DNA of 64,000 nucleotides, taken from the IMG/VR virus record IMGVR_UViG_3300027374_000252. One strand, written 5' to 3'. The notes beneath the pieces were generated by a model. That model was not told the origin of the DNA and ran no database searches. It saw nothing but the letters and a program-made list of their open reading frames with translations. How positions within the stretch are numbered: position 1 is the stretch's first letter; the number at the start of each line of letters is the position of its first letter. Below, one piece after another: positions 1-64,000 of this stretch. The stretch comes from an uncultured virus (IMG/VR IMGVR_UViG_3300027374_000252). Lineage: Duplodnaviria > Heunggongvirae > Uroviricota > Caudoviricetes. Both the position numbers and the translations under genes were made by a program.

Positions 1-127
1 CCTCTCCCCTCCACCTTTTTCTCAAATTGTGGTACTATTATGTCACCCGTTATGCTTTAGGACTACTATAACAAACAATAATTCAAATAATTACAAACTT
101 TAACTTACTTTTTTGAGATGAAAAAAA
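1..127 (+). repeat. 127-bp exact copy of the phage right end (attP-type junction; crossover at or near ATGAAAAAAA)
   Basis: Identical to 60882-61008; diverges right after GAGATGAAAAAAA (G at 128 vs C at 61009). Confidence 0.9.
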
Positions 128-285
128 GTTGGGTTTTGGAAAAATTTTCAGAATAGCATGACGATGGCATATTTGTGACATGTGTACAGCATATAAATGT
201 GTATGATATAGGATGTTATGTTGTGATGAGGGGATGTGAAATTTTTGTGTTTTTGTGCTGTGGATATGCTGTGAATGTTCTATAT

Positions 286-332
286 TTGTGGTACTATTTT
301 GGTACTCGTGGGATTTGAGTACCAGAAGTACC
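286..332. promoter_or_regulatory. Putative integrase arm-type binding sites (GGTACT/AGTACC cluster) overlapping the integrase promoter
   Basis: TTGTGGTACTATT at 286-298 equals 27-39; GGTACT 301-306; inverted AGTACC 318-323 and 327-332; TATATTTG -7 box at 281-288. Confidence 0.55.
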
Positions 333-356
333 AAAAAATGACAAATATAAATCATC

Positions 357-1508
357 ATGGCAGCATCATCAATAAAAGAGCCTGTGAGAATCAGGCGCAA
401 GACTCTCGCAAACGGAAATGTGTCTTTGTATCTTGCAATCTATATCAACGGTCGCAGGGAGTATGAGTTTCTGAAACTGTATCTTGTTCCGGAAAAGACA
501 AGGGCTGATAAGGAGCGCAATAAGCAGACATTGGCTTTGGCGGCCTCCATCAAGGCGCAACGTATTGTGGATATTCAGAGGGGGGCGCACGGCTTTAAGG
601 AGGACAGTAGGGAAGATACTCTGTTTTATGACTACTATAATGCGCTATCGGAGAAGCGCAAGAAGAAGGAGAGCAGTGGTAATTTCGGTAACTGGGCATC
701 ATGTCTGCGGCATCTGATGAAGTATGATCCACGTCAGTCGCTCACTTTTGCCGATATCACACCGAAGTGGGTGCAGGGTTTTCGTGATTATCTGGAAAAT
801 AGTGCTGAGGCTTTCGGGTGTGACCGTAGGGTGCGGAGGGAAAGGCGTCCGCTGTCGCAGAATTCCAAGCATTCATATTTCAATAAACTTCGTACATGTC
901 TGCGTCAGGCTTACGAGGACGGTATCATAAGAACAAACCCGATGAGGGGTATATCGGGTTTCAGTACTCGGGAGGGAACGAGGGAATATCTGACTCTTGA
1001 AGAGGTACGGGCTATGGCGGGGACTGACTGTGATTATCCTGAAATCAAGAGGGCATTCCTTTTCGCCTGTCTCACCGGTCTGCGCCGCTCGGATGTTGAG
1101 AAGCTGTCGTGGGGGGATGTGACGGAACTTAATGGACGGACCAGGTTGGTGTTCCGTCAGAAGAAAACCGGGGGGCAGGAGTATCTGGACATCACTGCAC
1201 AGGCGGCAGAGCTGATTGGTGTGAGGGGCAATGCAAAGGCGGCCGATCGTGTGTTCGGAGATATCCGTTTTCCGGCTGAAACAAACAACAGTCTGAGGAT
1301 TTGGGCTCTGAGGGCAGGGATTGACAAGCATATATCGTTTCATGTGGCGAGGCATACGTTTGCGGTGATGATGCTGACTCTGGGGACGGATATCTATACG
1401 GTGAGTAAACTTCTTGGACACCGGGAACTGAGAACAACGCAGATTTATGCAAAAATCGTGGATGCAAAGAAGCAGGAGGCTGTTGATAATATCCCTAAGA
1501 TATTCTGA
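357..1508 (+). CDS. int: Tyrosine recombinase / phage integrase
   Basis: Bacteroidetes arm-binding N-terminus (SLYLAIYINGRREYEFL); catalytic GLRRSD, HVARH, LLGH, TQIYA. Confidence 0.97.
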   Translation: MAASSIKEPVRIRRKTLANGNVSLYLAIYINGRREYEFLKLYLVPEKTRADKERNKQTLALAASIKAQRIVDIQRGAHGFKEDSREDTLFYDYYNALSEKRKKKESSGNFGNWASCLRHLMKYDPRQSLTFADITPKWVQGFRDYLENSAEAFGCDRRVRRERRPLSQNSKHSYFNKLRTCLRQAYEDGIIRTNPMRGISGFSTREGTREYLTLEEVRAMAGTDCDYPEIKRAFLFACLTGLRRSDVEKLSWGDVTELNGRTRLVFRQKKTGGQEYLDITAQAAELIGVRGNAKAADRVFGDIRFPAETNNSLRIWALRAGIDKHISFHVARHTFAVMMLTLGTDIYTVSKLLGHRELRTTQIYAKIVDAKKQEAVDNIPKIF

Positions 1509-1950
1509 GAGTCTCATAAATGCCGCAGAATCGCGCGAATCGCATTGGGTGGAGGGTGATATCATTTTGGGCCGGGAAGTGGCTTAGACGCGAAATTTTG
1601 GGCTGTTTTTTTGGATTTGGATGCTGTTGGGGAGAGTCTGATGTCGGCTGGCTCTTCCCGATTGAGACGTGGACTGAGATTTCATCGGCGTTGAGGCTGT
1701 CGTCGGTTTATGACGAGGTGCAGGGCGGTAGGCGGGCGTTGCGTGCAGGGGCTGTTTTTGTTGTATAGGCGTCATTCTTTCTGAAGAATTTTTTTAAAAA
1801 TTTTTGGCGGTGGGGCGGCGGTGTCTTCTCTCGCGTGCGTGTGCGTGTGTTCGTGCGCGTGTGCGCGCACTCCACCACCGCCACCTTTTCTTTTATTTAT
1901 TTTTCTTTTCTTTTATTTTATTTGTGTACCAAATGCGGAGTTTATCGGCT

Positions 1951-2220
1951 TAAATGTACAATTATGGGAATAAATGTACATTTATGGGGATTAATGTAGC
2001 ATTAATGGGTATAAATGTTGCATTAATGGGTGTGCGGATGGTGGTCGGTTGGTGTGGGAAATTGGGTGAAAAAGGGCGTTTTGGGGGCGTTTTTCATGGG
2101 TAAAATGGATTATTGTACAAGAATGTGCAGTAATGGGGATTAATTGTACATTTATGGGGATAAATGTACAATTATGGGAATAAATGTACATTTATAGGGA
2201 TTAATGTTACATTAATGTTC
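1951..2220. repeat. Array of ~20-bp degenerate direct repeats (TAAATGTACAWTTATGGGRA), iteron-like
   Basis: Units at 1951, 1971, 1991, 2012 and 2141, 2161, 2181, 2201. Confidence 0.8.
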
Positions 2221-2255
2221 TAAAAGTAGATGGATTAGATAGAAGTGGGGGCGTG

Positions 2256-2690
2256 TCAGTCGTCGTCCTCGTCAGTTTCTCCGCAGAGTTCGCGTAACCG
2301 GTCCTCTATAGTGGTGACTGAACCGCGAACGTCCATATCGACCTCAACGGCTTTCATTTTCGGTGTGTGGAACTCAAGCAGGCGCAGCTCTGCGTTGACG
2401 CGCTCGTTGGGACTGAGTGCAATCATGTCGGCCTCGAAGTCGGAGATAGTGAGTGGAAGGCCGGAGGTATGGTCGGTGAGGGGGATGAGGTCGATGACTT
2501 TATAGACGTTGCCTTCTTCGTCTTGAACGAGGCGTTGACGCTGGATTTCACGTGACCCTCCGGTTATAGGGTCGGTCTGTACACGCGGCTCAAAGTATGC
2601 GAGGCTATGGGCGCGAAGATAGCCTTTGAGGGGATTTTCTTTGTTGGGCGTGCCTTTTTGCCGGCCGCCTGTTTTCTTGCCTAATGCCAT
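2256..2690 (-). CDS. Terminase small subunit
   Basis: N-terminal KTGGRQKGTPNK motif typical of TerS; 144 aa. Confidence 0.7.
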   Translation of the reverse strand: MALGKKTGGRQKGTPNKENPLKGYLRAHSLAYFEPRVQTDPITGGSREIQRQRLVQDEEGNVYKVIDLIPLTDHTSGLPLTISDFEADMIALSPNERVNAELRLLEFHTPKMKAVEVDMDVRGSVTTIEDRLRELCGETDEDDD

Positions 2691-2706
2691 GATAAAATCA
2701 CATGTG

Positions 2707-2770
2707 GTTAAAGATAAAATATGATAGCAAAGATAAGGTGTTACCTTAGCCTTAATATTTTATCTTTAAC
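2707..2770. promoter_or_regulatory. Overlapping divergent late-type promoters, GTTAAAGATA-N25-TAnnTT(T/A)GC on both strands
   Basis: Plus: AAGATA ends 2716, TACCTTAGC at 2742. Minus: GTTAAAGATA (2770-2761), N25, TATCTTTGC (2735-2727). Confidence 0.7.
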
Positions 2771-2786
2771 ATCACAGCGTATAACA

Positions 2787-3284
2787 ATGGGACTTTTGGG
2801 AGGCGCAATCGGTGCGGGACTTGGTGCGGTCGGGGGTATCTTCGGCGGCATCGCGGCTTCGAAGGCTATGAAGAGTGTGAAGAATAATCTGAGTGAGCAG
2901 CGTCGGCGTAATCAGGACTGGTATGACCGCAGGTATAACGAGGACGCAACACAGCGGGCCGATGCACAGGCTATTTTGACAAGGACTGAAGAATCCATCC
3001 GAAACCGTAACCGACAGGCAGCGGGCGCACAGGCGGTCATGGGTGGTACAGAAGAAAGTGTGGCGGCGGCAAAAGCGGCAAACAATCAGGCTCTCGCAGA
3101 TGCCACCGCAACCATCGCCGTCAATGCCGAGAGGCGAAAGGACTCGATCGAGGCGCAGTATCAGGCGAAGGATGAGGCTTTGCAGCAGCAGCTCAATGAG
3201 ATGGAGATAAATAAGGCTAAGAGTACGGCCCAGGCTATAGGGGGTGTGGCTCAGGCAGGGTCTGACATAGCGGGAATACTTTGA
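2787..3284 (+). CDS. Putative small DNA ejection / internal virion protein
   Basis: Gly/Ala-rich hydrophobic N-terminus (MGLLGGAIGAGLGAVGGIFGG), coiled coil, Gly-rich C-terminus; first of three coupled genes; start moved to ATG 2787. Confidence 0.65.
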   Translation: MGLLGGAIGAGLGAVGGIFGGIAASKAMKSVKNNLSEQRRRNQDWYDRRYNEDATQRADAQAILTRTEESIRNRNRQAAGAQAVMGGTEESVAAAKAANNQALADATATIAVNAERRKDSIEAQYQAKDEALQQQLNEMEINKAKSTAQAIGGVAQAGSDIAGIL

Positions 3285-3285
3285 T

Positions 3286-4446
3286 ATGGCGGCACTCGAT
3301 GATATTTTAAGCGGTGGAACACCCACTGTGAAACCGAAGCCTGTGCAGGTTTCCCCACCTCCTATTGACGGTCAGTTGAAGGGAGCAGAGAACACTGTAG
3401 GTTCTAAGCCAGTGGCACAGCCGACAGCCGCACCCCTCCAGGAAACCAAGCAAACACCCGGAACTGACGGTCAGCCACAAGCGAAGCGTCAAGAGCAGAC
3501 CGAGGAGAAAAAGCGTCTGAGCTATGTCGAAATGTTTGAGGCACTCAATCCTAAGAAGCCGGAAACGGCTGAGGAACGTGCCAAACGGGAGAAGCGAGAA
3601 AAACGTGAGGCGGTTCTTGCCGCTGTCGGTGACGGCATTTCTGCCCTGTCTAACCTTTTCTTCACCACTCAGTATGCGCCCAATGCTTATGATCCATCCA
3701 AAGGAATGTCGGCTAAAGCGCGTGAACGGTGGGATAGACTCAGATTGGAGCGTGAAGCCAACCGCAGGGCATATTCTGACGGCTATCTCCGTGCCTTGGC
3801 CATGGATGAGGCAGGAGACCGTGAAGAAAGGAATTGGCGGCATACTTTAGAGCGTGAGCGGATTGCGGATGAACGCTATGAGATAAAAGCAGCACAGGAT
3901 AAGGCTATGGCTGACCTCAACGAACAGTTGAAGCGTCACCAGATTACAGCAGCCGAGTATAAGGCAGAACAGGAGCGCATAGCAGCACAGTTTGCTGAGG
4001 AGACCGAGACGCTGAAGCAAGAAAACCTCCGTGCAGGTGTACGTCAGAAAGATGCCGCAGCAGGAGCATCGAAAGCATCAGCCTCCGCATCCTATTCAAG
4101 AGCGAGGTATTACGACAATGGCGGAAGCAGGGGTAAGGGTAAAGCCGGTCCCACACTCCAACTTGAAGATGATGAGCCTATGCGTTTCGGCGATGACAAG
4201 GACTACGGCCGTGCTGTCATGCGTCTTGCTCCCGACTATGGTGTGCCTACTACCGAAGTACAGGTTACGGAACGTAACCACAAAGGCGAACCTAAGAAGC
4301 AACGCACCATCCAACGCCCTGTCAAGGACATTGCAGCCGACATAGAGCGTGAGGCTGCAAAGAGAAAGAATGCGCAGAATGATGAGTTTTCTCAATATGA
4401 AGTAGAGGGGACTGATGAGTTTTCACAACACGAAAAGAAGAAATAG
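3286..4446 (+). CDS. Putative medium DNA ejection / internal virion protein
   Basis: Charged coiled coil with one hydrophobic segment (AVLAAVGDGISALSNLFF); lies between small and giant ejection genes. Confidence 0.6.
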   Translation: MAALDDILSGGTPTVKPKPVQVSPPPIDGQLKGAENTVGSKPVAQPTAAPLQETKQTPGTDGQPQAKRQEQTEEKKRLSYVEMFEALNPKKPETAEERAKREKREKREAVLAAVGDGISALSNLFFTTQYAPNAYDPSKGMSAKARERWDRLRLEREANRRAYSDGYLRALAMDEAGDREERNWRHTLERERIADERYEIKAAQDKAMADLNEQLKRHQITAAEYKAEQERIAAQFAEETETLKQENLRAGVRQKDAAAGASKASASASYSRARYYDNGGSRGKGKAGPTLQLEDDEPMRFGDDKDYGRAVMRLAPDYGVPTTEVQVTERNHKGEPKKQRTIQRPVKDIAADIEREAAKRKNAQNDEFSQYEVEGTDEFSQHEKKK

Positions 4447-4448
4447 CT

Positions 4449-7400
4449 ATGCCAATATATAGAGTAAACGGTAAGAAATATGATATTCCGAAGGATAAGG
4501 TTTCGAAATTTGAGAGTGTGTATCCGGATGCTACAGTTGATATATATGACAATGCCTCGGGAAAGGGATATGAGATTCCTGTGTCAAAGGTAGGGAGGTT
4601 CAAGAATCGGTTTCCCAAGTGGTCGTATGAAAAGGGTGCGGTGGCTTCTTATACGGATGTGACTGATGTTTCGGAGGCGGGAGAGGTCGGTTCTTCTGTG
4701 GAGCAACAGGAAGCATGGAAGCCGACCCCAATGCAGAAAGCGTTTATGATGGGGTCTGTTCAATCGTCACTGAACAGTTTCAAGGCGCACACGGATGCTT
4801 CAATGGAGCGATTGAAAAACACCTCTGAGTATTACAATCGTGGCGGAGCTTTCTCCGGGAATAAGCCTGTCAAGGGAGATATGCGCTACAACGAAGACGC
4901 CGGGAAGATTGAGCAGACATATCTCACTCCGACAGGAACAGCCACAGCCGACAAGTTTGCCGCAGAGCGTGAAACGAGAGCCTACAACGATTATGTGGAC
5001 AACATGACCGTATCCGGACAACTTCGCCGTGCAGGTAGAGACCTGTCAGACCTCCTCCGTAAAAGGGAGGAACGAGTGAAAGCCATTCATGACAAATGCG
5101 CAGAAGACCAAAAAAATAATAAAGCACCTCTTGCCGCTGTCCTTGGCGCACAGACCTATGTGCCATCCATTCAGTCAGACCCGGAATATCGGGCATTGAC
5201 CGCTGCTATCCATCAAGCAGAGAAGCGTGTCCAAACTCTTCAGCACGAAAGCGACCGACAGGACGGCAAAGATGTTGGCTTTTGGAGGGGCTTCGGTGAA
5301 GTTGTCGGTGATATAAAGACATGGGACTTCGGTTATAGCGGATTGATGGATGCTATGACAATGCTTGATGCCACTTCTAAACCGTCACCCAACCGTCCGG
5401 CAAAGACCGATGCACAGAAAGAGGCTGAGCAAATCATGTTGGAGCAGACATACGAGGCTCAACAGGCACAGTCAGCATACGGACAAAATGATTCGTTTTG
5501 GAACCGGGCCGGTGTCATGACGGGCGAAATGTTGCCATTCATGCTTGACTTTGCCATCATGGGCGGTGCAAAAGGTGGCACATCTATGGTCACAAGAAAT
5601 CTTGATGCCGTCCTGTTGCGTAGTCTCCACAAAGCAGCTCCAAAGATTGCAAGAAACAAGGCTGTGCAGTGGACAACAAAGGCACTGGGAGCAATGCCCG
5701 AAGATTTGCTCTACCGTGCTCCACTCATGACCAATACAGTGCAGGGCATGAAGACAGCATCTGACATCATTGACCGCAAACTTGGAGATGTTGTCATCCG
5801 TGACGATGGTACATACGACTTCTCCAATGACAAGACTTGGGGAAGCGCAGTATGGCAGGGTGAAGCCAATGCAATTATTGAGAACTATTCGGAAATGTTT
5901 GGCACACACCTTGAGGGTGTGCTGTCGTTAAAGACCGTCGGGAAACTCGCTGATACATTCGGAGCAAAGCGTCTCAGCGGAATACTCACCAAAGCAAGCA
6001 ACAGCGAGCTTGCAGGTATTGCCGGAACAATGCAGAAGCACCTCAATCAACTTGGAGTATCTGACTATTTCGGTGAGGTAGGTGAAGAATATTACGGTCA
6101 GTTGTGGCGCACGATGCTCAATCTTGATGATGCCTACAAACAGAATCCGGATGGATCACGGACAAATCTTTTTCTTGACGGACAGTTCCACGGTGATATT
6201 TGGGGAGGCATGGCTCTTTCCATGGGACTTATGGGTGCAGGAAAGTATTCCATATCTGCGGCCGCATATGGTTCAATGAAACACCGTGTGAACAAAACCG
6301 ATACACGAGCATCCGAAATTTTCACTCCAGAAATATGGAATGGTTGGAGAGAACGCATTGACGGCACAACCAATGACAAAATCGGCGAAATGGCAGAGGC
6401 TATTGTCGCAGACCCGACATTGACCGATGAACAGAGAACTGCCGCCATGAACTATATGGAAGCCTCTCTGAATCTTCGTGGCTTCAACCTCGCAAGCGTG
6501 GCCCGTCAGCGTGGAGGTGAAATGTCGGAAGATGAAGCAGCAGCCAATGAGAGTTACATGGACGGCTATACCGCTTCCACTCCGCAGGAAATGAACGATG
6601 CAAAAAAGATGCTTGACTTACAGCGAGGGCGTCTTGCATCGGCATTGTCTGAAGATTTAGTACAGGACTTCGACAACGACCCCATAGGAGCATTGTCCGT
6701 CACTCATGACCCGGAACTCAGACACATCGCATCTGATTATGTCAATGCGAAGGCGGTATATGACGGCATGATACAGCGGGTGCGTGACGATGTGGATGGA
6801 CGTATCGCCCAAAGCAATGCCATGATTGACAGTCGCATCAACCGGGAGACGGGCATGATACAACCTGCTACTATGAAAGCGGATGACCGCAGGGTGTATA
6901 TTGTCAATGGCACTGTAGCCATGTTTGAGGACGGTACTGGTGTTGATACCAACAATTCAAGCGAGAGCATTATAATCCGTGATGCCGAGACGGGTAAAGT
7001 GGAGTTTGCCGACCCTACGCAGTTTCACAGTGTGGATGAAGCGGTTGATGCCGAGACCGAAAAAGAAGCTGCACGCAAACAAATCATTGATGAAATAGCC
7101 GTTGCCGCCGCCAACAATATAGACGGTGTTCTTTCTTTCACGCCCGGCGAGTCATATTCTGTCCTTGACATTGACGGCAATCCGGAAGATATTGCCATAC
7201 TCGGACAACCCACTGACGAGAACGGTATTCCCCTTGACGGCTATGTCGACATTCAGTATCCGGACGGAACGATTCAGTCCGTAGCCACGTCAGACCTACA
7301 ACAGTGGGTTGATGCCGCCAACACTCGGAGAGTAGAGCAGTTTGACAATGAACGGCAAGCGCAGAGAGCCGCTGAGGACGAAGCGGTACGGCAGGCAGAC

Positions 7401-10400
7401 CAATCGGGACTGAGCAATCCTAACCGCCGGACTGACCTCATGCCCGATGATTATAAAACGCCGTATGATAACCGTCCTGTCAGAGCCACACGCTATATCG
7501 AAAGCGAGAATGGCACAGGCGGCACGTTGTATCAAGACGAGAATGGGAACGATGCAGTTGTCATTGCCGCTATTGATGACAATAACTATGTCGGCTACTT
7601 CCGTGAGTATGACGAGCAGGGAAATCCAACCAACCGATGGAGTGCCAAATTTCAAAACGGCAGTGGCATAAGGGAGAATCACCGAGATATGATGCTGACT
7701 GCTCAGGAACTCCTTCCTGCCGGACATGAACTGACAGAACACACAAGTGTTTCGACTGACGGACTGCGTAACCTCGCCAATCAGTTGAAGCATGGATATG
7801 AGCTGCAATATGATGAACAGGGCAACATCGTCACAACCGAAGTTGCCGTGAACATGATGGCAAGAGACAACACGCTTGGTCTTTCCGATTATGAGCCGGG
7901 AAGCATTGACCCTGCAAGGGTATCAAGTGAAGAATATAGGGAAGCTGCATCACGTCTTATCCCCTACATGGAGGCACTCGGTCTTTCCAAATTTAATATC
8001 CATTGGGAAGACGGTACGATGTATGTTGATCATCCTATACTGAAAAGGGCGGATACACCTCAGCAGGAAGTTCAACCTGTCGTTACCGAAAATGCAGAAA
8101 CCGTTCCCAATTCTGACGAAAACACCGAAATTCCCACGGAAAATCGTGATTTAGCCTCGGAAACCGTTCCCAAAACTGAAAATTCTGTAGAAAACGTACA
8201 ACAGACAGCCGATGACGGTTTCATTCCCATTGACCCGGCATTGATTAACAGCAGGACTGACGAAAACGGGAATATCATTTGGGATGAACCTCAACAGGAG
8301 CAGAGCCGGAGCGAGGAACATAAGCAGTCTGCATTGTCCCGTGTGCCACTCAATGAGAAGGGTAAACCGGATTTCGGAGCAGTTGACGCAGATACTGCAT
8401 GGGATGCCATTGTTGAGAAAACCTCCAATGAAGCAATGGCACAGTCTTTCGCTGAAAATATGGTAGCCGCATCAGAAGCGGAACTGAAGAAAGCAGAGAA
8501 AGTAAAGACCCAACCCACGACAGACCTTGACGAGTTTATTGCCGCCGACAGTGAACGCATAGCCAATATAGACCGTGCCAGGACTGCACTCGACCATTGG
8601 AAAAAGGTTGCAGGGACTAAACAGCGCAGACAGGCAGAGGCGGATGCCGTCCGAAGTGCAGAAATGCGCAAACGTGCAGAGGAGGCTCGTATCAAGGCTG
8701 AGCAGGAACGTGAGGAGCGTGAGGAAGCAGAGCGTTGGGAGGCTGAGAAGCGCGGGCTTGATAAGAGACTGCGTGATACTGCGGAATCGGTGCGCCATGT
8801 GCCGGAGGCGGTCGAGGTGCTTAAGGATATGAATCCACAGTCGATTGACGAGGTTGCGTCGTGGCTTCTTTCGCGTCATAAGGTGATTTGGAGCGACACT
8901 AAGAGGGGTGGTGTCAGAATTAAATATGGCGTTGCGAGTCATACCGGTTTTGGAGAGGGAGAGCGCAGGAAGTTGTTCGGGCTATTTGCTTCGGCAGAAA
9001 AGGGTGGCATCTCTCTTGATCGGCTTTCGGAGGATTTGTTTAAGGAGGCATGTGATGTGTTTGGCGTGGCGTATGACAACAAGTCGGCACGAGATGCACT
9101 GATTGAACGTATCGGTGAGGCGCGTACGATGGGAGATATACTCAACTATATAGCCAATAATCGTATTGCCCGTGCCACACGTGTTGCGGCTGAGTTTGAT
9201 GCTTATGAGGCCGAGCAGCGGGAAGAGCATTATCAGGAGGCATATCATATGGGCTATGATGAGTATGAGGCTTATGAGGGGCAGATGCTTGTCGAGATGG
9301 AAAATGCTTTCCGGAATTTTGATGAACAGGAATTTTATGGTAATATTGCGGATGAATTAGTAAATCAGCAAAGATATGGACTTAGAAGCAATGAAGAGGC
9401 TGTCGGCGAAAGAGAAGTCGCAGCTGATGACGGAGGCGTTGAAGTTTTGTCTGGAACGAAATCTGGTGAAGCCGGAGGAGCGCCGAGCAATGTTGTCGGA
9501 CAAGAGGTATCAGGCGGAGCTGGCTATGCGTTGCGTGATACGTCGGGAGGCTTACCTGAAGGCGCATCCCGAGGGTTAGATGGCCCTGGTGGGGGTGTTG
9601 TAGATGCGGGCGTCAGGATTTCGGCGGATGATTTGGCGAAGCTCGGAGAGCGTGACCGGCGCGATGTAGAGGATTATCTGTCGAGGCGGTGGAGCTGCGA
9701 TGTGGGTGTTATTGGCGATGTCCGTGATATTGAGTCGCTACCGGAGAATTCGAGAGCGGATATTGTTGATGCTTACGAAGATGGTGAAACATGGGCTATA
9801 TATAGTCGCGGTGATAAAAAAATCTATATCTTTGCGGGGAAGAATGGTGATGAATCGTTGAGCGGAGTGCTTCTGCATGAGAATGTGCATGCGGTGGTTG
9901 ATATGCTTGGTGATGATTGCCGTGAGTTTCTGGAGGCGTATGCGGGTCAGATTAGCGCTCTGCCTTATACAAATGGTGTCTTCGGAGGAATGTATGCCGA
10001 TATTCAGGATTTATATGCTGAGGATAAGGCTGAGGAGGAATTTCTGGCATACTCTCTTCAATATGTAGAACTGTATAATAAGGTATTAACTAAGATAAAG
10101 AAATCGCTTGATGAACCGACACTCCGTTATCTTGAAGATAAGATTTTAAGTAAATTATATGAGCCAGCAGGAAGAACCGATAAAGGTGAAGCAGTACACG
10201 ACAATTCACGCGTTCAATGGTCGCGCGTACAAGAAGATAATGGATCGCGTGAAAGAGAACCACATGAGATATCAGGAGGAGCATCCGGAGAGCGCAGAGA
10301 GTCCGGATGGGAATCAGAAGCCGGAGGACAACCAGTAGGTGAACGATATGAGTCAACAGAAGAATACCCCGGAAGAGTTGCCGAAAGTGAAGCAGTACAA

Positions 10401-13400
10401 GAATATACACGCGCTCAATGGCCGCGCGTACAAGAAACTGTCGTCGATACTAAGGGAGGCCTTCAGGGAGGAGAGCGCAGAGAGCGCAGAGAACTCGGAG
10501 AAGGAGGAGAGCGCGGAGATGAAGGAATAGCTGAGGAGGCTGAGATTGCATCGGAAGAGGATGCGCTTAACTCTCGCATTGAGGTTAAGGATGATGACTG
10601 GACTGAGGAAGGTGGTTACACTCCGACCCTCAAACGCACTGTTGTCATTGACGGCATTCATAATGTGACACAGGTCGATGCTCCTAATGACAAGGGGGAT
10701 TATACAGGCTCAATATTTGAGTATGACGGCAAGGCATTCGGAGACCTCCGAGAGGTAATATCTTATATAGACAGCTCACGACCTGCTACGATAGGAGAAC
10801 AGGTAGCCGAAGCGGAAGCTGAGGTGAACACCACTCCGACCGATGGGCAGAAGAAAGCCGGGAATTACAAGAAGGGTCATGTGCAAGTGGGAACATTTGA
10901 CGTGACCATCGAGAATCCGAAAGGCTCAAAGCGCAGCGGCACAGACCCGGACGGCAAGAAATGGGAAACCACCATGACCCACACCTACGGCTATATCCTT
11001 GGCACTAAAGGTGTGGACGGTGATCATATTGACGTTTATATTTCTTCCGACATAGACGGATGGAACGGCAGGAAGGTGTTTGTCGTTGACCAATATAATC
11101 CCGATGGCTCATTCGATGAGCATAAGGTTATGCTTGGCTTCAATGACAAAGTGGATGCCATACAAGCCTATCTATCCAACTATGAGGATGGATGGGAGAA
11201 AGGACGCAGGCTCGTTTTCTCTACCGTCAGCATAGAGGACTTTGAGAAATGGATTGAATCCTCACACCGCAAGCAGAAGCCTTTCAAAGAATACAAGAGC
11301 GTACACATCGAAGAATCACATGAGGGAGGCAAGGACGAACTTCACGATGAGGTAAGGCAGTGGCTCGGCAAGAAAGGATTAGAGCCGGATGAAGCATCAC
11401 GAAGCGCAGTCATGCGCTATTTCAGGATCGGCTACAACCGGGCAGGAAAAATCCTCAACGCCATAGCTGAGGAGAATGCCGCCAACCAACATGAGGAGGC
11501 AACCCCGGCACAGGAACAAACCACCTCAACCTCAACAGAAGGCTACACCATAGTGTCAAAGCCCTACACCAACAAGCAGGGTAAGACGCTCGACACCCAT
11601 CTTGTAACCTTTGACCGGGACTTCTCAAAAGAGGAGCAGAAAAGAATCCGCGCCATGGCAAAGGAGAAGAAGGGTTGGCCAGACCGCGAGACAGGAGGAT
11701 ACATGCTGCGCAGCCGAGAGGACGCGGAGGAATTTGCCGCTTCCGTCATGAACATCAATGCGACTTCTACCGCTGACGCTCCTGTCAGCCTAAGCGACAT
11801 TGAATCGGCAATAAAACCCGCAGAAACGGAAATTTCCTCTTCACCTGCCGATAAACCTGCTGACGCAGAGGCTAAGCCGGAGAAGAAGCCGAGCAAGTGG
11901 GTGGACGAGGAAGACGCTGAGGAATTCGAGCGACTGAGAAACATTCTCCGCAACGGACTCGGACAGCTCAACATGGGTTTCCCTCCGGAGCTACTCTATG
12001 CTGGAGGGAAGATGAGTTACCTCATGATGAAACACGGCGTGAGGAAGTTTGCCGAGTATGCCACCGCTATGATAGAGGAACTCGGTGATGCGATACGGCC
12101 TCATCTGAAATCCCTATACAACTTCACTCGATCTACAGAAGAAGTCATGGAGAGCGAATGGGCAGACGAGCTTACACCATTTGACGAGGTAATGAAGTTT
12201 GATACCGCCAACTTCGGGAAACCCAATGTCGATGCTATGGCTACCGCTGAGAATGTTGTCGCAGAAGAAGCGAGTCAACAGCATCTGGAAGATGCCGTCA
12301 ACACCATCAAGGACTCCATAAGGCAGAATCCGGACGGAAGCACCTCACAGACAATTAACGAAGGTGGAACGGAGATTGAAGTAACAGAGGGTGATTTCAT
12401 CCCCGGTGTCTATCCTCCAATAGACGATAAGCCTACAAAGCCGGGAAAGAAGAAGCCATCCAAGTCCAAACCTGCCGAGCAGAAGCCGACCACCGGACAG
12501 CTCGACCTCTTCGAGGAGGAAGAGGAGCAGATAATCAATGACATAATCGATGATACCACTCCACCCGAACCGAAGCCGGAGGCAGAACTTTCGGGAGACT
12601 CGGCAGACTACCAGGAGCGCACAAGACAGGAGCGAGATTTGGTAGATGATATTGTTATTGAAATCATGAAGCGCACAGACATGAGGGAGCGAGGCGATGA
12701 AAAGGTTACACTCACTATGCGCGACATCAGGGGAATGCTTGAAAACTACTCTCTTCTCGCGGACATATCCGCAACCGACTTGCAGGAACTTGTAGAGAGA
12801 GCCATGACCATACTGACGCGCACGGCTGCAAAGACCTGTCAACTTGACCCGCGCAAGGGATATGACCGAGTAGTGGCTTACTATAATATGCAGCCAAGCC
12901 TCAATGCAAGAGACAGCGAAAGGTTGATAAAACAGCAGTACAGCACCCCTACGCCTTTCGGCTACGTCATGGGTCAGTTTGTCAATGCCAAGAATGATGC
13001 AAAGAGCATTCTTGAACCGAGCGCAGGGAACGGAGCATTGACAATCATGTTCAATCCCGCCACCGTCCATGTGAACGACATAGACGAGCGTAGGCTTGAA
13101 AACCTCCGTACACTTGGCTACGGCACAGTTACGGCACAGAACGGACTCCTGCCATTCGAGGGGGAGAAAGTTGACGGTGTTCTTACCAATCCACCTTTCG
13201 GGAGCGTGACCGAAAAGGTATATGACGGAGTATTCAAGATTTCCTCCCTTGAGGGACAGATGGCTATAAACGCCCTCGACTCCATGAAAGACGGAGGACG
13301 AGCCGCCATAATCATAGGTGGCAACACAAGTTATCGCACAAACGGGTCGATGAATCCGAAAGATGCGGCATTTTTTGGTTATCTTTACAGCCACTATAAT

Positions 13401-16400
13401 GTATCTGACGTTATCAATATAAGCGGCAAGGCACTCTATGCGCGAAACGGCACAGGCTATGACGTGCGTATGATATTGATAAACGGACGGAAGACAGGGG
13501 AATTTTCGCGTGTCTATCCTCCTGTAAAGTCGAAAGCCCGCGCTGAACAGGTAACAACATTCGATGAACTTTACAAACGAGTACAAGATGATATACAGCA
13601 AGTTTTCCAAATGGGGAATAAGCCTGCCGATGTGCAGCCCGAAGCAGAGTCAACCGCTGACGGAGGAACGAGTACGCCTGTTCGTAGCGGAGGCAATAAC
13701 CCGAACAAAGGAGCAAGGGAACGACCCGACACAACAGGCTATGGAAGCGGAAGTGCATCCGGGTCCAATATCGAGCAACCTTCATCCGGAAATGGAGGAA
13801 GCAGACCTGTTGGAGTGGATAATGGAGACGCAGGAAATGCAGGAGGCACTGACAATGTTCAGAGACCTCAATCCTCAGCGTCCGGAAGCAATGGAAGTGG
13901 AAGCCCACAAAATGACGGAGGAAGAAGTGGAGGCAACGGACGTGACGCAGCTTCTTCTCGACCTAACAGCAACGGAGAGCGACTGGCAGTAAAGCCTGAC
14001 CTTACCACAGAGAAAGTCCCATATCCCAACCAAAGCGACAACGGCTTCACATTGCTGTCGGTCGTACCTGCGGCACAGGCAGAGGTATTGCAGAGAAGCC
14101 TTGCCGAGATTGGAGATGTTGACCAATTCCTTGTAGATGAACTTGGCTATTCAAGCAAGGAGGAACTTTACAGTTACCTTGCAGCCGAGCAGATAGACAG
14201 TGTAGCACTCGCCATACATCAGATGAATAAAGGGAACGCCTTTATCATCGGCGATATGACAGGTGTAGGCAAAGGGAGACAGGGAGCAGCCCTAATCCGT
14301 TATGGAGTAAGGCAAGGCAGATGCCCGATTTACTTCACACAAAAACCAACTCTTTTCACAGATAACTACCGAGACCTTGCGGATATCGGGAGCAGTGAGC
14401 TCCGACCGTTCATCATTGCTACGGATGATAAGGAGCATACGCCATATATCAGAGATTTCAACGGTAATGTGATTCATAAACTTCCTACAAAGCTGGAAAG
14501 GGCAATGGTCTTCAAGTATATCATGAAGAACGGCCGATTACCGAAAGGATACGACTATGTGATAACCACATACAGCCAGATCCAGAATGGTAATCTTGAT
14601 TATGAACCCAAGGAAGATGGATGGGTGACCGTCCCTAAAAAATACGGTAAGGGAAAGAGCGAGACAGCTAATGACCGGAAAGGTCAGGAAAGAAGAAATG
14701 TACTTGCGCGACTGGCTATGGGGACTGCTCCGGGTCAGGGTAATATTGTCATACTTGACGAGAGTCATACTGTCGGTGGTGACAGCGGAAGCGGACGTTA
14801 CATGCAGATGCTTACCTCTAATGCGTATGGTGTAACGTTTATGTCTGCTACCTTTGCAAAGAGAGCTGGCAACATGCCCATCTATGCACAGCGCACGGCA
14901 ATATCGGAAGCCGGAGTGAACGCCAACGAACTTATTGAGGCTATAGCCAAAGGGGGCGTGACCTTGCAGGAAATCATGTCAAAGCAGTTGGTGGAGTCCG
15001 GTCAGATGATACGCAGGGAGCGCAGTTTTGAGGGTGTCACCATTGATTGGCTCAGCGTAGAGGAAGAGACGGACCGCAAGCAGAGAGAGCAGTTTAACGA
15101 GGTAGCCAACATCTTCAACAGTATCCGGAATTTCCAAAATGACTTCATCAAGCCTATCATAGACGGCATGAATGAAGATGCTGCCGAGACGGGAGGCACC
15201 GTAGGACAGACACAAGGCACTAAGGATATGGGCGTAAGGAATACTCCTTTTGCCTCCAAGATGTATAATCTCGTCAATCAGTTACTCTTCGCCCTCAAAG
15301 TAGATGCAGTGGCAGACCGGGTAATAGAAAATCTCAGCAACGGATTCAAGCCTGTAATCAGCTTCACCAATACAATGGAGGGATTTCTTGCCTCTGCACC
15401 GAAAGGTGTAGCCATGGACGAAGTGCCAAACTTCTCTCTTACTTTGATGAGGGCACTCGATGGAGTTATGCGATTTACCGAAAATGATGCAGACCAGAAC
15501 AGTGAGGGAGGTCAAATTACAGTGGGGCAGCTATCGCCGGAGGGACAGGCTGCATACAATGCCATCAAGGGAAAAATCATGAACCTCAGCGCAGACCTGC
15601 CTATCTCTCCTATGGATGCCATACGCATGAAGATAGAGGAGGCAGGATACACAGTAGCCGAAATAACAGGACGTACCACACAGCTGAACCGCACTGAAGA
15701 TGGACGCTACATTGTAGAGGGCAGGAAAGACCGCGACAAGAAAGCCGCCATGCGCGACTTCAATGCCGGGAAGCTCGATGTACTCATGATAAATAAATCC
15801 GGTTCTACAGGAATCTCCCTTCACGCCTCAAGCAAGTTTGAGGATCAGCGTCAGCGTGTCATGGTATTCGCTCAATTCCAAAGCGACATCAACGATGAGG
15901 TTCAGATGAGAGGACGTATCGACCGAAGCGGACAGGTAGTCAGAGGTCGATATGAATACATCATGTCCACGATTCCGGCAGAGCAGAGAATCCAAATGAT
16001 GTTTAAGGCTAAGTTGAAAAGTCTCGACGCCAACACCACATCATCGCAGAAATCGAAGTTTAATGAAATGGAGATTGTTGATTACCTCAACAAGTACGGT
16101 GATGAAGTGGTATGGGAATACATGAAAGAGCATCCGGAACTTTCAGACCGTCTTGGAGACCCTCTTAAAATGCTACAGGATAAAGACGAGGACGGAGCAG
16201 CCCGCACATCTGAAAAAGAGGACTCCTCCCAAAAGTCAGACTGTGCAGGAGAAATCTCCCGCTATCTTGCCTTCCTTTCTGTGGAGGAACAGGACGAAAT
16301 CTTCAAAGAGATTACAGAGGCGTATAAAGTGAAGATACAGCTTCTTGACGACGCAGGAGAGAATGACCTTGAAATCACCACAATGCCATTGAGAGCCGAG

Positions 16401-19400
16401 ACCAAGAGCAAACAAATATGGCATAATGGAGAGAACCCCGGCAGCGGCAACGCTTTCGCTGACAACACTTATGTTGAAGAAGTGGAAGTTGACGTGCTTA
16501 AAAAGCCTATGAAGCGCACAGAGATAGAGGATATGACCCGTAAACTCATGGGCGATAAGATAACCACCGCTGCCGAGTACGACCAAACGCGCTATGGCAT
16601 GAAGGATGGTGAACTTAATTGGGGCCGTTATGCCGACAAGAAGATTGAAGAAGTCAATAATTTCTTCAGTGCCAAAGCTGATGATGCAGTCGCAAAGATG
16701 AAGGAAACCGGAGAATCGCGAGTTTCCAAAGCCAGGGAGAAATCCGTCAAGGACGCTATCAAGGCACGCGCCAAAGGGGAAAACACATTCAGCGACCAAG
16801 AGATAGAAGCTCTCGCAGATGTTGTAGCCAAGGAAGCGCAGGACAAAGAGGAAATGAAGCAGTATAGGCGGCGTGAGGAAATAAACAACGTCCGCGACCA
16901 AATCACGCATCTTCTCGGCAGACTGAGAGCCGGACACATCTATGTAGTTCCGCAGGACTTGAAACAGGCTACCGCCGATATGTTCACTCAGACTTTCGGC
17001 ACATTCGTTGGCTTCAAGTTCAATAAGAGTTACACCCTTGGTTCATCGACCGCCATATTCGCCACACTTGACGGAAGAAGAAAGGTAGAACTTGCCCTTA
17101 ACGATAAGGCCATAGAAACTATTATACGATGCACTGATACAGCACTCCGATATTCGCCAAAGGAGATCAATGCTATCTCAATGGATAATTGGGACAGTAA
17201 GGTTCCCACCAAAACACGTCAGACACGCCATATCATCACAGGCAATCTACTTCAAGCACTCGTTGACACTGAAAAGGGAGAAAAGACTAAGGGCAACCTT
17301 ATTAGTTTCTCCACCAATGACGGCAATACCCGGCAGGGCATTCTCATGAGTGAAAACTTCAAGCCTACCGACCTCCGCAGCAGTGTACCTTTGCGCTCAC
17401 GTCTGAAACAGATACAGGACGGCATAACAGTTGTCAGTGAGAATGGAGACGTGCAGATTGAGAGAGTTGATTTTGATTGGAAGCACCGGGGCGAGTATGA
17501 GCTTAAAGTACCGAAGTCAAAGCAACGCGGAGGAATCTACTCCATGCACACGGATTTATTGAAGCTCATTGACGGTCATAATTTCAACAGCAAGGGCAAC
17601 TATATGATAGGATATATCCTGCCGGAAAATCTTGCCAAAGTTGTTGATATGCTCAGCCGTGCGCCTTTCAATCTGACAGTGTTGGAGGAATCAAAGTTGA
17701 CAGAAACCACCGATTCTTCTCAGCGCAATGTTGAAGACGATAGTGACCTCAGATTTCGCATTCGTGAAGAGGAGCCTCCAAAGCAGACAGGTATAGGATA
17801 TGAACCTCAGAAACGTCAAACCGGAGCAATAACAGATGAGCAGATTAATGAACTCAACTCACAGTTTGCCCAAAGAGAGCGTGACGGATATGGCGCATAC
17901 TCGGATGCTGAGGTTTCTATGGAGAATGACCCGTGGAGCAAGGCTTGGGGTGAAAGCATCCGGACGAAACGACAGCAGAAACAATTTGCTGAAAGAGAGC
18001 GTAAACGTATGCGAGACCGTGCCAAATCTCTATCTTCCGTTCTTGGCATAGACATCGAAGTCATTGAAGACGCTTCTTCCCTAAAAGGCAAGAAGCAGAG
18101 AGCCAAAGGATGGTATGATACCAAGACCGGGAAAATCACTGTTGTTGTCGGCAATCATAATTCAGCGGCAGACATGGAGGCTACCATACTCCATGAGGCA
18201 GTCGCACATCATGGTTTGCGTCAGTTGCTTGGCGAACATTTTGACGAATTTCTTGATAAGGTATATGAAGCCGCCGACAATGGCATCAAGGAGCAGATAG
18301 ACCTGTTGGCATCCCGTAACGGTTGGAACAGGCGAGTTGCTACTGAGGAATATCTTGCCGGACTTGCCGAGGAGACAGAGTTTGACCGGGCAGAGGAACG
18401 TGTCAGTGGATGGTTTGACAAAATCAAGCGATTCTTCATTGATATGCTTTTCAAGGCAGGGTTCAAGCACATAAAACCCGGAAGCATCGGAGACAATGAA
18501 CTTCGGTATATCCTTTGGCGTAGTTATCAGAACTTGGCTAATCCCGGTCGTTACCGTGCCTTTGAATGGGAAGCGGAGGATGTGGCCATGCAGTATAAGC
18601 TGCAAGTGGGAGAATACGGACATAGAGAAGATGCTACGGAGAGAAAAGTGGCGGAGGCAGGAGAACTGTATGAGCTGAACGAACGGTTTAACAGGGAACT
18701 TGAAATGCAGATTGACGGGACCTTACCAGCAGGGCATGTTTATAATATGGGTATGCCGAGCAAGGAGTTGCTGTCAACCGGTATAGCTCGTCTGCCAATA
18801 AGGTTGTCAGCATCAGTGCTGAATGTGAAATCGAATCTTGAGAGGCATGCTTATGATTTGTCGTCAGTAAGAAATCTTGTGAATGCCATCCAAAAGCCTT
18901 GGGCTATATTTTCATATGGCGACAAGGGGAAAGCACAGAATCTGATAATAGGAATAGAGGATGGAGGGCGTCAATTTCTCGTTGGAATCTCCATAAATCC
19001 GACAGTAAAGGGGGTGACATTGGAGATAAACAGCATCAGGAATGTGTTCCCTAAGAATAATCATGAGTGGATAAACTGGATAAATGAAGGGAAACTGCTT
19101 CGGGTAGATGGTAAAAAAGAAATCCAAGCCATCATAGCCAAGCTCCGAATGAATCCCGTGGCCTTTGACTATGTTGACTTGGATAATGCCACAAAGATAG
19201 TTGAAAATTTTGAGAATCCAACTATCGGAGAGCAGAATAATAACAACGGAGGAGAAGATACTGTTCTATTCCGTGACGGGGACTTCACGCCAAGAGACCG
19301 GAAACTGGCGGCTGATGTATATGAGAAGATGCTGAGCCGTGGGAGCTGGCAATTTCGTGAAGCAACGCAGGATTCTATGCTTGGACTCAAAACCTTATAT

Positions 19401-22193
19401 GAATCAATTCTTGGCAGCAATACCCGTATTGAGAATGTTGCCGGGTATGAGAACGCATACCTGTATGAGAACCGGATGAGCAGTGCCAACAATGGAGAAC
19501 AGCATCAGTATTTCAGTCGTTTCATGAAGCCGTTGCTTGATAGCATCCATAAACTTTGCGGAAGCAAGGAGCTTGACCGTCGTATCCTTACGGACTACAT
19601 GATGGCGAAGCATGGTCTGGAACGTAATGAGTATATGCGCAATGAAGCTGCCGCCAACGGAGAAGATACCGAGCGTGATTTCGCCGGACTCTGTGGTCTT
19701 ACCGGAGAGGACGATTGGCAGGTAGCCGAGACCGTTGCCCAGCAGATGGTGGATGATTATGAATCAGACCATGATACTGCCGAGTTGTGGGATAATGTGA
19801 AGAAAGCCACAAATGCCACTCTTGAAAAAATTTATCTCAGCGGTCTAATCAGCGAGGATACCTACAACAAGGTTCTTGGTATGTATGATTTCTATATTCC
19901 TCTTCGCGGATGGGACGAGACTACAAGCGATGAGGTCTATGGCTATCTTACAAGTAAAGATGGTCCACTCATGGGAAGTGTGTTCAAAACAGCAGAGGGA
20001 CGTGAGAGCAAAGCCGATGATCCAATCGCAACCATTGCGATGATGGCAGATGACGCAATCCGTCAAGGTAACCGCAACATCATGAAACAGCGGTTCCTCA
20101 ACTTCGTGCATGGTAATCCGAGTGACCTCGTTAGCGTCAATGAGATGTGGCTACAGCACAATGATGTCACAAACGAATGGGAGCCTGTATTTGCAGACCT
20201 GCAACCGGACATGACCCACGCTGAGGTTGAGAGCGAGATAGCCAAGTTTGAGGCAAAGATGGAAGCACTGAGGACAGCAGAACCTGACAAGTATAAAAAG
20301 GGAGGTGACGCAAGAAACATCCCTTACAAGGTCGTGCGTGGCAACCTCAACGAACATCAAGTATTGGTAAAGCGTAACGGGCGTACTTATGTCATAACCA
20401 TAAACGGCAATCCAAGGGCGGCGCAGGCATTGAACGGACTTACCAACCCCAACGTGGAGATGGGCGGTGTCATAGGAAATATTCTTAAACTCGGAGAATA
20501 TGTTAACCGTCATTTGAGTGCTTTCTATACTACCCGTAACCCGGATTTCGTTGTCAGCAACTTCATGCGAGATATGCTTTACTCCAACTGCATGACATGG
20601 GTCAAGGAGAATCCTCGATATGCCCTTCGCTTCCATAAAAACTTTGGCAAGGTCAATCCTCTTACACTCCGTAGGCTACTGTCAAAATGGGAGAATGATA
20701 ATCTCAGCGACAGTAATTACCTTGAAAAGATGTTCAAGGAATTTATGTTGAATGGAGGAGAAACAGGCTATACCTCAGTCAAAGACATCGAGGGACACAA
20801 GCGAACCATTGCTTCTGAACTGAAGAAACAAGGTAGCACCGGACGCAAGGCATGGAACGCATTAGGTATGCAACTTGATTTGCTGAATCGAAGTGCCGAA
20901 AACTGCGCACGTTTCGCAGCTTTCCTTACCTCTCGTGAGATGGGTCGAACACTTGACCGAAGCATCTATGACGCAAAAGAAGTGAGTGTGAATTTCAACA
21001 AGAAAGGTAGCGGTGGCAAATTTGTAAATGCAACCGGACAGAAATTCTTAGGCAAATTAGGCTCGTATCTCGGAGGCGGCGGACGAATAGCCTTCGTCTT
21101 TTGGAAGGCAGGTATTCAAGGCATGACCAATTTCGGACGTGCAGGGAAGCGCAATCCGGGCAAAGCCATTGGGGGTACCACTGCATTATTCACACTCGGC
21201 TATGTCATTCCCCTTCTTGCTCAAATGCTTGGCGGTGGTGACGGTGACGATGATGATAAGAACGCATATTACAATCTTCCGGAATATGTGCGCCGCAGTA
21301 ACATATGCTTCAAAGCAGGGGAACAATGGATAACTATTCCTCTTCCTATCGAATATCGTGCCATATATGGTATGGGAGAACTTGCCTGTGGAGTAATCAG
21401 TGGGAACGAGCGATACAGTAATTCGGAACTGACTCGTCAGATGGCATCACAAATCAGCCAAGTAATGCCTCTTGATATGCTTGAGGGTGGAGGCGGCATA
21501 TCTCCGTTCATACCAAGTGCATTCAAGCCTATGACCGAAGCCTATATCTTGAACAAAGGCTGGACAGGACTTCCGGTGTATAAGGATACCCCTTATAACA
21601 AGAATGATCCAGAATGGACGAAAGCATATCAGAGCGCAGACCAACATCTTGTGGCTTTCACACGATGGCTCAATGAAACAAGTGGAGGCAATGACTATAA
21701 AAAAGGGACGATAGACATCAATCCGGCTAAACTTGAATATCTTCTTTCGGGAACATTCGGCGGTGCTGTCAGCACAACCGGGAAACTAAAGAAGATGGGC
21801 GAAACAGCTTTAGGTACGCGAGAGTTTGAATGGCGCAATATGCTTCTCGCCAACCGTGTTATAAAATCCGGAGACGAACGCACGGCAAACCGTAAACTCC
21901 AAAACGAGTATTACAAATACTTGACAGAGTATGAGGAGACCAACCGTCTGCGCAAGAAATACGAAAATGCAGCAGACGATGGAATACTTGGTTACGCTGA
22001 AAGAGTAGATTTTCTTTACAACTCTCCCGAATATCTACGCTTTGAAATATTTGAAAAGTATAAGCCGGATATAGATGCAATTCGAGAGGAAATAAAGGAG
22101 GAAACCAATCCCGAAGCAAAAAAAGAGTTGCAGGAAGAACTCTTTTCAACCATGCGTGAACTTGTAGATGAACTTCACGATGTCGGTAAGTAA
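4449..22193 (+). CDS. Giant polyvalent (DarB-like) virion protein, 5914 aa: zincin peptidases, iPPase-like, FtsK-gamma-like wHTH, N6-adenine MTase, strawberry-notch/SNF2 helicase, BECR-type nuclease-like, LPD38-like C-terminus
   Basis: HENVH 9876-9890; IENPKGSKRSG..YGYI..DGDHID ~10910-11030; LEPSAGNG ~13011 and NPPF ~13188; GDMTGVGKGRQ ~14250, DESH ~14757, SATF; HEAVAH ~18192; YYNLPEYVRR..IPLP ~21270-21350. Confidence 0.9.
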   Translation: MPIYRVNGKKYDIPKDKVSKFESVYPDATVDIYDNASGKGYEIPVSKVGRFKNRFPKWSYEKGAVASYTDVTDVSEAGEVGSSVEQQEAWKPTPMQKAFMMGSVQSSLNSFKAHTDASMERLKNTSEYYNRGGAFSGNKPVKGDMRYNEDAGKIEQTYLTPTGTATADKFAAERETRAYNDYVDNMTVSGQLRRAGRDLSDLLRKREERVKAIHDKCAEDQKNNKAPLAAVLGAQTYVPSIQSDPEYRALTAAIHQAEKRVQTLQHESDRQDGKDVGFWRGFGEVVGDIKTWDFGYSGLMDAMTMLDATSKPSPNRPAKTDAQKEAEQIMLEQTYEAQQAQSAYGQNDSFWNRAGVMTGEMLPFMLDFAIMGGAKGGTSMVTRNLDAVLLRSLHKAAPKIARNKAVQWTTKALGAMPEDLLYRAPLMTNTVQGMKTASDIIDRKLGDVVIRDDGTYDFSNDKTWGSAVWQGEANAIIENYSEMFGTHLEGVLSLKTVGKLADTFGAKRLSGILTKASNSELAGIAGTMQKHLNQLGVSDYFGEVGEEYYGQLWRTMLNLDDAYKQNPDGSRTNLFLDGQFHGDIWGGMALSMGLMGAGKYSISAAAYGSMKHRVNKTDTRASEIFTPEIWNGWRERIDGTTNDKIGEMAEAIVADPTLTDEQRTAAMNYMEASLNLRGFNLASVARQRGGEMSEDEAAANESYMDGYTASTPQEMNDAKKMLDLQRGRLASALSEDLVQDFDNDPIGALSVTHDPELRHIASDYVNAKAVYDGMIQRVRDDVDGRIAQSNAMIDSRINRETGMIQPATMKADDRRVYIVNGTVAMFEDGTGVDTNNSSESIIIRDAETGKVEFADPTQFHSVDEAVDAETEKEAARKQIIDEIAVAAANNIDGVLSFTPGESYSVLDIDGNPEDIAILGQPTDENGIPLDGYVDIQYPDGTIQSVATSDLQQWVDAANTRRVEQFDNERQAQRAAEDEAVRQADQSGLSNPNRRTDLMPDDYKTPYDNRPVRATRYIESENGTGGTLYQDENGNDAVVIAAIDDNNYVGYFREYDEQGNPTNRWSAKFQNGSGIRENHRDMMLTAQELLPAGHELTEHTSVSTDGLRNLANQLKHGYELQYDEQGNIVTTEVAVNMMARDNTLGLSDYEPGSIDPARVSSEEYREAASRLIPYMEALGLSKFNIHWEDGTMYVDHPILKRADTPQQEVQPVVTENAETVPNSDENTEIPTENRDLASETVPKTENSVENVQQTADDGFIPIDPALINSRTDENGNIIWDEPQQEQSRSEEHKQSALSRVPLNEKGKPDFGAVDADTAWDAIVEKTSNEAMAQSFAENMVAASEAELKKAEKVKTQPTTDLDEFIAADSERIANIDRARTALDHWKKVAGTKQRRQAEADAVRSAEMRKRAEEARIKAEQEREEREEAERWEAEKRGLDKRLRDTAESVRHVPEAVEVLKDMNPQSIDEVASWLLSRHKVIWSDTKRGGVRIKYGVASHTGFGEGERRKLFGLFASAEKGGISLDRLSEDLFKEACDVFGVAYDNKSARDALIERIGEARTMGDILNYIANNRIARATRVAAEFDAYEAEQREEHYQEAYHMGYDEYEAYEGQMLVEMENAFRNFDEQEFYGNIADELVNQQRYGLRSNEEAVGEREVAADDGGVEVLSGTKSGEAGGAPSNVVGQEVSGGAGYALRDTSGGLPEGASRGLDGPGGGVVDAGVRISADDLAKLGERDRRDVEDYLSRRWSCDVGVIGDVRDIESLPENSRADIVDAYEDGETWAIYSRGDKKIYIFAGKNGDESLSGVLLHENVHAVVDMLGDDCREFLEAYAGQISALPYTNGVFGGMYADIQDLYAEDKAEEEFLAYSLQYVELYNKVLTKIKKSLDEPTLRYLEDKILSKLYEPAGRTDKGEAVHDNSRVQWSRVQEDNGSREREPHEISGGASGERRESGWESEAGGQPVGERYESTEEYPGRVAESEAVQEYTRAQWPRVQETVVDTKGGLQGGERRERRELGEGGERGDEGIAEEAEIASEEDALNSRIEVKDDDWTEEGGYTPTLKRTVVIDGIHNVTQVDAPNDKGDYTGSIFEYDGKAFGDLREVISYIDSSRPATIGEQVAEAEAEVNTTPTDGQKKAGNYKKGHVQVGTFDVTIENPKGSKRSGTDPDGKKWETTMTHTYGYILGTKGVDGDHIDVYISSDIDGWNGRKVFVVDQYNPDGSFDEHKVMLGFNDKVDAIQAYLSNYEDGWEKGRRLVFSTVSIEDFEKWIESSHRKQKPFKEYKSVHIEESHEGGKDELHDEVRQWLGKKGLEPDEASRSAVMRYFRIGYNRAGKILNAIAEENAANQHEEATPAQEQTTSTSTEGYTIVSKPYTNKQGKTLDTHLVTFDRDFSKEEQKRIRAMAKEKKGWPDRETGGYMLRSREDAEEFAASVMNINATSTADAPVSLSDIESAIKPAETEISSSPADKPADAEAKPEKKPSKWVDEEDAEEFERLRNILRNGLGQLNMGFPPELLYAGGKMSYLMMKHGVRKFAEYATAMIEELGDAIRPHLKSLYNFTRSTEEVMESEWADELTPFDEVMKFDTANFGKPNVDAMATAENVVAEEASQQHLEDAVNTIKDSIRQNPDGSTSQTINEGGTEIEVTEGDFIPGVYPPIDDKPTKPGKKKPSKSKPAEQKPTTGQLDLFEEEEEQIINDIIDDTTPPEPKPEAELSGDSADYQERTRQERDLVDDIVIEIMKRTDMRERGDEKVTLTMRDIRGMLENYSLLADISATDLQELVERAMTILTRTAAKTCQLDPRKGYDRVVAYYNMQPSLNARDSERLIKQQYSTPTPFGYVMGQFVNAKNDAKSILEPSAGNGALTIMFNPATVHVNDIDERRLENLRTLGYGTVTAQNGLLPFEGEKVDGVLTNPPFGSVTEKVYDGVFKISSLEGQMAINALDSMKDGGRAAIIIGGNTSYRTNGSMNPKDAAFFGYLYSHYNVSDVINISGKALYARNGTGYDVRMILINGRKTGEFSRVYPPVKSKARAEQVTTFDELYKRVQDDIQQVFQMGNKPADVQPEAESTADGGTSTPVRSGGNNPNKGARERPDTTGYGSGSASGSNIEQPSSGNGGSRPVGVDNGDAGNAGGTDNVQRPQSSASGSNGSGSPQNDGGRSGGNGRDAASSRPNSNGERLAVKPDLTTEKVPYPNQSDNGFTLLSVVPAAQAEVLQRSLAEIGDVDQFLVDELGYSSKEELYSYLAAEQIDSVALAIHQMNKGNAFIIGDMTGVGKGRQGAALIRYGVRQGRCPIYFTQKPTLFTDNYRDLADIGSSELRPFIIATDDKEHTPYIRDFNGNVIHKLPTKLERAMVFKYIMKNGRLPKGYDYVITTYSQIQNGNLDYEPKEDGWVTVPKKYGKGKSETANDRKGQERRNVLARLAMGTAPGQGNIVILDESHTVGGDSGSGRYMQMLTSNAYGVTFMSATFAKRAGNMPIYAQRTAISEAGVNANELIEAIAKGGVTLQEIMSKQLVESGQMIRRERSFEGVTIDWLSVEEETDRKQREQFNEVANIFNSIRNFQNDFIKPIIDGMNEDAAETGGTVGQTQGTKDMGVRNTPFASKMYNLVNQLLFALKVDAVADRVIENLSNGFKPVISFTNTMEGFLASAPKGVAMDEVPNFSLTLMRALDGVMRFTENDADQNSEGGQITVGQLSPEGQAAYNAIKGKIMNLSADLPISPMDAIRMKIEEAGYTVAEITGRTTQLNRTEDGRYIVEGRKDRDKKAAMRDFNAGKLDVLMINKSGSTGISLHASSKFEDQRQRVMVFAQFQSDINDEVQMRGRIDRSGQVVRGRYEYIMSTIPAEQRIQMMFKAKLKSLDANTTSSQKSKFNEMEIVDYLNKYGDEVVWEYMKEHPELSDRLGDPLKMLQDKDEDGAARTSEKEDSSQKSDCAGEISRYLAFLSVEEQDEIFKEITEAYKVKIQLLDDAGENDLEITTMPLRAETKSKQIWHNGENPGSGNAFADNTYVEEVEVDVLKKPMKRTEIEDMTRKLMGDKITTAAEYDQTRYGMKDGELNWGRYADKKIEEVNNFFSAKADDAVAKMKETGESRVSKAREKSVKDAIKARAKGENTFSDQEIEALADVVAKEAQDKEEMKQYRRREEINNVRDQITHLLGRLRAGHIYVVPQDLKQATADMFTQTFGTFVGFKFNKSYTLGSSTAIFATLDGRRKVELALNDKAIETIIRCTDTALRYSPKEINAISMDNWDSKVPTKTRQTRHIITGNLLQALVDTEKGEKTKGNLISFSTNDGNTRQGILMSENFKPTDLRSSVPLRSRLKQIQDGITVVSENGDVQIERVDFDWKHRGEYELKVPKSKQRGGIYSMHTDLLKLIDGHNFNSKGNYMIGYILPENLAKVVDMLSRAPFNLTVLEESKLTETTDSSQRNVEDDSDLRFRIREEEPPKQTGIGYEPQKRQTGAITDEQINELNSQFAQRERDGYGAYSDAEVSMENDPWSKAWGESIRTKRQQKQFAERERKRMRDRAKSLSSVLGIDIEVIEDASSLKGKKQRAKGWYDTKTGKITVVVGNHNSAADMEATILHEAVAHHGLRQLLGEHFDEFLDKVYEAADNGIKEQIDLLASRNGWNRRVATEEYLAGLAEETEFDRAEERVSGWFDKIKRFFIDMLFKAGFKHIKPGSIGDNELRYILWRSYQNLANPGRYRAFEWEAEDVAMQYKLQVGEYGHREDATERKVAEAGELYELNERFNRELEMQIDGTLPAGHVYNMGMPSKELLSTGIARLPIRLSASVLNVKSNLERHAYDLSSVRNLVNAIQKPWAIFSYGDKGKAQNLIIGIEDGGRQFLVGISINPTVKGVTLEINSIRNVFPKNNHEWINWINEGKLLRVDGKKEIQAIIAKLRMNPVAFDYVDLDNATKIVENFENPTIGEQNNNNGGEDTVLFRDGDFTPRDRKLAADVYEKMLSRGSWQFREATQDSMLGLKTLYESILGSNTRIENVAGYENAYLYENRMSSANNGEQHQYFSRFMKPLLDSIHKLCGSKELDRRILTDYMMAKHGLERNEYMRNEAAANGEDTERDFAGLCGLTGEDDWQVAETVAQQMVDDYESDHDTAELWDNVKKATNATLEKIYLSGLISEDTYNKVLGMYDFYIPLRGWDETTSDEVYGYLTSKDGPLMGSVFKTAEGRESKADDPIATIAMMADDAIRQGNRNIMKQRFLNFVHGNPSDLVSVNEMWLQHNDVTNEWEPVFADLQPDMTHAEVESEIAKFEAKMEALRTAEPDKYKKGGDARNIPYKVVRGNLNEHQVLVKRNGRTYVITINGNPRAAQALNGLTNPNVEMGGVIGNILKLGEYVNRHLSAFYTTRNPDFVVSNFMRDMLYSNCMTWVKENPRYALRFHKNFGKVNPLTLRRLLSKWENDNLSDSNYLEKMFKEFMLNGGETGYTSVKDIEGHKRTIASELKKQGSTGRKAWNALGMQLDLLNRSAENCARFAAFLTSREMGRTLDRSIYDAKEVSVNFNKKGSGGKFVNATGQKFLGKLGSYLGGGGRIAFVFWKAGIQGMTNFGRAGKRNPGKAIGGTTALFTLGYVIPLLAQMLGGGDGDDDDKNAYYNLPEYVRRSNICFKAGEQWITIPLPIEYRAIYGMGELACGVISGNERYSNSELTRQMASQISQVMPLDMLEGGGGISPFIPSAFKPMTEAYILNKGWTGLPVYKDTPYNKNDPEWTKAYQSADQHLVAFTRWLNETSGGNDYKKGTIDINPAKLEYLLSGTFGGAVSTTGKLKKMGETALGTREFEWRNMLLANRVIKSGDERTANRKLQNEYYKYLTEYEETNRLRKKYENAADDGILGYAERVDFLYNSPEYLRFEIFEKYKPDIDAIREEIKEETNPEAKKELQEELFSTMRELVDELHDVGK
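9376..9579 (+). CDS. Candidate nested (+1 frame) 67-aa helical protein inside the giant gene
   Basis: MDLEAMKRLSAKEKSQLMTEALKFCLERNLV...; A/T-rich leader; main frame here is a low-complexity G/E/S linker. Confidence 0.55.
   Translation: MDLEAMKRLSAKEKSQLMTEALKFCLERNLVKPEERRAMLSDKRYQAELAMRCVIRREAYLKAHPEG
10159..10338 (+). CDS. Candidate nested (+1 frame) 59-aa protein, paralogue A (absent from ORF track)
   Basis: MSQQEEPIKVKQYTTIHAFNGRAYKKIMDRVKENHMRYQEEHPESAESPDGNQKPEDNQ*; leader TTTTAAGTAAATTAT-ATG. Confidence 0.65.
   Translation: MSQQEEPIKVKQYTTIHAFNGRAYKKIMDRVKENHMRYQEEHPESAESPDGNQKPEDNQ
10348..10530 (+). CDS. Candidate nested (+1 frame) 60-aa protein, paralogue B
   Basis: MSQQKNTPEELPKVKQYKNIHALNGRAYKKL...; starts 9 nt after the stop of paralogue A; synonymous differences in this frame. 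Confidence 0.65.
   Translation: MSQQKNTPEELPKVKQYKNIHALNGRAYKKLSSILREAFREESAESAENSEKEESAEMKE
13564..13992 (+). CDS. Candidate nested (+1 frame) acidic protein between MTase and helicase domains (alternative start 13588)
   Basis: Open frame spans the N/G/S-rich linker of the main frame; amphipathic acidic helices (MEEADLLEWIMETQEMQEALTMFRDL). Confidence 0.6.
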   Translation: MNFTNEYKMIYSKFSKWGISLPMCSPKQSQPLTEERVRLFVAEAITRTKEQGNDPTQQAMEAEVHPGPISSNLHPEMEEADLLEWIMETQEMQEALTMFRDLNPQRPEAMEVEAHKMTEEEVEATDVTQLLLDLTATESDWQ

Positions 22194-22234
22194 ATAGATA
22201 ACAGTAGAGTGACGCATGGATGAATTATCTTTGC
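22190..22234 (+). promoter_or_regulatory. Late-type promoter upstream of portal
   Basis: TAAATAGATA (ends 22200)-N25-TATCTTTGC (22226). Confidence 0.65.
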
Positions 22235-22332
22235 AATCAGACGCAACCAGAGGCGCACCGGACCGAAAGCCCGACAAGCGCCCTGCGCTGATTGCGAGCT
22301 GAAGGTTGCGTCACTCATAAATCTTTATAGCA

Positions 22333-24315
22333 ATGGCAGGAAACAAAAAAGATAAAATATTGCGCATGAGTCGTGTTCGTCCTAAAAACGATGAACAATA
22401 TGACAGCATAGCCTACTCCAAGTTCCACAACGGAAGCCGCAGAGCCTTTGATGTTCTGATGGAGGCACAGGGCTATTGGAGCAATATGGACCGTTTTCGC
22501 CGGGAACGGGAGCGTAATAAGAATTATACTTTCGGCAAGCAGTGGAGTGATATAGTGTGTGTCGACGGCAAGCAGATGACAGAGGAGGATTATATCAAGG
22601 AGCAGGGTAATATACCGCTTGTGAATAATCATATACATCGATTGGTGAAACAGGTGCTTGGTGTATATCGCAGTCAATCCAAAGAGCCGACTTGTGTTGC
22701 CAGAGACCGGGAGGAGCAGAAACTTGGTGAAACCATGAGCACTGTGCTTCAATACAATATGCAGCTGAATCAGAATTCAGAGATGAATGCCAGGACTATG
22801 GAGGAGTATCTTATCAGCGGTTTTGCCGTGCAACGTAAATGGTATGGCTGGCAGAATAATATGCTTGACTGTTGGACGGATTATGTGAATCCGAAGAATT
22901 TTTTTATTGACAGTAATATGCGTGATTTCCGGGGTTGGGATGTCAGTATGGTTGGCGAAGTACATGATGTCAGCTTTGAAGCATTATGTGCTTGTTTTGC
23001 AGAGTCACCGGAAGATGTCAAGAACTTCCGCAATATATATAGTTTCGCTCATAATCGTGGAATACTGCGCACATTTGGAGAGCAATTCGGATACAGCCGA
23101 CTTGAAAATATAGACTTCCTTTTCACAAGCAATCCTACCCGATGCCGTGTAATTGAAGTATGGCGCAAGGAAACAAAGCCGAGATACCGCTGCCATGACT
23201 ATAATAATGGCGATGTATATAAGATAGAAATCGAGGACTATTATGAGATGGTAGAGGAAGTGAACAATGACCGAATACAGAGAGGATTGGCACAAGGCAT
23301 GGCGGAAGAGGAAGTTCCACTCATTCAAGCGACATGGTTCATGGATAATTATTGGTACTTTTATTATCTTTCTCCATTCGGAGACATACTCCGTGAGGGT
23401 GAGACTCCCTATGAGCATAAGAGCCACCCATACGTTTTCAAGGCTTACCCATTCATTGACGGAGAAATCCATTCCTTCGTTGCAGACGTTATCGACCAAC
23501 AGCGATATACCAATCGTCTCATCACGATGTATGATTGGATAATGAAGTCAAGCGCAAAAGGCGTTCTTATGTTCCCCGAAGGCAGTGAACCGGACGGTAT
23601 GAGCATGGAAGATATAGCCGATGAATGGAGCCGCTCCAACGGTGTAATCTTCTTCAAGCCTAAGCCGGGAGTCCCGATACCTCAACAACTCGCCAACAAT
23701 TGCACCAATATCGGCATTGTCGAACTTCTTAATCTTCAATTGAAATTTTTTGAAGAAATATCCGGTGTGAATGGAGCATTGCAGGGGAAGCCGGGTTATG
23801 CCGGTACGAGTGCAGCCAAATATAATCAGGAGACTCAGAATGCGACATTGGCACTTCTGGATATACTTGATTCATATTCGTCGTTTGTGAGGGACGGGGC
23901 GTATAAGGATGTGAAGAATATCCAGCAGTTTTATGACACGAAGCGGGTATTCAATATTGCAGGTAAGACGGGTGTCCAGATTGTTTATGACCCGAAGAAG
24001 ATACGAGATGTGATGTTTGACTTGAGTATCATTGAGAGTACGGCAACTCCGGCCTATCGTCAGATGGCGAATGATATTCTCATGCAGTTGTGGCAAGCAC
24101 ATGCAATCTCAACCGAACAGCTTCTTCAGCATGGCGATTTTCCGTTTGGAGACGATTTGTTGCAGTCTCTGCAAAGTCAGAAGGAACAATTGGAACAGGG
24201 GCAGGCGCCAGGGAATCTGCCGCAGGAGCTATTACAGCAGGTTCAGCAAGGTGCAAACATGGGCGCAGTCAACATGGCATACAACGCAATGACCGGACAC
24301 AGGAACGCGGCATAA
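22333..24315 (+). CDS. Portal protein (P22-like)
   Basis: 660 aa; GKQW..PLVNNHI..VLG; IDQQRYTNR; EEISGVNGALQG..TSA; Gln-rich tail. Confidence 0.88.
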   Translation: MAGNKKDKILRMSRVRPKNDEQYDSIAYSKFHNGSRRAFDVLMEAQGYWSNMDRFRRERERNKNYTFGKQWSDIVCVDGKQMTEEDYIKEQGNIPLVNNHIHRLVKQVLGVYRSQSKEPTCVARDREEQKLGETMSTVLQYNMQLNQNSEMNARTMEEYLISGFAVQRKWYGWQNNMLDCWTDYVNPKNFFIDSNMRDFRGWDVSMVGEVHDVSFEALCACFAESPEDVKNFRNIYSFAHNRGILRTFGEQFGYSRLENIDFLFTSNPTRCRVIEVWRKETKPRYRCHDYNNGDVYKIEIEDYYEMVEEVNNDRIQRGLAQGMAEEEVPLIQATWFMDNYWYFYYLSPFGDILREGETPYEHKSHPYVFKAYPFIDGEIHSFVADVIDQQRYTNRLITMYDWIMKSSAKGVLMFPEGSEPDGMSMEDIADEWSRSNGVIFFKPKPGVPIPQQLANNCTNIGIVELLNLQLKFFEEISGVNGALQGKPGYAGTSAAKYNQETQNATLALLDILDSYSSFVRDGAYKDVKNIQQFYDTKRVFNIAGKTGVQIVYDPKKIRDVMFDLSIIESTATPAYRQMANDILMQLWQAHAISTEQLLQHGDFPFGDDLLQSLQSQKEQLEQGQAPGNLPQELLQQVQQGANMGAVNMAYNAMTGHRNAA

Positions 24316-24354
24316 AGAAATGGCGAATGACATTTAGAATCATTCGCCATTTCT
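24316..24354. terminator. Hairpin terminator between convergent genes
   Basis: AGAAATGGCGAATGA / TCATTCGCCATTTCT 15-bp stem. Confidence 0.75.
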
Positions 24355-24497
24355 CATCTCATTTCATCGGAGAAAATGCCGACTTAGGCACTCCTGTAAT
24401 CTGCGCACATTCCTTTTTAAGTTGTTTTTGCAAAGCACGGATATTGTCAATAGCTATAGAGTCATTTGTAAGTGTGGCAATTCCCGAAAGGTCTTGT

Positions 24498-24929
24498 TTA
24501 CTTTTTACATTGTATCTGCCCATTTCTCTTTTCTTCTTTTTTACGTTTTTTAGCAGCATATTTACGTTCCTTTGCCGCCTTGGTTTCTGCGGCATACCAA
24601 GAGAAATATTGACGCACCTTTTTACGGCGGTCTTTCTCACTAAGCCACCCGGAGCCGTCACGATGCGGAGTGAAATAGAACGACTCCAGCATCATGTCAT
24701 GAACGAGAGCCTTGTCTGTTATATAACCTTTCCGCTTTAGGATACGGAAGTTAGTGCGGTCCATTACGAGCAATTTACGGTCACCTCCGAAAGATGGCAT
24801 TACGTAGTGGCGTTTTCCTGTCCGGCGATATGCCTCGTCGGCTTTGCTGACAGCCTCACGGAGACGGAGGTAGGCGAAGAATTCTCTGCCATGCAGAGTG
24901 ACTTTGTCAATTAGTTGAAAGATGTTCAT
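24498..24929 (-). CDS. Hypothetical basic phage protein
   Basis: 143-aa ORF directly downstream of terL. Confidence 0.7.
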   Translation of the reverse strand: MNIFQLIDKVTLHGREFFAYLRLREAVSKADEAYRRTGKRHYVMPSFGGDRKLLVMDRTNFRILKRKGYITDKALVHDMMLESFYFTPHRDGSGWLSEKDRRKKVRQYFSWYAAETKAAKERKYAAKKRKKEEKRNGQIQCKK

Positions 24930-24950
24930 AGTGTCTAACTATATATATTG

Positions 24951-27071
24951 TTAAATTGATGCAGCGGATACCGGACGTCGGTGATTGCTTATTTTCTTTT
25001 TTCTCGGCAGTATTTTTGGCATCTCCATCTCAAAGAAGCAGATGTGAAGCCCGATGGCTCGGGTCATCAGGAGGTCATCATGTTTTCCCTTTACTGCGCC
25101 AAAAGAGCCGTTCTGTCTCTTTTCATAAGTGAGAAATTCATCAAGACACCGCTCGTCGCGCTCAACATAGGAAGCCTCACGGACTACTTTGACGAGAGTG
25201 GTGATAACCATCGGCTTTGTGTTTATATTGGTATGGAATCCATACTTTACAGGCATACCCTCCACGATGGAATCTTCCGGGGAGGAACGTGCATATAGAT
25301 TGTCGTATACTCCTCCGAGCTGATTCAGGACAAACTGGGACTGGTCGCCGTCCACTTGCCTTTCCTTATCGTGGGTCTCAAGCGTATTGGATTCAATAAC
25401 AAGGAGGGCGTTGTCGTAGAATGCGGCAATCTGTCCGGCTTTCCATGCGAGAAGGTCAATGTCTATATGTCCGTACCACTGAGCGACAACCACAGGTTTG
25501 CCTCCCTCCTGCATGAAGAGACGGTCGAACACAGCAATAACAGACCAGTCTGCCTTATGTGAACGACCACCGATATCAACGACCACAAGATAACGATTGG
25601 TAACAATCTCATCGGGGTCTATTTCCGGCAATGCCCAAACCCATAGTTCACCCTGCGCATCTTCCGAGAAGCGAACATTGCGGAATGCTTCTTTTCCTGT
25701 ATCACGGTCGGCATACACATCGCCTATATGCTTAGGCGGCTTACATGTTTTCTTCATCGCTTCCACCCTATATTTGTCAAAGACCTTGGCTCCAGAGTGA
25801 ACGAATGCCTCAACATCGTCAGTCGGGAACTCCGCAGCCATTACTTCATGAGAATTTTTGCCGGCTCTCTCGCCAATATACCACTTTATGCCTTGAAGCG
25901 TAGCTCCTTGATTCCAGAGCCACCATAGATATTTGCCCGGTTCCTCACGCTTAGAGGCAACATTGGAGCTGAGCCTATTAGTATAAAGCCACTCGGCAAA
26001 CGTCCAAATCTCATCATTGGGAATGGGAGCGGAATACAGGTCAATATCGAACCACGAAATAAATAGGGCATCAAACTGAGACTTACCAGCCTTGGCGTTG
26101 TCGTATTCCTCTTGAAAGAAATTGCCTGTACCGTTGGCCGTTGATTCATAAATAATCATGGTATAAGGACGGAGAAGGACACCGGAACAGGCAGAGCGCA
26201 CTACCGCTTCGGGAGACTTCTTTTCAGTTGGGGCCCACAGCCCGACCTCGGAACAGTGGACGAGCGAGTATGCATCGCCTCGGAGTGCATCGGGCGCTTC
26301 GTATGACGCAATGGTAATAGTACAGTCGCGCTGAGGAATTTGCTTGTAGTCTCCGCTCTGACCTACATTGACCATCTTAGGTTCCTTATCGGAGAAAGAC
26401 GTACCCTGCGGATACATCATAGCGAGGGGATAGTATTTCAAGGCGCGGTCATACATAGCCTTGATAGCAAACGATGTCTTTTTAGTCTGCGCTACAATGA
26501 CGGAGTTTAGTGAGACCTTATGAACGAGCTGAAGCCAACACATGTAAATCTGCGAGGTGGTGGAGCCACCCCACTGACGAGCCTTCAGAAGCACAAGGCG
26601 TATAGGACGTCCGGCAAGACGCATTTCTTCCAGTTTGGCGACAAACCGACGTTGCGGACGTGTGAGCCTAAAAGGTATCTCACCTTCGCCAGGCTCTTTT
26701 GACTGAATCGTGACAAACGTGGCAGCCCAAAATGGGAAGTCATGGCGGGAACGGATGCGAACAAAGGCATCTATTACCTTCAGCCTGTCCTCATCGGTGT
26801 AATCCTCAGTAATCGTATCCGTTATAAATCTGTCGAGATTGCCTGCTTCAACCAATTTTTTTACCAAAGGGACGGACATCATCTTGACAGGGATCCACTG
26901 AACGCGAATCGGGAAACCGTTTATAACCACTTTTACCCTCTCTCCGACTGAGCCGAACCCGGTCACAGGATTGAAGGGGACATTGATTGCATCGAGTCTC
27001 CGCTTATTCTCCTTGATTATCTCTGCGATGGCTTTCTTAATCTCATCATTTATTTCTTGAGGCGGAAGCAT
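24951..27071 (-). CDS. terL: Terminase large subunit
   Basis: Walker A LLKARQWGGST, Walker B-like VHCSEVG, YESTANG, nuclease VVVDIG..DWS, HDDLLM. Confidence 0.95.
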   Translation of the reverse strand: MLPPQEINDEIKKAIAEIIKENKRRLDAINVPFNPVTGFGSVGERVKVVINGFPIRVQWIPVKMMSVPLVKKLVEAGNLDRFITDTITEDYTDEDRLKVIDAFVRIRSRHDFPFWAATFVTIQSKEPGEGEIPFRLTRPQRRFVAKLEEMRLAGRPIRLVLLKARQWGGSTTSQIYMCWLQLVHKVSLNSVIVAQTKKTSFAIKAMYDRALKYYPLAMMYPQGTSFSDKEPKMVNVGQSGDYKQIPQRDCTITIASYEAPDALRGDAYSLVHCSEVGLWAPTEKKSPEAVVRSACSGVLLRPYTMIIYESTANGTGNFFQEEYDNAKAGKSQFDALFISWFDIDLYSAPIPNDEIWTFAEWLYTNRLSSNVASKREEPGKYLWWLWNQGATLQGIKWYIGERAGKNSHEVMAAEFPTDDVEAFVHSGAKVFDKYRVEAMKKTCKPPKHIGDVYADRDTGKEAFRNVRFSEDAQGELWVWALPEIDPDEIVTNRYLVVVDIGGRSHKADWSVIAVFDRLFMQEGGKPVVVAQWYGHIDIDLLAWKAGQIAAFYDNALLVIESNTLETHDKERQVDGDQSQFVLNQLGGVYDNLYARSSPEDSIVEGMPVKYGFHTNINTKPMVITTLVKVVREASYVERDERCLDEFLTYEKRQNGSFGAVKGKHDDLLMTRAIGLHICFFEMEMPKILPRKKKISNHRRPVSAASI

Positions 27072-27553
27072 GACAGCGGGGCATTTAGCAAGCCGACGAT
27101 AAGCCCGGCGAGATAGCCATATATATGGATTACGGCATTTACAGCCGGGAAGAAGAAGCCTACCGCAATATACAGCGCCATGCAGGCATTGAAATAGAGT
27201 TTCCGTTTCACATCAAATATCAGTGAGCCCAGTAGTGTGTAGCATACACACGATAATCCAACGGTAGGCACGTCCGACAACAGAAACTCCGGCACAAGCA
27301 CAGCTACTATATATGCGGTAAGGATTCTCCATATTGTAATATGGTAAATAAAAACGATGCTTAGCAGACACCATGAGTTTACAATGGCATGAATTGGAGA
27401 TGCATGGAATATGGGGTATGCCAGTCGCCCGGTGAATGCAGAGCCTTTTGCGATGCCGACCAATGCCCAATCGGGCTTATAAACAAATGAGCATAGGATA
27501 ATGGCCATCACCATAATTAAGGCTGCAGTCTTAGCATTTTTCGTTTGTACCAT
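27050..27553 (-). CDS. Rhomboid-like intramembrane serine protease
   Basis: Multiple TM segments; FHASPIHAIVN, VGLSC (GxS), IHIYGYLAG (HxxG). Confidence 0.7.
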   Translation of the reverse strand: MVQTKNAKTAALIMVMAIILCSFVYKPDWALVGIAKGSAFTGRLAYPIFHASPIHAIVNSWCLLSIVFIYHITIWRILTAYIVAVLVPEFLLSDVPTVGLSCVCYTLLGSLIFDVKRKLYFNACMALYIAVGFFFPAVNAVIHIYGYLAGLIVGLLNAPLSCFRLKK

Positions 27554-27948
27554 TGTTTTCTTGCTTTGTAGAACATGATTTTAGCGGAACTTGGTGAGAG
27601 GTAGAATTTGGGAGCCGGTTGTCGGATTACTATTGAGACGAGCTGATATAATGACATTCGAGGATTTCGACTGCGAAGGCTCAGGACTCTATTGAAAATC
27701 TCTCGGAACATTTCTCTCTTTGCAGAGTGCATATTTTCCAGATTGTTGCCTTTCATCATGTTGGCGATTACAACTGCGGCTCTGATTTCGCTGACCCAAA
27801 ACCGTCGGCATGGCTGATTGACTATGTGCTGAAATACTTCAGGCATACGGATATATGGGCATGAAGCGATGTATCGCTCGTATTCTATCATTAGAGCTGA
27901 AATCCGCTCGTCGGAATATTCTAAAGTACTTCCAATAATCTTAGCCAT
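27517..27948 (-). CDS. Putative transcriptional regulator (candidate late activator)
   Basis: 143 aa from MAKIIGS; two similar halves ending RFWVSEIRA / KFYLSPSSA, HTH-like; divergent from capsid operon. Confidence 0.5.
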   Translation of the reverse strand: MAKIIGSTLEYSDERISALMIEYERYIASCPYIRMPEVFQHIVNQPCRRFWVSEIRAAVVIANMMKGNNLENMHSAKREMFREIFNRVLSLRSRNPRMSLYQLVSIVIRQPAPKFYLSPSSAKIMFYKARKQWYKRKMLRLQP

Positions 27949-27985
27949 TACTTTTCCCTTTATTCCAAAATTAGCTTTTACGTGA

Positions 27986-28030
27986 GTAAAAAGATATAAG
28001 AGTATGCTTTCATTTTGGGCATATATTTGC
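27986..28030 (+). promoter_or_regulatory. Late-type promoter upstream of scaffold/capsid operon
   Basis: GTAAAAAGATA (ends 27996)-N25-TATATTTGC (28022). Confidence 0.65.
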
Positions 28031-28065
28031 AATTGGAAAAAGTATAAATTAATAAATCCCAATTT

Positions 28066-28857
28066 ATGCCTGATAATAATACAGTTAAGAGCAAACGCGA
28101 CATGACAATGGAGCGCATGAAGGCAAAATATCCGGAGCGGAACTTTGATGACGATGAAGCGTTTTTTGGTCAAATCAACGATGATTACGATGATTACGAC
28201 AAGCGTCTGGCGGAGAGTCAGAGTCGCGAGGAATCCTTTTCCAATATGTTTACCTCCAATCCGAAGTCGGCACGGTTGATGATGGAATGGAAAAACGGTA
28301 ATGACCCTGTAGTGGCGCTGATACGCATTTATGGTAAGGAGGATATTCTTTCAGCAATAGAAGACCCAGAGAAACTTGAAGCGATAGAAACGGCAAACAA
28401 GGAGTTTGCCGAGCGGGTTGCCAAGAATGATGAATATGACGCACAGTATGAGAAGAATCTGCCTGCGAGTCTACAGGCTATTGAAGATTGGGCGTCGAAG
28501 AGTGGTGTTAGTGATGATGACATTGACAATGCGGTGACGGCCTTATCAAAACTATGTGGAGATTTCATACTTGGCAAAATCGCGCCTGAATCCATAGAGA
28601 TGATATTGAAGGCTCAGAACTATGACTCGGATATAGAGCAGGCCCAGATGGAGGGTGAAGTAGCCGGGCGCAATGCCAAAATCGAGGAGAAACTTCGCAA
28701 GGGTAAACAGGGAGATGGAACAGTGGCGCTTAACGGTAAGAATGGTCAGGGTGTCGGGAGCCGTCCCAAGCGAGATTTGGGAGCACTTGACCGTTATGAC
28801 AGTGGTCGCCGGAGCATATTTGAGCGTGGTGGAGAGAAGCGTATACAAAGGAGATAG
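28066..28857 (+). CDS. Capsid scaffolding protein (putative)
   Basis: Acidic helical 263 aa immediately upstream of major capsid. Confidence 0.65.
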   Translation: MPDNNTVKSKRDMTMERMKAKYPERNFDDDEAFFGQINDDYDDYDKRLAESQSREESFSNMFTSNPKSARLMMEWKNGNDPVVALIRIYGKEDILSAIEDPEKLEAIETANKEFAERVAKNDEYDAQYEKNLPASLQAIEDWASKSGVSDDDIDNAVTALSKLCGDFILGKIAPESIEMILKAQNYDSDIEQAQMEGEVAGRNAKIEEKLRKGKQGDGTVALNGKNGQGVGSRPKRDLGALDRYDSGRRSIFERGGEKRIQRR

Positions 28858-28891
28858 TCATATAATCAATTAATTTTTAATCAACAAAACA

Positions 28892-30334
28892 ATGAAAACA
28901 GCAGTAAGTAAAGCAGCTCGCTTTCTGTTCAACTTCATGCTTGCGTTAGTCACCATAGTGGTGGGGGCATCTTCGGGTGTGATGATGGCAGAGGCGGCAA
29001 ATCTGCCCGATGCGGGCAAAACTAATTCCGGTGCAGACGGTACCGGAGGTACTGACGGTATCGCTACCGAGACACAGGGCCGTGATGATGGAGACCCCAA
29101 TTTCTATTCACAGGAAATTGACAGCCGTATCATCAAAATCCGACCGATGGCTACACCTATCGACCAGATTAGCCGATATGCCAAATCTGAATCAAGTGGC
29201 AGCTTTGAGATCAAGTATTACAGTGTAGGCACTCGACCTATCAAATGTACGCTGACAGAAGCGGTATCCAAGCAGACATCCGGCGCAAGTGTTCCTCTGC
29301 CTGTGGATGATGCCTCGATGTTCACGCTTGACGATACTATCCGAGTTGTCGGAGTGAAAGGTGTCTATATGGAGAACGGTCAGAAATACGACTCTGAAGG
29401 TGACAATGTGCCAGACCTGATTCTCTGCGTATGTGGCAAGAATGAAAACTCTCAGATACCTGTGGTCTATGCCGTAAACGGTGAATGGAACGCCACGACA
29501 AAGCAGGCAGACCTTGTGCCGGATATACCTAAGGGAACGACCCTTGTGCGCATGGGCAAGGCTTGCGGTGAGCTTGATGTACAGACCGGTCGATTCAACA
29601 ACATACCTATGCCGGAGACTCAGTATTGTCAGAACTTCATGATTCAGATTGAGCAGTCGACATTTGACAAACTTGCAAAGAAGGAGGTCAAGTGGGATTT
29701 CTCAGACCTTGAAGAGGATGGTATCTATGATATGCGTCTGGCAATGGAGAATACGTTCTTGTTTGGCGTGAAGAATAAGATGAAACATGCGACGAAGGAG
29801 GGTATGCTTACATGGTTTACGGGTGGTATCTGGTGGATGGCCGGTAAAGATATCGAGGTCGGTACATGGAATGCTGATAAGAAATGTGCAGTTATCACAG
29901 ACAATGACCTTGTTGACATAACTAAGGAACTGTTTGTCGGAACAGGCATCGGTAATAAGAAGAAGATACTTTTCTGTGGCAGTGATATGCTTGCGGCTTT
30001 CTCCAAGATTGAAAGTGACAAGTTCCGTCTGAAGGAGACGGTTGAGATATGGAATCTTAAATTCAAGTCGTGGGATACGGACTTCGGCGAGGTGCTTACC
30101 ATACATCATGAGCTGTTTGACTTAAACGGCATGAAAGATTGCGGTTTCGCAATGGATCCGGAGTATCTCAACAAGCGTACCCATATTTCCTGGGGCCGTA
30201 ATGTGCTTGACATGAAGAAGGCGGCAGTACGCAATACACAGGCAGTTGTAATACAGGAGGTGTCATGTCTTTATCTCCGCTATGCAAAGGCCCATGCACG
30301 TATGAGACTTGCGCAGGCGCCTGTAGAACCTTAA
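28892..30334 (+). CDS. Major capsid protein
   Basis: 480 aa; YCQNFM, DMRLAMENTFLFG..FTGGI, WDTDFGEV resemble HK97-fold podoviral capsids; position after scaffold. Confidence 0.8.
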   Translation: MKTAVSKAARFLFNFMLALVTIVVGASSGVMMAEAANLPDAGKTNSGADGTGGTDGIATETQGRDDGDPNFYSQEIDSRIIKIRPMATPIDQISRYAKSESSGSFEIKYYSVGTRPIKCTLTEAVSKQTSGASVPLPVDDASMFTLDDTIRVVGVKGVYMENGQKYDSEGDNVPDLILCVCGKNENSQIPVVYAVNGEWNATTKQADLVPDIPKGTTLVRMGKACGELDVQTGRFNNIPMPETQYCQNFMIQIEQSTFDKLAKKEVKWDFSDLEEDGIYDMRLAMENTFLFGVKNKMKHATKEGMLTWFTGGIWWMAGKDIEVGTWNADKKCAVITDNDLVDITKELFVGTGIGNKKKILFCGSDMLAAFSKIESDKFRLKETVEIWNLKFKSWDTDFGEVLTIHHELFDLNGMKDCGFAMDPEYLNKRTHISWGRNVLDMKKAAVRNTQAVVIQEVSCLYLRYAKAHARMRLAQAPVEP

Positions 30335-30406
30335 CTGATAATCGGGTGTGGAGGCTACCTGACGATGCTGCAAAGATGAGTACAGGTCTCCACCCCCATA
30401 ATCTAA

Positions 30407-30567
30407 GAGATTGTCTAAAATTCATATTACTTTGCTTTTGAGAGTCTTGTCCGCGTCTTTTTGTTTATTCTTCGGTTATGTAGCTACGGCTACACTCCCT
30501 CATCATAAGCAAAAATCCATCTGACAATCCTTCTCAAAATCGGTATCATATAAATTTAGACAATCTC
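30407..30567. mobile_element. MITE-like element, 161 bp, TIR GAGATTGTCTAAA, flanked by TAA
   Basis: TAA|GAGATTGTCTAAA ... TTTAGACAATCTC|TAA; no ORF. Confidence 0.7.
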
Positions 30568-30603
30568 TAAAACATATATTATTAAACAAGCTCTCAAGAG
30601 ATA

Positions 30604-31125
30604 ATGAAAGAATATAGAGCAAATTCGGATATCAGTATATCGGTTGTTCTTCCCAACGGGACGAGCACGCGGATTTCATTCATAACCTTATCCAGTGGGA
30701 TGAGTGTATTCTATACGTCAGACAAGGATATTCAGTGGGCATTGGAGCATCACTACAAATTCGGCAAGCTGTTCCGTCTTGTCGGAGAATCTTTGGAACA
30801 AAAGCCTACAAGAAACAAAACGCAAAGAACGGGACAGGATAAACCATCTGCGCCTAAATCCGGTAAAAAAGCCGACAAGACTAAAAAAACTGACGAGACT
30901 GAGATTACTGAAGTAACAGAAGAAGTAGCTGCCACAGATGAAACGGCCAACGATACCTCAGTAGATGATGAGACCTCAGAATACACGGAAGTCACTGTAA
31001 GCGACATGGACGCAGCCAAAGACTATCTTGCGGAGAATTATGAAGTTGTCCGCACAAAGTTGAAAAGCGAGGACAGCATCAGAGAAGCCGCCTTATCTTT
31101 CGGCATCATATTCAAATACCTCTAA
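30604..31125 (+). CDS. Hypothetical virion-associated protein
   Basis: 173-aa ORF after capsid with acidic linker. Confidence 0.7.
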   Translation: MKEYRANSDISISVVLPNGTSTRISFITLSSGMSVFYTSDKDIQWALEHHYKFGKLFRLVGESLEQKPTRNKTQRTGQDKPSAPKSGKKADKTKKTDETEITEVTEEVAATDETANDTSVDDETSEYTEVTVSDMDAAKDYLAENYEVVRTKLKSEDSIREAALSFGIIFKYL

Positions 31126-31358
31126 GAGCTTGTTTAATAATAAATGTTGCCGCCAGGGTCGTGTAGCATCAGATGAATTTAACAACTCTTATACAAAATA
31201 TATCAACGATATGATACGAATTAGCTTCCGTCGGTCATTCGCCGGCATCTTTCCGCCTGCTCTTCAGTCGTTATGGAACCCCATAACTCCCTCATCACAA
31301 GCGAAAATATGCTCGCCGACTGACCGCCCTGACGTAACATTTATTATTAAACAAGCTC
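31126..31358. mobile_element. MITE-like element, 233 bp, 23-bp perfect TIR, flanked by TAA
   Basis: TAA|GAGCTTGTTTAATAATAAATGTT ... AACATTTATTATTAAACAAGCTC|TAA; left TAA is the stop codon of 30604-31125. Confidence 0.75.
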
Positions 31359-31365
31359 TAAGAGC

Positions 31366-31998
31366 ATGATAGTGCAGGTGGATGATATGGCTGGGGATGT
31401 GCGTGTTGCCATTGATATGAATCGTGGTGATGAGCCTCTATTTGTGGAGGGAGACACCGACACGCTGACGCTTGATGAGATAATCATGGCCAAACTCGCC
31501 GATGCAGTGAGATTGGTAGAGATGGAAGCACCTGCGACCATGCTTGAAAGCGGTCACGACTTCGGGGATAATATCTTTATCGGGGAGGACGGGAAAGGCT
31601 TTGTCATTCTGCCGGAAGACTTCATGCGACTCATATCCTTCCGCATGAGCGATTGGAAGCGCACTGTCTTTGAAGCCATAAGCGAAACCGACCCTCAGTA
31701 TGCTTTACAATCATCCAAGTGGAAAGGTATCTGTGGAAATCCGGAGAAGCCTGTATGCGCCATCGTGAGACGAAGCGAGGGTAAAGTGCTTGAGTTTTAT
31801 TCAAGCCGCGACAATAGGGCTATTGTGACTCAAGCCACATATGTCCCGACACCGAGGATAGACGGAGACGGAGGGATTGATGTAGCAGAGGATTGTTACC
31901 GTGCGGCTGTGTATCGTGCGGCATCACTGGCCTTGGCGAGCGTAGGAGACCAACTTTCGACAACGATGCTTGAAATCAGTAAATCATTACTACAATGA
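31366..31998 (+). CDS. Putative head-tail adaptor / tail ring protein
   Basis: ILPEDFMRL motif, 210 aa, position after capsid. Confidence 0.55.
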   Translation: MIVQVDDMAGDVRVAIDMNRGDEPLFVEGDTDTLTLDEIIMAKLADAVRLVEMEAPATMLESGHDFGDNIFIGEDGKGFVILPEDFMRLISFRMSDWKRTVFEAISETDPQYALQSSKWKGICGNPEKPVCAIVRRSEGKVLEFYSSRDNRAIVTQATYVPTPRIDGDGGIDVAEDCYRAAVYRAASLALASVGDQLSTTMLEISKSLLQ

Positions 31999-33161
31999 GC
32001 ACAAATAATAACATACAAGGTAGCGCGAGTGTAAGCCGAGACTTTTCAGTCGGTGGTGACGCCAGGGTGAATGGTAATGCTGAGGTATGTCACAATCTGA
32101 TTGTGAAGGGATGGCTTGAGGCTCCTAATATCAAGGGTCCTCTGAAAGGCTTTTTCAATAGTGAGGAAGCTCTTAAGAGGGCTTATCCTCGTCCGATGGC
32201 CGGTTGGTATGCGCTTGTGGGGAGTACTCTTCCGGCGGATATATGGGTGGCTGAGCTTATTGGCCGTCGTTGGGAATGGGCTCCGACGGGAGAGGTTGGC
32301 GGGGAGTTTTCGCTTCCGCTTGACCGTATGGAATATGAGGTGTCGAATCTCAGGGATGATGTGCGTGACCTTAAGGGGATGGTGGGGGATGGTGCGATCG
32401 ATTGGTCGAGCGTTGCGTTTGAGCCGGTAGGGGATGGATGTCGTCTGGCGTTTTCGGTGCGCCTTGCTGATGGTCGAGTTACTCGCGAGGGTGTGGATGT
32501 TCCGGGTGCTACGGATACTGAGTGTGGCTTTATGTCGGCGGAAGACAAGCGTAGGCTTGGAGCGACGGAGGGTCGTGCTGAGGCGAACAGCAAGCAGCTG
32601 TCGGAGCATGCGGAGGTGCTGTCGCGTCTTCCGGAGACGGTTGGGCGGATTGTGGAGGATGCTCTTGCGCGTAGCGGGCGTGGTTATGTTGAGGTGGATA
32701 TGCGTCAATTGAACCGTTGGCTTGAGATGCGTCCGACAGCTCTCCGGCATGAGGCGGGAGGGCAGATGCTGCGTATCGTGGAGGATGGCGCTGTGGTGTG
32801 TATCGCGGAGTGGTACTCCAATTATTCGGAGGCTGACGGAGAATGCCTGTCGGGTGTGATGCGTCTGCGCGGGTATGGTATCTGTCGATGTGAGGATGCG
32901 TGTCGGGGAGTTTTTGCCTACGAGCCCGTGCATCATGGGGAGTATTCCGAATGGGAGATAGCTGACGGGGGCGACCACTGGGGCACTCCTGTGGATGTGA
33001 CTCCGCGCAGATGCCAATGCACACCGCCCGAATCACTCACACCTGGTGAAATCGATGGCATATGGAGCGGCACCGGTTCCGGCTCATCAGGTTCCGGTAG
33101 CGGCGTATTCTCACCCGAGGATATTGATAGAATATGGGAGGAGACAATCAAAAAATCATAA
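31995..33161 (+). CDS. Tail fibre proximal / docking protein
   Basis: LKRAYPRPMAGWYALVG, GFMSAEDK fibre motif, C-terminal EIDGIW/DIDRIW. Confidence 0.6.
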   Translation: MSTNNNIQGSASVSRDFSVGGDARVNGNAEVCHNLIVKGWLEAPNIKGPLKGFFNSEEALKRAYPRPMAGWYALVGSTLPADIWVAELIGRRWEWAPTGEVGGEFSLPLDRMEYEVSNLRDDVRDLKGMVGDGAIDWSSVAFEPVGDGCRLAFSVRLADGRVTREGVDVPGATDTECGFMSAEDKRRLGATEGRAEANSKQLSEHAEVLSRLPETVGRIVEDALARSGRGYVEVDMRQLNRWLEMRPTALRHEAGGQMLRIVEDGAVVCIAEWYSNYSEADGECLSGVMRLRGYGICRCEDACRGVFAYEPVHHGEYSEWEIADGGDHWGTPVDVTPRRCQCTPPESLTPGEIDGIWSGTGSGSSGSGSGVFSPEDIDRIWEETIKKS

Positions 33162-33196
33162 TCCCCAAGCATCAAAACATCTAAACAATTACACAC

Positions 33197-33409
33197 ATGG
33201 CTGAAACAAAATATCTTGATGAAGATGGTGTACGCCATCTTATCGGCAAGGTGCACGAGCTGCATGAGTCGGGCGTCACCGGCATACGTGTCAACGGCGG
33301 CGAGGAGCAGCATGGGGTAGTAGATATCCCATGTGAGTATAATTATATATTCGGCGACACGGAGGTCAGTCCGATTTCGGGCGATGATATCGTGGCGCTG
33401 TTTGAGTGA
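33197..33409 (+). CDS. 70-aa tail fibre linker module
   Basis: N-term KYLDEDGVRHL, C-term ISGDDIVALFE; both motifs shared with neighbouring fibre genes. Confidence 0.6.
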   Translation: MAETKYLDEDGVRHLIGKVHELHESGVTGIRVNGGEEQHGVVDIPCEYNYIFGDTEVSPISGDDIVALFE

Positions 33410-33435
33410 GAACATTGAGAGATTTTCCGGTGGTT

Positions 33436-33611
33436 GAGTCGCCGGGCTACGCCAGGCATGCCGGTGGCGGGTGGCGTAGACCTATGGCTGCGAACCGCTA
33501 TGGCGGCTCTTGCCATAGGCTAACGTTGTGGACACCGCTAAAGCGGTTATGCGCTGACGCGTGGAGTTGCCGGTGGAGCCGGAGGATGGTTGAGTCGCCG
33601 ATGGTTATGCG
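33436..33611. repeat. REP-like palindromic repeat, copy 1
   Basis: 33479-33546 identical to 35486-35553; hairpins CCTATGGC/GCCATAGG and CCGC-TAAA-GCGG. Confidence 0.8.
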
Positions 33612-33718
33612 TTACGCGGGGGTTGCCGGTGGAGCCGTGGGGCGGTGGAGTCAGTCATGAAGCTCGCTACACTTCTTTGAGTAAATCAATCAAAATTTTA
33701 TAACAGTTATATAACATT

Positions 33719-34519
33719 ATGGAAAAGAAAGAATTTCTGGACAAAAACGGTCTGGGCACCCTGGTGACACAGACACGCAACGCGATATCCACGGCCAAGG
33801 CCCAGGCGATATCGCAGGCCGCCGCTGACGCTGACTCCAAGGTCAACGCCCTCGGCGTAGCCGTAAAAAAGTACTCGGACGATGCCGACAATCTCATAAA
33901 GACCGATGTCATCGAGCTACAGGAGGCCGTATGGCCGCTGGCCATCACCTTCAACCTCTCCCCCTCGGTAATCAGAGTGGGCGCAGCCGCTACGGTCACA
34001 GCCTCATGGAATGTCAAGCGCAAAGGCGCTGACGTCACCGCATCCTCTACTGTCAAGCTCAACAACGCGGCAGTCACCGGCACGAGCAAAACACTGTCGA
34101 TAACCGCCGCACAGGCCGTGGCCGGCACGCTGGCCCAGACACTTGACATCACCTGCCAGGGAATCACCAAGCGCGAGACCCGCAACATCAGCGTAGTCCA
34201 CCCGAGCTACTTCGGCACCGTCGCCTCCGGATGGTCGGCCTCGGCATCAGCCGCCGCGGCAAACGACATCAAGGCACTCACCCTGCTGCTCAACACATCG
34301 CGTGCATGCACACGCACCGGCATCAGCGTCACCAACGGTAAAATCGTCTACGCCTACCCCAAGAGCTACGGCGCCCTCACCTCGGTGAAGGACGGCAACA
34401 ACTTCGAGGTGCTCGGCAGCTACACACGCTCCGAAGTCACAATCGACAGTATCGTCTACTATGTCTACGTGCTCACCAATCCCGTCACCGCCTCGGGAGT
34501 AAAACAGATATTCGCATAA
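33719..34519 (+). CDS. Tail fibre component with Ig-like domains
   Basis: N-term EFLDKNGLGTL, coiled coil, Thr/Val-rich beta domains, YAYPKSYG. Confidence 0.7.
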   Translation: MEKKEFLDKNGLGTLVTQTRNAISTAKAQAISQAAADADSKVNALGVAVKKYSDDADNLIKTDVIELQEAVWPLAITFNLSPSVIRVGAAATVTASWNVKRKGADVTASSTVKLNNAAVTGTSKTLSITAAQAVAGTLAQTLDITCQGITKRETRNISVVHPSYFGTVASGWSASASAAAANDIKALTLLLNTSRACTRTGISVTNGKIVYAYPKSYGALTSVKDGNNFEVLGSYTRSEVTIDSIVYYVYVLTNPVTASGVKQIFA

Positions 34520-34546
34520 TCCCCCACCATCTAACACGACACAACT

Positions 34547-35404
34547 ATGAGTATGACCATTATAGACAACTTTTCACTGAAAGGGAAAAGTTTCATGGAC
34601 GGCCGCCAGAGCGTGGCCACACTTGCGGCGCTGAAAGCAGTGCCGGAGACGGATATCCCCGACGGCTTCCGCGCCTACTGTACGGCCACGCGCCTGTGGT
34701 ACGAGTACAACTCGGCCAACAGCGTCGACGCCACCCTTGGACGCTGGCGAGGCATCAACTCCTCTACCGACGCACGCACCGACGCCAAAATCAAGGCCGC
34801 CGTCACCGACAAGCTCGGACAGCCCGGAGGAATTGCCACTCTTGGCGACGACGGGCAGATACCGGCTGAGAACCTTCCGGAGTATATCTCGGACACCGTT
34901 GACCTCGACGGATTCGTTGCCGGCGTTACCGCCACTCCGCTTAATAATTCGGCCTCTTTGCCTACCATCTCAAATAGCACCACATGGTACGATACTGTAA
35001 ACAAGCGTGTACTATATAAGAACTTAGGCAATGAATATTATTATTGGGCAGCCGGCTCGGTCGATGATAACAGTATGATTGCCTCGGCATTCCGCCGTAC
35101 TATGGCCCCGGGCGGAACACCGCTGAAGGGCAAAATATACGTAAATATCGCTGAAAATAAAATCTACCGTTGGAGCGGCACGGTTATGGTGGAGATAAGC
35201 AAGAGCCTCGCACTCGGCGCCGTCGAAGGCACAGGCAACGTCGTCACCAACATCAAGGTAGAGAACGGTGTCATAAAGCCGGTGAAGAGCACGAAGATGG
35301 CCACAGAGGCGTCGGTCACAGCTCTTGGCACGAGAGTCACGGCTCTTGAGAATGCGGAGCCTGAGAGTATCCCCACGGCCGATATCGTGGCGCTTTTCGC
35401 ATAG
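34547..35404 (+). CDS. Tail fibre component
   Basis: GQPGGIATLGDDGQIPAENLP, GKIYVNIAENKIYRWSG fibre motifs; C-term IPTADIVALFA. Confidence 0.75.
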   Translation: MSMTIIDNFSLKGKSFMDGRQSVATLAALKAVPETDIPDGFRAYCTATRLWYEYNSANSVDATLGRWRGINSSTDARTDAKIKAAVTDKLGQPGGIATLGDDGQIPAENLPEYISDTVDLDGFVAGVTATPLNNSASLPTISNSTTWYDTVNKRVLYKNLGNEYYYWAAGSVDDNSMIASAFRRTMAPGGTPLKGKIYVNIAENKIYRWSGTVMVEISKSLALGAVEGTGNVVTNIKVENGVIKPVKSTKMATEASVTALGTRVTALENAEPESIPTADIVALFA

Positions 35405-35442
35405 CACATTGAACGATTTTTTTTTGAGAGATTGCCCGGGGA

Positions 35443-35617
35443 GAGTCGCCGGGCTACGCCGGGCATATAACGGGGCGTGGACGTTGACCTATGGCTGCGA
35501 ACCGCTATGGCGGCTCTTGCCATAGGCTAACGTTGTGGACACCGCTAAAGCGGCTATGCGCTACGCGTGGAGTTGCCGGTGGAGCCGGAGGGTGGTTGAG
35601 TCGCCGGTGGCTATGCG
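35443..35617. repeat. REP-like palindromic repeat, copy 2
   Basis: Direct repeat of 33436-33611, offset ~2007 bp. Confidence 0.8.
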
Positions 35618-35701
35618 CTGACACGTGGCCGGTGAGGCCGAGGTGATGGCGTGGGCTGGGCAATCTTTCAATGAAAATGTATCACAAAACAGAACAGAAC
35701 A

Positions 35702-37699
35702 ATGGCAAAGAAATTTCTTGATATGGATGGAGTCAAGGCCCTGAAGACCGGCCTCCAGGGGGAGGTTACCCGCCGCACCTCGGGGCTGCTCCTCCCCTTT
35801 GACTGCATCGAGAGCAACGCCGGAGCCACTGCCTCCACTGCAATGCCTGTTGCGGGCAACTACCGCGTGGCATGGGTGCCCGAACTGAAAGCCTTCCGTG
35901 CCATCTCCGGAGGAGCCCGCACGCTTGTAAGCTACCCCGCGGGAGCACGCCCGCAGTTTACGGTAGAGAGCATCGACCATCTTGGCGACGAGTACGGCGA
36001 CGGCCCCCTGCCATACCCCACCGAAGAACTCAAAGCCACCGACGCCTCCATGGACTCGGGCCTGATGGCCACAGCACAGCTCGACCTCTGGGCCGAACTC
36101 CTGCCCTCCAAAGTAGTACGACGCGACACCGGCGCCGAGGTGGACTTCAAGGCCCTTGGCCTCCGCATCTACGGCACATGGGAGGACTCGCGCATGAGCG
36201 GCGCAGGTCACACGGCCCGCTGGTGCAACGTCGTGTTCACCGACAGGGAGATTACCCTTGAAGAATTTGAGCGCGTGGCCGACTGGCACACCTGGTACTC
36301 CGGCAATTTCAAGCACAACAGCTCGCTCTACGACATCCCCGCCGGAGCCACCGTCACCATCCTTAACCATTGGGGCGAGGCTCCCCGCTATATCCACACA
36401 AAATGGGAGGGGAGCACTGTCTATGCCGACACCAACGTGCTGCTATCGGCGGCGCTTCTCAACAAGCAGAACGCCATGATATACAACTACACCCTACAGG
36501 AAGAGCTTGAGGAGCGCGAGGGTATCGGCGTCACTCCCGGAGATCTGGACCGACTGATGCCAGGCTATCAGTACGGGCTCGACATGCTTCAGCGCTGGGA
36601 GTCGCTTGGCCGGGACCAATACAAAGGTCGCTCAATCGCCGGCAATATCGACAGCCGCCTGGCCACCGAGATGCCGGAGCGCTTCCCCTCGCACGACCTC
36701 TCTGCCTGCACCGAAGTATCCAACTATCCTCCCGGATTTACCTACAGCGCTCTTTTCCCCTCGCCCGTGAGGGAGATTGCTCCTGTGGATGTGGGCAAAG
36801 TGGAGTCGCTGAGCTATTTCGGCACTGACGGCGTGGTGTCACTACCGCGTCTGCGCATGCCGATGCTGCATACTGCCGAATCGGCGTTTGCCGGCGACAA
36901 ATCGCTCACCACTCTGTCGATACTCGGCGACGAGGCCGTCACCTCGGGCAAGGCCTACGCCCTGAAGCATCTCACCACCGTCAGGGGGATGTTTGAGCAG
37001 TGTCACTCGCTGATAGCAATCCCATACTTCGAAGCTGTTGCCCTGACCAATCTCAACCTGTTTGCCAACCAGTGTCATTCGCTGTTGGCCGCACCATGGC
37101 TTGAGACGGCGAATGTCACCAACATGCAGGGGGCGTTTGCCAACTGCTGCTCGATGGCCAGCGTGCCGGCCTATGACACCAAGAAGGTGACCACCTTCCG
37201 CATCGCGTTCTACTACTGCAAGTCGCTGCGCTCTCTGCCGGGGCTCGACTTCCGGAGCGCCACCACGGTTTACAGTATGTGCCGCCTGTGCTACACGCTG
37301 GAGCATGCCGGCGATATCAACACCGGAGTATGCACGGACTTCACGGGCATGTTCCATGACTGCCGCAACCTTCGGCGCGTTGAGTCGATTGACCTGTCGG
37401 CGGCCACCGTCACCACCAACATCTTCTATGGCTGCTCGAAGCTGGACTATCTCGTGATAACAAAACTGCCCAGGAACGTGTGTACTCTCGACCTGTCGGG
37501 ACTCACCGCATGGGGCACCACCGAAGTAGGCAAGCAGTCGATGGAGGCCTGTATCGATGCTTTGACCGAGCGCATTATGCGGCAACCCGGTGTGCTGACA
37601 CTGAAAATCCCCTCGGATACATATGGCAGATGGGAGGGACAGATACCGCAACTTGACGAGTATATGGCCGATGCCAATATAACGGTAGTGAAAGTATAA
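35702..37699 (+). CDS. Putative receptor-binding tail fibre with BspA/DUF285-type repeats
   Basis: N-term KFLDMDGVKAL; ~22-aa repeats such as DTKKVTTFRIAFYYCKSLRSLP. Confidence 0.75.
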   Translation: MAKKFLDMDGVKALKTGLQGEVTRRTSGLLLPFDCIESNAGATASTAMPVAGNYRVAWVPELKAFRAISGGARTLVSYPAGARPQFTVESIDHLGDEYGDGPLPYPTEELKATDASMDSGLMATAQLDLWAELLPSKVVRRDTGAEVDFKALGLRIYGTWEDSRMSGAGHTARWCNVVFTDREITLEEFERVADWHTWYSGNFKHNSSLYDIPAGATVTILNHWGEAPRYIHTKWEGSTVYADTNVLLSAALLNKQNAMIYNYTLQEELEEREGIGVTPGDLDRLMPGYQYGLDMLQRWESLGRDQYKGRSIAGNIDSRLATEMPERFPSHDLSACTEVSNYPPGFTYSALFPSPVREIAPVDVGKVESLSYFGTDGVVSLPRLRMPMLHTAESAFAGDKSLTTLSILGDEAVTSGKAYALKHLTTVRGMFEQCHSLIAIPYFEAVALTNLNLFANQCHSLLAAPWLETANVTNMQGAFANCCSMASVPAYDTKKVTTFRIAFYYCKSLRSLPGLDFRSATTVYSMCRLCYTLEHAGDINTGVCTDFTGMFHDCRNLRRVESIDLSAATVTTNIFYGCSKLDYLVITKLPRNVCTLDLSGLTAWGTTEVGKQSMEACIDALTERIMRQPGVLTLKIPSDTYGRWEGQIPQLDEYMADANITVVKV

Positions 37700-37718
37700 C
37701 CGGAAAACATTTCAACCG

Positions 37719-38069
37719 ATGAAAATAATAGAAGAGACAAAGATACTTGAGGTGCCGACGCATGCGTCGGACGAGTATGGAATGGCTGTGATGACCTCTC
37801 GCCTGGGTTCGGGAACACCCACACAGGTCGAGGTGGCAGTGGTGAGGCTTCGCCCTGACGATGGACGTTTCCTGACTCAGAGCGGAGTGGTGGAGCTCGC
37901 GGCCCGTGTGGTCACGGGCGGGGAGATACTTCTTGGCAAAGATGACTGTGCGGGCAACTGGATGGAAATCGACTCGGCCGAGGCCGAGGCCATTCTTGCG
38001 GAACAGGCCCGCGAGGCCGAGGCGCAGGAGGCCGACGCCCTGCTTGAAATCGGTAATATTTATTGTTAA
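37719..38069 (+). CDS. Small tail-fibre-associated protein (chaperone-like)
   Basis: 116 aa directly after receptor-binding protein; NWMEIDSAEAEA. Confidence 0.5.
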   Translation: MKIIEETKILEVPTHASDEYGMAVMTSRLGSGTPTQVEVAVVRLRPDDGRFLTQSGVVELAARVVTGGEILLGKDDCAGNWMEIDSAEAEAILAEQAREAEAQEADALLEIGNIYC

Positions 38070-38081
38070 AAAAGCTCTAAA

Positions 38082-38579
38082 ATGATATCTATGATAGAGA
38101 TAATGCATGAGTTTCTGCGAGAGCATGTGTATCTACATGTGGTGCTGATAAGTGTCTGCATGGCGTGTATACTTGTGTCGATGGGCGTGGATTTATTTTT
38201 CGGCGTGAAGAAGGCGAAGGTGCTTGGCAAGGCTACGACTTCGACGGGCTATAAGATGACTTGTGAGAAGGGCCGGAAGTATTTTATGCCTTTTTTCGTG
38301 CTGATGTGTATCGATATAATCGGTTGTATCATACTCCCGGCGCCTTTTTTTGCTATGATATGGTCGGCGTGGTGTGTGTTCTGTGAGTTTAAGTCTGTCC
38401 GTGAGAAGTCATGGACGAAAGCGGAGCTTCGCAAGGCTGAAAAGACCATGAGCATCATAATTGAGAACAAGGATGATATCGCTAAGATGGTGTCGGAGAT
38501 TGTGCTCGGACAGAGTGAAATCAAACAGAAAAGCGGATTTTTAGAATCAAATATTTCAAACAATGATAATCTTAATTGA
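38082..38579 (+). CDS. Holin
   Basis: Three TM segments, DLFFGVKKA..S.G, EFKSVREK; precedes endolysin. Confidence 0.85.
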   Translation: MISMIEIMHEFLREHVYLHVVLISVCMACILVSMGVDLFFGVKKAKVLGKATTSTGYKMTCEKGRKYFMPFFVLMCIDIIGCIILPAPFFAMIWSAWCVFCEFKSVREKSWTKAELRKAEKTMSIIIENKDDIAKMVSEIVLGQSEIKQKSGFLESNISNNDNLN

Positions 38580-39183
38580 CAACGGCCACGGCTTCGATAC
38601 GTCGGGCAAGTGTTCGCCGGACGGCAAGTATCAGGAATGGGCATGGGCGCGGGAGATGGCGCACATGATTGCCGGAGAGCTGACAAAACGCGGATATGAT
38701 GCACGTCTGCTTGTGCCGGAGCGCGAGGACATTCCAATCAACAGTGGCGCAGACAGCCGTGTGAAACGCGTAAATCAAATCTGCGACCTCTACGGCAAAG
38801 AGAATGTGATGCTTGTGTCGATACACAGTAATGCCAATTCGAATGACGGTAAGTGGCATGACGGCGAGTGGAGCGGATTTGTGGCTGAGGTGTCGCTGAA
38901 TGCTTCGGATAATTCGAAGCGTCTTGCGGATTTTATCTGGGCGCGTGCTATCGAGGCCGGGATGAAGGGTAACCGTGCTGTAGTGGAGAAGCCGGGAAGA
39001 CGCTTCATACATCAGAATCTTGGTATCTGTCGTGATACGAAATGCGCGGCTGTGCTGACGGAGAGTGCCTTTCACGATACTCGCGATGGTGTTAAGCTGC
39101 TGACGGGAGATAAGGTGCGCATCATGCTTGCCCATGTGGATGGCATCATGGATTATATCAACTATGTAAGCGGTGTGAAATGA
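38563..39183 (+). CDS. Endolysin, N-acetylmuramoyl-L-alanine amidase (Amidase_3)
   Basis: ILIDNGHG, E, VSIHSNA, AVLTE zinc-amidase motifs. Confidence 0.93.
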   Translation: MIILIDNGHGFDTSGKCSPDGKYQEWAWAREMAHMIAGELTKRGYDARLLVPEREDIPINSGADSRVKRVNQICDLYGKENVMLVSIHSNANSNDGKWHDGEWSGFVAEVSLNASDNSKRLADFIWARAIEAGMKGNRAVVEKPGRRFIHQNLGICRDTKCAAVLTESAFHDTRDGVKLLTGDKVRIMLAHVDGIMDYINYVSGVK

Positions 39184-39716
39184 TGAGCAGGGACACTCTG
39201 CATAGAATCGTCGTGGTATTCAAGATGCTGATTCTATCAGTCGGATGCATTGGTGCCGGGGCATATATGCACAGGTGTCAGTGGTCGGGGGGTGGTGATT
39301 CCGGGGTGGTGTGTGTGACGGATACAGTGACATACATTGATACTGTACGGTATTATGAGCCGGTGGCGAGGGGTGAGGTGTCGCTTGGAACTCAGATAAC
39401 CTTTCTGCCTGTATATATACCGAGAGACAGTGTGCGGAATGTGGTAGATAATATTCCATGCGACAGTGTGGCGGTGGAGATTCCTGTTACGCAGAGGGAG
39501 TATGAGGGTGAGGAGTATCGTGCCTGGGTGAGCGGTTATGAGCCGAGGATGGACAGTATCTATGTCTATCCCCGGCATGAGGTGGTGACTATCCGTGAGG
39601 TTGCCGCCAAGCCGAAGCGTTGGGGTATCGGTGTGTTTGCCGGCTATGGGATGACTCCCAGGGGCCTTGAGCCTTGTGTCGGAGTTAGTGTAAGCTATAA
39701 TTTATGGAATTTTTGA
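39180..39716 (+). CDS. Putative spanin-like lysis protein
   Basis: N-terminal TM, DTV repeats, C-terminal amphipathic beta hairpin WGIGVFAGYG..GVSVSYNLW; follows endolysin. Confidence 0.6.
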   Translation: MMSRDTLHRIVVVFKMLILSVGCIGAGAYMHRCQWSGGGDSGVVCVTDTVTYIDTVRYYEPVARGEVSLGTQITFLPVYIPRDSVRNVVDNIPCDSVAVEIPVTQREYEGEEYRAWVSGYEPRMDSIYVYPRHEVVTIREVAAKPKRWGIGVFAGYGMTPRGLEPCVGVSVSYNLWNF

Positions 39717-39717
39717 G

Positions 39718-40173
39718 ATGATAGAGTTGACTATAATCATAGACAAGGAGGAGGTGTATGAGGAGGTGTCGCAGACTACCTCATACACCGGGGCGAAGAT
39801 GGAGGGAGGCGATGACAAGACGTATGACCGCATTTTTACCACGGAAGCTGACCGGAGTCAGCTCGAAAGGTTCTGGAATGAGAGCTGTGTTGCGGTGTGC
39901 GAGGCTCTGAAGGAGTTTATACTGGAGGAACGTAATGGAAAGGAGTCGTTTTGTGTCTTCCTGGGGCTGTCATCGTCTTTTGACCGGGCTCTTGAACCTG
40001 CGCTGAAGAAGGAGTTGTTTTCGTTTTTTGTGACCAACATAGTCTGCAAATGGTATGTATTCACTAACAAAAAGGAAGCCGGAGACTTCGCCACAGCCGC
40101 CGCCACGATGCTTGACGGAGTGAAAAGGAAAGCATATCACCGCAGGAAACCAACAAGACCCACAAGGAAATAA
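39718..40173 (+). CDS. Putative tail ring / adaptor protein 1
   Basis: FFVTNIVCKWY and RKPTRP shared with next genes. Confidence 0.5.
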   Translation: MIELTIIIDKEEVYEEVSQTTSYTGAKMEGGDDKTYDRIFTTEADRSQLERFWNESCVAVCEALKEFILEERNGKESFCVFLGLSSSFDRALEPALKKELFSFFVTNIVCKWYVFTNKKEAGDFATAAATMLDGVKRKAYHRRKPTRPTRK

Positions 40174-40192
40174 CTATAAATAAAAAAACAAC

Positions 40193-40744
40193 ATGGAGAA
40201 GAAACAGATTGTGACCGTGTATCAGGATGTAAAGAATATCCTGTATGATGTTAGAAACAAGGCCTATATCACAGGCAATAGCCGTAAAGCGAGTGGAGCT
40301 GCCAATTATGAGGCCGGTTCAAAGATGCAAGCCTCGGAAGATACCGAGGAGGATGATCAACTTAAGCGCAGCCTCACGACCTACTTCACCGGGCTTAAAT
40401 CGAAGTTGGGTGAGTATCTTGACGAGGACACGACAACAACAAACAACCTCATCACACAGATAATAGAAGACGAGGAAATACTACAGTTAGCCTTCCGTCT
40501 GCCAACCAACTATAACAATGCCTCAGCTGATGCACTGGGTGCTGGAATCCATGCGTATCTTGTGGACATGGTGCTTGCGGACTGGTTCACCATTACTAAC
40601 CCGCAGGATGTGAAGAGCTATATCGACCATGCGGCGGTGCTGCTTGAGGACGTGAAGGCAGCGCTTTATAAGAGGAGCCGCCCGACACGTCCGGGGCGTC
40701 CGATGTTTCCAGAGCTCAAAGAAGAAACTCCTTCTAATCCCTGA
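40193..40744 (+). CDS. Putative tail ring / adaptor protein 2
   Basis: YLVDMVLADWF, RSRPTRP. Confidence 0.5.
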   Translation: MEKKQIVTVYQDVKNILYDVRNKAYITGNSRKASGAANYEAGSKMQASEDTEEDDQLKRSLTTYFTGLKSKLGEYLDEDTTTTNNLITQIIEDEEILQLAFRLPTNYNNASADALGAGIHAYLVDMVLADWFTITNPQDVKSYIDHAAVLLEDVKAALYKRSRPTRPGRPMFPELKEETPSNP

Positions 40745-40749
40745 CAGCT

Positions 40750-41274
40750 ATGATTGAGTGCCATAAAGTCGATTCAAAAAATATTGAAGCTGTGTTACTC
40801 TTCAAACGTGAGCAGCTCATATATGATATTCGCAATCTTGCATATGTAGAAGGAGATATCATGCCGGAAGCTCAACAGCATGAACGCCATACGGTACAAG
40901 ACATAGGGGAAGCCGGAAACATAGACCGTGTGACCCGCATCCTCGACCTTGCACTCAGCGAATGTTCAGAATGGCTTTATCCATTTACGAAAAGAAGAAT
41001 CTACAGGGAATGTCTTGATGATAGGCTGACAGAGAAAAAGGTTTACAGCATATTCATGAGAGTGCCTAAGGATTTTTCACAAACAACGCTCAATGCCATC
41101 GAGAATCTGGTGCATGAGTATCTTGTGTGCAGCGCACTCGCTGATTGGCTGAGTATCGCAAACCCCAAAAAAGCGGCAGTTTGGAAAGAGAAGACAGAGG
41201 AACTGAAAACCGCCATTAAAAACAAGCCTCGACTTAGGCGCAATAGGCTCAGAATAAGCCAACATCCATTTTAA
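40750..41274 (+). CDS. Putative tail ring / adaptor protein 3
   Basis: HEYLVCSALADWL. Confidence 0.5.
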   Translation: MIECHKVDSKNIEAVLLFKREQLIYDIRNLAYVEGDIMPEAQQHERHTVQDIGEAGNIDRVTRILDLALSECSEWLYPFTKRRIYRECLDDRLTEKKVYSIFMRVPKDFSQTTLNAIENLVHEYLVCSALADWLSIANPKKAAVWKEKTEELKTAIKNKPRLRRNRLRISQHPF

Positions 41275-41277
41275 GAC

Positions 41278-41311
41278 GAGAGCCGAGGTGCGTCACGCAT
41301 CCCCGGCTCTC
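41278..41311. terminator. Hairpin between convergent late and early operons
   Basis: GAGAGCCG...CGGCTCTC stem. Confidence 0.6.
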
Positions 41312-41336
41312 TAAATATTTAATCATGAAAAAGAGT

Positions 41337-44288
41337 TTATCGTGGTTGGTTGGTGAGTCGGGGTGTGTACTGGATTGTGCATCCGGATATTGACTCTGAG
41401 GGATCGAGGGTGGCTATGAGTGCAATCCGGAAGTATTTGTAAGGTGTGCCGCGCCGGTTGAGGATTCGGTGGGATATGGAGGAGTTGACCAGATGCCAGT
41501 TGATGAGGTCGCGGGAGCCGTAGAGGATTGACCGGACGTTGCCTTTTTGGAATTGTCCGCGCTGTATTAGGGTGTCGATTGTTTTCAGGATGACGGGTGC
41601 GGATAGCTTGAGGGGTCGGGTTATGAGTATCGCTGTCGGTGGGCGTGTGTCGGCGTGGTGGTCGGAGTAGTCGAGGATAGTGCCTGCGGAGTCGATGGCG
41701 AGAGCATTTGGGTAGGAGTTGATGGATTGGGTTATGTCGGCTGTAATCATTGTCCAGAGTTTGGATCGCAGTGAGTATATGTAGGCGTAGTGTGTTGATG
41801 GTCGATATAGGATGATGCGCTGTCGGGGGTAGTCGTAGAGCATGCGTGAGTGGGCAAGGAATGTGGCGAATGGGAGAATGTGGACGGCATTGTGTGGTAG
41901 GCCGGCAATGTTGAGTATTGTGTGGGCTGATGGCAGGGAGTCGGTGACAGAGAATGGATGGTCGGTGTTGATGGTGTCGGATATGCATGTGGATGTGGAA
42001 CCGGAGAGTAGCATTATGCCTCGGACTGTCGGGAATAGGACTGAGGAGTCGAGCTGTGTGATTCCTTCGGGAGAGATGCATACGTCGCGGGTGATTGGCT
42101 GCCGGGCGGAGTATGTGCCGGTAGCGGATACTTCGAGGGCCCATACTCCTTCGGTAGTGAATGCGTAGAGGGGGAACTGTCCGAATTGTCCCTGTGAGAG
42201 TGCTTTGGCTGCTGAGGCGAGCGACAGGACTGTACCGGAGCCTACTGATATGGCGTATTTAAATGGGAATAGGAAGGGGTTGTTGATTTCGGAAACGTAT
42301 ACAGAGGATGGTACCTCGATGTTGTCGGGGGCATTGTCGATAGCTGCGGCCGGGAGGGCTTCTGACTCATCAGGGGTGATGCTGACAGCGATTCCACCAA
42401 AGTAGTAAGCTCCATTAAGGAGCTCATGCGTGCGTAGGGGAAGGTTGAATGTGCGAGTCTTGAATTCAACGGTCGTTTCGTTGACTGCCTGTGATGTTTG
42501 CCGACACTTTGCGGTAATTCGCATTGCGAACGCATTGCTATCGGGGTAGTATATCCATCGAGGAAACTGGGTGAGGAGAGAATCGATAGAGAAGGAGTCG
42601 AGAACCGATGTCGTATTTTGGGGTGCTGAGAGGACAGAGCGAACGACTGAGCCTGAGCGTCGGGTCCATACTTCTATTTTGATTATCTTTGAGAGGTCGT
42701 TGCCGAAAGATGGGTTTGAATATTGGACGAGTGTACGTGGATGTAGGGCTTTGGGTGGTGAGAATCTGACATTAGAGAGATGCAGTCGTTGATTGTAAAC
42801 TGTGATGAATCTTGGGCAGAATGAATCGGTGGATGTGGCATCGTCGGGGAGTGTGGGACGAGTAAGGAGATTGGATAGGTCGGCAGTGTCAACAATGAGG
42901 GCGTTGAACACATCAGTTGATGAAATGTCGGCGATGTCCCATGATGCGATTTTGTAGAACTGTGAGACGTGGGTGATGTCTTCGAGGAATTTGTCATTGC
43001 AGGGGAGTGCTATTACGTTTTTTGCGTTGAGTTGGTCGGATGTTACGTAATGGTCTTTGACGGTGTAGTCGGTGCTGCCAGTGATGGTCCCCGGGCGATA
43101 ATTACCGAGGGAAGAATTCAGGTCGGTAAATAGGCGGAAGTCTCCGGAGAAGTGTCCGAAGAAGTATTTTCCGTTGACGTCGCCGCGTGATGGCTGACGT
43201 CCGGACTGAAATGTGTCATCGTTGTCGGATGGATTTTTTATTATGGGGGATAGTGTGTCGACGGCTTTTTCCTTGAATAATGATGAGAATACGGATTCGG
43301 CACCAGTCAACAGGGAACAGTGGTTGTCGGAGTCAGGATTTTTAAAAGTATATATAGGAGGTGAAACGAAGAAATCGATGCCGGATATAATATCTGACCA
43401 GGCGTCGATGGCTTCTTTGGAGAATGGTAGTACGCGGTAAAAGAGCTGGAAGAATGGGATTGAATGTCCATGAACAGATATATCCTGGAAATAATTGCGG
43501 TTGGAACTGTCGTATCCGTCGACCTCGAAGAACGGAGGTGCAACAGCAGGGGGCATGAGTACGGGTGATGACAGCCAAGCGTATGATCCATCGAAGAGCC
43601 TGAAAGCGTAACGTATGAAGAATGGCTGGTAGAAGTATCCGTTGGATGTCACCTGGTCGTGGACCGAGCGGTTGAAGTGGGCCATTATGGCATTGTCGGA
43701 ATCGTTGCGCCGGGCTTCGCCTTCGATGTGTCGAGGATTTTCTTTAGATGAAGAACCGATACCTTCGGACTCGCGACCGTAGCCGAATGGGTTTGTGGCA
43801 AACGAAAGTTTATGCCAACCGGTACCGAGGCATCCTCTAAGAGAGAGTGCAAACTCAATGTTGATGAATTCGGGAGCTGAACCGAGGTATATATAGCGAT
43901 TGTCTTTCCAAAGTGAGAATAAGACTTTTGAGTCGGTAGCGATGGCAAGTGTGTTGCCGAGTATCGCCATTGATTGAGGCTTGAATGGTATTGTTGCAAT
44001 GATGCATGCGGTTGCGGTATCGGGGTATTGGCATGAGAGTATCTCGAATTTGTCGGGTTGGTCGGCAGAGTGGCGCCATGAGATGAAATTTTTCTTTTCG
44101 GAGTGGAGTGTATGGATTCCGAGTATGTGTTGTCCGTCGGGTACTTTTGCGATTTGGAGTGGCGGAAGTGAGGGGTGTAATGAGCCGTCGTCGGTGGTGA
44201 AGTTGAGTGCGATATCAAGGTCTCCGTCGTGGCATTCGTAGTCGGAGGGAGTGGCAGTGTAGCCACTGTATTTAATTTCTTTAATCAT
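41337..44288 (-). CDS. Putative tail nozzle / stabilization protein (beta-propeller-like)
   Basis: 983 aa beta-rich; DGDLDIALN N-term; SQGQFGQFPLYAFTTEGVWAL; LITRPLKL. Confidence 0.6.
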   Translation of the reverse strand: MIKEIKYSGYTATPSDYECHDGDLDIALNFTTDDGSLHPSLPPLQIAKVPDGQHILGIHTLHSEKKNFISWRHSADQPDKFEILSCQYPDTATACIIATIPFKPQSMAILGNTLAIATDSKVLFSLWKDNRYIYLGSAPEFINIEFALSLRGCLGTGWHKLSFATNPFGYGRESEGIGSSSKENPRHIEGEARRNDSDNAIMAHFNRSVHDQVTSNGYFYQPFFIRYAFRLFDGSYAWLSSPVLMPPAVAPPFFEVDGYDSSNRNYFQDISVHGHSIPFFQLFYRVLPFSKEAIDAWSDIISGIDFFVSPPIYTFKNPDSDNHCSLLTGAESVFSSLFKEKAVDTLSPIIKNPSDNDDTFQSGRQPSRGDVNGKYFFGHFSGDFRLFTDLNSSLGNYRPGTITGSTDYTVKDHYVTSDQLNAKNVIALPCNDKFLEDITHVSQFYKIASWDIADISSTDVFNALIVDTADLSNLLTRPTLPDDATSTDSFCPRFITVYNQRLHLSNVRFSPPKALHPRTLVQYSNPSFGNDLSKIIKIEVWTRRSGSVVRSVLSAPQNTTSVLDSFSIDSLLTQFPRWIYYPDSNAFAMRITAKCRQTSQAVNETTVEFKTRTFNLPLRTHELLNGAYYFGGIAVSITPDESEALPAAAIDNAPDNIEVPSSVYVSEINNPFLFPFKYAISVGSGTVLSLASAAKALSQGQFGQFPLYAFTTEGVWALEVSATGTYSARQPITRDVCISPEGITQLDSSVLFPTVRGIMLLSGSTSTCISDTINTDHPFSVTDSLPSAHTILNIAGLPHNAVHILPFATFLAHSRMLYDYPRQRIILYRPSTHYAYIYSLRSKLWTMITADITQSINSYPNALAIDSAGTILDYSDHHADTRPPTAILITRPLKLSAPVILKTIDTLIQRGQFQKGNVRSILYGSRDLINWHLVNSSISHRILNRRGTPYKYFRIALIATLDPSESISGCTIQYTPRLTNQPR

Positions 44289-44667
44289 GAGATATAATGT
44301 TGCGGGTTATTATTGTAATTGCTTTGCGGCCGTGTACTTCAACTGCTTCTCCGGCGGCAAAGCTGAGACGGAAGGTATGTGTGGGATGCTGTGAGAGGAT
44401 GGCGGAGCATAGTCTGCGACAATATGTGCGGAAATGTCGGCCGCCACGTTTTGACGGGTGGCATTGGGCCTCATGTCGGCCGCAGATGTCGGCGGCACGG
44501 ACAGAGACATACAGGTAGAATTCGCCATTTGCGGTCATGATGTCGATTACATCGCCTTGGTTGATGCCGAGTGCGTTGACAATGCGTGATGTAATGTCAA
44601 TCTTGCCGGAGGCATGAAATGATATGTCGGCGCGGCGTGTATTGCCGAGTATGCTCATTGTATTCAT
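44281..44667 (-). CDS. Hypothetical phage protein
   Basis: Start overlaps stop of upstream gene (ATGA); IVNALGINQGDVIDI resembles an AbrB-like fold. Confidence 0.6.
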   Translation of the reverse strand: MNTMSILGNTRRADISFHASGKIDITSRIVNALGINQGDVIDIMTANGEFYLYVSVRAADICGRHEAQCHPSKRGGRHFRTYCRRLCSAILSQHPTHTFRLSFAAGEAVEVHGRKAITIITRNIISHD

Positions 44668-45068
44668 GGGTGAGGGCGCTCTATATTGTAGAATACTTTG
44701 CCATCTCCGAGATGGTGTATAGTGACGGTGAGTTTCATCTTGAGATGATATGGCAGTCGGTAGTGGGAGAATATCCAGTTTACAGACGGGCATAGGGATT
44801 CAAATCCGATGGTCTTGAATTTTTCGTTGTACTGAATGTCGGCAAGCTGAGTTTCCTGTTCAAGGGTTGGATTAATGATGAATCCGTAGGTGCCCCAAGC
44901 CGGGATTTCAAATACGAATACTTTTGCAGAATCCTCACAATGCGAGGAAAGCTCTATGTGGCGATAGAGTTTACGGGAGAAGGTTATGGAGTTGTCGGAG
45001 CAATCTGCTATGACATAGTAGCGGTGGTATCTGAGCGACCGCCACCAAAGAAGGAATCGTTTTAGCAT
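44664..45068 (-). CDS. Hypothetical phage protein
   Basis: 134-aa ORF in operon. Confidence 0.65.
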   Translation of the reverse strand: MLKRFLLWWRSLRYHRYYVIADCSDNSITFSRKLYRHIELSSHCEDSAKVFVFEIPAWGTYGFIINPTLEQETQLADIQYNEKFKTIGFESLCPSVNWIFSHYRLPYHLKMKLTVTIHHLGDGKVFYNIERPHP

Positions 45069-45085
45069 AATGCGGTGAAGTTAAT

Positions 45086-45343
45086 TTATTTTACAGCAGT
45101 AAAATATCTTTTGACTGTTGAGTCATAATTCTTACGAGAGCGGAAAGAGATTGTCTCCACCCACTGATATGAGAATGTGGCTGAGAGCTCGGATTTGTGC
45201 TTCTCGGCGGCTGCAAGTGTCGGGAAGATGATGCTGCTTATCTCGCAGCGGTTAGTGCCACGAGTATTGATGATGACGGCATAATACTTTTTGCCGAGTA
45301 AGAACTCTGCTATTGCAGAGAGAACGGTTTTTGTCTGATTCAT
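45086..45343 (-). CDS. Hypothetical phage protein
   Basis: 85-aa ORF in operon. Confidence 0.65.
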   Translation of the reverse strand: MNQTKTVLSAIAEFLLGKKYYAVIINTRGTNRCEISSIIFPTLAAAEKHKSELSATFSYQWVETISFRSRKNYDSTVKRYFTAVK

Positions 45344-45345
45344 TT

Positions 45346-46260
45346 TTATTTATTTTCGTGAGTAAAATATTGTTTACAAGTAAAGCCTTTGCGGGGTGAG
45401 AAGTCCTCAAACTTGCAGGACTTGAATATCATCGGTTTATTGACATACTGAGCCAAGTCTCGGGCATACTGTGATGGTTTTGTCTTATTCTCATAATCCC
45501 GGTATGGCATGACATAAGGCTTTATGCCTAATTCCCGGCAACGTTCTATCCGGTACAAGTCCTGCTCCATAGTGGAATTGAACCCGACAAGGATATAGCA
45601 CATGAGTTTGTAAGGCTTGATGTAGCGTGTGACCTCTCGGAGTTTGTTAGTAAGGTCTAATTCGGGTAAATCCCATGCTATGTGTATGGACTTGCGAAGA
45701 CGGAGCTTGTTGAGGTGATAAGCCTGTTCCTCGTTCATGATGCGCACGTCCACTCCATGAAGATTGACAGGCTTGTTACGGTGCAACAGGTAGTCAATGG
45801 CGGACTTCCATTCGGGATTGGCAAAGAAATTGTTGTCAAGCACTTCTATCCATTTCTCATTAGGGTTAGGCTGAACAGGATGGACCGGATGTATGTCTCC
45901 CTCCTTATCGTGAACAAGACAGAATGGACACCTGCGGATACATCCACGAGAAAAGAATTGGATCGAGAATGGATACTGCGGATAGAGCGAGTAGTCCATA
46001 AGTGTTGACAGTTCTATCTCCTGCGGAAGCCTCGACTTGACATCATAGCCAGTGCCACCACGTATTACCTCGCAAGGAAACGGACGGTCAATATCCGGAG
46101 AGAATGTAAAGATTTTGGATTTATAAACTCTGTCAAAATCCCAATACAAATCGCCACACCACTCTACATTATCCCCATGTGCCTTATGCCATGCAGATAT
46201 TTTCATAAGTGCGAAGTTGGGGAAGTTATGCCCGTCCACGTCAACAAGTCCGATGTTCAT
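45346..46260 (-). CDS. Radical SAM protein
   Basis: SRGCIRRCPFC (CxxxCxxC); N-term FPNFALMK..GGTG. Confidence 0.9.
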   Translation of the reverse strand: MNIGLVDVDGHNFPNFALMKISAWHKAHGDNVEWCGDLYWDFDRVYKSKIFTFSPDIDRPFPCEVIRGGTGYDVKSRLPQEIELSTLMDYSLYPQYPFSIQFFSRGCIRRCPFCLVHDKEGDIHPVHPVQPNPNEKWIEVLDNNFFANPEWKSAIDYLLHRNKPVNLHGVDVRIMNEEQAYHLNKLRLRKSIHIAWDLPELDLTNKLREVTRYIKPYKLMCYILVGFNSTMEQDLYRIERCRELGIKPYVMPYRDYENKTKPSQYARDLAQYVNKPMIFKSCKFEDFSPRKGFTCKQYFTHENK

Positions 46261-46374
46261 TGTCGTTTCTTCTTTAATTCATAATTGAAGCACTGCATCA
46301 CAGGCTTTACTATGCGCATACAGCATCTGTGATTCCACTGTGGAGGTCGGAGGGGTGATGGATTGTTTCGGTTA

Positions 46375-46593
46375 TCATAACTTCTCAATTTCGTTTTCGT
46401 AATAGTCTATCGATTTGTCTATTGCTTCAATGAATATATGCTTTACCTCTGTGGGAATGGGGTGTCTATTTTCATCAACCATAAAAGACCAGCCTCTCAT
46501 TTTATTATTCGAGACTGCATCTGCCCTCATACTCAATAGCCTATCCCTCTCGGTTATTAGAGCATAAGCCTTTTTTGCTGTATCAATTTCCAT
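46375..46593 (-). CDS. Hypothetical protein
   Basis: 72-aa ORF coupled to upstream gene. Confidence 0.6.
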   Translation of the reverse strand: MEIDTAKKAYALITERDRLLSMRADAVSNNKMRGWSFMVDENRHPIPTEVKHIFIEAIDKSIDYYENEIEKL

Positions 46594-46594
46594 A

Positions 46595-47338
46595 TTATGT
46601 TGTTATAAGTTCCAAGTTCTTGACTGTCCAATAGGCACAGTATTTTATATTCTTATCCGGTTTGAGTACCATTACCCGGATGAATGATGTTCCGACTGTT
46701 CTTGGGTCTTCCATTACTTGACCTATGTTGCCGGAGCGTTTATTGCGGACGGTATCACTAACTTTGAAGTTTTGCTTATCTTCAAAAATAATCTGATAAA
46801 CACCGTCCTTAGCTACCGTACAATCATCAACCCAAAGTTCCCATTCTCCTGTAAACCTCATCTTGAAACAGTCCTTTGCAAGAGCGAGGATTTCTTCCTT
46901 TGTGTCGAAACTTGTAGTGAATACTCCAAGCTGATAACATACCCACCTGTCCGGGTCATGATTAATCTCCTCCTGCGTAACAGGTCTGCGCAGGTCAAAT
47001 TCATATCTCCATTGGTAGAATGGATTTATCTTTTTAGCATCCCAGTTTGACGTTGTTGTTCGGGGATTGTCGAGACACTGAAATTCGATGCCATCAGCAA
47101 CCAATTTGCCGTAGTAGTGTATTGCATCCCAATTTATACCACGAAATGAGGTTATCTCCAACTTGACACATCTTGTCTTGCTCTTTTTTTGATAGATGCA
47201 AGAGTTATGAGGAATTGCACGCGTTTCCTCATCTTTATAGTCCAATCCCGCCTTATCATCAATGACCAAAGGGAAATCAGACTCATAGTTATTCATGTAG
47301 TCCCGGATGTTATCGGGAGTGATATTGTACTTTTTCAT
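46595..47338 (-). CDS. Hypothetical AT-rich accessory protein with C-terminal SH3/KOW-like domain
   Basis: FKVSDTVRNKRSGNIGQV C-terminus; start overlaps MTase stop. Confidence 0.65.
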   Translation of the reverse strand: MKKYNITPDNIRDYMNNYESDFPLVIDDKAGLDYKDEETRAIPHNSCIYQKKSKTRCVKLEITSFRGINWDAIHYYGKLVADGIEFQCLDNPRTTTSNWDAKKINPFYQWRYEFDLRRPVTQEEINHDPDRWVCYQLGVFTTSFDTKEEILALAKDCFKMRFTGEWELWVDDCTVAKDGVYQIIFEDKQNFKVSDTVRNKRSGNIGQVMEDPRTVGTSFIRVMVLKPDKNIKYCAYWTVKNLELITT

Positions 47339-48963
47339 TATGCTACCTGTATAGAGTGATACTTTGTTGGGTCGAAGGAACGGAGACCGGAGCAGAGAGC
47401 CTCACACCATTTCCGTGCGATTGTGACCTCTACGGCATTGCCGATGAATTTATTTTTCTCTGCCTGTGTGCCGATGAGAATGTAATCTTCGGGGAAACCC
47501 ATGATGAGTTTAAGCTCATCAATCATGAGCATACGCATAGAAATGTCGATGATAAAGTATATGCGCATAAACTCTTTTATCTTAACTGTCATTGGAGAGT
47601 CAGTATCGTATATGGCAATGTTGAGTGCGCCATGTTTCACGCTCACAAATGATGGCGGCCGCTTGTCCATTCTTGCAATTAACGTGAAGCAGGGAGAATC
47701 AATTGACGAACCCGCAGAACTGAATTGAGGGTTGAGCAAAAAATGTGAGACAGATACAAGTTTTTGTTTGGGATTGGTAAGTACTGCAGGGCATATACCT
47801 TCGACACTTGATAATTGTCCGCCTCCCGAATATTCGTTAGCTATGAATGGAGTCACACCAACCAACGACAATTTGTCTTTGGTCGTAATCGTGGGTGCCG
47901 GACGGTCAAGACCAATATTATAGCCATTGCCATAATGTACCGACACGAACATGTGGTGGTCTCTCGCCGTCACTGTTCCGGCAGGTCCGTCAACGGACAC
48001 GTTCTTACTGTATGGATGTCCACCGTATTGTTTTGAGAGAAAAGACACCTGCGCGAGTGCCAAGCGGTTCTGAGTAGCTACCGTAGGGCATGGAGCATCG
48101 AGCGAGGGAGGACAATATTTCCCGGTCTTCTGATTGACTGAGTTGTATTTCACCATGAAAGCGTCTTTCCCACCTGCAACGAACTTGATTAGTCCGGCGT
48201 AGATGCGCTCAAGGGTCTTTTCAGACAATGGTTTCTCACGATCAAAAATACTTCTGCCCTCGTTGGAAAAATCAAGAACTTCACGGACAGGCTTCCACGG
48301 TTGCAATTCTGAGAACAGGTTCTTACTTCCGTTCTTGCAGTGTGTAGGCTCCGGAAACACAATGGGCAATCCCTTTCGGGCGAAGATACCAAAGAAGCGT
48401 TTGCGTGAAGTGTATGCACCATAATCGGCGGCATTGAGGATACGGTGTTCAAAGTTGTAGCCGTAGCGGCGGACATTGCGCACCCATCGGAGATAACTCT
48501 TGCCCTTATCCATAGAGATAGGCTTACCGTTTTCATCCACCTCTCCCCATGACATAAACTCCTCCACATTCTCAATCTGAATGTAGTCCGGGTTGATGGC
48601 TTCAATGTAACGGAACAGGTGTTCAGCGAGTGTCCGACTGTCTGCATCACGAGGCTGACCACCTTTTGCCCGGCTGAAATTGGTACATTCAAGGGAAGCC
48701 CAGAGGACGGTCAATGCGTCGAGATTAGCAGCTCTACATTGCCTTAGATGGGTGACAAGCGGAGACAGGTCAAGTGTGCGGATGTCCTCGGTGAAGTGCA
48801 ATGCTTCCGGATGATTGGAAGCGTGAGAGGCTATCGCATTAGCATCGTGATTGACACAGGCAACAACTTTCGCACATTCCTCTCCGTCGAGACGAGCGGT
48901 GTTGATACCGGTGGAGGTGCCTCCTGCACCACAAAAGAGGTCGATGTAAAGTAAGTTAATCAT
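47338..48963 (-). CDS. DNA (cytosine-5) methyltransferase
   Basis: DLFCGAGG, ASLECTNFS, IENVEEF, TSRKRFF, IGNAV; start at MINLLYID. Confidence 0.93.
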   Translation of the reverse strand: MINLLYIDLFCGAGGTSTGINTARLDGEECAKVVACVNHDANAIASHASNHPEALHFTEDIRTLDLSPLVTHLRQCRAANLDALTVLWASLECTNFSRAKGGQPRDADSRTLAEHLFRYIEAINPDYIQIENVEEFMSWGEVDENGKPISMDKGKSYLRWVRNVRRYGYNFEHRILNAADYGAYTSRKRFFGIFARKGLPIVFPEPTHCKNGSKNLFSELQPWKPVREVLDFSNEGRSIFDREKPLSEKTLERIYAGLIKFVAGGKDAFMVKYNSVNQKTGKYCPPSLDAPCPTVATQNRLALAQVSFLSKQYGGHPYSKNVSVDGPAGTVTARDHHMFVSVHYGNGYNIGLDRPAPTITTKDKLSLVGVTPFIANEYSGGGQLSSVEGICPAVLTNPKQKLVSVSHFLLNPQFSSAGSSIDSPCFTLIARMDKRPPSFVSVKHGALNIAIYDTDSPMTVKIKEFMRIYFIIDISMRMLMIDELKLIMGFPEDYILIGTQAEKNKFIGNAVEVTIARKWCEALCSGLRSFDPTKYHSIQVA

Positions 48964-49153
48964 TGATTTTTTTTGGGGCGATTGGAACTTCGGCGATTTT
49001 GATGTTGGAGACGCTGAGATTGTCGGCGGTGGGGTCGATGCCAGATGCAAGCTGATTGGCGAGCAGGTCTTTTACTCTTTCGGGGTTGGAACGATAGTAG
49101 CGTTCGCTGCGTCCGGAGATGTTTATGGTGAAGCTACATGTGAGGGAAATCAT
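48956..49153 (-). CDS. Hypothetical protein
   Basis: 65-aa ORF between replication gene and MTase. Confidence 0.5.
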   Translation of the reverse strand: MISLTCSFTINISGRSERYYRSNPERVKDLLANQLASGIDPTADNLSVSNIKIAEVPIAPKKIND

Positions 49154-49184
49154 ATGTCATTATTTGGTTAAGTAACTGTTCTAC

Positions 49185-50114
49185 TTATTTGGGTATTTTG
49201 GCGAAGTCGGCGGCAGAGTCGGCGGCAGCTACTTTTGAGAGGTCGGTTGCGGCGGGGTCAAGTCCTCGAGAGGCGAGGTAGTCGCGTAGTTCGGCGGCGG
49301 AGTCGACGGCCGGCCGGTACTTTTTTTCTTTTTTAGGTGAGGCAGGATTGGTCTTTTGGGGTGGAGGCGTGGACTTTTTTGAGTCGAGTTGTTTCTGGAG
49401 CCAATAGCAGAAATGGCTTCGGGCATCTTGCATTGAGGTATGCAGTTTGTCGCATTTCAGGGCGAAGTCGGCGAGATAAGCGTCGACTTGCTCGTTGGAT
49501 AGATGATAGCGTATGCAGACGCTTTCTTTCCATTGTGCGCTCTTTTTCATTTCGGCAATTTCATCATTAATTGACAATGAATATTTCTGAGCGGTGGTGG
49601 GCGCGGGTGGTGGCGGGACAGGTGTTTCTACGTGGCGGGGAGGTGTGGCTTTGCTCTGTCGTTGTTTGGGGGTATCGGGCTGTTGGTGGATGTTTGTCTG
49701 TTTTTCTTGCAGTGGCAGGACGGTTGCGGTGTTGTCGATGAGATTGTATTCATCAATGAGGCAGTTTCTCCGGGAGGAGCAGCAGATGGCGCGGTAGCGT
49801 TCTTGAATGCCTTTGGAAGTAAGAACCTTATCGGACTCAAATAATTGTTTAGACAGCAGACCAATGTTCATGCAGCAATCGATGACCTCCTGTATATATG
49901 CCTCGGTATATCCTGACTGTTCGGAGATTATAAAGGGCAACTCTTTATCCCACTTGGCGTAATACCCGTTTTTGTAGATAGTACACAGCAGGAGAGCATA
50001 TACAGTGACGGCCTTGCCACCTTGATACTTGATGAGTTTTCTAATTCTAATGTCTTGAAAGAAATCCACGTCGAACGGGAAATAGTCAAGACCTCTTTTT
50101 ATTGTCCGAGCCAT
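49185..50114 (-). CDS. Replication initiator-like protein (DUF4373 / Lin1244-type N-terminus)
   Basis: GLDYFPFDVDFFQD..LTSKGIQERY; DnaD-like C-domain HFCYWL; start MARTIKRG. Confidence 0.85.
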   Translation of the reverse strand: MARTIKRGLDYFPFDVDFFQDIRIRKLIKYQGGKAVTVYALLLCTIYKNGYYAKWDKELPFIISEQSGYTEAYIQEVIDCCMNIGLLSKQLFESDKVLTSKGIQERYRAICCSSRRNCLIDEYNLIDNTATVLPLQEKQTNIHQQPDTPKQRQSKATPPRHVETPVPPPPAPTTAQKYSLSINDEIAEMKKSAQWKESVCIRYHLSNEQVDAYLADFALKCDKLHTSMQDARSHFCYWLQKQLDSKKSTPPPQKTNPASPKKEKKYRPAVDSAAELRDYLASRGLDPAATDLSKVAAADSAADFAKIPK

Positions 50115-50119
50115 AGCGG

Positions 50120-50515
50120 TTATGTTTCTTTGATTCTTATTCCGTGGACTGACAGCATGAGCTTGCGTTTTATCTTGTACTCCGGAGTCTTGAAGCCTTT
50201 TGTATCCTCGACGATCAATTGTCCGGATTGGTCGCGATAGACGAAGTCGGCGATGTAGCGGCATGCGTATTCCAGGAGTTTTCCGGCGCTGTCGCGCTGT
50301 GGGGGGATTAGCTCGAAGGAGACTTGTTCCTGCAATGCGGATATGAGGCCGGCGCGTTGCAGCAGCTTGAGTTGGTTGGCGCGGTTATGTTCCTTCTTTG
50401 AGGCATGGCCGCCCACTTTTTTAGCGTGATACTTGCTTGTGCCGGAACCGTATGAACGGCTCGTAATCTCACGGGAGTGCTTGCGCAGCTCCTCAATCGT
50501 CATTCGCTCTGTCAT
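50120..50515 (-). CDS. DUF1064 family endonuclease
   Basis: SKYHAKK, SKKE, YIADFVY..VEDTKG..YKIKRKLM. Confidence 0.88.
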   Translation of the reverse strand: MTERMTIEELRKHSREITSRSYGSGTSKYHAKKVGGHASKKEHNRANQLKLLQRAGLISALQEQVSFELIPPQRDSAGKLLEYACRYIADFVYRDQSGQLIVEDTKGFKTPEYKIKRKLMLSVHGIRIKET

Positions 50516-51419
50516 TGTAAACCTCCGAGAAACTGACCGGGATAAAACACCCGATTGGGATTATCTTAGACTCCTCAATGAAGGAGTTGATCTGATACTT
50601 GACGAACGTGCGTTCCGGGTGCTTCAAAGACTCTCTGAAACGTTCCTCCTGTTTGTCACGAAGCCATTTCTCGATAAGCATATTGGCACGGACTGCCGAT
50701 ATTGTCTGCACTATGAAGGTATGGTCTTCTTCAATATCCCCCTCCTTATCGTCATGGAGGACAACGTGCGCACCTATCTGATAGAATTTCTTGGTCTCCT
50801 TCTTATCATCGGATTTTCCCTCTGCATCGGGATTCCCTTTGCTGATATTGTCACAAGTAGCCTCAACAAAGTCCTCCATCGACATTTCACCTTTCAGATA
50901 CGCAGCATCAAGTTCATACCTGCGAGCTTCAGCCGATTTGAGACGGTCAATGATTACCACACAATATTCCATCTCCTTAATGTCGGTAATCTCAAAACCA
51001 CCTTTGTAGTACAGCTCGATATAGTCCACCAAAATGACTAAAGCGTTGGCAACGGAATTGGCATAAAGCAGGAATGATTTACGCTTGCCGTCAATCTTGG
51101 CAACCGCCTTGTAGGGAAAGAAAGAGCGGTTTTCAAGCAGCATTCCCTGTCGGTTCTGATTGGACACCTCTACTTCCTTCAAAGAGCCTTCCGACATCAT
51201 GAATTTTATTGAACAGAGAACGTCTTGACTGATATATGTGCCACGTTCAAGAAGGATTTCATTACGTTCTATGGACTCTACTTTGCCCGTATCCTCGTCC
51301 ACGAAGTCCTCAGTCCATGTTCTTAATGCACGGCGGGCAACCCATTTGCCGAGCATTTTTTTCGGGTCACTCGTCACATAGCGGATTTCCGTTTTGCGGG
51401 ATTCAACAGTAATATTCAT
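50493..51419 (-). CDS. Protein with N-terminal RpoB-insertion-like segment and two DUF4494-like domains
   Basis: LRTWTEDFVDEDTGKVESIERNEIL; FLLYANSVANA and FIVQTISAVRA repeats. Confidence 0.6.
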   Translation of the reverse strand: MNITVESRKTEIRYVTSDPKKMLGKWVARRALRTWTEDFVDEDTGKVESIERNEILLERGTYISQDVLCSIKFMMSEGSLKEVEVSNQNRQGMLLENRSFFPYKAVAKIDGKRKSFLLYANSVANALVILVDYIELYYKGGFEITDIKEMEYCVVIIDRLKSAEARRYELDAAYLKGEMSMEDFVEATCDNISKGNPDAEGKSDDKKETKKFYQIGAHVVLHDDKEGDIEEDHTFIVQTISAVRANMLIEKWLRDKQEERFRESLKHPERTFVKYQINSFIEESKIIPIGCFIPVSFSEVYNDRANDD

Positions 51420-51583
51420 TTTTGCTGATTTAATTTTAGTTTGAGTTTATTTGTTAATTGTTTAATCATGTGAGAACGGCTGTTGCACTTCTGCATTGGC
51501 AGAGTGGCGAGTGCGTCATATAGTTTGGCAGCATCATCGAGATATGCGATGATTTTCTGCACGTCAGTTTTAGCCACCTCCAT
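51416..51583 (-). CDS. Small hypothetical protein (55 aa; not in ORF track)
   Basis: MEVAKTDVQKIIAYLDDAAKLYDAL...; fills the gap and overlaps both neighbours. Confidence 0.5.
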   Translation of the reverse strand: MEVAKTDVQKIIAYLDDAAKLYDALATLPMQKCNSRSHMIKQLTNKLKLKLNQQK

Positions 51584-53030
51584 CTTCCGAACCTCCCATA
51601 AACATTGTTACCAATTCGTTGAAGTACATTTCATCCTGCGGAATATCGTCACTTGCCGCCATGATTTGATTGGCGATTGACTTCTTCTTGTGGATGATGG
51701 AATATAGAACATGGTCAATGGTATTGCGACCAAGCAGATAATAGCACGTCACATTATCTTTCTGCCCTATGCGGTGTGCCCTGTCCTCGCACTGGCAGCA
51801 GTCGGCATACGTCCATGGAAATTCCACAAACGCAACATTGGACGATGCCGTGAGGGTAAGACCGACACCTGCCGCCTTGATGGAGCAGACTATGAGTTGT
51901 GCATGACCATTCTGAAAAGAGTCCACAGCCGCCTGTTTCTCCACAAGGGAATCACGTCCGGTCACGCTTACAGCCTTGGGGAATGCTTTTTTCAGAGCAT
52001 CCACAATCTCATGATAGGAGCAGAACAGTATGAGGGGTTTGCCATTGGCGAGAAAGGTATTGACAAAATCGACAGCCTGCCGAACCTTGCCCTTTGCTGA
52101 CAATGACCGGAGTGTCATGAATTTGACGAGAGCCTCCATGCGCATCTTGCGGCGAATTTCCACATCGGTGCATCCGGTGTACTTCTCAAGATATTCACGG
52201 AGGTCAGCGGCGGCAGTGTCATATACCGTGCGGCTTTCGGGGTCAAGTTCGACATATAGGTCTGTGCGTGTCTTTTCGGGAAGTTCCGTAAGTACAGACT
52301 TCTTTTCACGGCGGATCATGCAATTATCGTAGAGCTTGGCTGACAAGTCGGCAAGTGCTTCGGCTTGTTCTTCCTCCTGGTCTTTGCCAAATGAGCAATA
52401 ATCAGAGAGGAACTTGCCACGTCCTCCGAAGTCATCGGCAAGACGTTCCATAATGGAGAGCTGCGCCACCAAATCTTCAGGACGATTAACGACAGGGGTG
52501 CCGGACAGCAGGGCTATATACCGTTTGCCGGAGCATATACCCTTTGTGAAAATCGTCTGTTGTGCGCCGGGGTCTTTGACCCGGTGTGACTCGTCTATGA
52601 TTACAGATTTGAATAACTTGATGCAGGACGAAAATACCACGTCTTTTAACCGGAACGAGCCATTGGTTTTAATGTCCCATACAAAGTATTTACGAAGCGA
52701 CTCAAAATTGACAATGGCAACTTGGTACATTCCCATGCTCAACAGATACGGGAATGTGGAACGGGTTGCGTTGTCAAGTACAAGAGCCTTAACATCAGCA
52801 AACTTTTCAAACTCTCTCTGCCAATTTATCTTTAGCGAAGAAGGGCAGATAACAAGGCATGGGTAGGCACGGGCGCAATCGACAACACCGATACTCTGCA
52901 ATGTTTTACCCAATCCCGGCTCATCACCTATGAGGAAGCGTTTCTTCCGAAGACCGAAAAGAATACCCTCCTGCTGGTACTCGTATGGAGTGACTTTCAG
53001 ATTATGTTTCAATGCTTCCATAGGTCTCAT
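51570..53030 (-). CDS. SNF2-family helicase
   Basis: GDEPGLGKT, IIDESH, LSGTP, GVGLTL, QCEDRAHRIGQ. Confidence 0.95.
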   Translation of the reverse strand: MRPMEALKHNLKVTPYEYQQEGILFGLRKKRFLIGDEPGLGKTLQSIGVVDCARAYPCLVICPSSLKINWQREFEKFADVKALVLDNATRSTFPYLLSMGMYQVAIVNFESLRKYFVWDIKTNGSFRLKDVVFSSCIKLFKSVIIDESHRVKDPGAQQTIFTKGICSGKRYIALLSGTPVVNRPEDLVAQLSIMERLADDFGGRGKFLSDYCSFGKDQEEEQAEALADLSAKLYDNCMIRREKKSVLTELPEKTRTDLYVELDPESRTVYDTAAADLREYLEKYTGCTDVEIRRKMRMEALVKFMTLRSLSAKGKVRQAVDFVNTFLANGKPLILFCSYHEIVDALKKAFPKAVSVTGRDSLVEKQAAVDSFQNGHAQLIVCSIKAAGVGLTLTASSNVAFVEFPWTYADCCQCEDRAHRIGQKDNVTCYYLLGRNTIDHVLYSIIHKKKSIANQIMAASDDIPQDEMYFNELVTMFMGGSEDGGG

Positions 53031-53914
53031 ACAAGATTAACTTGAGGTTGATTTGCGGCTGCGCTCGGCAAAGCCGGAGCAAGCTCCACTTTGCTCTTGC
53101 TGGCACACAAATTAACTTGAGGTTGATTTGCGGCTGCGCTCGGCAAAGCCGGAGCAAGCTCCACTTTGCTCTCGCTGGCACACAAATTAACTTGAGGTTG
53201 ATTTGCGGCTGCGCTCGGCAAAGCCGGAGCAAGCTCCACTTTGCTCTCGCTGGCACACAAATTCAGGCACCAATACTGAAAGGCCAACTCTTCATACTTT
53301 TCACGCCCGGCATTATAGATGGCATCGCCACGAGTGATTTGCTTCTTGAATACCATACTGTTCTTTTTGCTGATGGCATATATAAAGTCCCGGTCAGAAT
53401 GAGCAATATCCATATACCACGCACGTGAGCGGTCCCAATCGAAGAAGTCAATCATCTGCTCAAATTCCTTTTGTGAAGTGGCGGCAGTAGTTTTAAGGTC
53501 TCCACCAAAAAGCGCAGCCTCAAGCCACCAATCCCACTTGCAGCGAGTGGCAAGCGTAAAAGGAAATCCGCAATATTCAAATTGCTGTGACTGATTGACC
53601 ATGAACTTCTGTGTTGTAGCATTTTCCAACACGAAAGCGAGAAACCTGTCACTCCGTGCCTCCATGCGCAGAGATTTATACATTTCCTGTGCATGGCGAA
53701 ACTCGTCCTCCGTGTACTGCGTATCATCAACTGTGAAGCGATAATAATTGACTCTCGCAGGTTCGGTAATTATGGCATCGACCAAATTCCCGAAACGGAA
53801 AGCCTCCTCCCGGTTGCCGAATTGCAACCGGGGGTGAAGCAGCTCTTTGAGGGCAGTGAGGTCTGAGTTAGAGACCTCACTACGCAGATAATATGTATCG
53901 GGATTGTTACTCAT
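53027..53914 (-). CDS. PD-(D/E)XK exonuclease (RecE/DUF3799-like) with a repeat-derived C-terminal extension
   Basis: VSNSDL, FGNLVD, RCKWD..GDLKTT; same operon as RecT-like gene. Confidence 0.8.
   Translation of the reverse strand: MSNNPDTYYLRSEVSNSDLTALKELLHPRLQFGNREEAFRFGNLVDAIITEPARVNYYRFTVDDTQYTEDEFRHAQEMYKSLRMEARSDRFLAFVLENATTQKFMVNQSQQFEYCGFPFTLATRCKWDWWLEAALFGGDLKTTAATSQKEFEQMIDFFDWDRSRAWYMDIAHSDRDFIYAISKKNSMVFKKQITRGDAIYNAGREKYEELAFQYWCLNLCASESKVELAPALPSAAANQPQVNLCASESKVELAPALPSAAANQPQVNLCASKSKVELAPALPSAAANQPQVNLV
53036..53263. repeat. Three tandem 75-bp REP-like units, in frame
   Basis: Units at 53036, 53111, 53186; internal palindrome GGAGCAAGCTCC; near identical. Confidence 0.9.
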
Positions 53915-54423
53915 ACCTTACAGATTTCTTTGAATTGAAATGTAACTTGATTAAACGTTTCGCTAATTACAGAGAATACATAAATCTTATTATCCCAATC
54001 TGAGCAAACCTCTATATGATAGTCTTCGCTCACTAAATGAGGGTTTCCCTTTCTTCGCTCAATTACAGCTTCTTCAAGTGTCTGATATATTTTCTCTTCA
54101 CTTGTGAATGTTGATGGATAGCGAATCTTGTAGTCCTCAATAAAGGGTTTCACATCGGTAAAGTTTTGTATTATGACCTCAACCCTTCCGGATATTTTCA
54201 TAATCTCCTTATCTATCCTACCAATGTACTTATTGAGCAAAGGAAGCAGGTCAGTCGGATCGATTGGAATGTTTATGTATTTTTTCTTACCCCAACCGTC
54301 AACGCAAGAATAAAACAGGGAGGCATCTTTGGTATAAATATTTATTGCCATAGCCGCCTCCTGTAATCTTGCGCGACCGTTGAAACAATCCTGTAATTCC
54401 GTTATTAATGCAGGGGTTAACAT
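53911..54423 (-). CDS. Hypothetical AT-rich accessory protein
   Basis: 170 aa, overlaps both neighbours. Confidence 0.65.
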   Translation of the reverse strand: MLTPALITELQDCFNGRARLQEAAMAINIYTKDASLFYSCVDGWGKKKYINIPIDPTDLLPLLNKYIGRIDKEIMKISGRVEVIIQNFTDVKPFIEDYKIRYPSTFTSEEKIYQTLEEAVIERRKGNPHLVSEDYHIEVCSDWDNKIYVFSVISETFNQVTFQFKEICKV

Positions 54424-55640
54424 TACTGTGCCTTTACGTCATCGACATATACCACGCTTCCATCACTGATGAACTCGCCGTCTTTATTGGCAACTTTCTC
54501 ACAGAAGGAGATTTGCTTCTTGAATATCTTGGCAAGTTCCTCATCGGTCATACGGCTGCCCTCCTTTGCCCACCACATCATAAGCACCTGCATATATCCG
54601 TTGGGGTTGAGTATGCGGATTTTCTTAGTGACTTTGGCTTTGGGCTGATAGGCCGGGGCGGTTGCCTGTGCGAGGTCGAACAGCGAGGCAGCTTCGGCAC
54701 CTGCTTTCTGCACTTCCTTTTTCTTGGCTTCCTCCTGCTCACGTGCGATGCGTTCAGCCTCTTTTCGGGCAAGTTCAGCCGCTTCACGTTTCTTAATTTC
54801 CTCAGCAATGCGCTTGGATTCTTCTTCAGATGCTTTGGCGGCACGTTCCAACTCAGCTTTCTTTGACGGCAGCTTGTCAAGTATTTCCTGACGGTAATCG
54901 CCTATTTCAAACTTGTATTGCTCAGCAAACTGAACGATGAGTCGGCGCATCACATCTCCACGGATGTTGCGTGACTCGTCCGGTGTGAGATTGAAAGGCA
55001 TACGCACTGACGAGGGAGGACACCAATCAGCAGGAAGTTCTACGGCATATCCGGCGACAGTATCATACACTGCCTTGTAGTTGTCGAGATTAACGCTGGT
55101 GTTGAGGTCGGTCAGTTCGTTGATACGAGCCACAACAAGGTCATTGAACTTCTGCCTGTAATCATCCTCACAAGCATTGCGATACTGTTCACGTGCCATA
55201 TCTGCCTGACGTTTTGCTTCTTCAGCTCTACGCTTTGCTTCTTCCTCCTCTCGCTTCTTGGCTGCATACATATTGCGGAACTGCTGGAGCTGATAAGGGA
55301 TTGTCCCGGCTTTTGTGGGGTCTATGTCGTTTTCAAGCGCTGTAAACTCTTTACGCACTTGGTCAAACAGCTTGGTCACCGGCGAGCGTAGTTCGGTCAT
55401 GGCTTTAACAGTGCGTCGAGTGCGTTCCAAGTAGGTTGCAGCGGTCTTGTCAAGTTCATCTGTCATTCCTTTTTCCTTGATTTGCACAAGGAGGTTCTCA
55501 CATGCTCTTAAGCAATTGTCATGTGAAAGCTGGTTTTTACGAAATGACTCCGGGGTGTTACGGACAATTGCGTCTACGTTGTCGGCAGATGCGGCTATTG
55601 CCAATGCCGTTGTTGTCGGTTGAATGACTTCATTACTCAT
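54423..55640 (-). CDS. Coiled-coil phage protein of the recombination module
   Basis: ELRSPVTKLFDQVRKEF and long E/K/A helices. Confidence 0.7.
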   Translation of the reverse strand: MSNEVIQPTTTALAIAASADNVDAIVRNTPESFRKNQLSHDNCLRACENLLVQIKEKGMTDELDKTAATYLERTRRTVKAMTELRSPVTKLFDQVRKEFTALENDIDPTKAGTIPYQLQQFRNMYAAKKREEEEAKRRAEEAKRQADMAREQYRNACEDDYRQKFNDLVVARINELTDLNTSVNLDNYKAVYDTVAGYAVELPADWCPPSSVRMPFNLTPDESRNIRGDVMRRLIVQFAEQYKFEIGDYRQEILDKLPSKKAELERAAKASEEESKRIAEEIKKREAAELARKEAERIAREQEEAKKKEVQKAGAEAASLFDLAQATAPAYQPKAKVTKKIRILNPNGYMQVLMMWWAKEGSRMTDEELAKIFKKQISFCEKVANKDGEFISDGSVVYVDDVKAQ

Positions 55641-55660
55641 GATTGAAATATTTTAAGGTT

Positions 55661-56623
55661 TTACCATGTTCCATCATCTGATGATGCGTCCTCTGCGGCT
55701 GGGTCAACGGTGACACCCTCGGAGTGGTCGGCAGGGGCGGAGAATGAGTCCGGCTCTTTAGGAGCTTGTGGAGTCTTGCCCATGTTGTAATAGTCGGGCA
55801 TCTGTTCTTCTTCGGGAAGGTCTGCCTCCATGACCATGCCCTTGCCGATAGGGAGTTTCGGGTAGTTCTTGAATGCGTGTTTTACACACTTGGCGATGAG
55901 GAAGCCGGGGTCAATAGTCCCATTCAGACCGGAGGTGTAGAGGTCATTAGCTTTGGCATTCTCCTTGTCTCTCCTACCTCGCTCATTCTGCTTTAGCGAG
56001 TAGTTGGCAAGACGTTGCCATGCTTCGGAGAGAATGATGGCATAATCGGTAGTACCGTCAAGACGTGTAATTTTCATGAAGCAAGCCATTGGATTGCCGG
56101 GATTATGCTTGATGTTGAGGCCATAGGTCACTTCCTTACGACCGTTGCGCTCAATGTAGCTGAACTCGTCACCCTCATATACCACTGTAGGCGTGTCGCA
56201 ATGACGGATTTGTCCGGCACGTTGGCGCAGGAGTATTTCACCGTAACCGGTGACGGAAATGTATGCACGGTTCTCCCACGCTTCGACAATTTTGCCATTT
56301 CCATCACCCTGTGATACTTTCGTGCTTCTGTTGAGGAGGTAGCACATTGCCTGTGCGCCCGGTTCAAGGGTGAGGTCTTTGACGGCAAGGTCAACGTATG
56401 CGAGGAACACGGAGATAGGAGTGACATTCCACTTGTTCTTGTCATCGATGATGAGGCGGTTGATGAAACGTGACTCCCTTTCGGCGAATGCCTCACCGCC
56501 CTCTCCATGCACTTGGTTGTAGAGGGAGACGATGTGTTGATGCACATAGGAGTTCACGGGAACTTCCCACGGCTTCAGCGACTGAAGTTTGCTGACTGTA
56601 TCAGCGAATTTGTTTGTACTCAT
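55661..56623 (-). CDS. RecT-like single-strand annealing protein
   Basis: LTLEP..CYL, ISVTGYGEI, VVYEGDEF, AKCVKHAFK..P, acidic tail. Confidence 0.8.
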   Translation of the reverse strand: MSTNKFADTVSKLQSLKPWEVPVNSYVHQHIVSLYNQVHGEGGEAFAERESRFINRLIIDDKNKWNVTPISVFLAYVDLAVKDLTLEPGAQAMCYLLNRSTKVSQGDGNGKIVEAWENRAYISVTGYGEILLRQRAGQIRHCDTPTVVYEGDEFSYIERNGRKEVTYGLNIKHNPGNPMACFMKITRLDGTTDYAIILSEAWQRLANYSLKQNERGRRDKENAKANDLYTSGLNGTIDPGFLIAKCVKHAFKNYPKLPIGKGMVMEADLPEEEQMPDYYNMGKTPQAPKEPDSFSAPADHSEGVTVDPAAEDASSDDGTW

Positions 56624-56747
56624 GACTGAGAGATTTAAATTATTAATAACTTGTTGACAACCTCCGGCTCGACTGATAAAAGGGCGGCACTGCCAAGCGG
56701 CAAATGCCGCCCATCAATCAATCATGAGCAGGACGGATGTCCTGTTG

Positions 56748-56870
56748 TGGGAAGTGACGGACTCGAACCGTCAATCGACAGCATGGGGATGCTGTGTCGT
56801 GGCGCTTTGGTGGAAGGAGCGGTGGCCGGCGCTTGGACTCTGCGGATTCCGTTATCGCAGACTTCTTCCC
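56748..56870 (-). ncRNA. tRNA-like element 1 (degenerate, expanded)
   Basis: Perfect T arm GACGG-TTCGAGT-CCGTC; acceptor GGGAAG/CTTCCC-A; no canonical anticodon loop. Confidence 0.45.
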
Positions 56871-57084
56871 GTAGTGCCCCGGATGGTTTGGCTGCCGGGG
56901 CGATGATTTTAGGGAAAGCTCTTTGTCCGGAGCTTTGGTTTTTCGCTGTCATCGGGCGAGGGGGGCATCGCTGCTGACCCTGTTTTGCTCCGTAATTGAT
57001 GGAGCGTTAATGAAGCCTAATGAATTGGAGTTTTTGCCTCTCTTGGCATGGTGTCCTCGCGGATTGGCCTTTGGTGATGTTGTG

Positions 57085-57171
57085 TGGTCCGGAGGGGATT
57101 TGAACCGCTGTCTTGTGCGTGGGGTGTCAGGGTGGGGGTGACGCACTGCTCTTCCGCTGAGCTACCGGACC
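57085..57171 (-). ncRNA. tRNA-like element 2 with oversized anticodon loop
   Basis: GGTCCGG/CCGGACC-A acceptor, GCTC/GAGC D stem, GTGCG/CGCAC stem around a 22-nt C-rich loop, GGTTCAAATCC T loop. Confidence 0.65.
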
Positions 57172-57243
57172 GTGTGAGCCGCCATGCGCTTCACAGCGTT
57201 GCGTGCTCGGTTGATTCACATTGAATTCATGTACCTATTGAGG

Positions 57244-57501
57244 TCAGATTGATTGTTGGTAATGTTGCTGTGATTCAAGTTGCGAGTGCAATTGGTGATG
57301 TATGTGTCGGAGTGGTTGGGGCTGCTCTTCTTTGTGGCGTTTTTGTGGCCGGTGGTTTGGACGCCGGAATGCGGTAGTGTATGCGGCGGCGAGTAGTAGG
57401 AGGCCGAGGAGGTTCCAGAGGGGTGATATGTGGGGATTTTCGTTGAATGCGAGCGAAACTCCGATTATGACTGCTATGGCTGTGAGGATGTGTTTAATCA
57501 T
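57244..57501 (-). CDS. Small two-TM membrane protein
   Basis: MIKHILTAIAVIIGVSLAF..LWNLLGLLLLAAAY. Confidence 0.55.
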   Translation of the reverse strand: MIKHILTAIAVIIGVSLAFNENPHISPLWNLLGLLLLAAAYTTAFRRPNHRPQKRHKEEQPQPLRHIHHQLHSQLESQQHYQQSI

Positions 57502-57536
57502 TGTGGACTGTGTGGGGGTTGTGGGTTGGGTGGATG

Positions 57537-57701
57537 TCAGAGGGTTTCTTGAACGTGGTCGTAGAGTAGCCGGCGGATTTCGGTGAGCTTTGCGCGGGCT
57601 TCGGTGGTGTCGGCGATTGCGATGAGCACGTCGATGTCGCGGTAGTCCCAACGGCTGAAGGTGTCGGCTTTTTCGATGAGTTTGCGGTCGAAGTCGGTCA
57701 T
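57537..57701 (-). CDS. Small hypothetical protein (54 aa; not in ORF track)
   Basis: MTDFDRKLIEKADTFSRWDYRDIDVLIAIADTTEARAKL...; A-rich leader. Confidence 0.55.
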   Translation of the reverse strand: MTDFDRKLIEKADTFSRWDYRDIDVLIAIADTTEARAKLTEIRRLLYDHVQETL

Positions 57702-57815
57702 ATGATTGATTGTTTAGATTTTGTTCGGTGCTCCCCCGGCCACATCGAAGTGACGCTCTGTGCTTGTCGGGGGATTTTTGTAGATTTGCGGCGACCAAAC
57801 CAAAAATTTACAAAT

Positions 57816-58061
57816 ATGATTAATCAGTTCAATCTTGATGATTTGGCTTCCAAGCTATCGAAATTACCTTGTCCGGAGTGTAGAGAAACACATTCTGTCA
57901 GATTGAAATTGGCCCATTCCTCCTCGATGGATCGTCCTGTAGTAAGTATAGGCTTCCCCGACCAAGATACATGCAACGGCTTCAAACAGAAGGCCACGGC
58001 CTTTGCCAACCGTTTCATACAATCCATGAACCTCGGGCCGTTCCCGTTTGACCGGATATAA
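57816..58061 (+). CDS. Moron-like small protein with CxxC motif
   Basis: Own TAGATTTG -7 box at 57781 and A-rich leader; CPECRETH..C. Confidence 0.6.
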   Translation: MINQFNLDDLASKLSKLPCPECRETHSVRLKLAHSSSMDRPVVSIGFPDQDTCNGFKQKATAFANRFIQSMNLGPFPFDRI

Positions 58062-58264
58062 AGCATAGCGAATCTTAACCGTTCTTTTGCTGTAGGCTTT
58101 GGCACTGGTTGGTTCCCTGCCCATGTCAAGGTCAGGGAGGTTGTGTCCAAAAGCCAGAAGCCGTAATGGGGCTGTATGTTTCTTTCCATGACTGTAGTCT
58201 TTAAGAGTTGGCTTTTCTTGCTTCGCTGATTGATAACACGTTCGCTTTCCTCATGATGATTTGA

Positions 58265-58543
58265 TTAGATTCTACTTATTGCTATGTGGGTGGCTGCCCG
58301 GGAGGTGATTTCGGCATTGGTGGGAACTCGCTGTCCAAGCCTCCAGGCTTCTATCTCGGATTTGCGGAAGGATATTTGTCCTTTGTCGTTTTTGTAGTGG
58401 GGAATGTCACGGTCTGCAACCATGTGACGCACTCTGCTTTCTGACTTCTTTATCAGAATGGCGACTTCTTTCACGTTGAGGACTTCTGTGATACTCATTG
58501 AGATGAGTGCTTCGATGCGTTCAAGGCGTTGCTCGATGCTCAT
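58265..58543 (-). CDS. Excisionase-like HTH protein
   Basis: LNVKEVAILIKKSESRVRHMV..IPHYK..FRKSEIEAW. Confidence 0.85.
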   Translation of the reverse strand: MSIEQRLERIEALISMSITEVLNVKEVAILIKKSESRVRHMVADRDIPHYKNDKGQISFRKSEIEAWRLGQRVPTNAEITSRAATHIAISRI

Positions 58544-58568
58544 GACTTTTGGGTTTTAGGGGGGGAGG

Positions 58569-58835
58569 TTATGCAATGCGGGTGACGGTTATGGTTGTTG
58601 CTTTGTGGGTGGTTGGCGGTTGTTTGGGTGGGAATAGTTCTTGTGGTGTGGTGTTGAAGTGGCGTGCAAGTACTTCCTTGGTGAGTGCGTCGGGCTCCGT
58701 TTCTCCTGAGAGCCATCGGCGGACTGCAAGTTCTGTCTTGCGTGTGACACTTGCTACTTCCCGTATGAATGCAGTGGCTGGTGCTATCGGGCGTTGCTGA
58801 TTTTTAGCATGTTGATACTTTTCTAAAAGTGTCAT
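58569..58835 (-). CDS. Cro-like XRE HTH regulator
   Basis: AVRRWLSGETEP..ELFP; divergent from CI. Confidence 0.8.
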   Translation of the reverse strand: MTLLEKYQHAKNQQRPIAPATAFIREVASVTRKTELAVRRWLSGETEPDALTKEVLARHFNTTPQELFPPKQPPTTHKATTITVTRIA

Positions 58836-58868
58836 GTTTTTTATTTGTATTTATTATGATTGTTGACT

Positions 58869-58956
58869 ATCTTTGCGATAGCAGTGAGCTATCATGACGC
58901 AAAGGTAAGAGAATGTTCTGAAAAATCAAAGCAATGTTCTGAAAAATCAAAGCAAT
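58869..58956. promoter_or_regulatory. Lysis-lysogeny switch: face-to-face -7 boxes plus 21-bp tandem repeat
   Basis: TATCTTTG (+) at 58869; TACCTTTG (-) at 58907-58900; AATGTTCTGAAAAATCAAAGC at 58912 and 58933. Confidence 0.65.
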
Positions 58957-58979
58957 TAACTTATTTTAACCGACACCAC

Positions 58980-59687
58980 ATGCCAGAAAGTATAAAAGAG
59001 CGAACAATAGAGTTTGTGAAATACAAGGGCTTTTCGATGAAGACCTTTGAACAGCGGTGTAATCTGTCGACAGGATATGTTACTTCAATGAGGAAGGGCT
59101 TTGGTCCTGAGAAGTTGAACAATGTTCTGATGGCGTTCCCGGAATTGAATAGAGATTGGCTTCTGTATGGCGAGGGCGAAATGCTGAAAGAAACAATTGG
59201 CAACGGCACATCGAGCAGTGCGATTGTATCGGACAAGTCTTTCAGAACATATTTCAAGGAGGAGAATGTGAGGATGGTGCCATTGCTGAACATTGACAGC
59301 GTTGGCGGCATGCATTCTTCAAATGAAGTCGGGGAGTATGAGCCGGAATTTATATTGGACATGCTGCCATTCAAGGGCGCGATTCAAGGCGACGTGGCTA
59401 TTAAGGAGACGGGCGATTCGATGTCTCCGCGTATTCCATCGGGTGCAATCATGCTGCTGCGGCGTGTTATGGAATGGCAGGAGTATTTCGGCTACGGGCA
59501 TGTATTCGTGTTGGTTCTGACTGATGGACGACGTATAACAAAGCGTGTCACAAAGTGTATTGAGAATCCACGAGAGTATGTGCTCTGCGAGTCAATCAAT
59601 CCGGCCTATCCCTCGGAGGAGCTGCCGAAGAAGATGATTTATTCGGTGTGGAAAGTGATAGATGTTCTTGTACATGAAGGATATTGA
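58980..59687 (+). CDS. CI-like repressor (HTH + S24 peptidase)
   Basis: FPELNRDWLLYGEGEM; GDSMSPRI; ITKR; SINPAY. Confidence 0.92.
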   Translation: MPESIKERTIEFVKYKGFSMKTFEQRCNLSTGYVTSMRKGFGPEKLNNVLMAFPELNRDWLLYGEGEMLKETIGNGTSSSAIVSDKSFRTYFKEENVRMVPLLNIDSVGGMHSSNEVGEYEPEFILDMLPFKGAIQGDVAIKETGDSMSPRIPSGAIMLLRRVMEWQEYFGYGHVFVLVLTDGRRITKRVTKCIENPREYVLCESINPAYPSEELPKKMIYSVWKVIDVLVHEGY

Positions 59688-59831
59688 TTTATTGTGTATG
59701 CGACGTATATTTGTTTTGCTTTTCGTACTGATGACGTGTGGATTTATCTTTGCGAAATCTTCAATCAATGAGAAAAAAAGCATGCTGATCGAAGCGCAGG
59801 AAAAAATCATTAAACTGATGGAGGAAAGGAA

Positions 59832-60353
59832 ATGACTACATCAATACTTTGGGGAATCGGTGCTATATTAGTTGGCGCAGTGATATTTTGGGTTTACGAA
59901 TCAATCAAAGCCACAAAAGATCCAAATGTACAGGCAGCATCAAAATTACGGATTTCAATTTCAACCTATAACCGATTGAAATCCCTCTTTGATGCCAAAC
60001 TTCAAGACCCATTTGAAGATGCCATATCTACCAAAACATTCATAGAACTGACATCTGGACATACAAAACAATGGAAACAGATTTGCGAAAACTACGCTAA
60101 AGATTATGTGCCCTTTTATTCCAATAGCAAAGAAATATTTGTAAGGATGGAGGATGATAACAAGCTCATTCGTGGTACGATTACAAACAATAAATTATAC
60201 TCTATCGATTGGTGGCACTATAAAGTTAAATTTGACGAATCGATATCAATTAACAACTGCTATCCATCACAAGAGATTCTTCTATCAAACCGGCAAATTC
60301 GAGATATTGAAATGGAGATATTGCTGGGTAGTTACTGCCACTATCATTTTTAA
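59832..60353 (+). CDS. Membrane-anchored hypothetical protein (immunity region)
   Basis: N-terminal TM; AT-rich; downstream of CI. Confidence 0.6.
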   Translation: MTTSILWGIGAILVGAVIFWVYESIKATKDPNVQAASKLRISISTYNRLKSLFDAKLQDPFEDAISTKTFIELTSGHTKQWKQICENYAKDYVPFYSNSKEIFVRMEDDNKLIRGTITNNKLYSIDWWHYKVKFDESISINNCYPSQEILLSNRQIRDIEMEILLGSYCHYHF

Positions 60354-60367
60354 CAATATATTTCCCC

Positions 60368-60619
60368 ATGGAACTAAAAGACCTCTTGAATGAGAACGAA
60401 GACAAACTATTTGAGGAGTTTGTTTCAATTCCCACAATCAGCCATGCGTTTGACAGACGCAGATTCGTTAAATATGCGATTGTATCCAATGCTAACCGCA
60501 CAGGATTTAACCGGGAGCGAATCCGTGTCCTACGTCAAAAAGGATTTCGTGAACGGGAGATAGAAGAAATGGCAAGAGTCTATGAATGGATCGACGATGT
60601 TTTAGAAGTCTTGAAATAG
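60368..60619 (+). CDS. Hypothetical protein (immunity region)
   Basis: 83-aa ORF. Confidence 0.6.
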   Translation: MELKDLLNENEDKLFEEFVSIPTISHAFDRRRFVKYAIVSNANRTGFNRERIRVLRQKGFREREIEEMARVYEWIDDVLEVLK

Positions 60620-60881
60620 GCTTCGAGCATAACTGACCTTGCGCGCTCGGCTTCATCCCTTGTCCTAAAGAGAAGTCCTTCTGCAAGCAGCTCCTCACAG
60701 CATTTTGTGGCTACTCCGTGCGGACAATCCGACAACCGTTCCGCATGAAGGTCAAGGTCTCTCAGATAGTAGAAATCTTTGTATTTTTCGGGTATTATAA
60801 CTCTCTTGGTAATGAAAAAAATTGTCCGACAAAGATACTACTAGAAACTCATGAACGGACTTATATCTTTAACCTTTCACA

Positions 60882-61008
60882 CCTCTCCCCTCCACCTTTT
60901 TCTCAAATTGTGGTACTATTATGTCACCCGTTATGCTTTAGGACTACTATAACAAACAATAATTCAAATAATTACAAACTTTAACTTACTTTTTTGAGAT
61001 GAAAAAAA
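60882..61008 (+). repeat. attR region; second copy of the 127-bp repeat, contains start codon of the host M48 peptidase
   Basis: Direct comparison with 1-127; ATG at 60999. Confidence 0.9.
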
Positions 61009-61805
61009 CGGCAATTAAATTTTTATTATCGTTCATGTGCGTGGCTGCAGCAGTGCCCGCGTCGGCTCAGTTCAATCTTAAAAAGGCTATCGGCGGTGCT
61101 ACCAAAGCCGTACAGGCCGCTACACTTACCGATGCCCAGATGGCTGAGTATGTAAAGGAATCGGTCGACTGGATGGACAAGAACAATCCCGTCACTCCCG
61201 ACGACAATCCATACACCATCCGCCTGAAGAAACTCACCGAGGGTATCACTGAAGCCGACGGTATACCATTGAATTTCAAGGTATACGATGTAATCGACGT
61301 GAATGCTTTCGCATGCCCCGACGGCAGTGTGCGTGTGTTCTCATCGCTGATGGACATTATGAGCGACGACGAACTGCTCGGCATCATCGGTCATGAAATC
61401 GGTCATGTGATGAAGCATCACTCAAAGAACGCTTTCCGCACTCAGCTGCTTACCGACGCGCTGAAGGACGGTATCGCCTCGACAGGCGGCAAGGCTGCCG
61501 CTCTTACCGAATCGCAGCTCGGCACTCTCGGCTCGGGACTTATCAATGCCAAGTTCTCGCAGAAGCAGGAGAATGAGGCCGACAACTGCGGCTATGATTT
61601 TCTCGTGTCGAAGGGCAAGAATCCCTGGGGCATGGTGATGGCTTTCGAGAAGTTCCTCAAGATGGAGGGTGAGAATGGCGGCAAGTCGTCGTATGTGACC
61701 AAGATGTTTTCATCACACCCCGAGACTCAGGCGCGTATCGACAAGATGACAAAGCGTTGTCAGGCCGACGGCTTCCAGCGTCCCGCCGCCGAGAAGAGTA
61801 AGTAA
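60999..61805 (+). CDS. Host M48 family metallopeptidase (LoiP/YggG-like), signal peptide
   Basis: VNAFACPDG, GHEIGH, FSQKQENEAD, FSSHP. Confidence 0.93.
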   Translation: MKKTAIKFLLSFMCVAAAVPASAQFNLKKAIGGATKAVQAATLTDAQMAEYVKESVDWMDKNNPVTPDDNPYTIRLKKLTEGITEADGIPLNFKVYDVIDVNAFACPDGSVRVFSSLMDIMSDDELLGIIGHEIGHVMKHHSKNAFRTQLLTDALKDGIASTGGKAAALTESQLGTLGSGLINAKFSQKQENEADNCGYDFLVSKGKNPWGMVMAFEKFLKMEGENGGKSSYVTKMFSSHPETQARIDKMTKRCQADGFQRPAAEKSK

Positions 61806-61832
61806 TCGCATCGGCTGTTGCGACAGACAGAT

Positions 61833-61878
61833 ACCATAATAATAGGGCCACCCGACCGGGTGGCCCTATTATTATGGT
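61833..61878. terminator. Bidirectional terminator (22-bp perfect inverted repeat)
   Basis: ACCATAATAATAGGGCCACCCG-ac-CGGGTGGCCCTATTATTATGGT between convergent genes. Confidence 0.85.
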
Positions 61879-61931
61879 CGATTGGGACTTATCGTAGGGG
61901 ATTGTGCCTTAGCAGAGGGGCAGAGTGGACG

Positions 61932-64000
61932 TCAGTCGTGGACAGGACGCACGGTAAGGCCGTAGCTGTTGTTTGAAGTGGTGCATGCGGTAGCCGGAAC
62001 CAGCGTGTTCCTGTTGATGTCTTCTGCCTTGTAATGACTTTGACAAGTGGTCTGTAACGCGCCGTTGTAGTAGTATTCAAATCGGTTGTCAATAAGATAT
62101 ACCATAGTCTGTTCGCCCTTTAATGAGGATGTACTCACATACGTAATCATACGAAATGCAGGATATGTCTGATCTTTCAGAGAATACTTGTCGGTGAAAT
62201 CATCGGCTCGTGAGGCTGTGTATTTGGTCATTGTGCCGAATACTGTATACCGCAGGCTCATGTTGCGCATGCCGGTGGCCGGGAAGCGGATTGACCCTCC
62301 CGGATATGTTACCGTCCAGGCATGGTCGCTGAATTTTGCCGAGGTCTTGTAGTCAGCCAGTTGATATGCTTTATTTTCTGAGGCTTTGTCGGCCGACGCT
62401 GCAAGAGCCGAGAACACATAGGCCTGAGGCACATGGTAGCCCGCAGGACAGGGGTCGTAGATTGATTTGGTAACAGTCTGTTCGTTTGCTTTTTTATCTG
62501 TTGCAGCCGGATTCCACATCTGGAACATGTCACCATTATTGCCTGATATATACGAGGGTATGTTGACATCCTTATCCACTTTGTATAAGGTGTGCCAATG
62601 GTTTCTGTATTTGCTGAAAATTTTTCCGTTGCTGTCTTTGATTTTGTCATCATATTTGCTCATCACGAAGCGGTAGGGATACTTTATTGTATAGTCGATG
62701 GTGACGCCTCTTTCTTCTCCAAGGTCCGATATGCTTGTGCCGGGTTTGTTGCGAGAGAAGTCGTACGACACCCCATCCTTGTTGTAGGCGTTGAATGTCG
62801 GCTTGTTCTCCATGCTCATCTCTGTGTAGTTCGGGCTACTGGTATCGATATTGTATATGTCGGTCTTGTCGTTGTATATGCCGCCGAGCATCGGGTCTTT
62901 GCGGCCCCATTGGTAGTAGGTGTTGTCGCCGCCGAGCGATCCTTTGAACTCGGCTTGTGTGAATGGCGTTGTGGTGCAGTCGATTTTCTTGTCAGAGGCT
63001 TTGCCATCCTTGTAGATATAAAACGAGTTGCATGCCACGGGCGCGCTGCTACCTGTGATTTTGCTACAGTCGAGCCTGAAGCGTATCCTTATCTTGCGAG
63101 AGTCGTTGCCGTTGTGTGGGTCGCAGTATCCGAGATTGCAGGCGGTCAGATAATATGTATTGCCGGTTGGGGTAGAGGATGTGCCGCTTCCGGTTCGCGA
63201 TTCCAGTTTGTGGCACGCCGCTTTGCCCTGTACCATCCATTCGTCGCGGTGCTGTGTGACCCATATGTGCCAGCTCCACACTATCTCGCCTGCAGGATCG
63301 CGTGCCACGAGCAGCGCGTTGCCCTGGGTGATTGAGTGTTTGCGCACGCGGAATCGTATCCATTTCAGTCCGGCTATTGGTTGATTTTTGTCGAGTATCT
63401 CTACTTCGTCGATGAGGTCGGGCGCGTCCTGCCAGGCGAGCACGGCATCATTTATGTCGGACGCTGCAGGTGCCGGCGATGATATCTGCCGGCATTTGTA
63501 GTCGACAAAATAGGTCATACCCGGGGATGTGGTGTTTTGGTTGACGGTGTAGGCCGCGGGGTTGTTGTAGGCGTTGCCGTAGACTATCGGGAAGCAGTAG
63601 TAGCCGGGTTGGTCCACGAGGTAGCAGTTGGCGGTCTCCCCCTTGGTATCGTCGAGCAGATTGTGGGGATTCTCGCGGGTGCCCTTGCATGTGGCTCTCT
63701 TGGTCAGTGTGCCGCTCAGGGTGGTGAAGTCGGACTGCGGGGCCAGGGCGAATGTGCCCTTGTAGAGGGTAAATCCGTCGGGCGATTCGTGCCATTCCAC
63801 CATGCGCTGTGCGGTTCCCGAGGCCGAAGCTGTGGCGTCGGATGCGGGGTCGGGGTCGTAGACTGCCGGGGTTGATTCCCACGATGTGCCTCCGTCGAGA
63901 GAGTATTCGATGTCGGGACGCGGCAGCTCGATATACTGGATGCCATTGACTCCGTTCTGTGTCACAGCCACATATGCCTTGATTTCAGAGTCGTGCCATG
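61932..64000 (-). CDS. Host fimbrillin/Mfa-like surface protein, C-terminal part (5' end outside window)
   Basis: ETANCYLV, IVWSWHIWVT, YYQWGRKDP, DPCPAGYHVP, FPATG, GLTVRPV. Confidence 0.8.
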   Translation of the reverse strand, partial: WHDSEIKAYVAVTQNGVNGIQYIELPRPDIEYSLDGGTSWESTPAVYDPDPASDATASASGTAQRMVEWHESPDGFTLYKGTFALAPQSDFTTLSGTLTKRATCKGTRENPHNLLDDTKGETANCYLVDQPGYYCFPIVYGNAYNNPAAYTVNQNTTSPGMTYFVDYKCRQISSPAPAASDINDAVLAWQDAPDLIDEVEILDKNQPIAGLKWIRFRVRKHSITQGNALLVARDPAGEIVWSWHIWVTQHRDEWMVQGKAACHKLESRTGSGTSSTPTGNTYYLTACNLGYCDPHNGNDSRKIRIRFRLDCSKITGSSAPVACNSFYIYKDGKASDKKIDCTTTPFTQAEFKGSLGGDNTYYQWGRKDPMLGGIYNDKTDIYNIDTSSPNYTEMSMENKPTFNAYNKDGVSYDFSRNKPGTSISDLGEERGVTIDYTIKYPYRFVMSKYDDKIKDSNGKIFSKYRNHWHTLYKVDKDVNIPSYISGNNGDMFQMWNPAATDKKANEQTVTKSIYDPCPAGYHVPQAYVFSALAASADKASENKAYQLADYKTSAKFSDHAWTVTYPGGSIRFPATGMRNMSLRYTVFGTMTKYTASRADDFTDKYSLKDQTYPAFRMITYVSTSSLKGEQTMVYLIDNRFEYYYNGALQTTCQSHYKAEDINRNTLVPATACTTSNNSYGLTVRPVHD

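Follow-up and report, generated by a model that had tools for sequence, protein, structure and literature searches.

The polyvalent gene and its nested reading frames

The DNA analysed here (64,000 nucleotides, referred to as the window) comes from a tailed gut Bacteroidales phage of ~61 kb, which an integrase at 357–1508 identifies as temperate. On the plus strand, as for all features described below, a single gene (4449–22193) encodes a giant polyvalent virion protein of 5914 aa. Its reading frame (the main frame) is uninterrupted across all nested ORFs. Pfam analysis revealed the domains InPase, FtsK_gamma, AAA_34, Helicase_C_4, MuF_C and LPD38. InPase was located at 10845–11258 (E 7e-53), a Strawberry-notch-like helicase consisting of AAA_34 and Helicase_C_4 at 14178–16379 (E 2.8e-18 and 2.3e-25), and MuF_C with LPD38 at 18831–21842 (E 3.4e-12 and 4e-39). 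The protein is called virion-associated because of these last two domains. The portal gene (22333–24315; phrog_156, E 4e-97) follows directly downstream. A putative N6-adenine methyltransferase (MTase) region at 12630–13601 harbours an NPPF motif at 13188 and displays 55–76% identity across relatives.

Four ATG-started ORFs are nested in this gene: ORF1 (9376–9579, 67 aa), ORF2 (10159–10338, 59 aa), ORF3 (10348–10530, 60 aa from the ATG, the open frame beginning with a GTG at 10339) and ORF4 (13564–13992, 142 aa). Their coordinates place all of them in +1 relative to the 5914-aa ORF, as the original prediction had it, and each has its own ATG soon after a +1 stop as well as its own stop codon. 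Their reported coincidence with low-complexity stretches was also confirmed, each ORF lying within a hydrophobic-poor stretch of the main frame. Only about three of the roughly 15 hydrophobic-poor linker regions of the giant gene hold such ORFs, and about 12 of the 15 are without a conserved +1 ORF. ORF1 and ORF2 do flank the sole HExxH motif of the main frame (9876–9890, motif scan), but a Pfam search with the surrounding region (9582–10148) gave no family, so that the peptidase proposed there is not supported. Similarly, ORF4 is positioned between the MTase and the helicase as described, but the N6_Mtase match is sub-threshold (E 0.0018, 18.1 bits versus a Pfam cut-off of 20.4). A/T-rich leaders, attributed to most of the ORFs, were found for two to three of the four, the upstream A+T content being 67% for ORF1, 83% for ORF2 and 47% for both ORF3 and ORF4 (63% ahead of the second ORF4 ATG).

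Judged from the window sequence alone, the lengths of the nested ORFs are not beyond chance. In the giant gene, 12 ORFs of the +1 frame start with ATG and reach 59 aa or more. The longest +1 run in codon shuffles was 132–152 codons versus 145 observed (P 0.25–0.50), and synonymous permutation of 13564–13989 gave a probability of 0.26 for the absence of +1 stops. The T content is 12–20% in the nested ORFs versus 21% gene-wide. In the window alone, the lengths, the permutation result, the T content and the 12 long +1 ORFs all fit T-poor, purine-rich linkers that are free of +1 stops by composition and encode nothing. It is because of the evidence from homologous phage genes that the ORFs are considered as more than chance.

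Comparative evidence for protein-coding in the +1 frame

Homologues were examined for +1 stops, starts and dN/dS, as had been proposed, and both ORF1 and ORF4 withstood this check. No +1 stop interrupts ORF4 in any of the 31 loci covering the linker (32 were fetched, the truncated L080 being left out). The ATG at 13564 initially taken as its start is missing from most homologues, while the second ATG, at 13588, is conserved; ORF4 is thus described hereafter as 13588–13992, encoding an acidic protein (134 aa, pI 4.3) of predicted alpha/beta fold. Homologues keep the same TAA stops along with the conserved ATG. The length of 134 aa was found in 31 of 35 alignment rows, some of which represent the same contig fetched twice, and is maintained even at a +1 identity of 29–35%. 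For seven within-clade pairs, dN/dS (NG86) was 0.10–0.41 in the +1 frame versus 0.96–3.07 in the main frame. In the flanks of ORF4, divergence is highest at main-frame position 3 (0.4–0.6 versus 0.03–0.15 at positions 1 and 2), whereas inside 13560–13980 the order is position 1 (0.38–0.53), position 2 (0.15–0.30) and position 3 (0.12–0.20). Searching 1.84 billion representative proteins with the ORF4 profile returned 32 proteins, 27 of them with E values of 1e-10 or lower; almost all are 130–160 aa long, and no Pfam domain was detected in any. The conserved C-terminal helix of the MTase region overlaps the start of ORF4, and the first and last ~10 residues of ORF4, possibly also its ATG, may owe their conservation to overlapping conserved main-frame segments. 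In all 35 rows the Asp codon which supplies the ATG is GAT, while GAT represents only 50% of the Asp codons gene-wide.

ORF1 encodes a basic protein (pI 9.3) predicted to form a helical bundle. Besides the window, 26 of 32 loci matched the HMM of its family in the +1 frame. In loci L057, L054 and others the +1 peptide is conserved, whereas a search with the main-frame peptide matched nothing. Across eight pairs, dN/dS (NG86) was 0.04–0.44 in the +1 frame versus 1.52–4.82 in the main frame. The third main-frame position is the most conserved one in the ORF1 region, too. In most relatives, ORF1 is located 245–1400 nt upstream of InPase. Both +1 products are predicted to fold, as AF2 models built from the +1 alignments reached a pLDDT of 87.7 and a pTM of 0.69 for ORF1 (16 sequences) and 89.6 and 0.86 for ORF4 (19 sequences). 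The predicted ORF4 fold has no neighbour in the PDB or among viral structures (best Z 2.9).

Within the giant gene, these two regions stand apart. When 141 alternative-frame ORFs were compared with 11 full-length homologues, conservation of the alternative frame equalled or exceeded that of the main frame only in the +1 regions of ORF1 and ORF4. Sliding frame-flip scans of 13 gene pairs flagged only the ORF1-type linker and ORF4; in seven of these pairs, 3–11 of 359–537 windows each were flagged, all of them in these two regions. Selection on the +1 frame only would predict 6.5–10 main-frame stops across ORF4, and the probability of finding none is at most 0.001 in six lineages. Since the main frame is open against this expectation, both frames are maintained. 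Altogether, the comparative analysis demonstrates, at the level of sequence, that ORF4 and ORF1 are genuine +1-frame protein genes, and that the +1 frame is under purifying selection and the main frame is not, both being kept open. Codon usage serves as a criterion to tell the native frame in overlapping genes. By this criterion the frame of the small nested genes has a more native appearance (r 0.55–0.59) than the host linker frame (r 0.27–0.36), a comparison confounded by amino-acid composition.

The claim that the linkers look disordered because they are overprinted holds: main-frame dN/dS is about 1 or higher, that of the +1 frame is 0.04–0.44, and the +1 products fold in AF2. The linker appears as G/S/N/E/R low complexity because the only visible constraint on the main frame is the avoidance of stops. 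The same values make it highly improbable that the ORFs are open by composition only. Openness leaves the low +1 dN/dS unexplained, as it does the flip in codon-position divergence confined to the ORF boundaries, the confident folds and the 134 aa kept at such low +1 identity. ORF1 and ORF4 as chance ORFs were therefore refuted by the comparative data. An RNA structure or DNA site conserved within the linker, rather than a protein, could in principle account for main-frame synonymous sites being the most conserved, as could any overlapping element. Such a nucleic-acid constraint is extremely improbable, however, considering that the divergence is strictly 3-nt periodic in +1 order (positions 3, 1, 2), that this periodicity begins and stops at the +1 ORF boundaries, that the +1 alignments fold confidently as proteins, and that the +1 family can still be recognised by HMM between clades whose ungapped nucleotide identity has fallen to 35–39%.

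ORF2 and ORF3 are located in a tandem duplication (10147–10530) with units of ~189 nt (63 codons), each consisting of a +1 stop, three codons, the ATG and the nested ORF. Both are known only from the lineage of the window, where one database protein is 90% identical to ORF3. In the one paralogue comparison available, dN/dS was 0.28 in the +1 frame and 1.26 in the main frame, from a sole alignment that was steered by the +1 peptide and may favour the +1 frame; a +1 ratio as low was obtained in none of 1000 random-mutation simulations. ORF2 and ORF3 are thus probably protein genes too, with perhaps an appreciable minority chance that these two alone are fortuitous ORFs.

Initiation and transcription of the nested genes

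The energy of RNA structure (MFE) was calculated for 50-nt windows centred on each ATG and compared with 1180 windows of the gene (mean −8.5 ± 3.4 kcal/mol). The start of ORF1 (−0.2 kcal/mol) belongs to the least-structured 0% of the 1180 windows, those of ORF2 (−1.1) and ORF4 (−0.9) to about 1% each, and that of ORF3 (−4.5) reaches only the 12th percentile. At 0–2%, the ORF1, ORF2 and ORF4 starts resemble those of the giant, portal and capsid genes (−1.5, −1.7 and 0.0 kcal/mol). Low structure at the ORF4 start was obtained in five of five homologues tested (0–4%). The small proteins would arise from ribosomes that initiate internally on the long late transcript, without a Shine-Dalgarno sequence, where the RNA is unstructured and A/T-rich.

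Programmed frameshifts are common in phage structural genes. A +1 (or −2) frameshift here would deliver truncated polyvalent isoforms ending in a folded +1 domain, and no free small proteins. The +1 domains are found exactly at domain boundaries, where truncated isoforms make sense, and the database protein P0033 runs from the C-terminus of the MTase into the C-terminal half of ORF4, but the simplest explanation of the latter is a 1-nt error or variant of its contig. A +1 stop lies 1–11 codons upstream of the conserved ORF4 ATG, and in most lineages there is one 1–5 codons before the ATG of ORF1; its distance to the nested ATG is a single codon in L081 and L060, leaving hardly any room for a slip site. 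Moreover, among 33 members of the family, at least 90% have a Met at the start, the start regions are unstructured as initiation sites are, and no slippery heptamer was recognised on reading 13540–13600. Frameshifting is therefore quite unlikely and would not be the route to the small proteins.

The nested genes might also be moron-like, with internal promoters of their own, a timing other than that of the late giant gene (e.g. in lysogens) and an unrelated role such as superinfection exclusion or anti-defence. The phage is temperate, and the ORF4 product is strongly acidic, as are several anti-restriction proteins. One mouse-gut study includes three RNA-library runs in which contigs with 100% identity cover 13444–14040 at depths of 4–14, and none was found over 10675–13443 or 14041–14500. 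They hint weakly at locally higher RNA levels, but such contigs, from a single study and with loose ends made of adapter sequence, cannot rank parts of the gene or show transcript ends, starts, strand or frame. The Bacteroides-type −7 promoter motif (TAnnTTTG) was not found on the plus strand in the 300 nt upstream of ORF1 and ORF4, nor was a terminator-like site after ORF4. Independent transcription of this kind is thus considered rather unlikely.

Known systems and possible roles

According to the original prediction, each nested product may be a cognate inhibitor or chaperone that silences the adjacent domain in the producing cell, is shuffled together with it and would be left behind at injection. 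All 31 loci do have ORF4 at the junction of MTase and helicase, with its start embedded in the C-terminal helix of the MTase, and for a stoichiometric partner, expression in cis from the same mRNA would be fitting. The loci were however selected by that same junction, and the constancy of ORF4 is not independent evidence. For ORF1, travelling with the domain fails: the HExxH region has a homologue in only three of 32 loci, the ORF1 family (26 of 32) occurs in 23 loci without one, and in L057 the homologue lies beyond InPase and not beside ORF1. No relatives of the nested products were found in Pfam, PHROGs, PADLOC, PDB sequence profiles, Foldseek, VIA-align or the ESM Atlas, and they show no similarity to known inhibitor, immunity or chaperone families. 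The inhibitor or chaperone role is consequently not supported and has a low probability.

Fully nested same-strand phage genes are known from lambda (Rz/Rz1) and phiX174 (B in A, E in D). In the Rz/Rz1 type of nesting both products are made, and Rz1 is the lipoprotein partner of Rz, a precedent in favour of a nested +1 product working with that of its host gene. By analogy, the arrangement described here would resemble Rz/Rz1 in that a larger gene fully encloses a small +1 gene of the same strand, which has a start and a stop of its own. It differs from both phages in its host, a 17.7-kb multidomain virion-protein gene with nested genes only in disordered linkers, in the number of nested genes (two to four per gene), in the nested frame being the selected one, and in products (134 aa alpha/beta, 67 aa helical) without detectable relatives. 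DarB of phage P1 is a virion-packaged MTase-helicase anti-restriction protein; the likeness, an MTase region followed by a helicase in a large virion-associated protein, would be one of domain layout. In Bacteroides phage BKO1-TP3, a gene annotated as 'DarB-like antirestriction' has the InPase region in common with the giant gene. Since tblastn of ORF4 and ORF1 against 50,697 GenBank phage records gave no match, the nested genes are unseen in the deposited DarB-like phage genes. In polymorphic toxin-immunity cassettes, the immunity gene follows the toxin gene without overlap and co-varies with the toxin domain. A small gene tightly linked to an effector domain may recall such cassettes, but the nested genes overlap their host gene, and ORF1 and the HExxH domain do not occur together.

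In viral overprinting, as reviewed in PMC8227390, two proteins are encoded in different frames of one DNA stretch, one ordered and the other disordered, under asymmetric selection, and the present linkers agree with this description. Most documented cases concern small RNA or ssDNA viruses, in contrast to a ~61-kb tailed temperate phage. With InPase, LPD38, MuF_C, MTase and helicase, and next to a portal gene, the giant gene carries the hallmark domains of the phage-type polyvalent proteins of Iyer et al. 2017 (PMC5512222). By a term search, that paper uses neither 'overlapping' nor 'linker', and 'nested' only of a hairpin; it does not describe nested genes.

Taken together, it is probable that some linkers of the giant polyvalent gene are dual-coding, and that the nested proteins are produced by internal initiation and act as accessory factors. 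In the main frame, the same DNA encodes a disordered spacer with no visible constraint other than the absence of stops. The small proteins would be made together with the injected polyvalent protein. A role in assembly or as partner is tentatively proposed as the best guess; with about the same likelihood, the acidic ORF4 product serves independently in anti-defence. Such genes may be able to persist in permissive linkers and even to duplicate there in frame, as in the 189-nt unit of ORF2 and ORF3.

A giant polyvalent gene and its +1 reading frames

The window is the virus record of a temperate phage, with an integrase gene at 357-1508. The giant ORF (4449-22193, 5914 codons) lies directly upstream of the portal gene (22333-24315), and the genes of the large terminase (24951-27071, minus strand) and the major head protein (28892-30334) are found nearby. 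Pfam matches above the cut-off were obtained in the giant protein for InPase (E 7e-53), LPD38 (E 4e-39) and MuF_C (E 3.4e-12). A Strawberry-notch-type helicase was detected by AAA_34 and Helicase_C_4 (E 2.8e-18 and 2.3e-25), and FtsK_gamma matched below the cut-off. The putative MTase region carries an NPPF motif and falls just under the cut-off for N6_Mtase (E 0.0018, 18.1 bits against 20.4). Several unrelated enzymatic or binding domains, InPase, LPD38 and MuF among them, are combined in one polypeptide, with the portal, terminase and head genes as neighbours. These features place the giant protein among the phage-type polyvalent proteins of Iyer et al. (2017; PMC5512222).

When the DNA of the giant gene was searched against GenBank phages and PLSDB plasmids, the InPase region was the sole match. 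The label 'DarB-like' is the annotation of another record, whose gene has only the InPase region in common with the giant gene. A 'HENVH peptidase' had been named in the original prediction; one HExxH motif is indeed present at nt 9876, without support from any family. On a single metagenome contig (179,007 bp), one and the same stretch was observed twice (L117 and L118), the copies lying about 60.9 kb apart; this suggests a concatemeric assembly and a genome size of about 61 kb for the phage.

The four ATG-started ORFs proposed in the +1 frame were recovered in the giant gene, at 9376-9579 (ORF1, 67 aa), 10159-10338 (ORF2, 59 aa), 10348-10530 (ORF3, 60 aa) and 13564-13992 (ORF4), each of them where the main frame has few hydrophobic residues. 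In the whole giant gene, 12 +1 ORFs that begin with ATG reach 59 aa or more, and the longest of the antisense ORFs has 421 aa. The longest +1 run (145 codons) was compared with codon shuffles, which gave 132-152 codons (P 0.25-0.50). The ORF4 region was devoid of +1 stops in 26% of synonymous permutations, because it is poor in T. Runs of at least 59 codons were only mildly enriched (25 observed against about 17.5 ± 3). The ORF lengths in the single sequence fall within chance, and the window alone supports no conclusion. The antisense ORF of 421 aa (12345-13610, minus strand), which runs across the MTase region, was rejected as a shadow: its identity among homologues is 36%, against 62% in the main frame.

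Conservation and selection in the nested frames

Related giant genes were collected from IMG/VR with main-frame queries, giving 50 loci and then 32 loci with 10-kb flanks. They comprise the window's own lineage, clades at about 70% and about 60%, and a single gene at 47%. Within the linker between MTase region and helicase, the +1 frame is open in all 31 covering loci (L080 is truncated) and bounded by TAA at both ends. The ATG at 13564, taken as the start of ORF4 in the original prediction, is not conserved; the ORF itself stands from the second ATG at 13588, which is. From there, the product has 134 aa in 31 of 35 aligned sequences (some representing the same contig twice), 135-138 aa in the other four, and 159 aa in locus L081. 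Against the clade at about 70%, the +1 translation is 67-76% identical, whereas the main-frame linker, although gapless, reaches only 52-56%.

The pattern of divergence over codon positions flips exactly at the boundaries of ORF4. The third main-frame position is the most variable in the flanks (divergence 0.4-0.6). Inside ORF4 the first position diverges most (0.38-0.53), followed by the second and then the third (0.12-0.20), which is the ordinary coding pattern of the +1 frame. Seven within-clade pairs gave dN/dS values (NG86) of 0.10-0.41 in the +1 frame against 0.96-3.07 in the main frame; four cross-clade ungapped pairs (nucleotide identity 0.35-0.39) were left out of this calculation because internal indels misalign them. 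A small main-frame motif (V/L-D-N ... A-G-S, 13800-13850) is conserved in all clades. Its position is that of the most strongly conserved ORF4 helix, so that it probably arises as a side effect of the constraint on the +1 frame.

Similar evidence was obtained for ORF1. Its +1 peptide matches the +1 frame of locus L057 (36% identity, E 4e-14), with further +1-frame matches in L054/L034, L036/L040/L050 and L061/L067/L075; the peptide read from this DNA in the main frame had no matches in that search. An HMM of the ORF1 family matches the +1 frame in 26 of the 32 loci as well as in the window, and every match comes with an ATG and stops of its own. In most relatives, ORF1 is situated 245-1400 nt upstream of InPase. 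In eight pairs of the clade at about 60%, dN/dS was 0.04-0.44 in the +1 frame against 1.52-4.82 in the main frame. As regards open +1 frames, retained ATG starts and purifying selection, the original prediction was thus borne out for both ORF1 and ORF4. The ORF1 family is lacking in L053, L055 and L058; there, the low-complexity linker upstream of InPase contains another conserved +1 ORF, about 55 aa long and unlike ORF1 (L053:6927-7091, L055:6615-6779, L058:7314-7478), which is also flagged by the frame-flip scan described below.

ORF2 and ORF3 form a tandem duplicate of 189 nt (63 codons); in each unit, a +1 stop is followed, after three codons, by the ATG that opens the ORF. They are confined to the window's own lineage among the viral loci, the protein database and the metagenome scan, so that only the two copies could be compared with each other. 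No diverged homologues were found: one match at 90% came from the protein database, and in the metagenome scan a single contig carried two copies that are identical. Over 56 codons, dN/dS between the copies is 0.28 in the +1 frame and 1.26 in the main frame, and a +1 ratio as low was reached in none of 1000 random-mutation simulations that kept both frames open. These values suggest that ORF2 and ORF3 are probably genes as well.

The specificity of the signal was assessed over the whole giant gene. Out of 141 alternative-frame stop-to-stop ORFs compared with 11 full-length homologues, only those in the ORF4 and ORF1 regions showed conservation equal to or above that of the main frame. In 13 pairs aligned by codon over the whole gene, a sliding frame-flip scan likewise flagged nothing except ORF4 and the ORF1-type linker; seven of these pairs comprised 359-537 windows each, and the 3-11 flagged windows all lay within one or the other. 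About 12 of the 15 hydrophobic-poor regions of the window have no conserved +1 ORF. These comparisons of sequences point to two nested genes per giant gene across the family, not to a feature of all linkers.

It was also considered whether the main frame is itself real in these regions. With selection on the +1 protein alone, ordinary codon usage would be expected to give 6.5-10 main-frame stops across ORF4 (P of none ≤0.001 in six lineages) and 4.4-6 across ORF1. Every intact locus nevertheless keeps its main frame open, and by this comparative evidence the ORF4 and ORF1 regions are truly dual coding and not the result of a mis-called giant ORF. Both frames are open, the +1 frame is under purifying selection, and the start is conserved together with its initiation context, as is usual for an overprinted pair.

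Predicted products, their proposed synthesis and their possible role

The ORF4 product is strongly acidic (pI 4.3) and the ORF1 product basic (pI 9.3). AF2 modelling from the +1 alignment (19 sequences) gave for ORF4 a predicted fold of a beta-hairpin, six helices and a short strand (pLDDT 89.6, pTM 0.86), and for ORF1 (16 sequences) a predicted bundle of four helices (pLDDT 87.7, pTM 0.69). Foldseek searches with both models against PDB and BFVD returned no match at E ≤0.001. With VIA-align, the ORF4 model reached a best Z of 2.9 against 48,161 chains, where typical unmatched models attain 7-8 according to the note of the tool. The nested products had no usable match in the ESM Atlas, no Pfam family at the threshold used, no match at threshold in PHROGs (best E 0.026-0.34) or PADLOC (a single match, E 0.036), and a best E of 0.11 with PDB sequence profiles. 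Such absence of matches falls short of proving novelty.

The relatives of ORF4 constitute an orphan family: 16 proteins are close, including one from a Prevotella assembly that bears the name 'unknown', and 32 representatives were found among 1.84 billion; the ORF1 family counts 10 proteins. Matches in genomes came from Bacteroidales assemblies (Prevotella, Porphyromonadaceae, Phocaeicola), and one further match from a scaffold whose label, Staphylococcus, is considered untrustworthy. A tblastn search of ORF4 and ORF1 against GenBank phages gave no match. Free-standing copies of ORF4 were not found, all 28 viral loci being known giant-gene contigs plus L085. Seven ORF4 loci were new (six genome loci and L085), and in six of them no stop interrupts the host frame anywhere in the locus. 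On an old draft scaffold of Phocaeicola coprophilus DSM 18228 (L116), the giant gene is in many pieces and the 134-aa nested ORF intact, reflecting either a decaying prophage or homopolymer errors of the assembly. Two database proteins of the ORF4 family, P0017 (201 aa) and P0038 (264 aa), carry protein-like N-terminal extensions of 68 and 127 residues, and P0038 has no Met at the usual ORF4 start. Another one, P0033 (313 aa), joins the main-frame C-terminus of the MTase and part of the linker to the ORF4 frame up to its stop; it reflects a 1-nt indel in its contig, which is either an error or a natural variant.

The nested proteins would be made by internal initiation on the long mRNA, independently of a Shine-Dalgarno sequence, a mode of initiation known for Bacteroidetes. 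This reading is favoured by starts that are unstructured and rich in A/T, by a conserved Asp codon and by the proximity of a +1 stop to the ATG. Folding energies of 50-nt windows centred on the ATGs are -0.2 (ORF1), -1.1 (ORF2) and -0.9 kcal/mol (ORF4) against -8.5 ± 3.4 kcal/mol in 1180 gene windows. These three starts, preceded by 63-83% A+T, rank among the 0-2% of windows with the least structure, as do the starts of the giant, portal and capsid genes; ORF3 has a weaker start (12th percentile). Low structure at the ORF4 start is kept in five of five homologues (0-4%), and the Asp codon giving its ATG is GAT in 35 of 35 aligned sequences, against 50% in the gene as a whole. Ribosomal frameshifting, which would yield isoforms of the giant protein ending in the +1 frame, is very improbable: the upstream +1 stop comes as near as one codon before the ATG (L081 and L060) and leaves little room for a slip site.

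Contigs from mouse-gut RNA libraries, in three runs of one study (X5, X6 and X9), match 13444-14040 at 100% and, at lower depth, 9621-10674, the region of the HExxH motif and ORF2-ORF3; 10675-13443 and 14041-14500 are uncovered by contigs in these runs, and such gaps prove nothing on expression. A less probable alternative is that an internal promoter drives the nested genes. The confined coverage of 13444-14040 is in keeping with it, although contigs cannot establish a promoter, and the missing -7 motif argues against it: no TAnnTTTG was found on the plus strand near ORF1 or ORF4, and scans for sigma-70 promoters and terminators stayed at background level.

As to function, the original prediction regarded the nested products as cognate inhibitors or chaperones of the adjacent domains. 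An ORF1 inhibitor travelling with the HExxH domain is contradicted by the loci, since 26 of 32 contain the ORF1 family and only 3 of 32 a HExxH-region homologue. ORF4 always lies at the MTase-helicase junction, a constancy confounded by the selection of the loci through that very junction. The complex prediction of ORF4 with the MTase region (score 0.00, verdict 'no answer', run without controls) is evidence neither way. Our best guess, held with low confidence, is that the nested products may be accessory factors made together with the polyvalent protein.

Possible origin and significance of the nested genes

By the usual criteria of overprinting, the frame with native codon usage and a folded product is the older one. 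Codon usage in the +1 frame resembles that of the phage (r 0.55-0.59) more than that of the main-frame linker does (r 0.27-0.36), these coefficients being confounded by amino-acid composition. By codon usage and foldedness, the nested small genes may thus be the older frame; their de novo birth in a stop-poor linker would be mechanistically easier. A wider proposal is that giant virion proteins of Bacteroidales phages harbour genes within linkers: +1 spacer genes with new folds, maybe the older frame, engulfed as the giant gene grew by read-through, with products that would partner the injected effector in cis, be it as chaperone, inhibitor or co-packaged factor. We consider this proposal unlikely as a whole. 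If true, it would reveal a new way in which multidomain proteins arise, and a layer of phage coding that is hidden from gene callers.

Overprinting itself is well known. No description of nested or overlapping genes in polyvalent proteins was found in the literature searched outside subscription journals, PMC5512222 included. What we could not find described is a giant polyvalent virion protein whose linkers, and nothing else, harbour several structured nested +1 genes, and where selection is dominated by the nested frame. Tailed dsDNA phages rarely offer long same-strand genes that are fully nested and strongly supported by both comparison and structure, and such genes systematically escape standard gene callers. 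At least two orphan protein families are added, one with a confident predicted fold and no PDB neighbour. The codon-position frame-flip scan recovered the nested genes without a single false positive among thousands of windows, and could be extended to other giant genes of phages and conjugative elements.

The 'linker' of the 5914-aa protein is effectively a passenger where the nested frame dominates selection, and the spacers are of low complexity yet conserved in length because the nested frame carries that selection. As a nested start can be abolished by a mutation that leaves the host-frame protein unaltered, the locus offers a clean experimental system. It is suited to the study of how overlapping genes arise and persist, and of extra factors that may act beside the injected polyvalent or anti-restriction proteins of gut phages.

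Follow-up and report, generated by a model that had tools for sequence, protein, structure and literature searches.

The window analyzed here, a stretch of 64,000 nucleotides, comes from a prophage of the Muribaculaceae, that is, from a gut phage whose host is a culturable commensal of the mouse gut. Its forward strand carries, at 4449..22193, a giant gene of 5,914 codons which, according to the list of open reading frames (ORFs) and to its Pfam and PHROG matches, encodes a polyvalent virion protein (LPD38/DarB-like). The Pfam domains in its frame (from here on, the main frame) are InPase, AAA_34/Helicase_C_4, MuF_C, and LPD38, and the PHROG match is to DarB-like antirestriction, such that enzymatic, anti-defense, and virion-associated domains are found together, as in other polyvalent proteins. 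The gene adjoins that of the portal protein, and its neighborhood also includes an integrase, a T7 gp14-like protein, a terminase, and an SU10-type capsid protein. Stop-codon recoding was rejected, as code 11 leaves the large genes open.

The region of interest starts at the end of a main-frame domain at 9615..10157 (+), which by its HExxH motif (HENVH, 9876-9890) and a downstream third-ligand Glu (10038-10040) is a zincin-like metallopeptidase, with predicted activity. No Pfam model matched this domain. Its residues H88, E89, H92, and E142 are invariant in all 12 aligned homologues, and its AF2 model has a pLDDT of 92.8. In Foldseek, PPEP-1/Zmp1 and M34 peptidases match best. The domain resembles these M34-type gluzincins, which have a lethal-factor-like fold, in the HExxH and the downstream Glu, but the structural match is weak (E-values of 0.02-0.1, TM 0.4-0.49, 13-20% identity). 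The next recognized domain in the main frame is the InPase at 10845..11258 (+; Pfam PF18823, E-value 8.9e-53, residues 2133-2270), and what lies between the two is a linker.

Directly 3′ of the zincin domain, positions 10150-10530 are a 201-nt tandem duplication within the giant gene. At the DNA level the repeat is 66 nt long, with 80% identity at a spacing of 201, and the 50-nt consensus of its core has exactly two matches in the window, compared with none in 100 shuffles. Each unit holds an ORF in the +1 frame of the giant gene, with its own start and stop, in the layout of an embedded gene. Repeat unit 1 (10150..10338, +) holds ORF1, from the ATG at 10159 to a TAG at 10336-10338 (59 aa), with an in-frame TAA just upstream at 10147-10149. 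Repeat unit 2 (10339..10530, +) holds ORF2, from a GTG at 10339 or an ATG at 10348 to a TAG at 10528-10530 (63 or 60 aa); this ATG is 9 nt past the stop of ORF1. The two ORFs follow one plan: MSQQ, then a basic core, KVKQYxxIHAxNGRAYKK, then an acidic tail, then the TAG stop. The core, 19 codons in the +1 frame, is found in the repeat comparison at 10183..10239 (+) for copy 1 and 10384..10440 (+) for copy 2. It is about 82% identical between the copies, and the remainder of the units can barely be aligned, which argues that the core is constrained by something other than the main-frame protein. The indels between copies are of 12 and 9 nt; as these and the 201-nt unit are all multiples of 3, the pattern fits copies that duplicated and diverged within the giant ORF. 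In ORF2 the acidic tail is encoded by indel-prone 9-nt repeats (GAGAGCGCA-like, 10470..10519, +), which in the main frame read as ERRE repeats and in which relatives show 9-nt indels. For ORF2, AF2 predicts a lone helix with low confidence (pLDDT 63).

Much of this had been proposed in advance from the letters alone, and the reading was accurate: the positions of both ORFs, their peptide sequences, the four codon pairs that differ synonymously between the copies (AAG/AAA twice, ATT/ATA, and GGT/GGC), and the differing main-frame residues at those four sites are all as claimed. So is the placement immediately after the peptidase, the ATG of ORF1 overlapping the last conserved residues (K-L-Y) of the zincin domain. 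A programmed frameshift into the +1 frame can be discarded, given the TAA 9 nt upstream of the ORF1 ATG, the TAG between the units, and the lack of a slippery site by eye.

Is an open +1 frame evidence of a gene? We have to consider that the whole pattern could be a by-product, with neutral drift in a disordered linker, a codon phase that looks organized by chance, and a core kept similar by gene conversion. We regard this explanation as possible though doubtful. When the main frame is recoded synonymously, a +1 run of at least 59 codons persists in 92% of the trials. The linker is without hydrophobic codons (13 of its 124 codons have T at position 2, compared with 1383 of 5914 overall), and because of that the openness of the +1 frame is no evidence for a gene. 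The stop-to-stop lengths of 62-63 codons are ordinary for the giant gene, in which the longest reach 145, 86, and 85 codons. By codon-usage score the +1 frame is at least as good as the main frame here, at one of only three such places in 17.7 kb, and this advantage of the +1 frame is common to all purine-rich linkers; both openness and codon usage are what composition predicts. As for the starts, the contexts of the two ORFs rank at percentiles 91 and 95 among the 486 internal ATGs, and the stretch before the ATG at 10159 is 90% A+T. A further candidate +1 ORF of 67 aa appears in the ORF list at 9376..9579 (+), in the linker upstream of the zincin domain, with a start context in the 98th percentile of the same ATGs. 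A homologue search for it, including Pfam and PHROGs, was empty; relative to the related genome G002 it has four differences, three of them synonymous in the +1 frame and none in the main frame.

A different kind of evidence is the way in which the two copies have diverged. We compared their ungapped homologous blocks (10150-10169 with 10339-10358, and 10170-10241 with 10371-10442), a total of 92 nt with 23 differences. In the +1 frame, 9 of the 29 codons have synonymous changes only and 7 encode another residue. Of the 30 main-frame codons, none is synonymously changed and 16 are altered. The +2 frame has 3 synonymous changes and 12 replacements; for the best antisense frame the counts are 6 and 10, and it contains 3 stops. 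We rejected both as coding frames, since they score below the +1 frame and contain stops. Uncorrected for the region having been picked by eye beforehand, the probability of at least 9 synonymous changes in the +1 frame is 0/5000 when differences are relocated uniformly, 0.0009 when relocation preserves their spectrum (0.02 for any frame), and 0.0002 under a null of selection for the main-frame linker composition. The main frame itself, with zero synonymous changes where about 4.4 are expected, has probabilities of 0.007-0.048 across nulls. These values over the full blocks count against a chance by-product. Taken alone, the 19-codon core yields a weak result (P = 0.07 in the +1 frame, 0.22 when all three frames are considered), and the raw differences by codon phase are just 6/5/12; the by-product explanation can point to both. 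Gene conversion, on the other hand, does not generate a three-base periodicity.

Synonymous differences between the copies are thus frequent in the +1 frame and absent from the main frame. This codon-phase divergence suggests, without proving, that the +1 frame is under purifying selection. The original prediction of selection on the nested frame is supported in part: the divergence of the copies favors it, and the polymorphisms described next favor it weakly, while the sample is small and was chosen post hoc.

Recent DNA differences among relatives are few, 9 nucleotides in 6 events, 3 of them synonymous in the +1 frame. (Over the giant gene, a comparison with G002 gives 610 differences; 431 fall at third codon positions, and 403 leave the main-frame residue unchanged.) Within the core of copy 2, the variable sites 10386 and 10389 once more leave the +1 residues unchanged, yet the main-frame protein has S>G and E>K there, which counts against a by-product; likewise the change at 10452 is synonymous in +1 and replaces a residue in the main frame. 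The ATG and open frame of both ORFs are intact in the two other haplotypes that span both (G002/L002-L004, and G001, which is identical there), and the partial contig X17, which runs from 10195 onward and has the ORF1 start outside it, adds no stop. More in keeping with a by-product, one haplotype group has copy-1-like letters in copy 2, suggesting conversion, and the motif is not invariant, since copy 2 has Met in place of the Gly of NGRAY in 9 of the 23 close relatives (P0016-P0024), and also in P0056. The +1 tails vary freely among relatives (R>G, SA>ES, Q>P, S>N). The contigs X15 and X17, from RNA libraries, overlie parts of the region; the two frames are indistinguishable in them, and they do not imply transcription.

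Homologue searches add nothing beyond the immediate relatives, which also agrees with a by-product. Neither Pfam nor PHROGs match the nested ORFs, and a profile search of 1.84 billion representative proteins finds only the ORF itself (P0056), the other matches, P0057 and P0058, being spurious repeat proteins. The ESM Atlas gives no match for the nested peptides, with a language-model recognition of 1536, low in comparison with the 2300 typical of known families, and as noted there is no confident predicted fold. In IMG/VR, a search by peptide, by alignment, and by DNA pattern returns only two near-identical contigs; GenBank phages have nothing past near-identical copies, and metagenome contigs have identical copies only. 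A match among genome contigs, L009 from a Bryobacterales MAG, is irrelevant low-complexity sequence. When all 49 alternative-frame ORFs of the giant gene were compared to PHROGs, none was convincing (one was marginal, with E = 0.0099). The nested ORFs are thus found in relatives about 95-100% identical over the module, and not in diverged ones.

The expectation that the motif travels with this peptidase subtype fails. None of 13 distant homologues of the zincin domain (P0001, P0025-30, P0040, P0041, P0045, and P0050-52) can encode the motif in the +1 frame, and their linkers are unrelated in either frame. The further proposal, that the peptide might be a pseudo-substrate or zinc-ligating inhibitor of the peptidase, is unsupported, and a comparison of profiles reveals no kinship of the peptide with the domain. 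What links the nested ORFs to the neighboring peptidase is adjacency only.

The explanation we favor, tentatively and with slightly less than even confidence, is that 10150-10530 is a dual-coding segment with embedded genes, of putative translation and function. The main frame would provide a disordered, hydrophilic spacer from the zincin domain to the next module, its sequence hardly under selection, while the +1 frame would encode two small paralogous genes in tandem, one of 59 codons and the other of 60-63. A 201-nt in-frame duplication would have produced the copies, and purifying selection would have acted on the +1 frame as they diverged. Ribosomes initiating internally on the mRNA of the giant gene would make the small proteins, ORF1 from the ATG at 10159 and ORF2 from the ATG at 10348, the latter possibly by coupling to the stop of ORF1. 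Of their putative product one can say only that a basic segment precedes an acidic tail.

A second alternative, which we consider unlikely, is that the +1 frame is a fossil. The units would once have been free-standing small genes, or would have belonged to a gene read in the present +1 frame, and would have been swallowed by read-through when modules fused; the old divergence would then have occurred under selection, and today the main-frame spacer alone would matter. This would account at once for an old signal between the copies and for the lack of signs that the frame functions today. Polyvalent genes arise by module shuffling, and the close relatives, 94-100% identical over this module, have very different architectures, of 4,195-6,081 aa. 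The layout of each unit (a stop, 9 nt, an ATG, and so on to the TAG) is also gene-like. But no free-standing homologue exists among the representative proteins searched, and none of 107 alternative-frame segments matches the main frame of 55 proteins (the giant relatives and P0001), which disposes of a compensated frameshift or domain remnant as well. Nor do the nested peptides resemble the zincin domain (hhalign probability 1%). A fossil is also at odds with unit and indel lengths in multiples of 3, and with recent core polymorphisms that are still synonymous in +1.

It is very improbable that the core acts in the main frame, as a cleavage or recognition site of the peptidase, or as an RNA or DNA element, even though zincin-like peptidases have been proposed to process polyvalent proteins (Iyer et al. 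2017, PMC5512222) and both copies contain a small CACGCG(N9)CGCGCG hairpin: the main frame keeps 10 of 19 core residues between the window copies with zero synonymous variation, four predicted folds do no better than shuffles (z from -0.26 to +1.26), and the variable sites recur at every third base, which points to coding.

Returning to embedded genes, a far more specific version would have a young pair, overprinted de novo, whose basic-then-acidic products bind the processing peptidase of a giant ejected phage protein, or the spacer on which it acts, and thereby set when the polyprotein is cleaved. In that case the linker of the target would itself encode, in its second frame, the regulator. 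We give this version, both parts taken together, very little credence.

Among embedded phage genes, Rz1 of phage lambda lies inside Rz in the +1 frame, is experimentally proven, and is widely conserved. The arrangement here is alike in having a small ORF wholly within a larger phage gene at a +1 shift, and in the weak constraint on the host frame in the overlap. It differs from Rz1 in that the candidate ORFs are two tandem paralogues, without homologues or a functional link to the host gene. Overprinted genes, when young, typically have a narrow lineage, as the candidate pair does. Viral overprinting has been reviewed (PMC8227390 and PMC3494269). In the ShiLan insertion, an HNH is reported to be hidden inside a phage methylase gene (PMC11855218). 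The likeness is a host frame that passes without a stop through a segment with a gene in another frame; the difference is that the hidden frame there belongs to a recognizable family, whereas the pair here is an orphan. Without Pfam or PHROG matches, the nested ORFs are not a hidden homing endonuclease of that sort. As for the polyvalent proteins described by Iyer, Burroughs, Anand, de Souza, and Aravind (2017, PMC5512222), the host gene is a typical one (zincin-like MPTase, InPase, MuF_C, LPD38, helicase), and the nested ORFs fall outside the described family; the words "linker," "low-complexity," and "overlapping" have 0 occurrences each in that paper.

If the pair is not real, it serves as a warning that disordered linkers automatically yield long and well-scoring +1 ORFs. 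If it is, then the linkers of polyvalent genes would be birthplaces or hiding places of small genes that are invisible to gene callers, and the tandem pair would be an embedded gene that duplicated with both frames kept. One could then test directly, in the prophage of a culturable mouse-gut commensal, how an overprinted gene is born and first evolves.

Nested in the +1 frame of a giant ORF of 5,914 codons (4449-22193), two short ORFs stand in tandem, ORF1 at 10159-10338 and ORF2 at 10339 (GTG) or 10348 (ATG) to 10530. The original prediction of such a tandem pair holds, and all the sequence letters that it quoted are correct. Both ORFs sit on a 66-nt direct DNA repeat, with 80% identity and a spacing of 201 nt. 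A 50-nt consensus of the core is found in exactly two places in the window, the two repeat copies, and in none of 100 shuffles. Homology between the copies runs from the stop codon that precedes each ATG (TAA GTA AAT TAT ATG vs. TAG GTG AAC GAT ATG), stays strong across MSQQ and the 19 core codons, and weakens in the acidic tails. Among 486 internal ATGs, the two start contexts reach the 91st and 95th percentile, but they fall about 1.4 sd short of the average for 34 presumed real starts; they are compatible with initiation, yet "not compelling".

The divergence between the two copies was evaluated over the homologous stretches that align without gaps (10150-10169 against 10339-10358, 10170-10241 against 10371-10442), which include 23 differences in 92 nt. 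In the main frame, 16 of 30 codons change residue, and none is only synonymous. In the +1 frame, 7 of 29 codons change residue and 9 are only synonymous. Neither of these frames has stops, while the +2 frame (29 codons) has 12 residue changes, 3 synonymous codons and 5 stops, and the best antisense frame (30 codons) 10, 6 and 3. The periodic pattern points to coding in the +1 frame.

How often would that pattern arise by chance in a neutral linker? When the differences are relocated at random, 9 or more synonymous codons in +1 appear in 0 of 5,000 trials. Keeping each from-to base change, the probability is 0.0009 (0.02 for any of three frames); under the same null, 7 or fewer +1 replacements have P = 5e-5 (0.001 for any frame), and zero synonymous codons in the main frame P = 0.0076. 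If mutations are kept only when the main-frame residue is linker-like, the expectation is 2.4 synonymous codons for +1 against 4.4 for the main frame, and P = 0.0002 for 9 or more in +1. Selection acting on the main frame alone is rejected as a model at about 1e-3. Narrower or simpler views of these data are weaker: the 19-codon core of the original prediction gives P = 0.07 (0.22 for any frame), the block reported by the repeat finder P = 0.10, and a plain count of the differences by codon phase 6/5/12. All these values are uncorrected for the choice of the region by eye. Taken together, we regard selection on the nested frame as suggestive, and chance as possible, if on the unlikely side.

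The openness of the +1 frame, on the other hand, is no evidence of coding. Every +1 stop requires a T at main-frame codon position 2, and in this linker T occupies that position in 13 of 124 codons (1,383 of 5,914 in the whole gene). In 5,000 synonymous recodings of the linker, a +1 run of at least 59 codons survives in 92% of trials, and the longest +1 runs of the giant gene (145, 86, 85 and so on) do not include the nested ORFs. Codon usage slightly favors +1 at the nested ORFs (0.27 vs. 0.21 bits per codon). Across 586 windows, such an edge is found elsewhere only near 9369 and at 13659-13869, both low-complexity linkers, and we ascribe it to purine-rich linkers in general.

The relatives available for DNA comparison are few. 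G001 is identical to the window in this region. Within 10150-10530, all that separates G002 from the window is a 4-nt cluster at 10291-10294 that alters residues in both frames, a change at 10316 that is silent in the main frame and gives Q>P in +1, one at 10452 that is silent in +1 and gives K>E in the main frame, and a 9-nt insertion. A contig of run X17 has the same substitutions and, in addition, one at 10267 that alters the residue in both frames, two at 10386 and 10389 that are silent in +1 and give S>G and E>K in the main frame, and the loss of 9 nt at 10497. These six events, 3 synonymous in +1 and 1 in the main frame, lean the same way as the between-copy pattern, with little power. 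As for the indels, 9-nt repeats (GAGAGCGCA-like) at 10470-10519 grow and shrink among relatives (G002 gains 9 nt, an X17 contig lacks 9), and there the main-frame ERR/ERRE unit varies in copy number among protein haplotypes.

At the protein level, copy 1 is unchanged in all 23 close relatives, and copy 2 has three forms. One of these (P0016-P0024, 9 of 23) corresponds to N>T and G>M in +1, so that the glycine of the I-H-A-x-N-G-R-A-Y motif is not invariant, being Met in copy 2 of those nine. A separately called 63-aa protein (P0056) confirms this form, and its tail has two S>N changes that by codon reading are silent in the main frame.

The nested ORFs correspond to residues 1904-2027 of the giant protein, directly after a 181-residue domain (9615-10157) that had been labeled a zincin. 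The label is right: all 12 aligned homologues keep both HExxH and the Glu downstream of it, the fold is predicted with pLDDT 92.8, and the best structural matches, weak ones (E 0.02-0.1, TM 0.4-0.49), are M34 gluzincins. The motif is not a companion of this peptidase subtype, a point that the original prediction had itself set as a check; any inhibition of the peptidase by the nested peptides would be conjectural. Of the 56 stored proteins of at least 600 aa, 14 have two occurrences of a main-frame pattern able to encode the motif in +1, 9 have one and 33 have none, and the 33 include all 13 distant peptidase-domain homologues (26-40% identity), in which the domain ends "...ILxKLYG" and unrelated low-complexity linkers follow. 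In IMG/VR, the motif is on 2 contigs only.

Neither Pfam nor PHROG has a family that matches the nested peptides, and the ESM Atlas has nothing similar either. Their profile, against 1.84 billion representative proteins, reports only P0056 and two repeat proteins, rejected as homologues because their scores are summed weak repeats. Deep conservation is absent among the relatives searched. The units are unlikely to be the fossil of genes that once stood apart: the searches turned up neither a free-standing nor an in-frame relative, and since the duplication unit and indels are multiples of three, the two copies would most simply have diverged while already inside the giant ORF, which favors true dual coding. 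That the core acts as a main-frame or nucleic-acid element is very improbable, RNA structure of the core being unsupported.

Other +1 ORFs are present in the giant gene, and no alternative-frame ORF was assigned to a known family. Upstream of the peptidase domain, the glycine-rich linker contains a 67-aa ORF (9376-9579) with 4 differences from G002 (3 synonymous in +1, 0 in the main frame), a start context at the 98th percentile of the 486 and no homologue, Pfam and PHROG searches included; it may be a third embedded candidate. The longest (13564-13992; 142 aa from ATG, 145 stop-to-stop) has a poor start context (12th percentile), no PHROG match and a block identical in G002; the linker around it is rich in Gly, Ser and Asn, and there the codon-usage score is higher for +1 than for the main frame. 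On the minus strand, a 421-codon antisense ORF (12345-13610) has a translation resembling low-complexity junk.

The host element is a prophage carried by a Muribaculaceae bacterium of the mouse gut, with a tyrosine integrase (357-1508), an SU10-type capsid protein (28892-30334) and a minus-strand terminase (24951-27071); the giant ORF lies between a T7 gp14-like internal virion protein (2721-3284) and a P22-type portal (22333-24315). It has InPase, Strawberry-notch-type helicase, MuF_C and LPD38 domains and a match to a DarB-like antirestriction PHROG, the closest relatives that bear a name are "LPD38 domain-containing protein [Muribaculum intestinale]", and it belongs to the polyvalent proteins as described by Iyer et al. 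2017 (PMC5512222). Against G002, 610 differences in 16,050 aligned bases, 431 at main-frame position 3 and 403 synonymous, indicate strong purifying selection on the main frame overall.

That divergence (L013-L015) is strongly mosaic: zero-difference blocks of at least 2 kb (about 12,850-14,050 and 14,950-16,150) adjoin 14,349-14,949, with 74-89 differences per 300 nt. The peptidase-linker module is 94-100% identical among close relatives whose architectures (4,195-6,081 aa) differ in domain sets, and both observations point to recombination that shuffles modules. One 179,007-nt metagenome contig has the module twice (L010 and L011; 100% identity, 60,881 nt apart), a layout that suggests either a prophage present in two copies or an assembly that is tandem or concatemeric; no such repeat period is found in the window itself.

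That the nested ORFs are real embedded genes is our tentative reading, held at a little short of even confidence, and as overlapping genes they are putative. As candidates, they resemble in layout Rz1 in Rz and other embedded genes of phages, and also the hidden out-of-frame HNH reported for the ShiLan insertion (PMC11855218). If real, the nested pair would be new orphan embedded phage genes.
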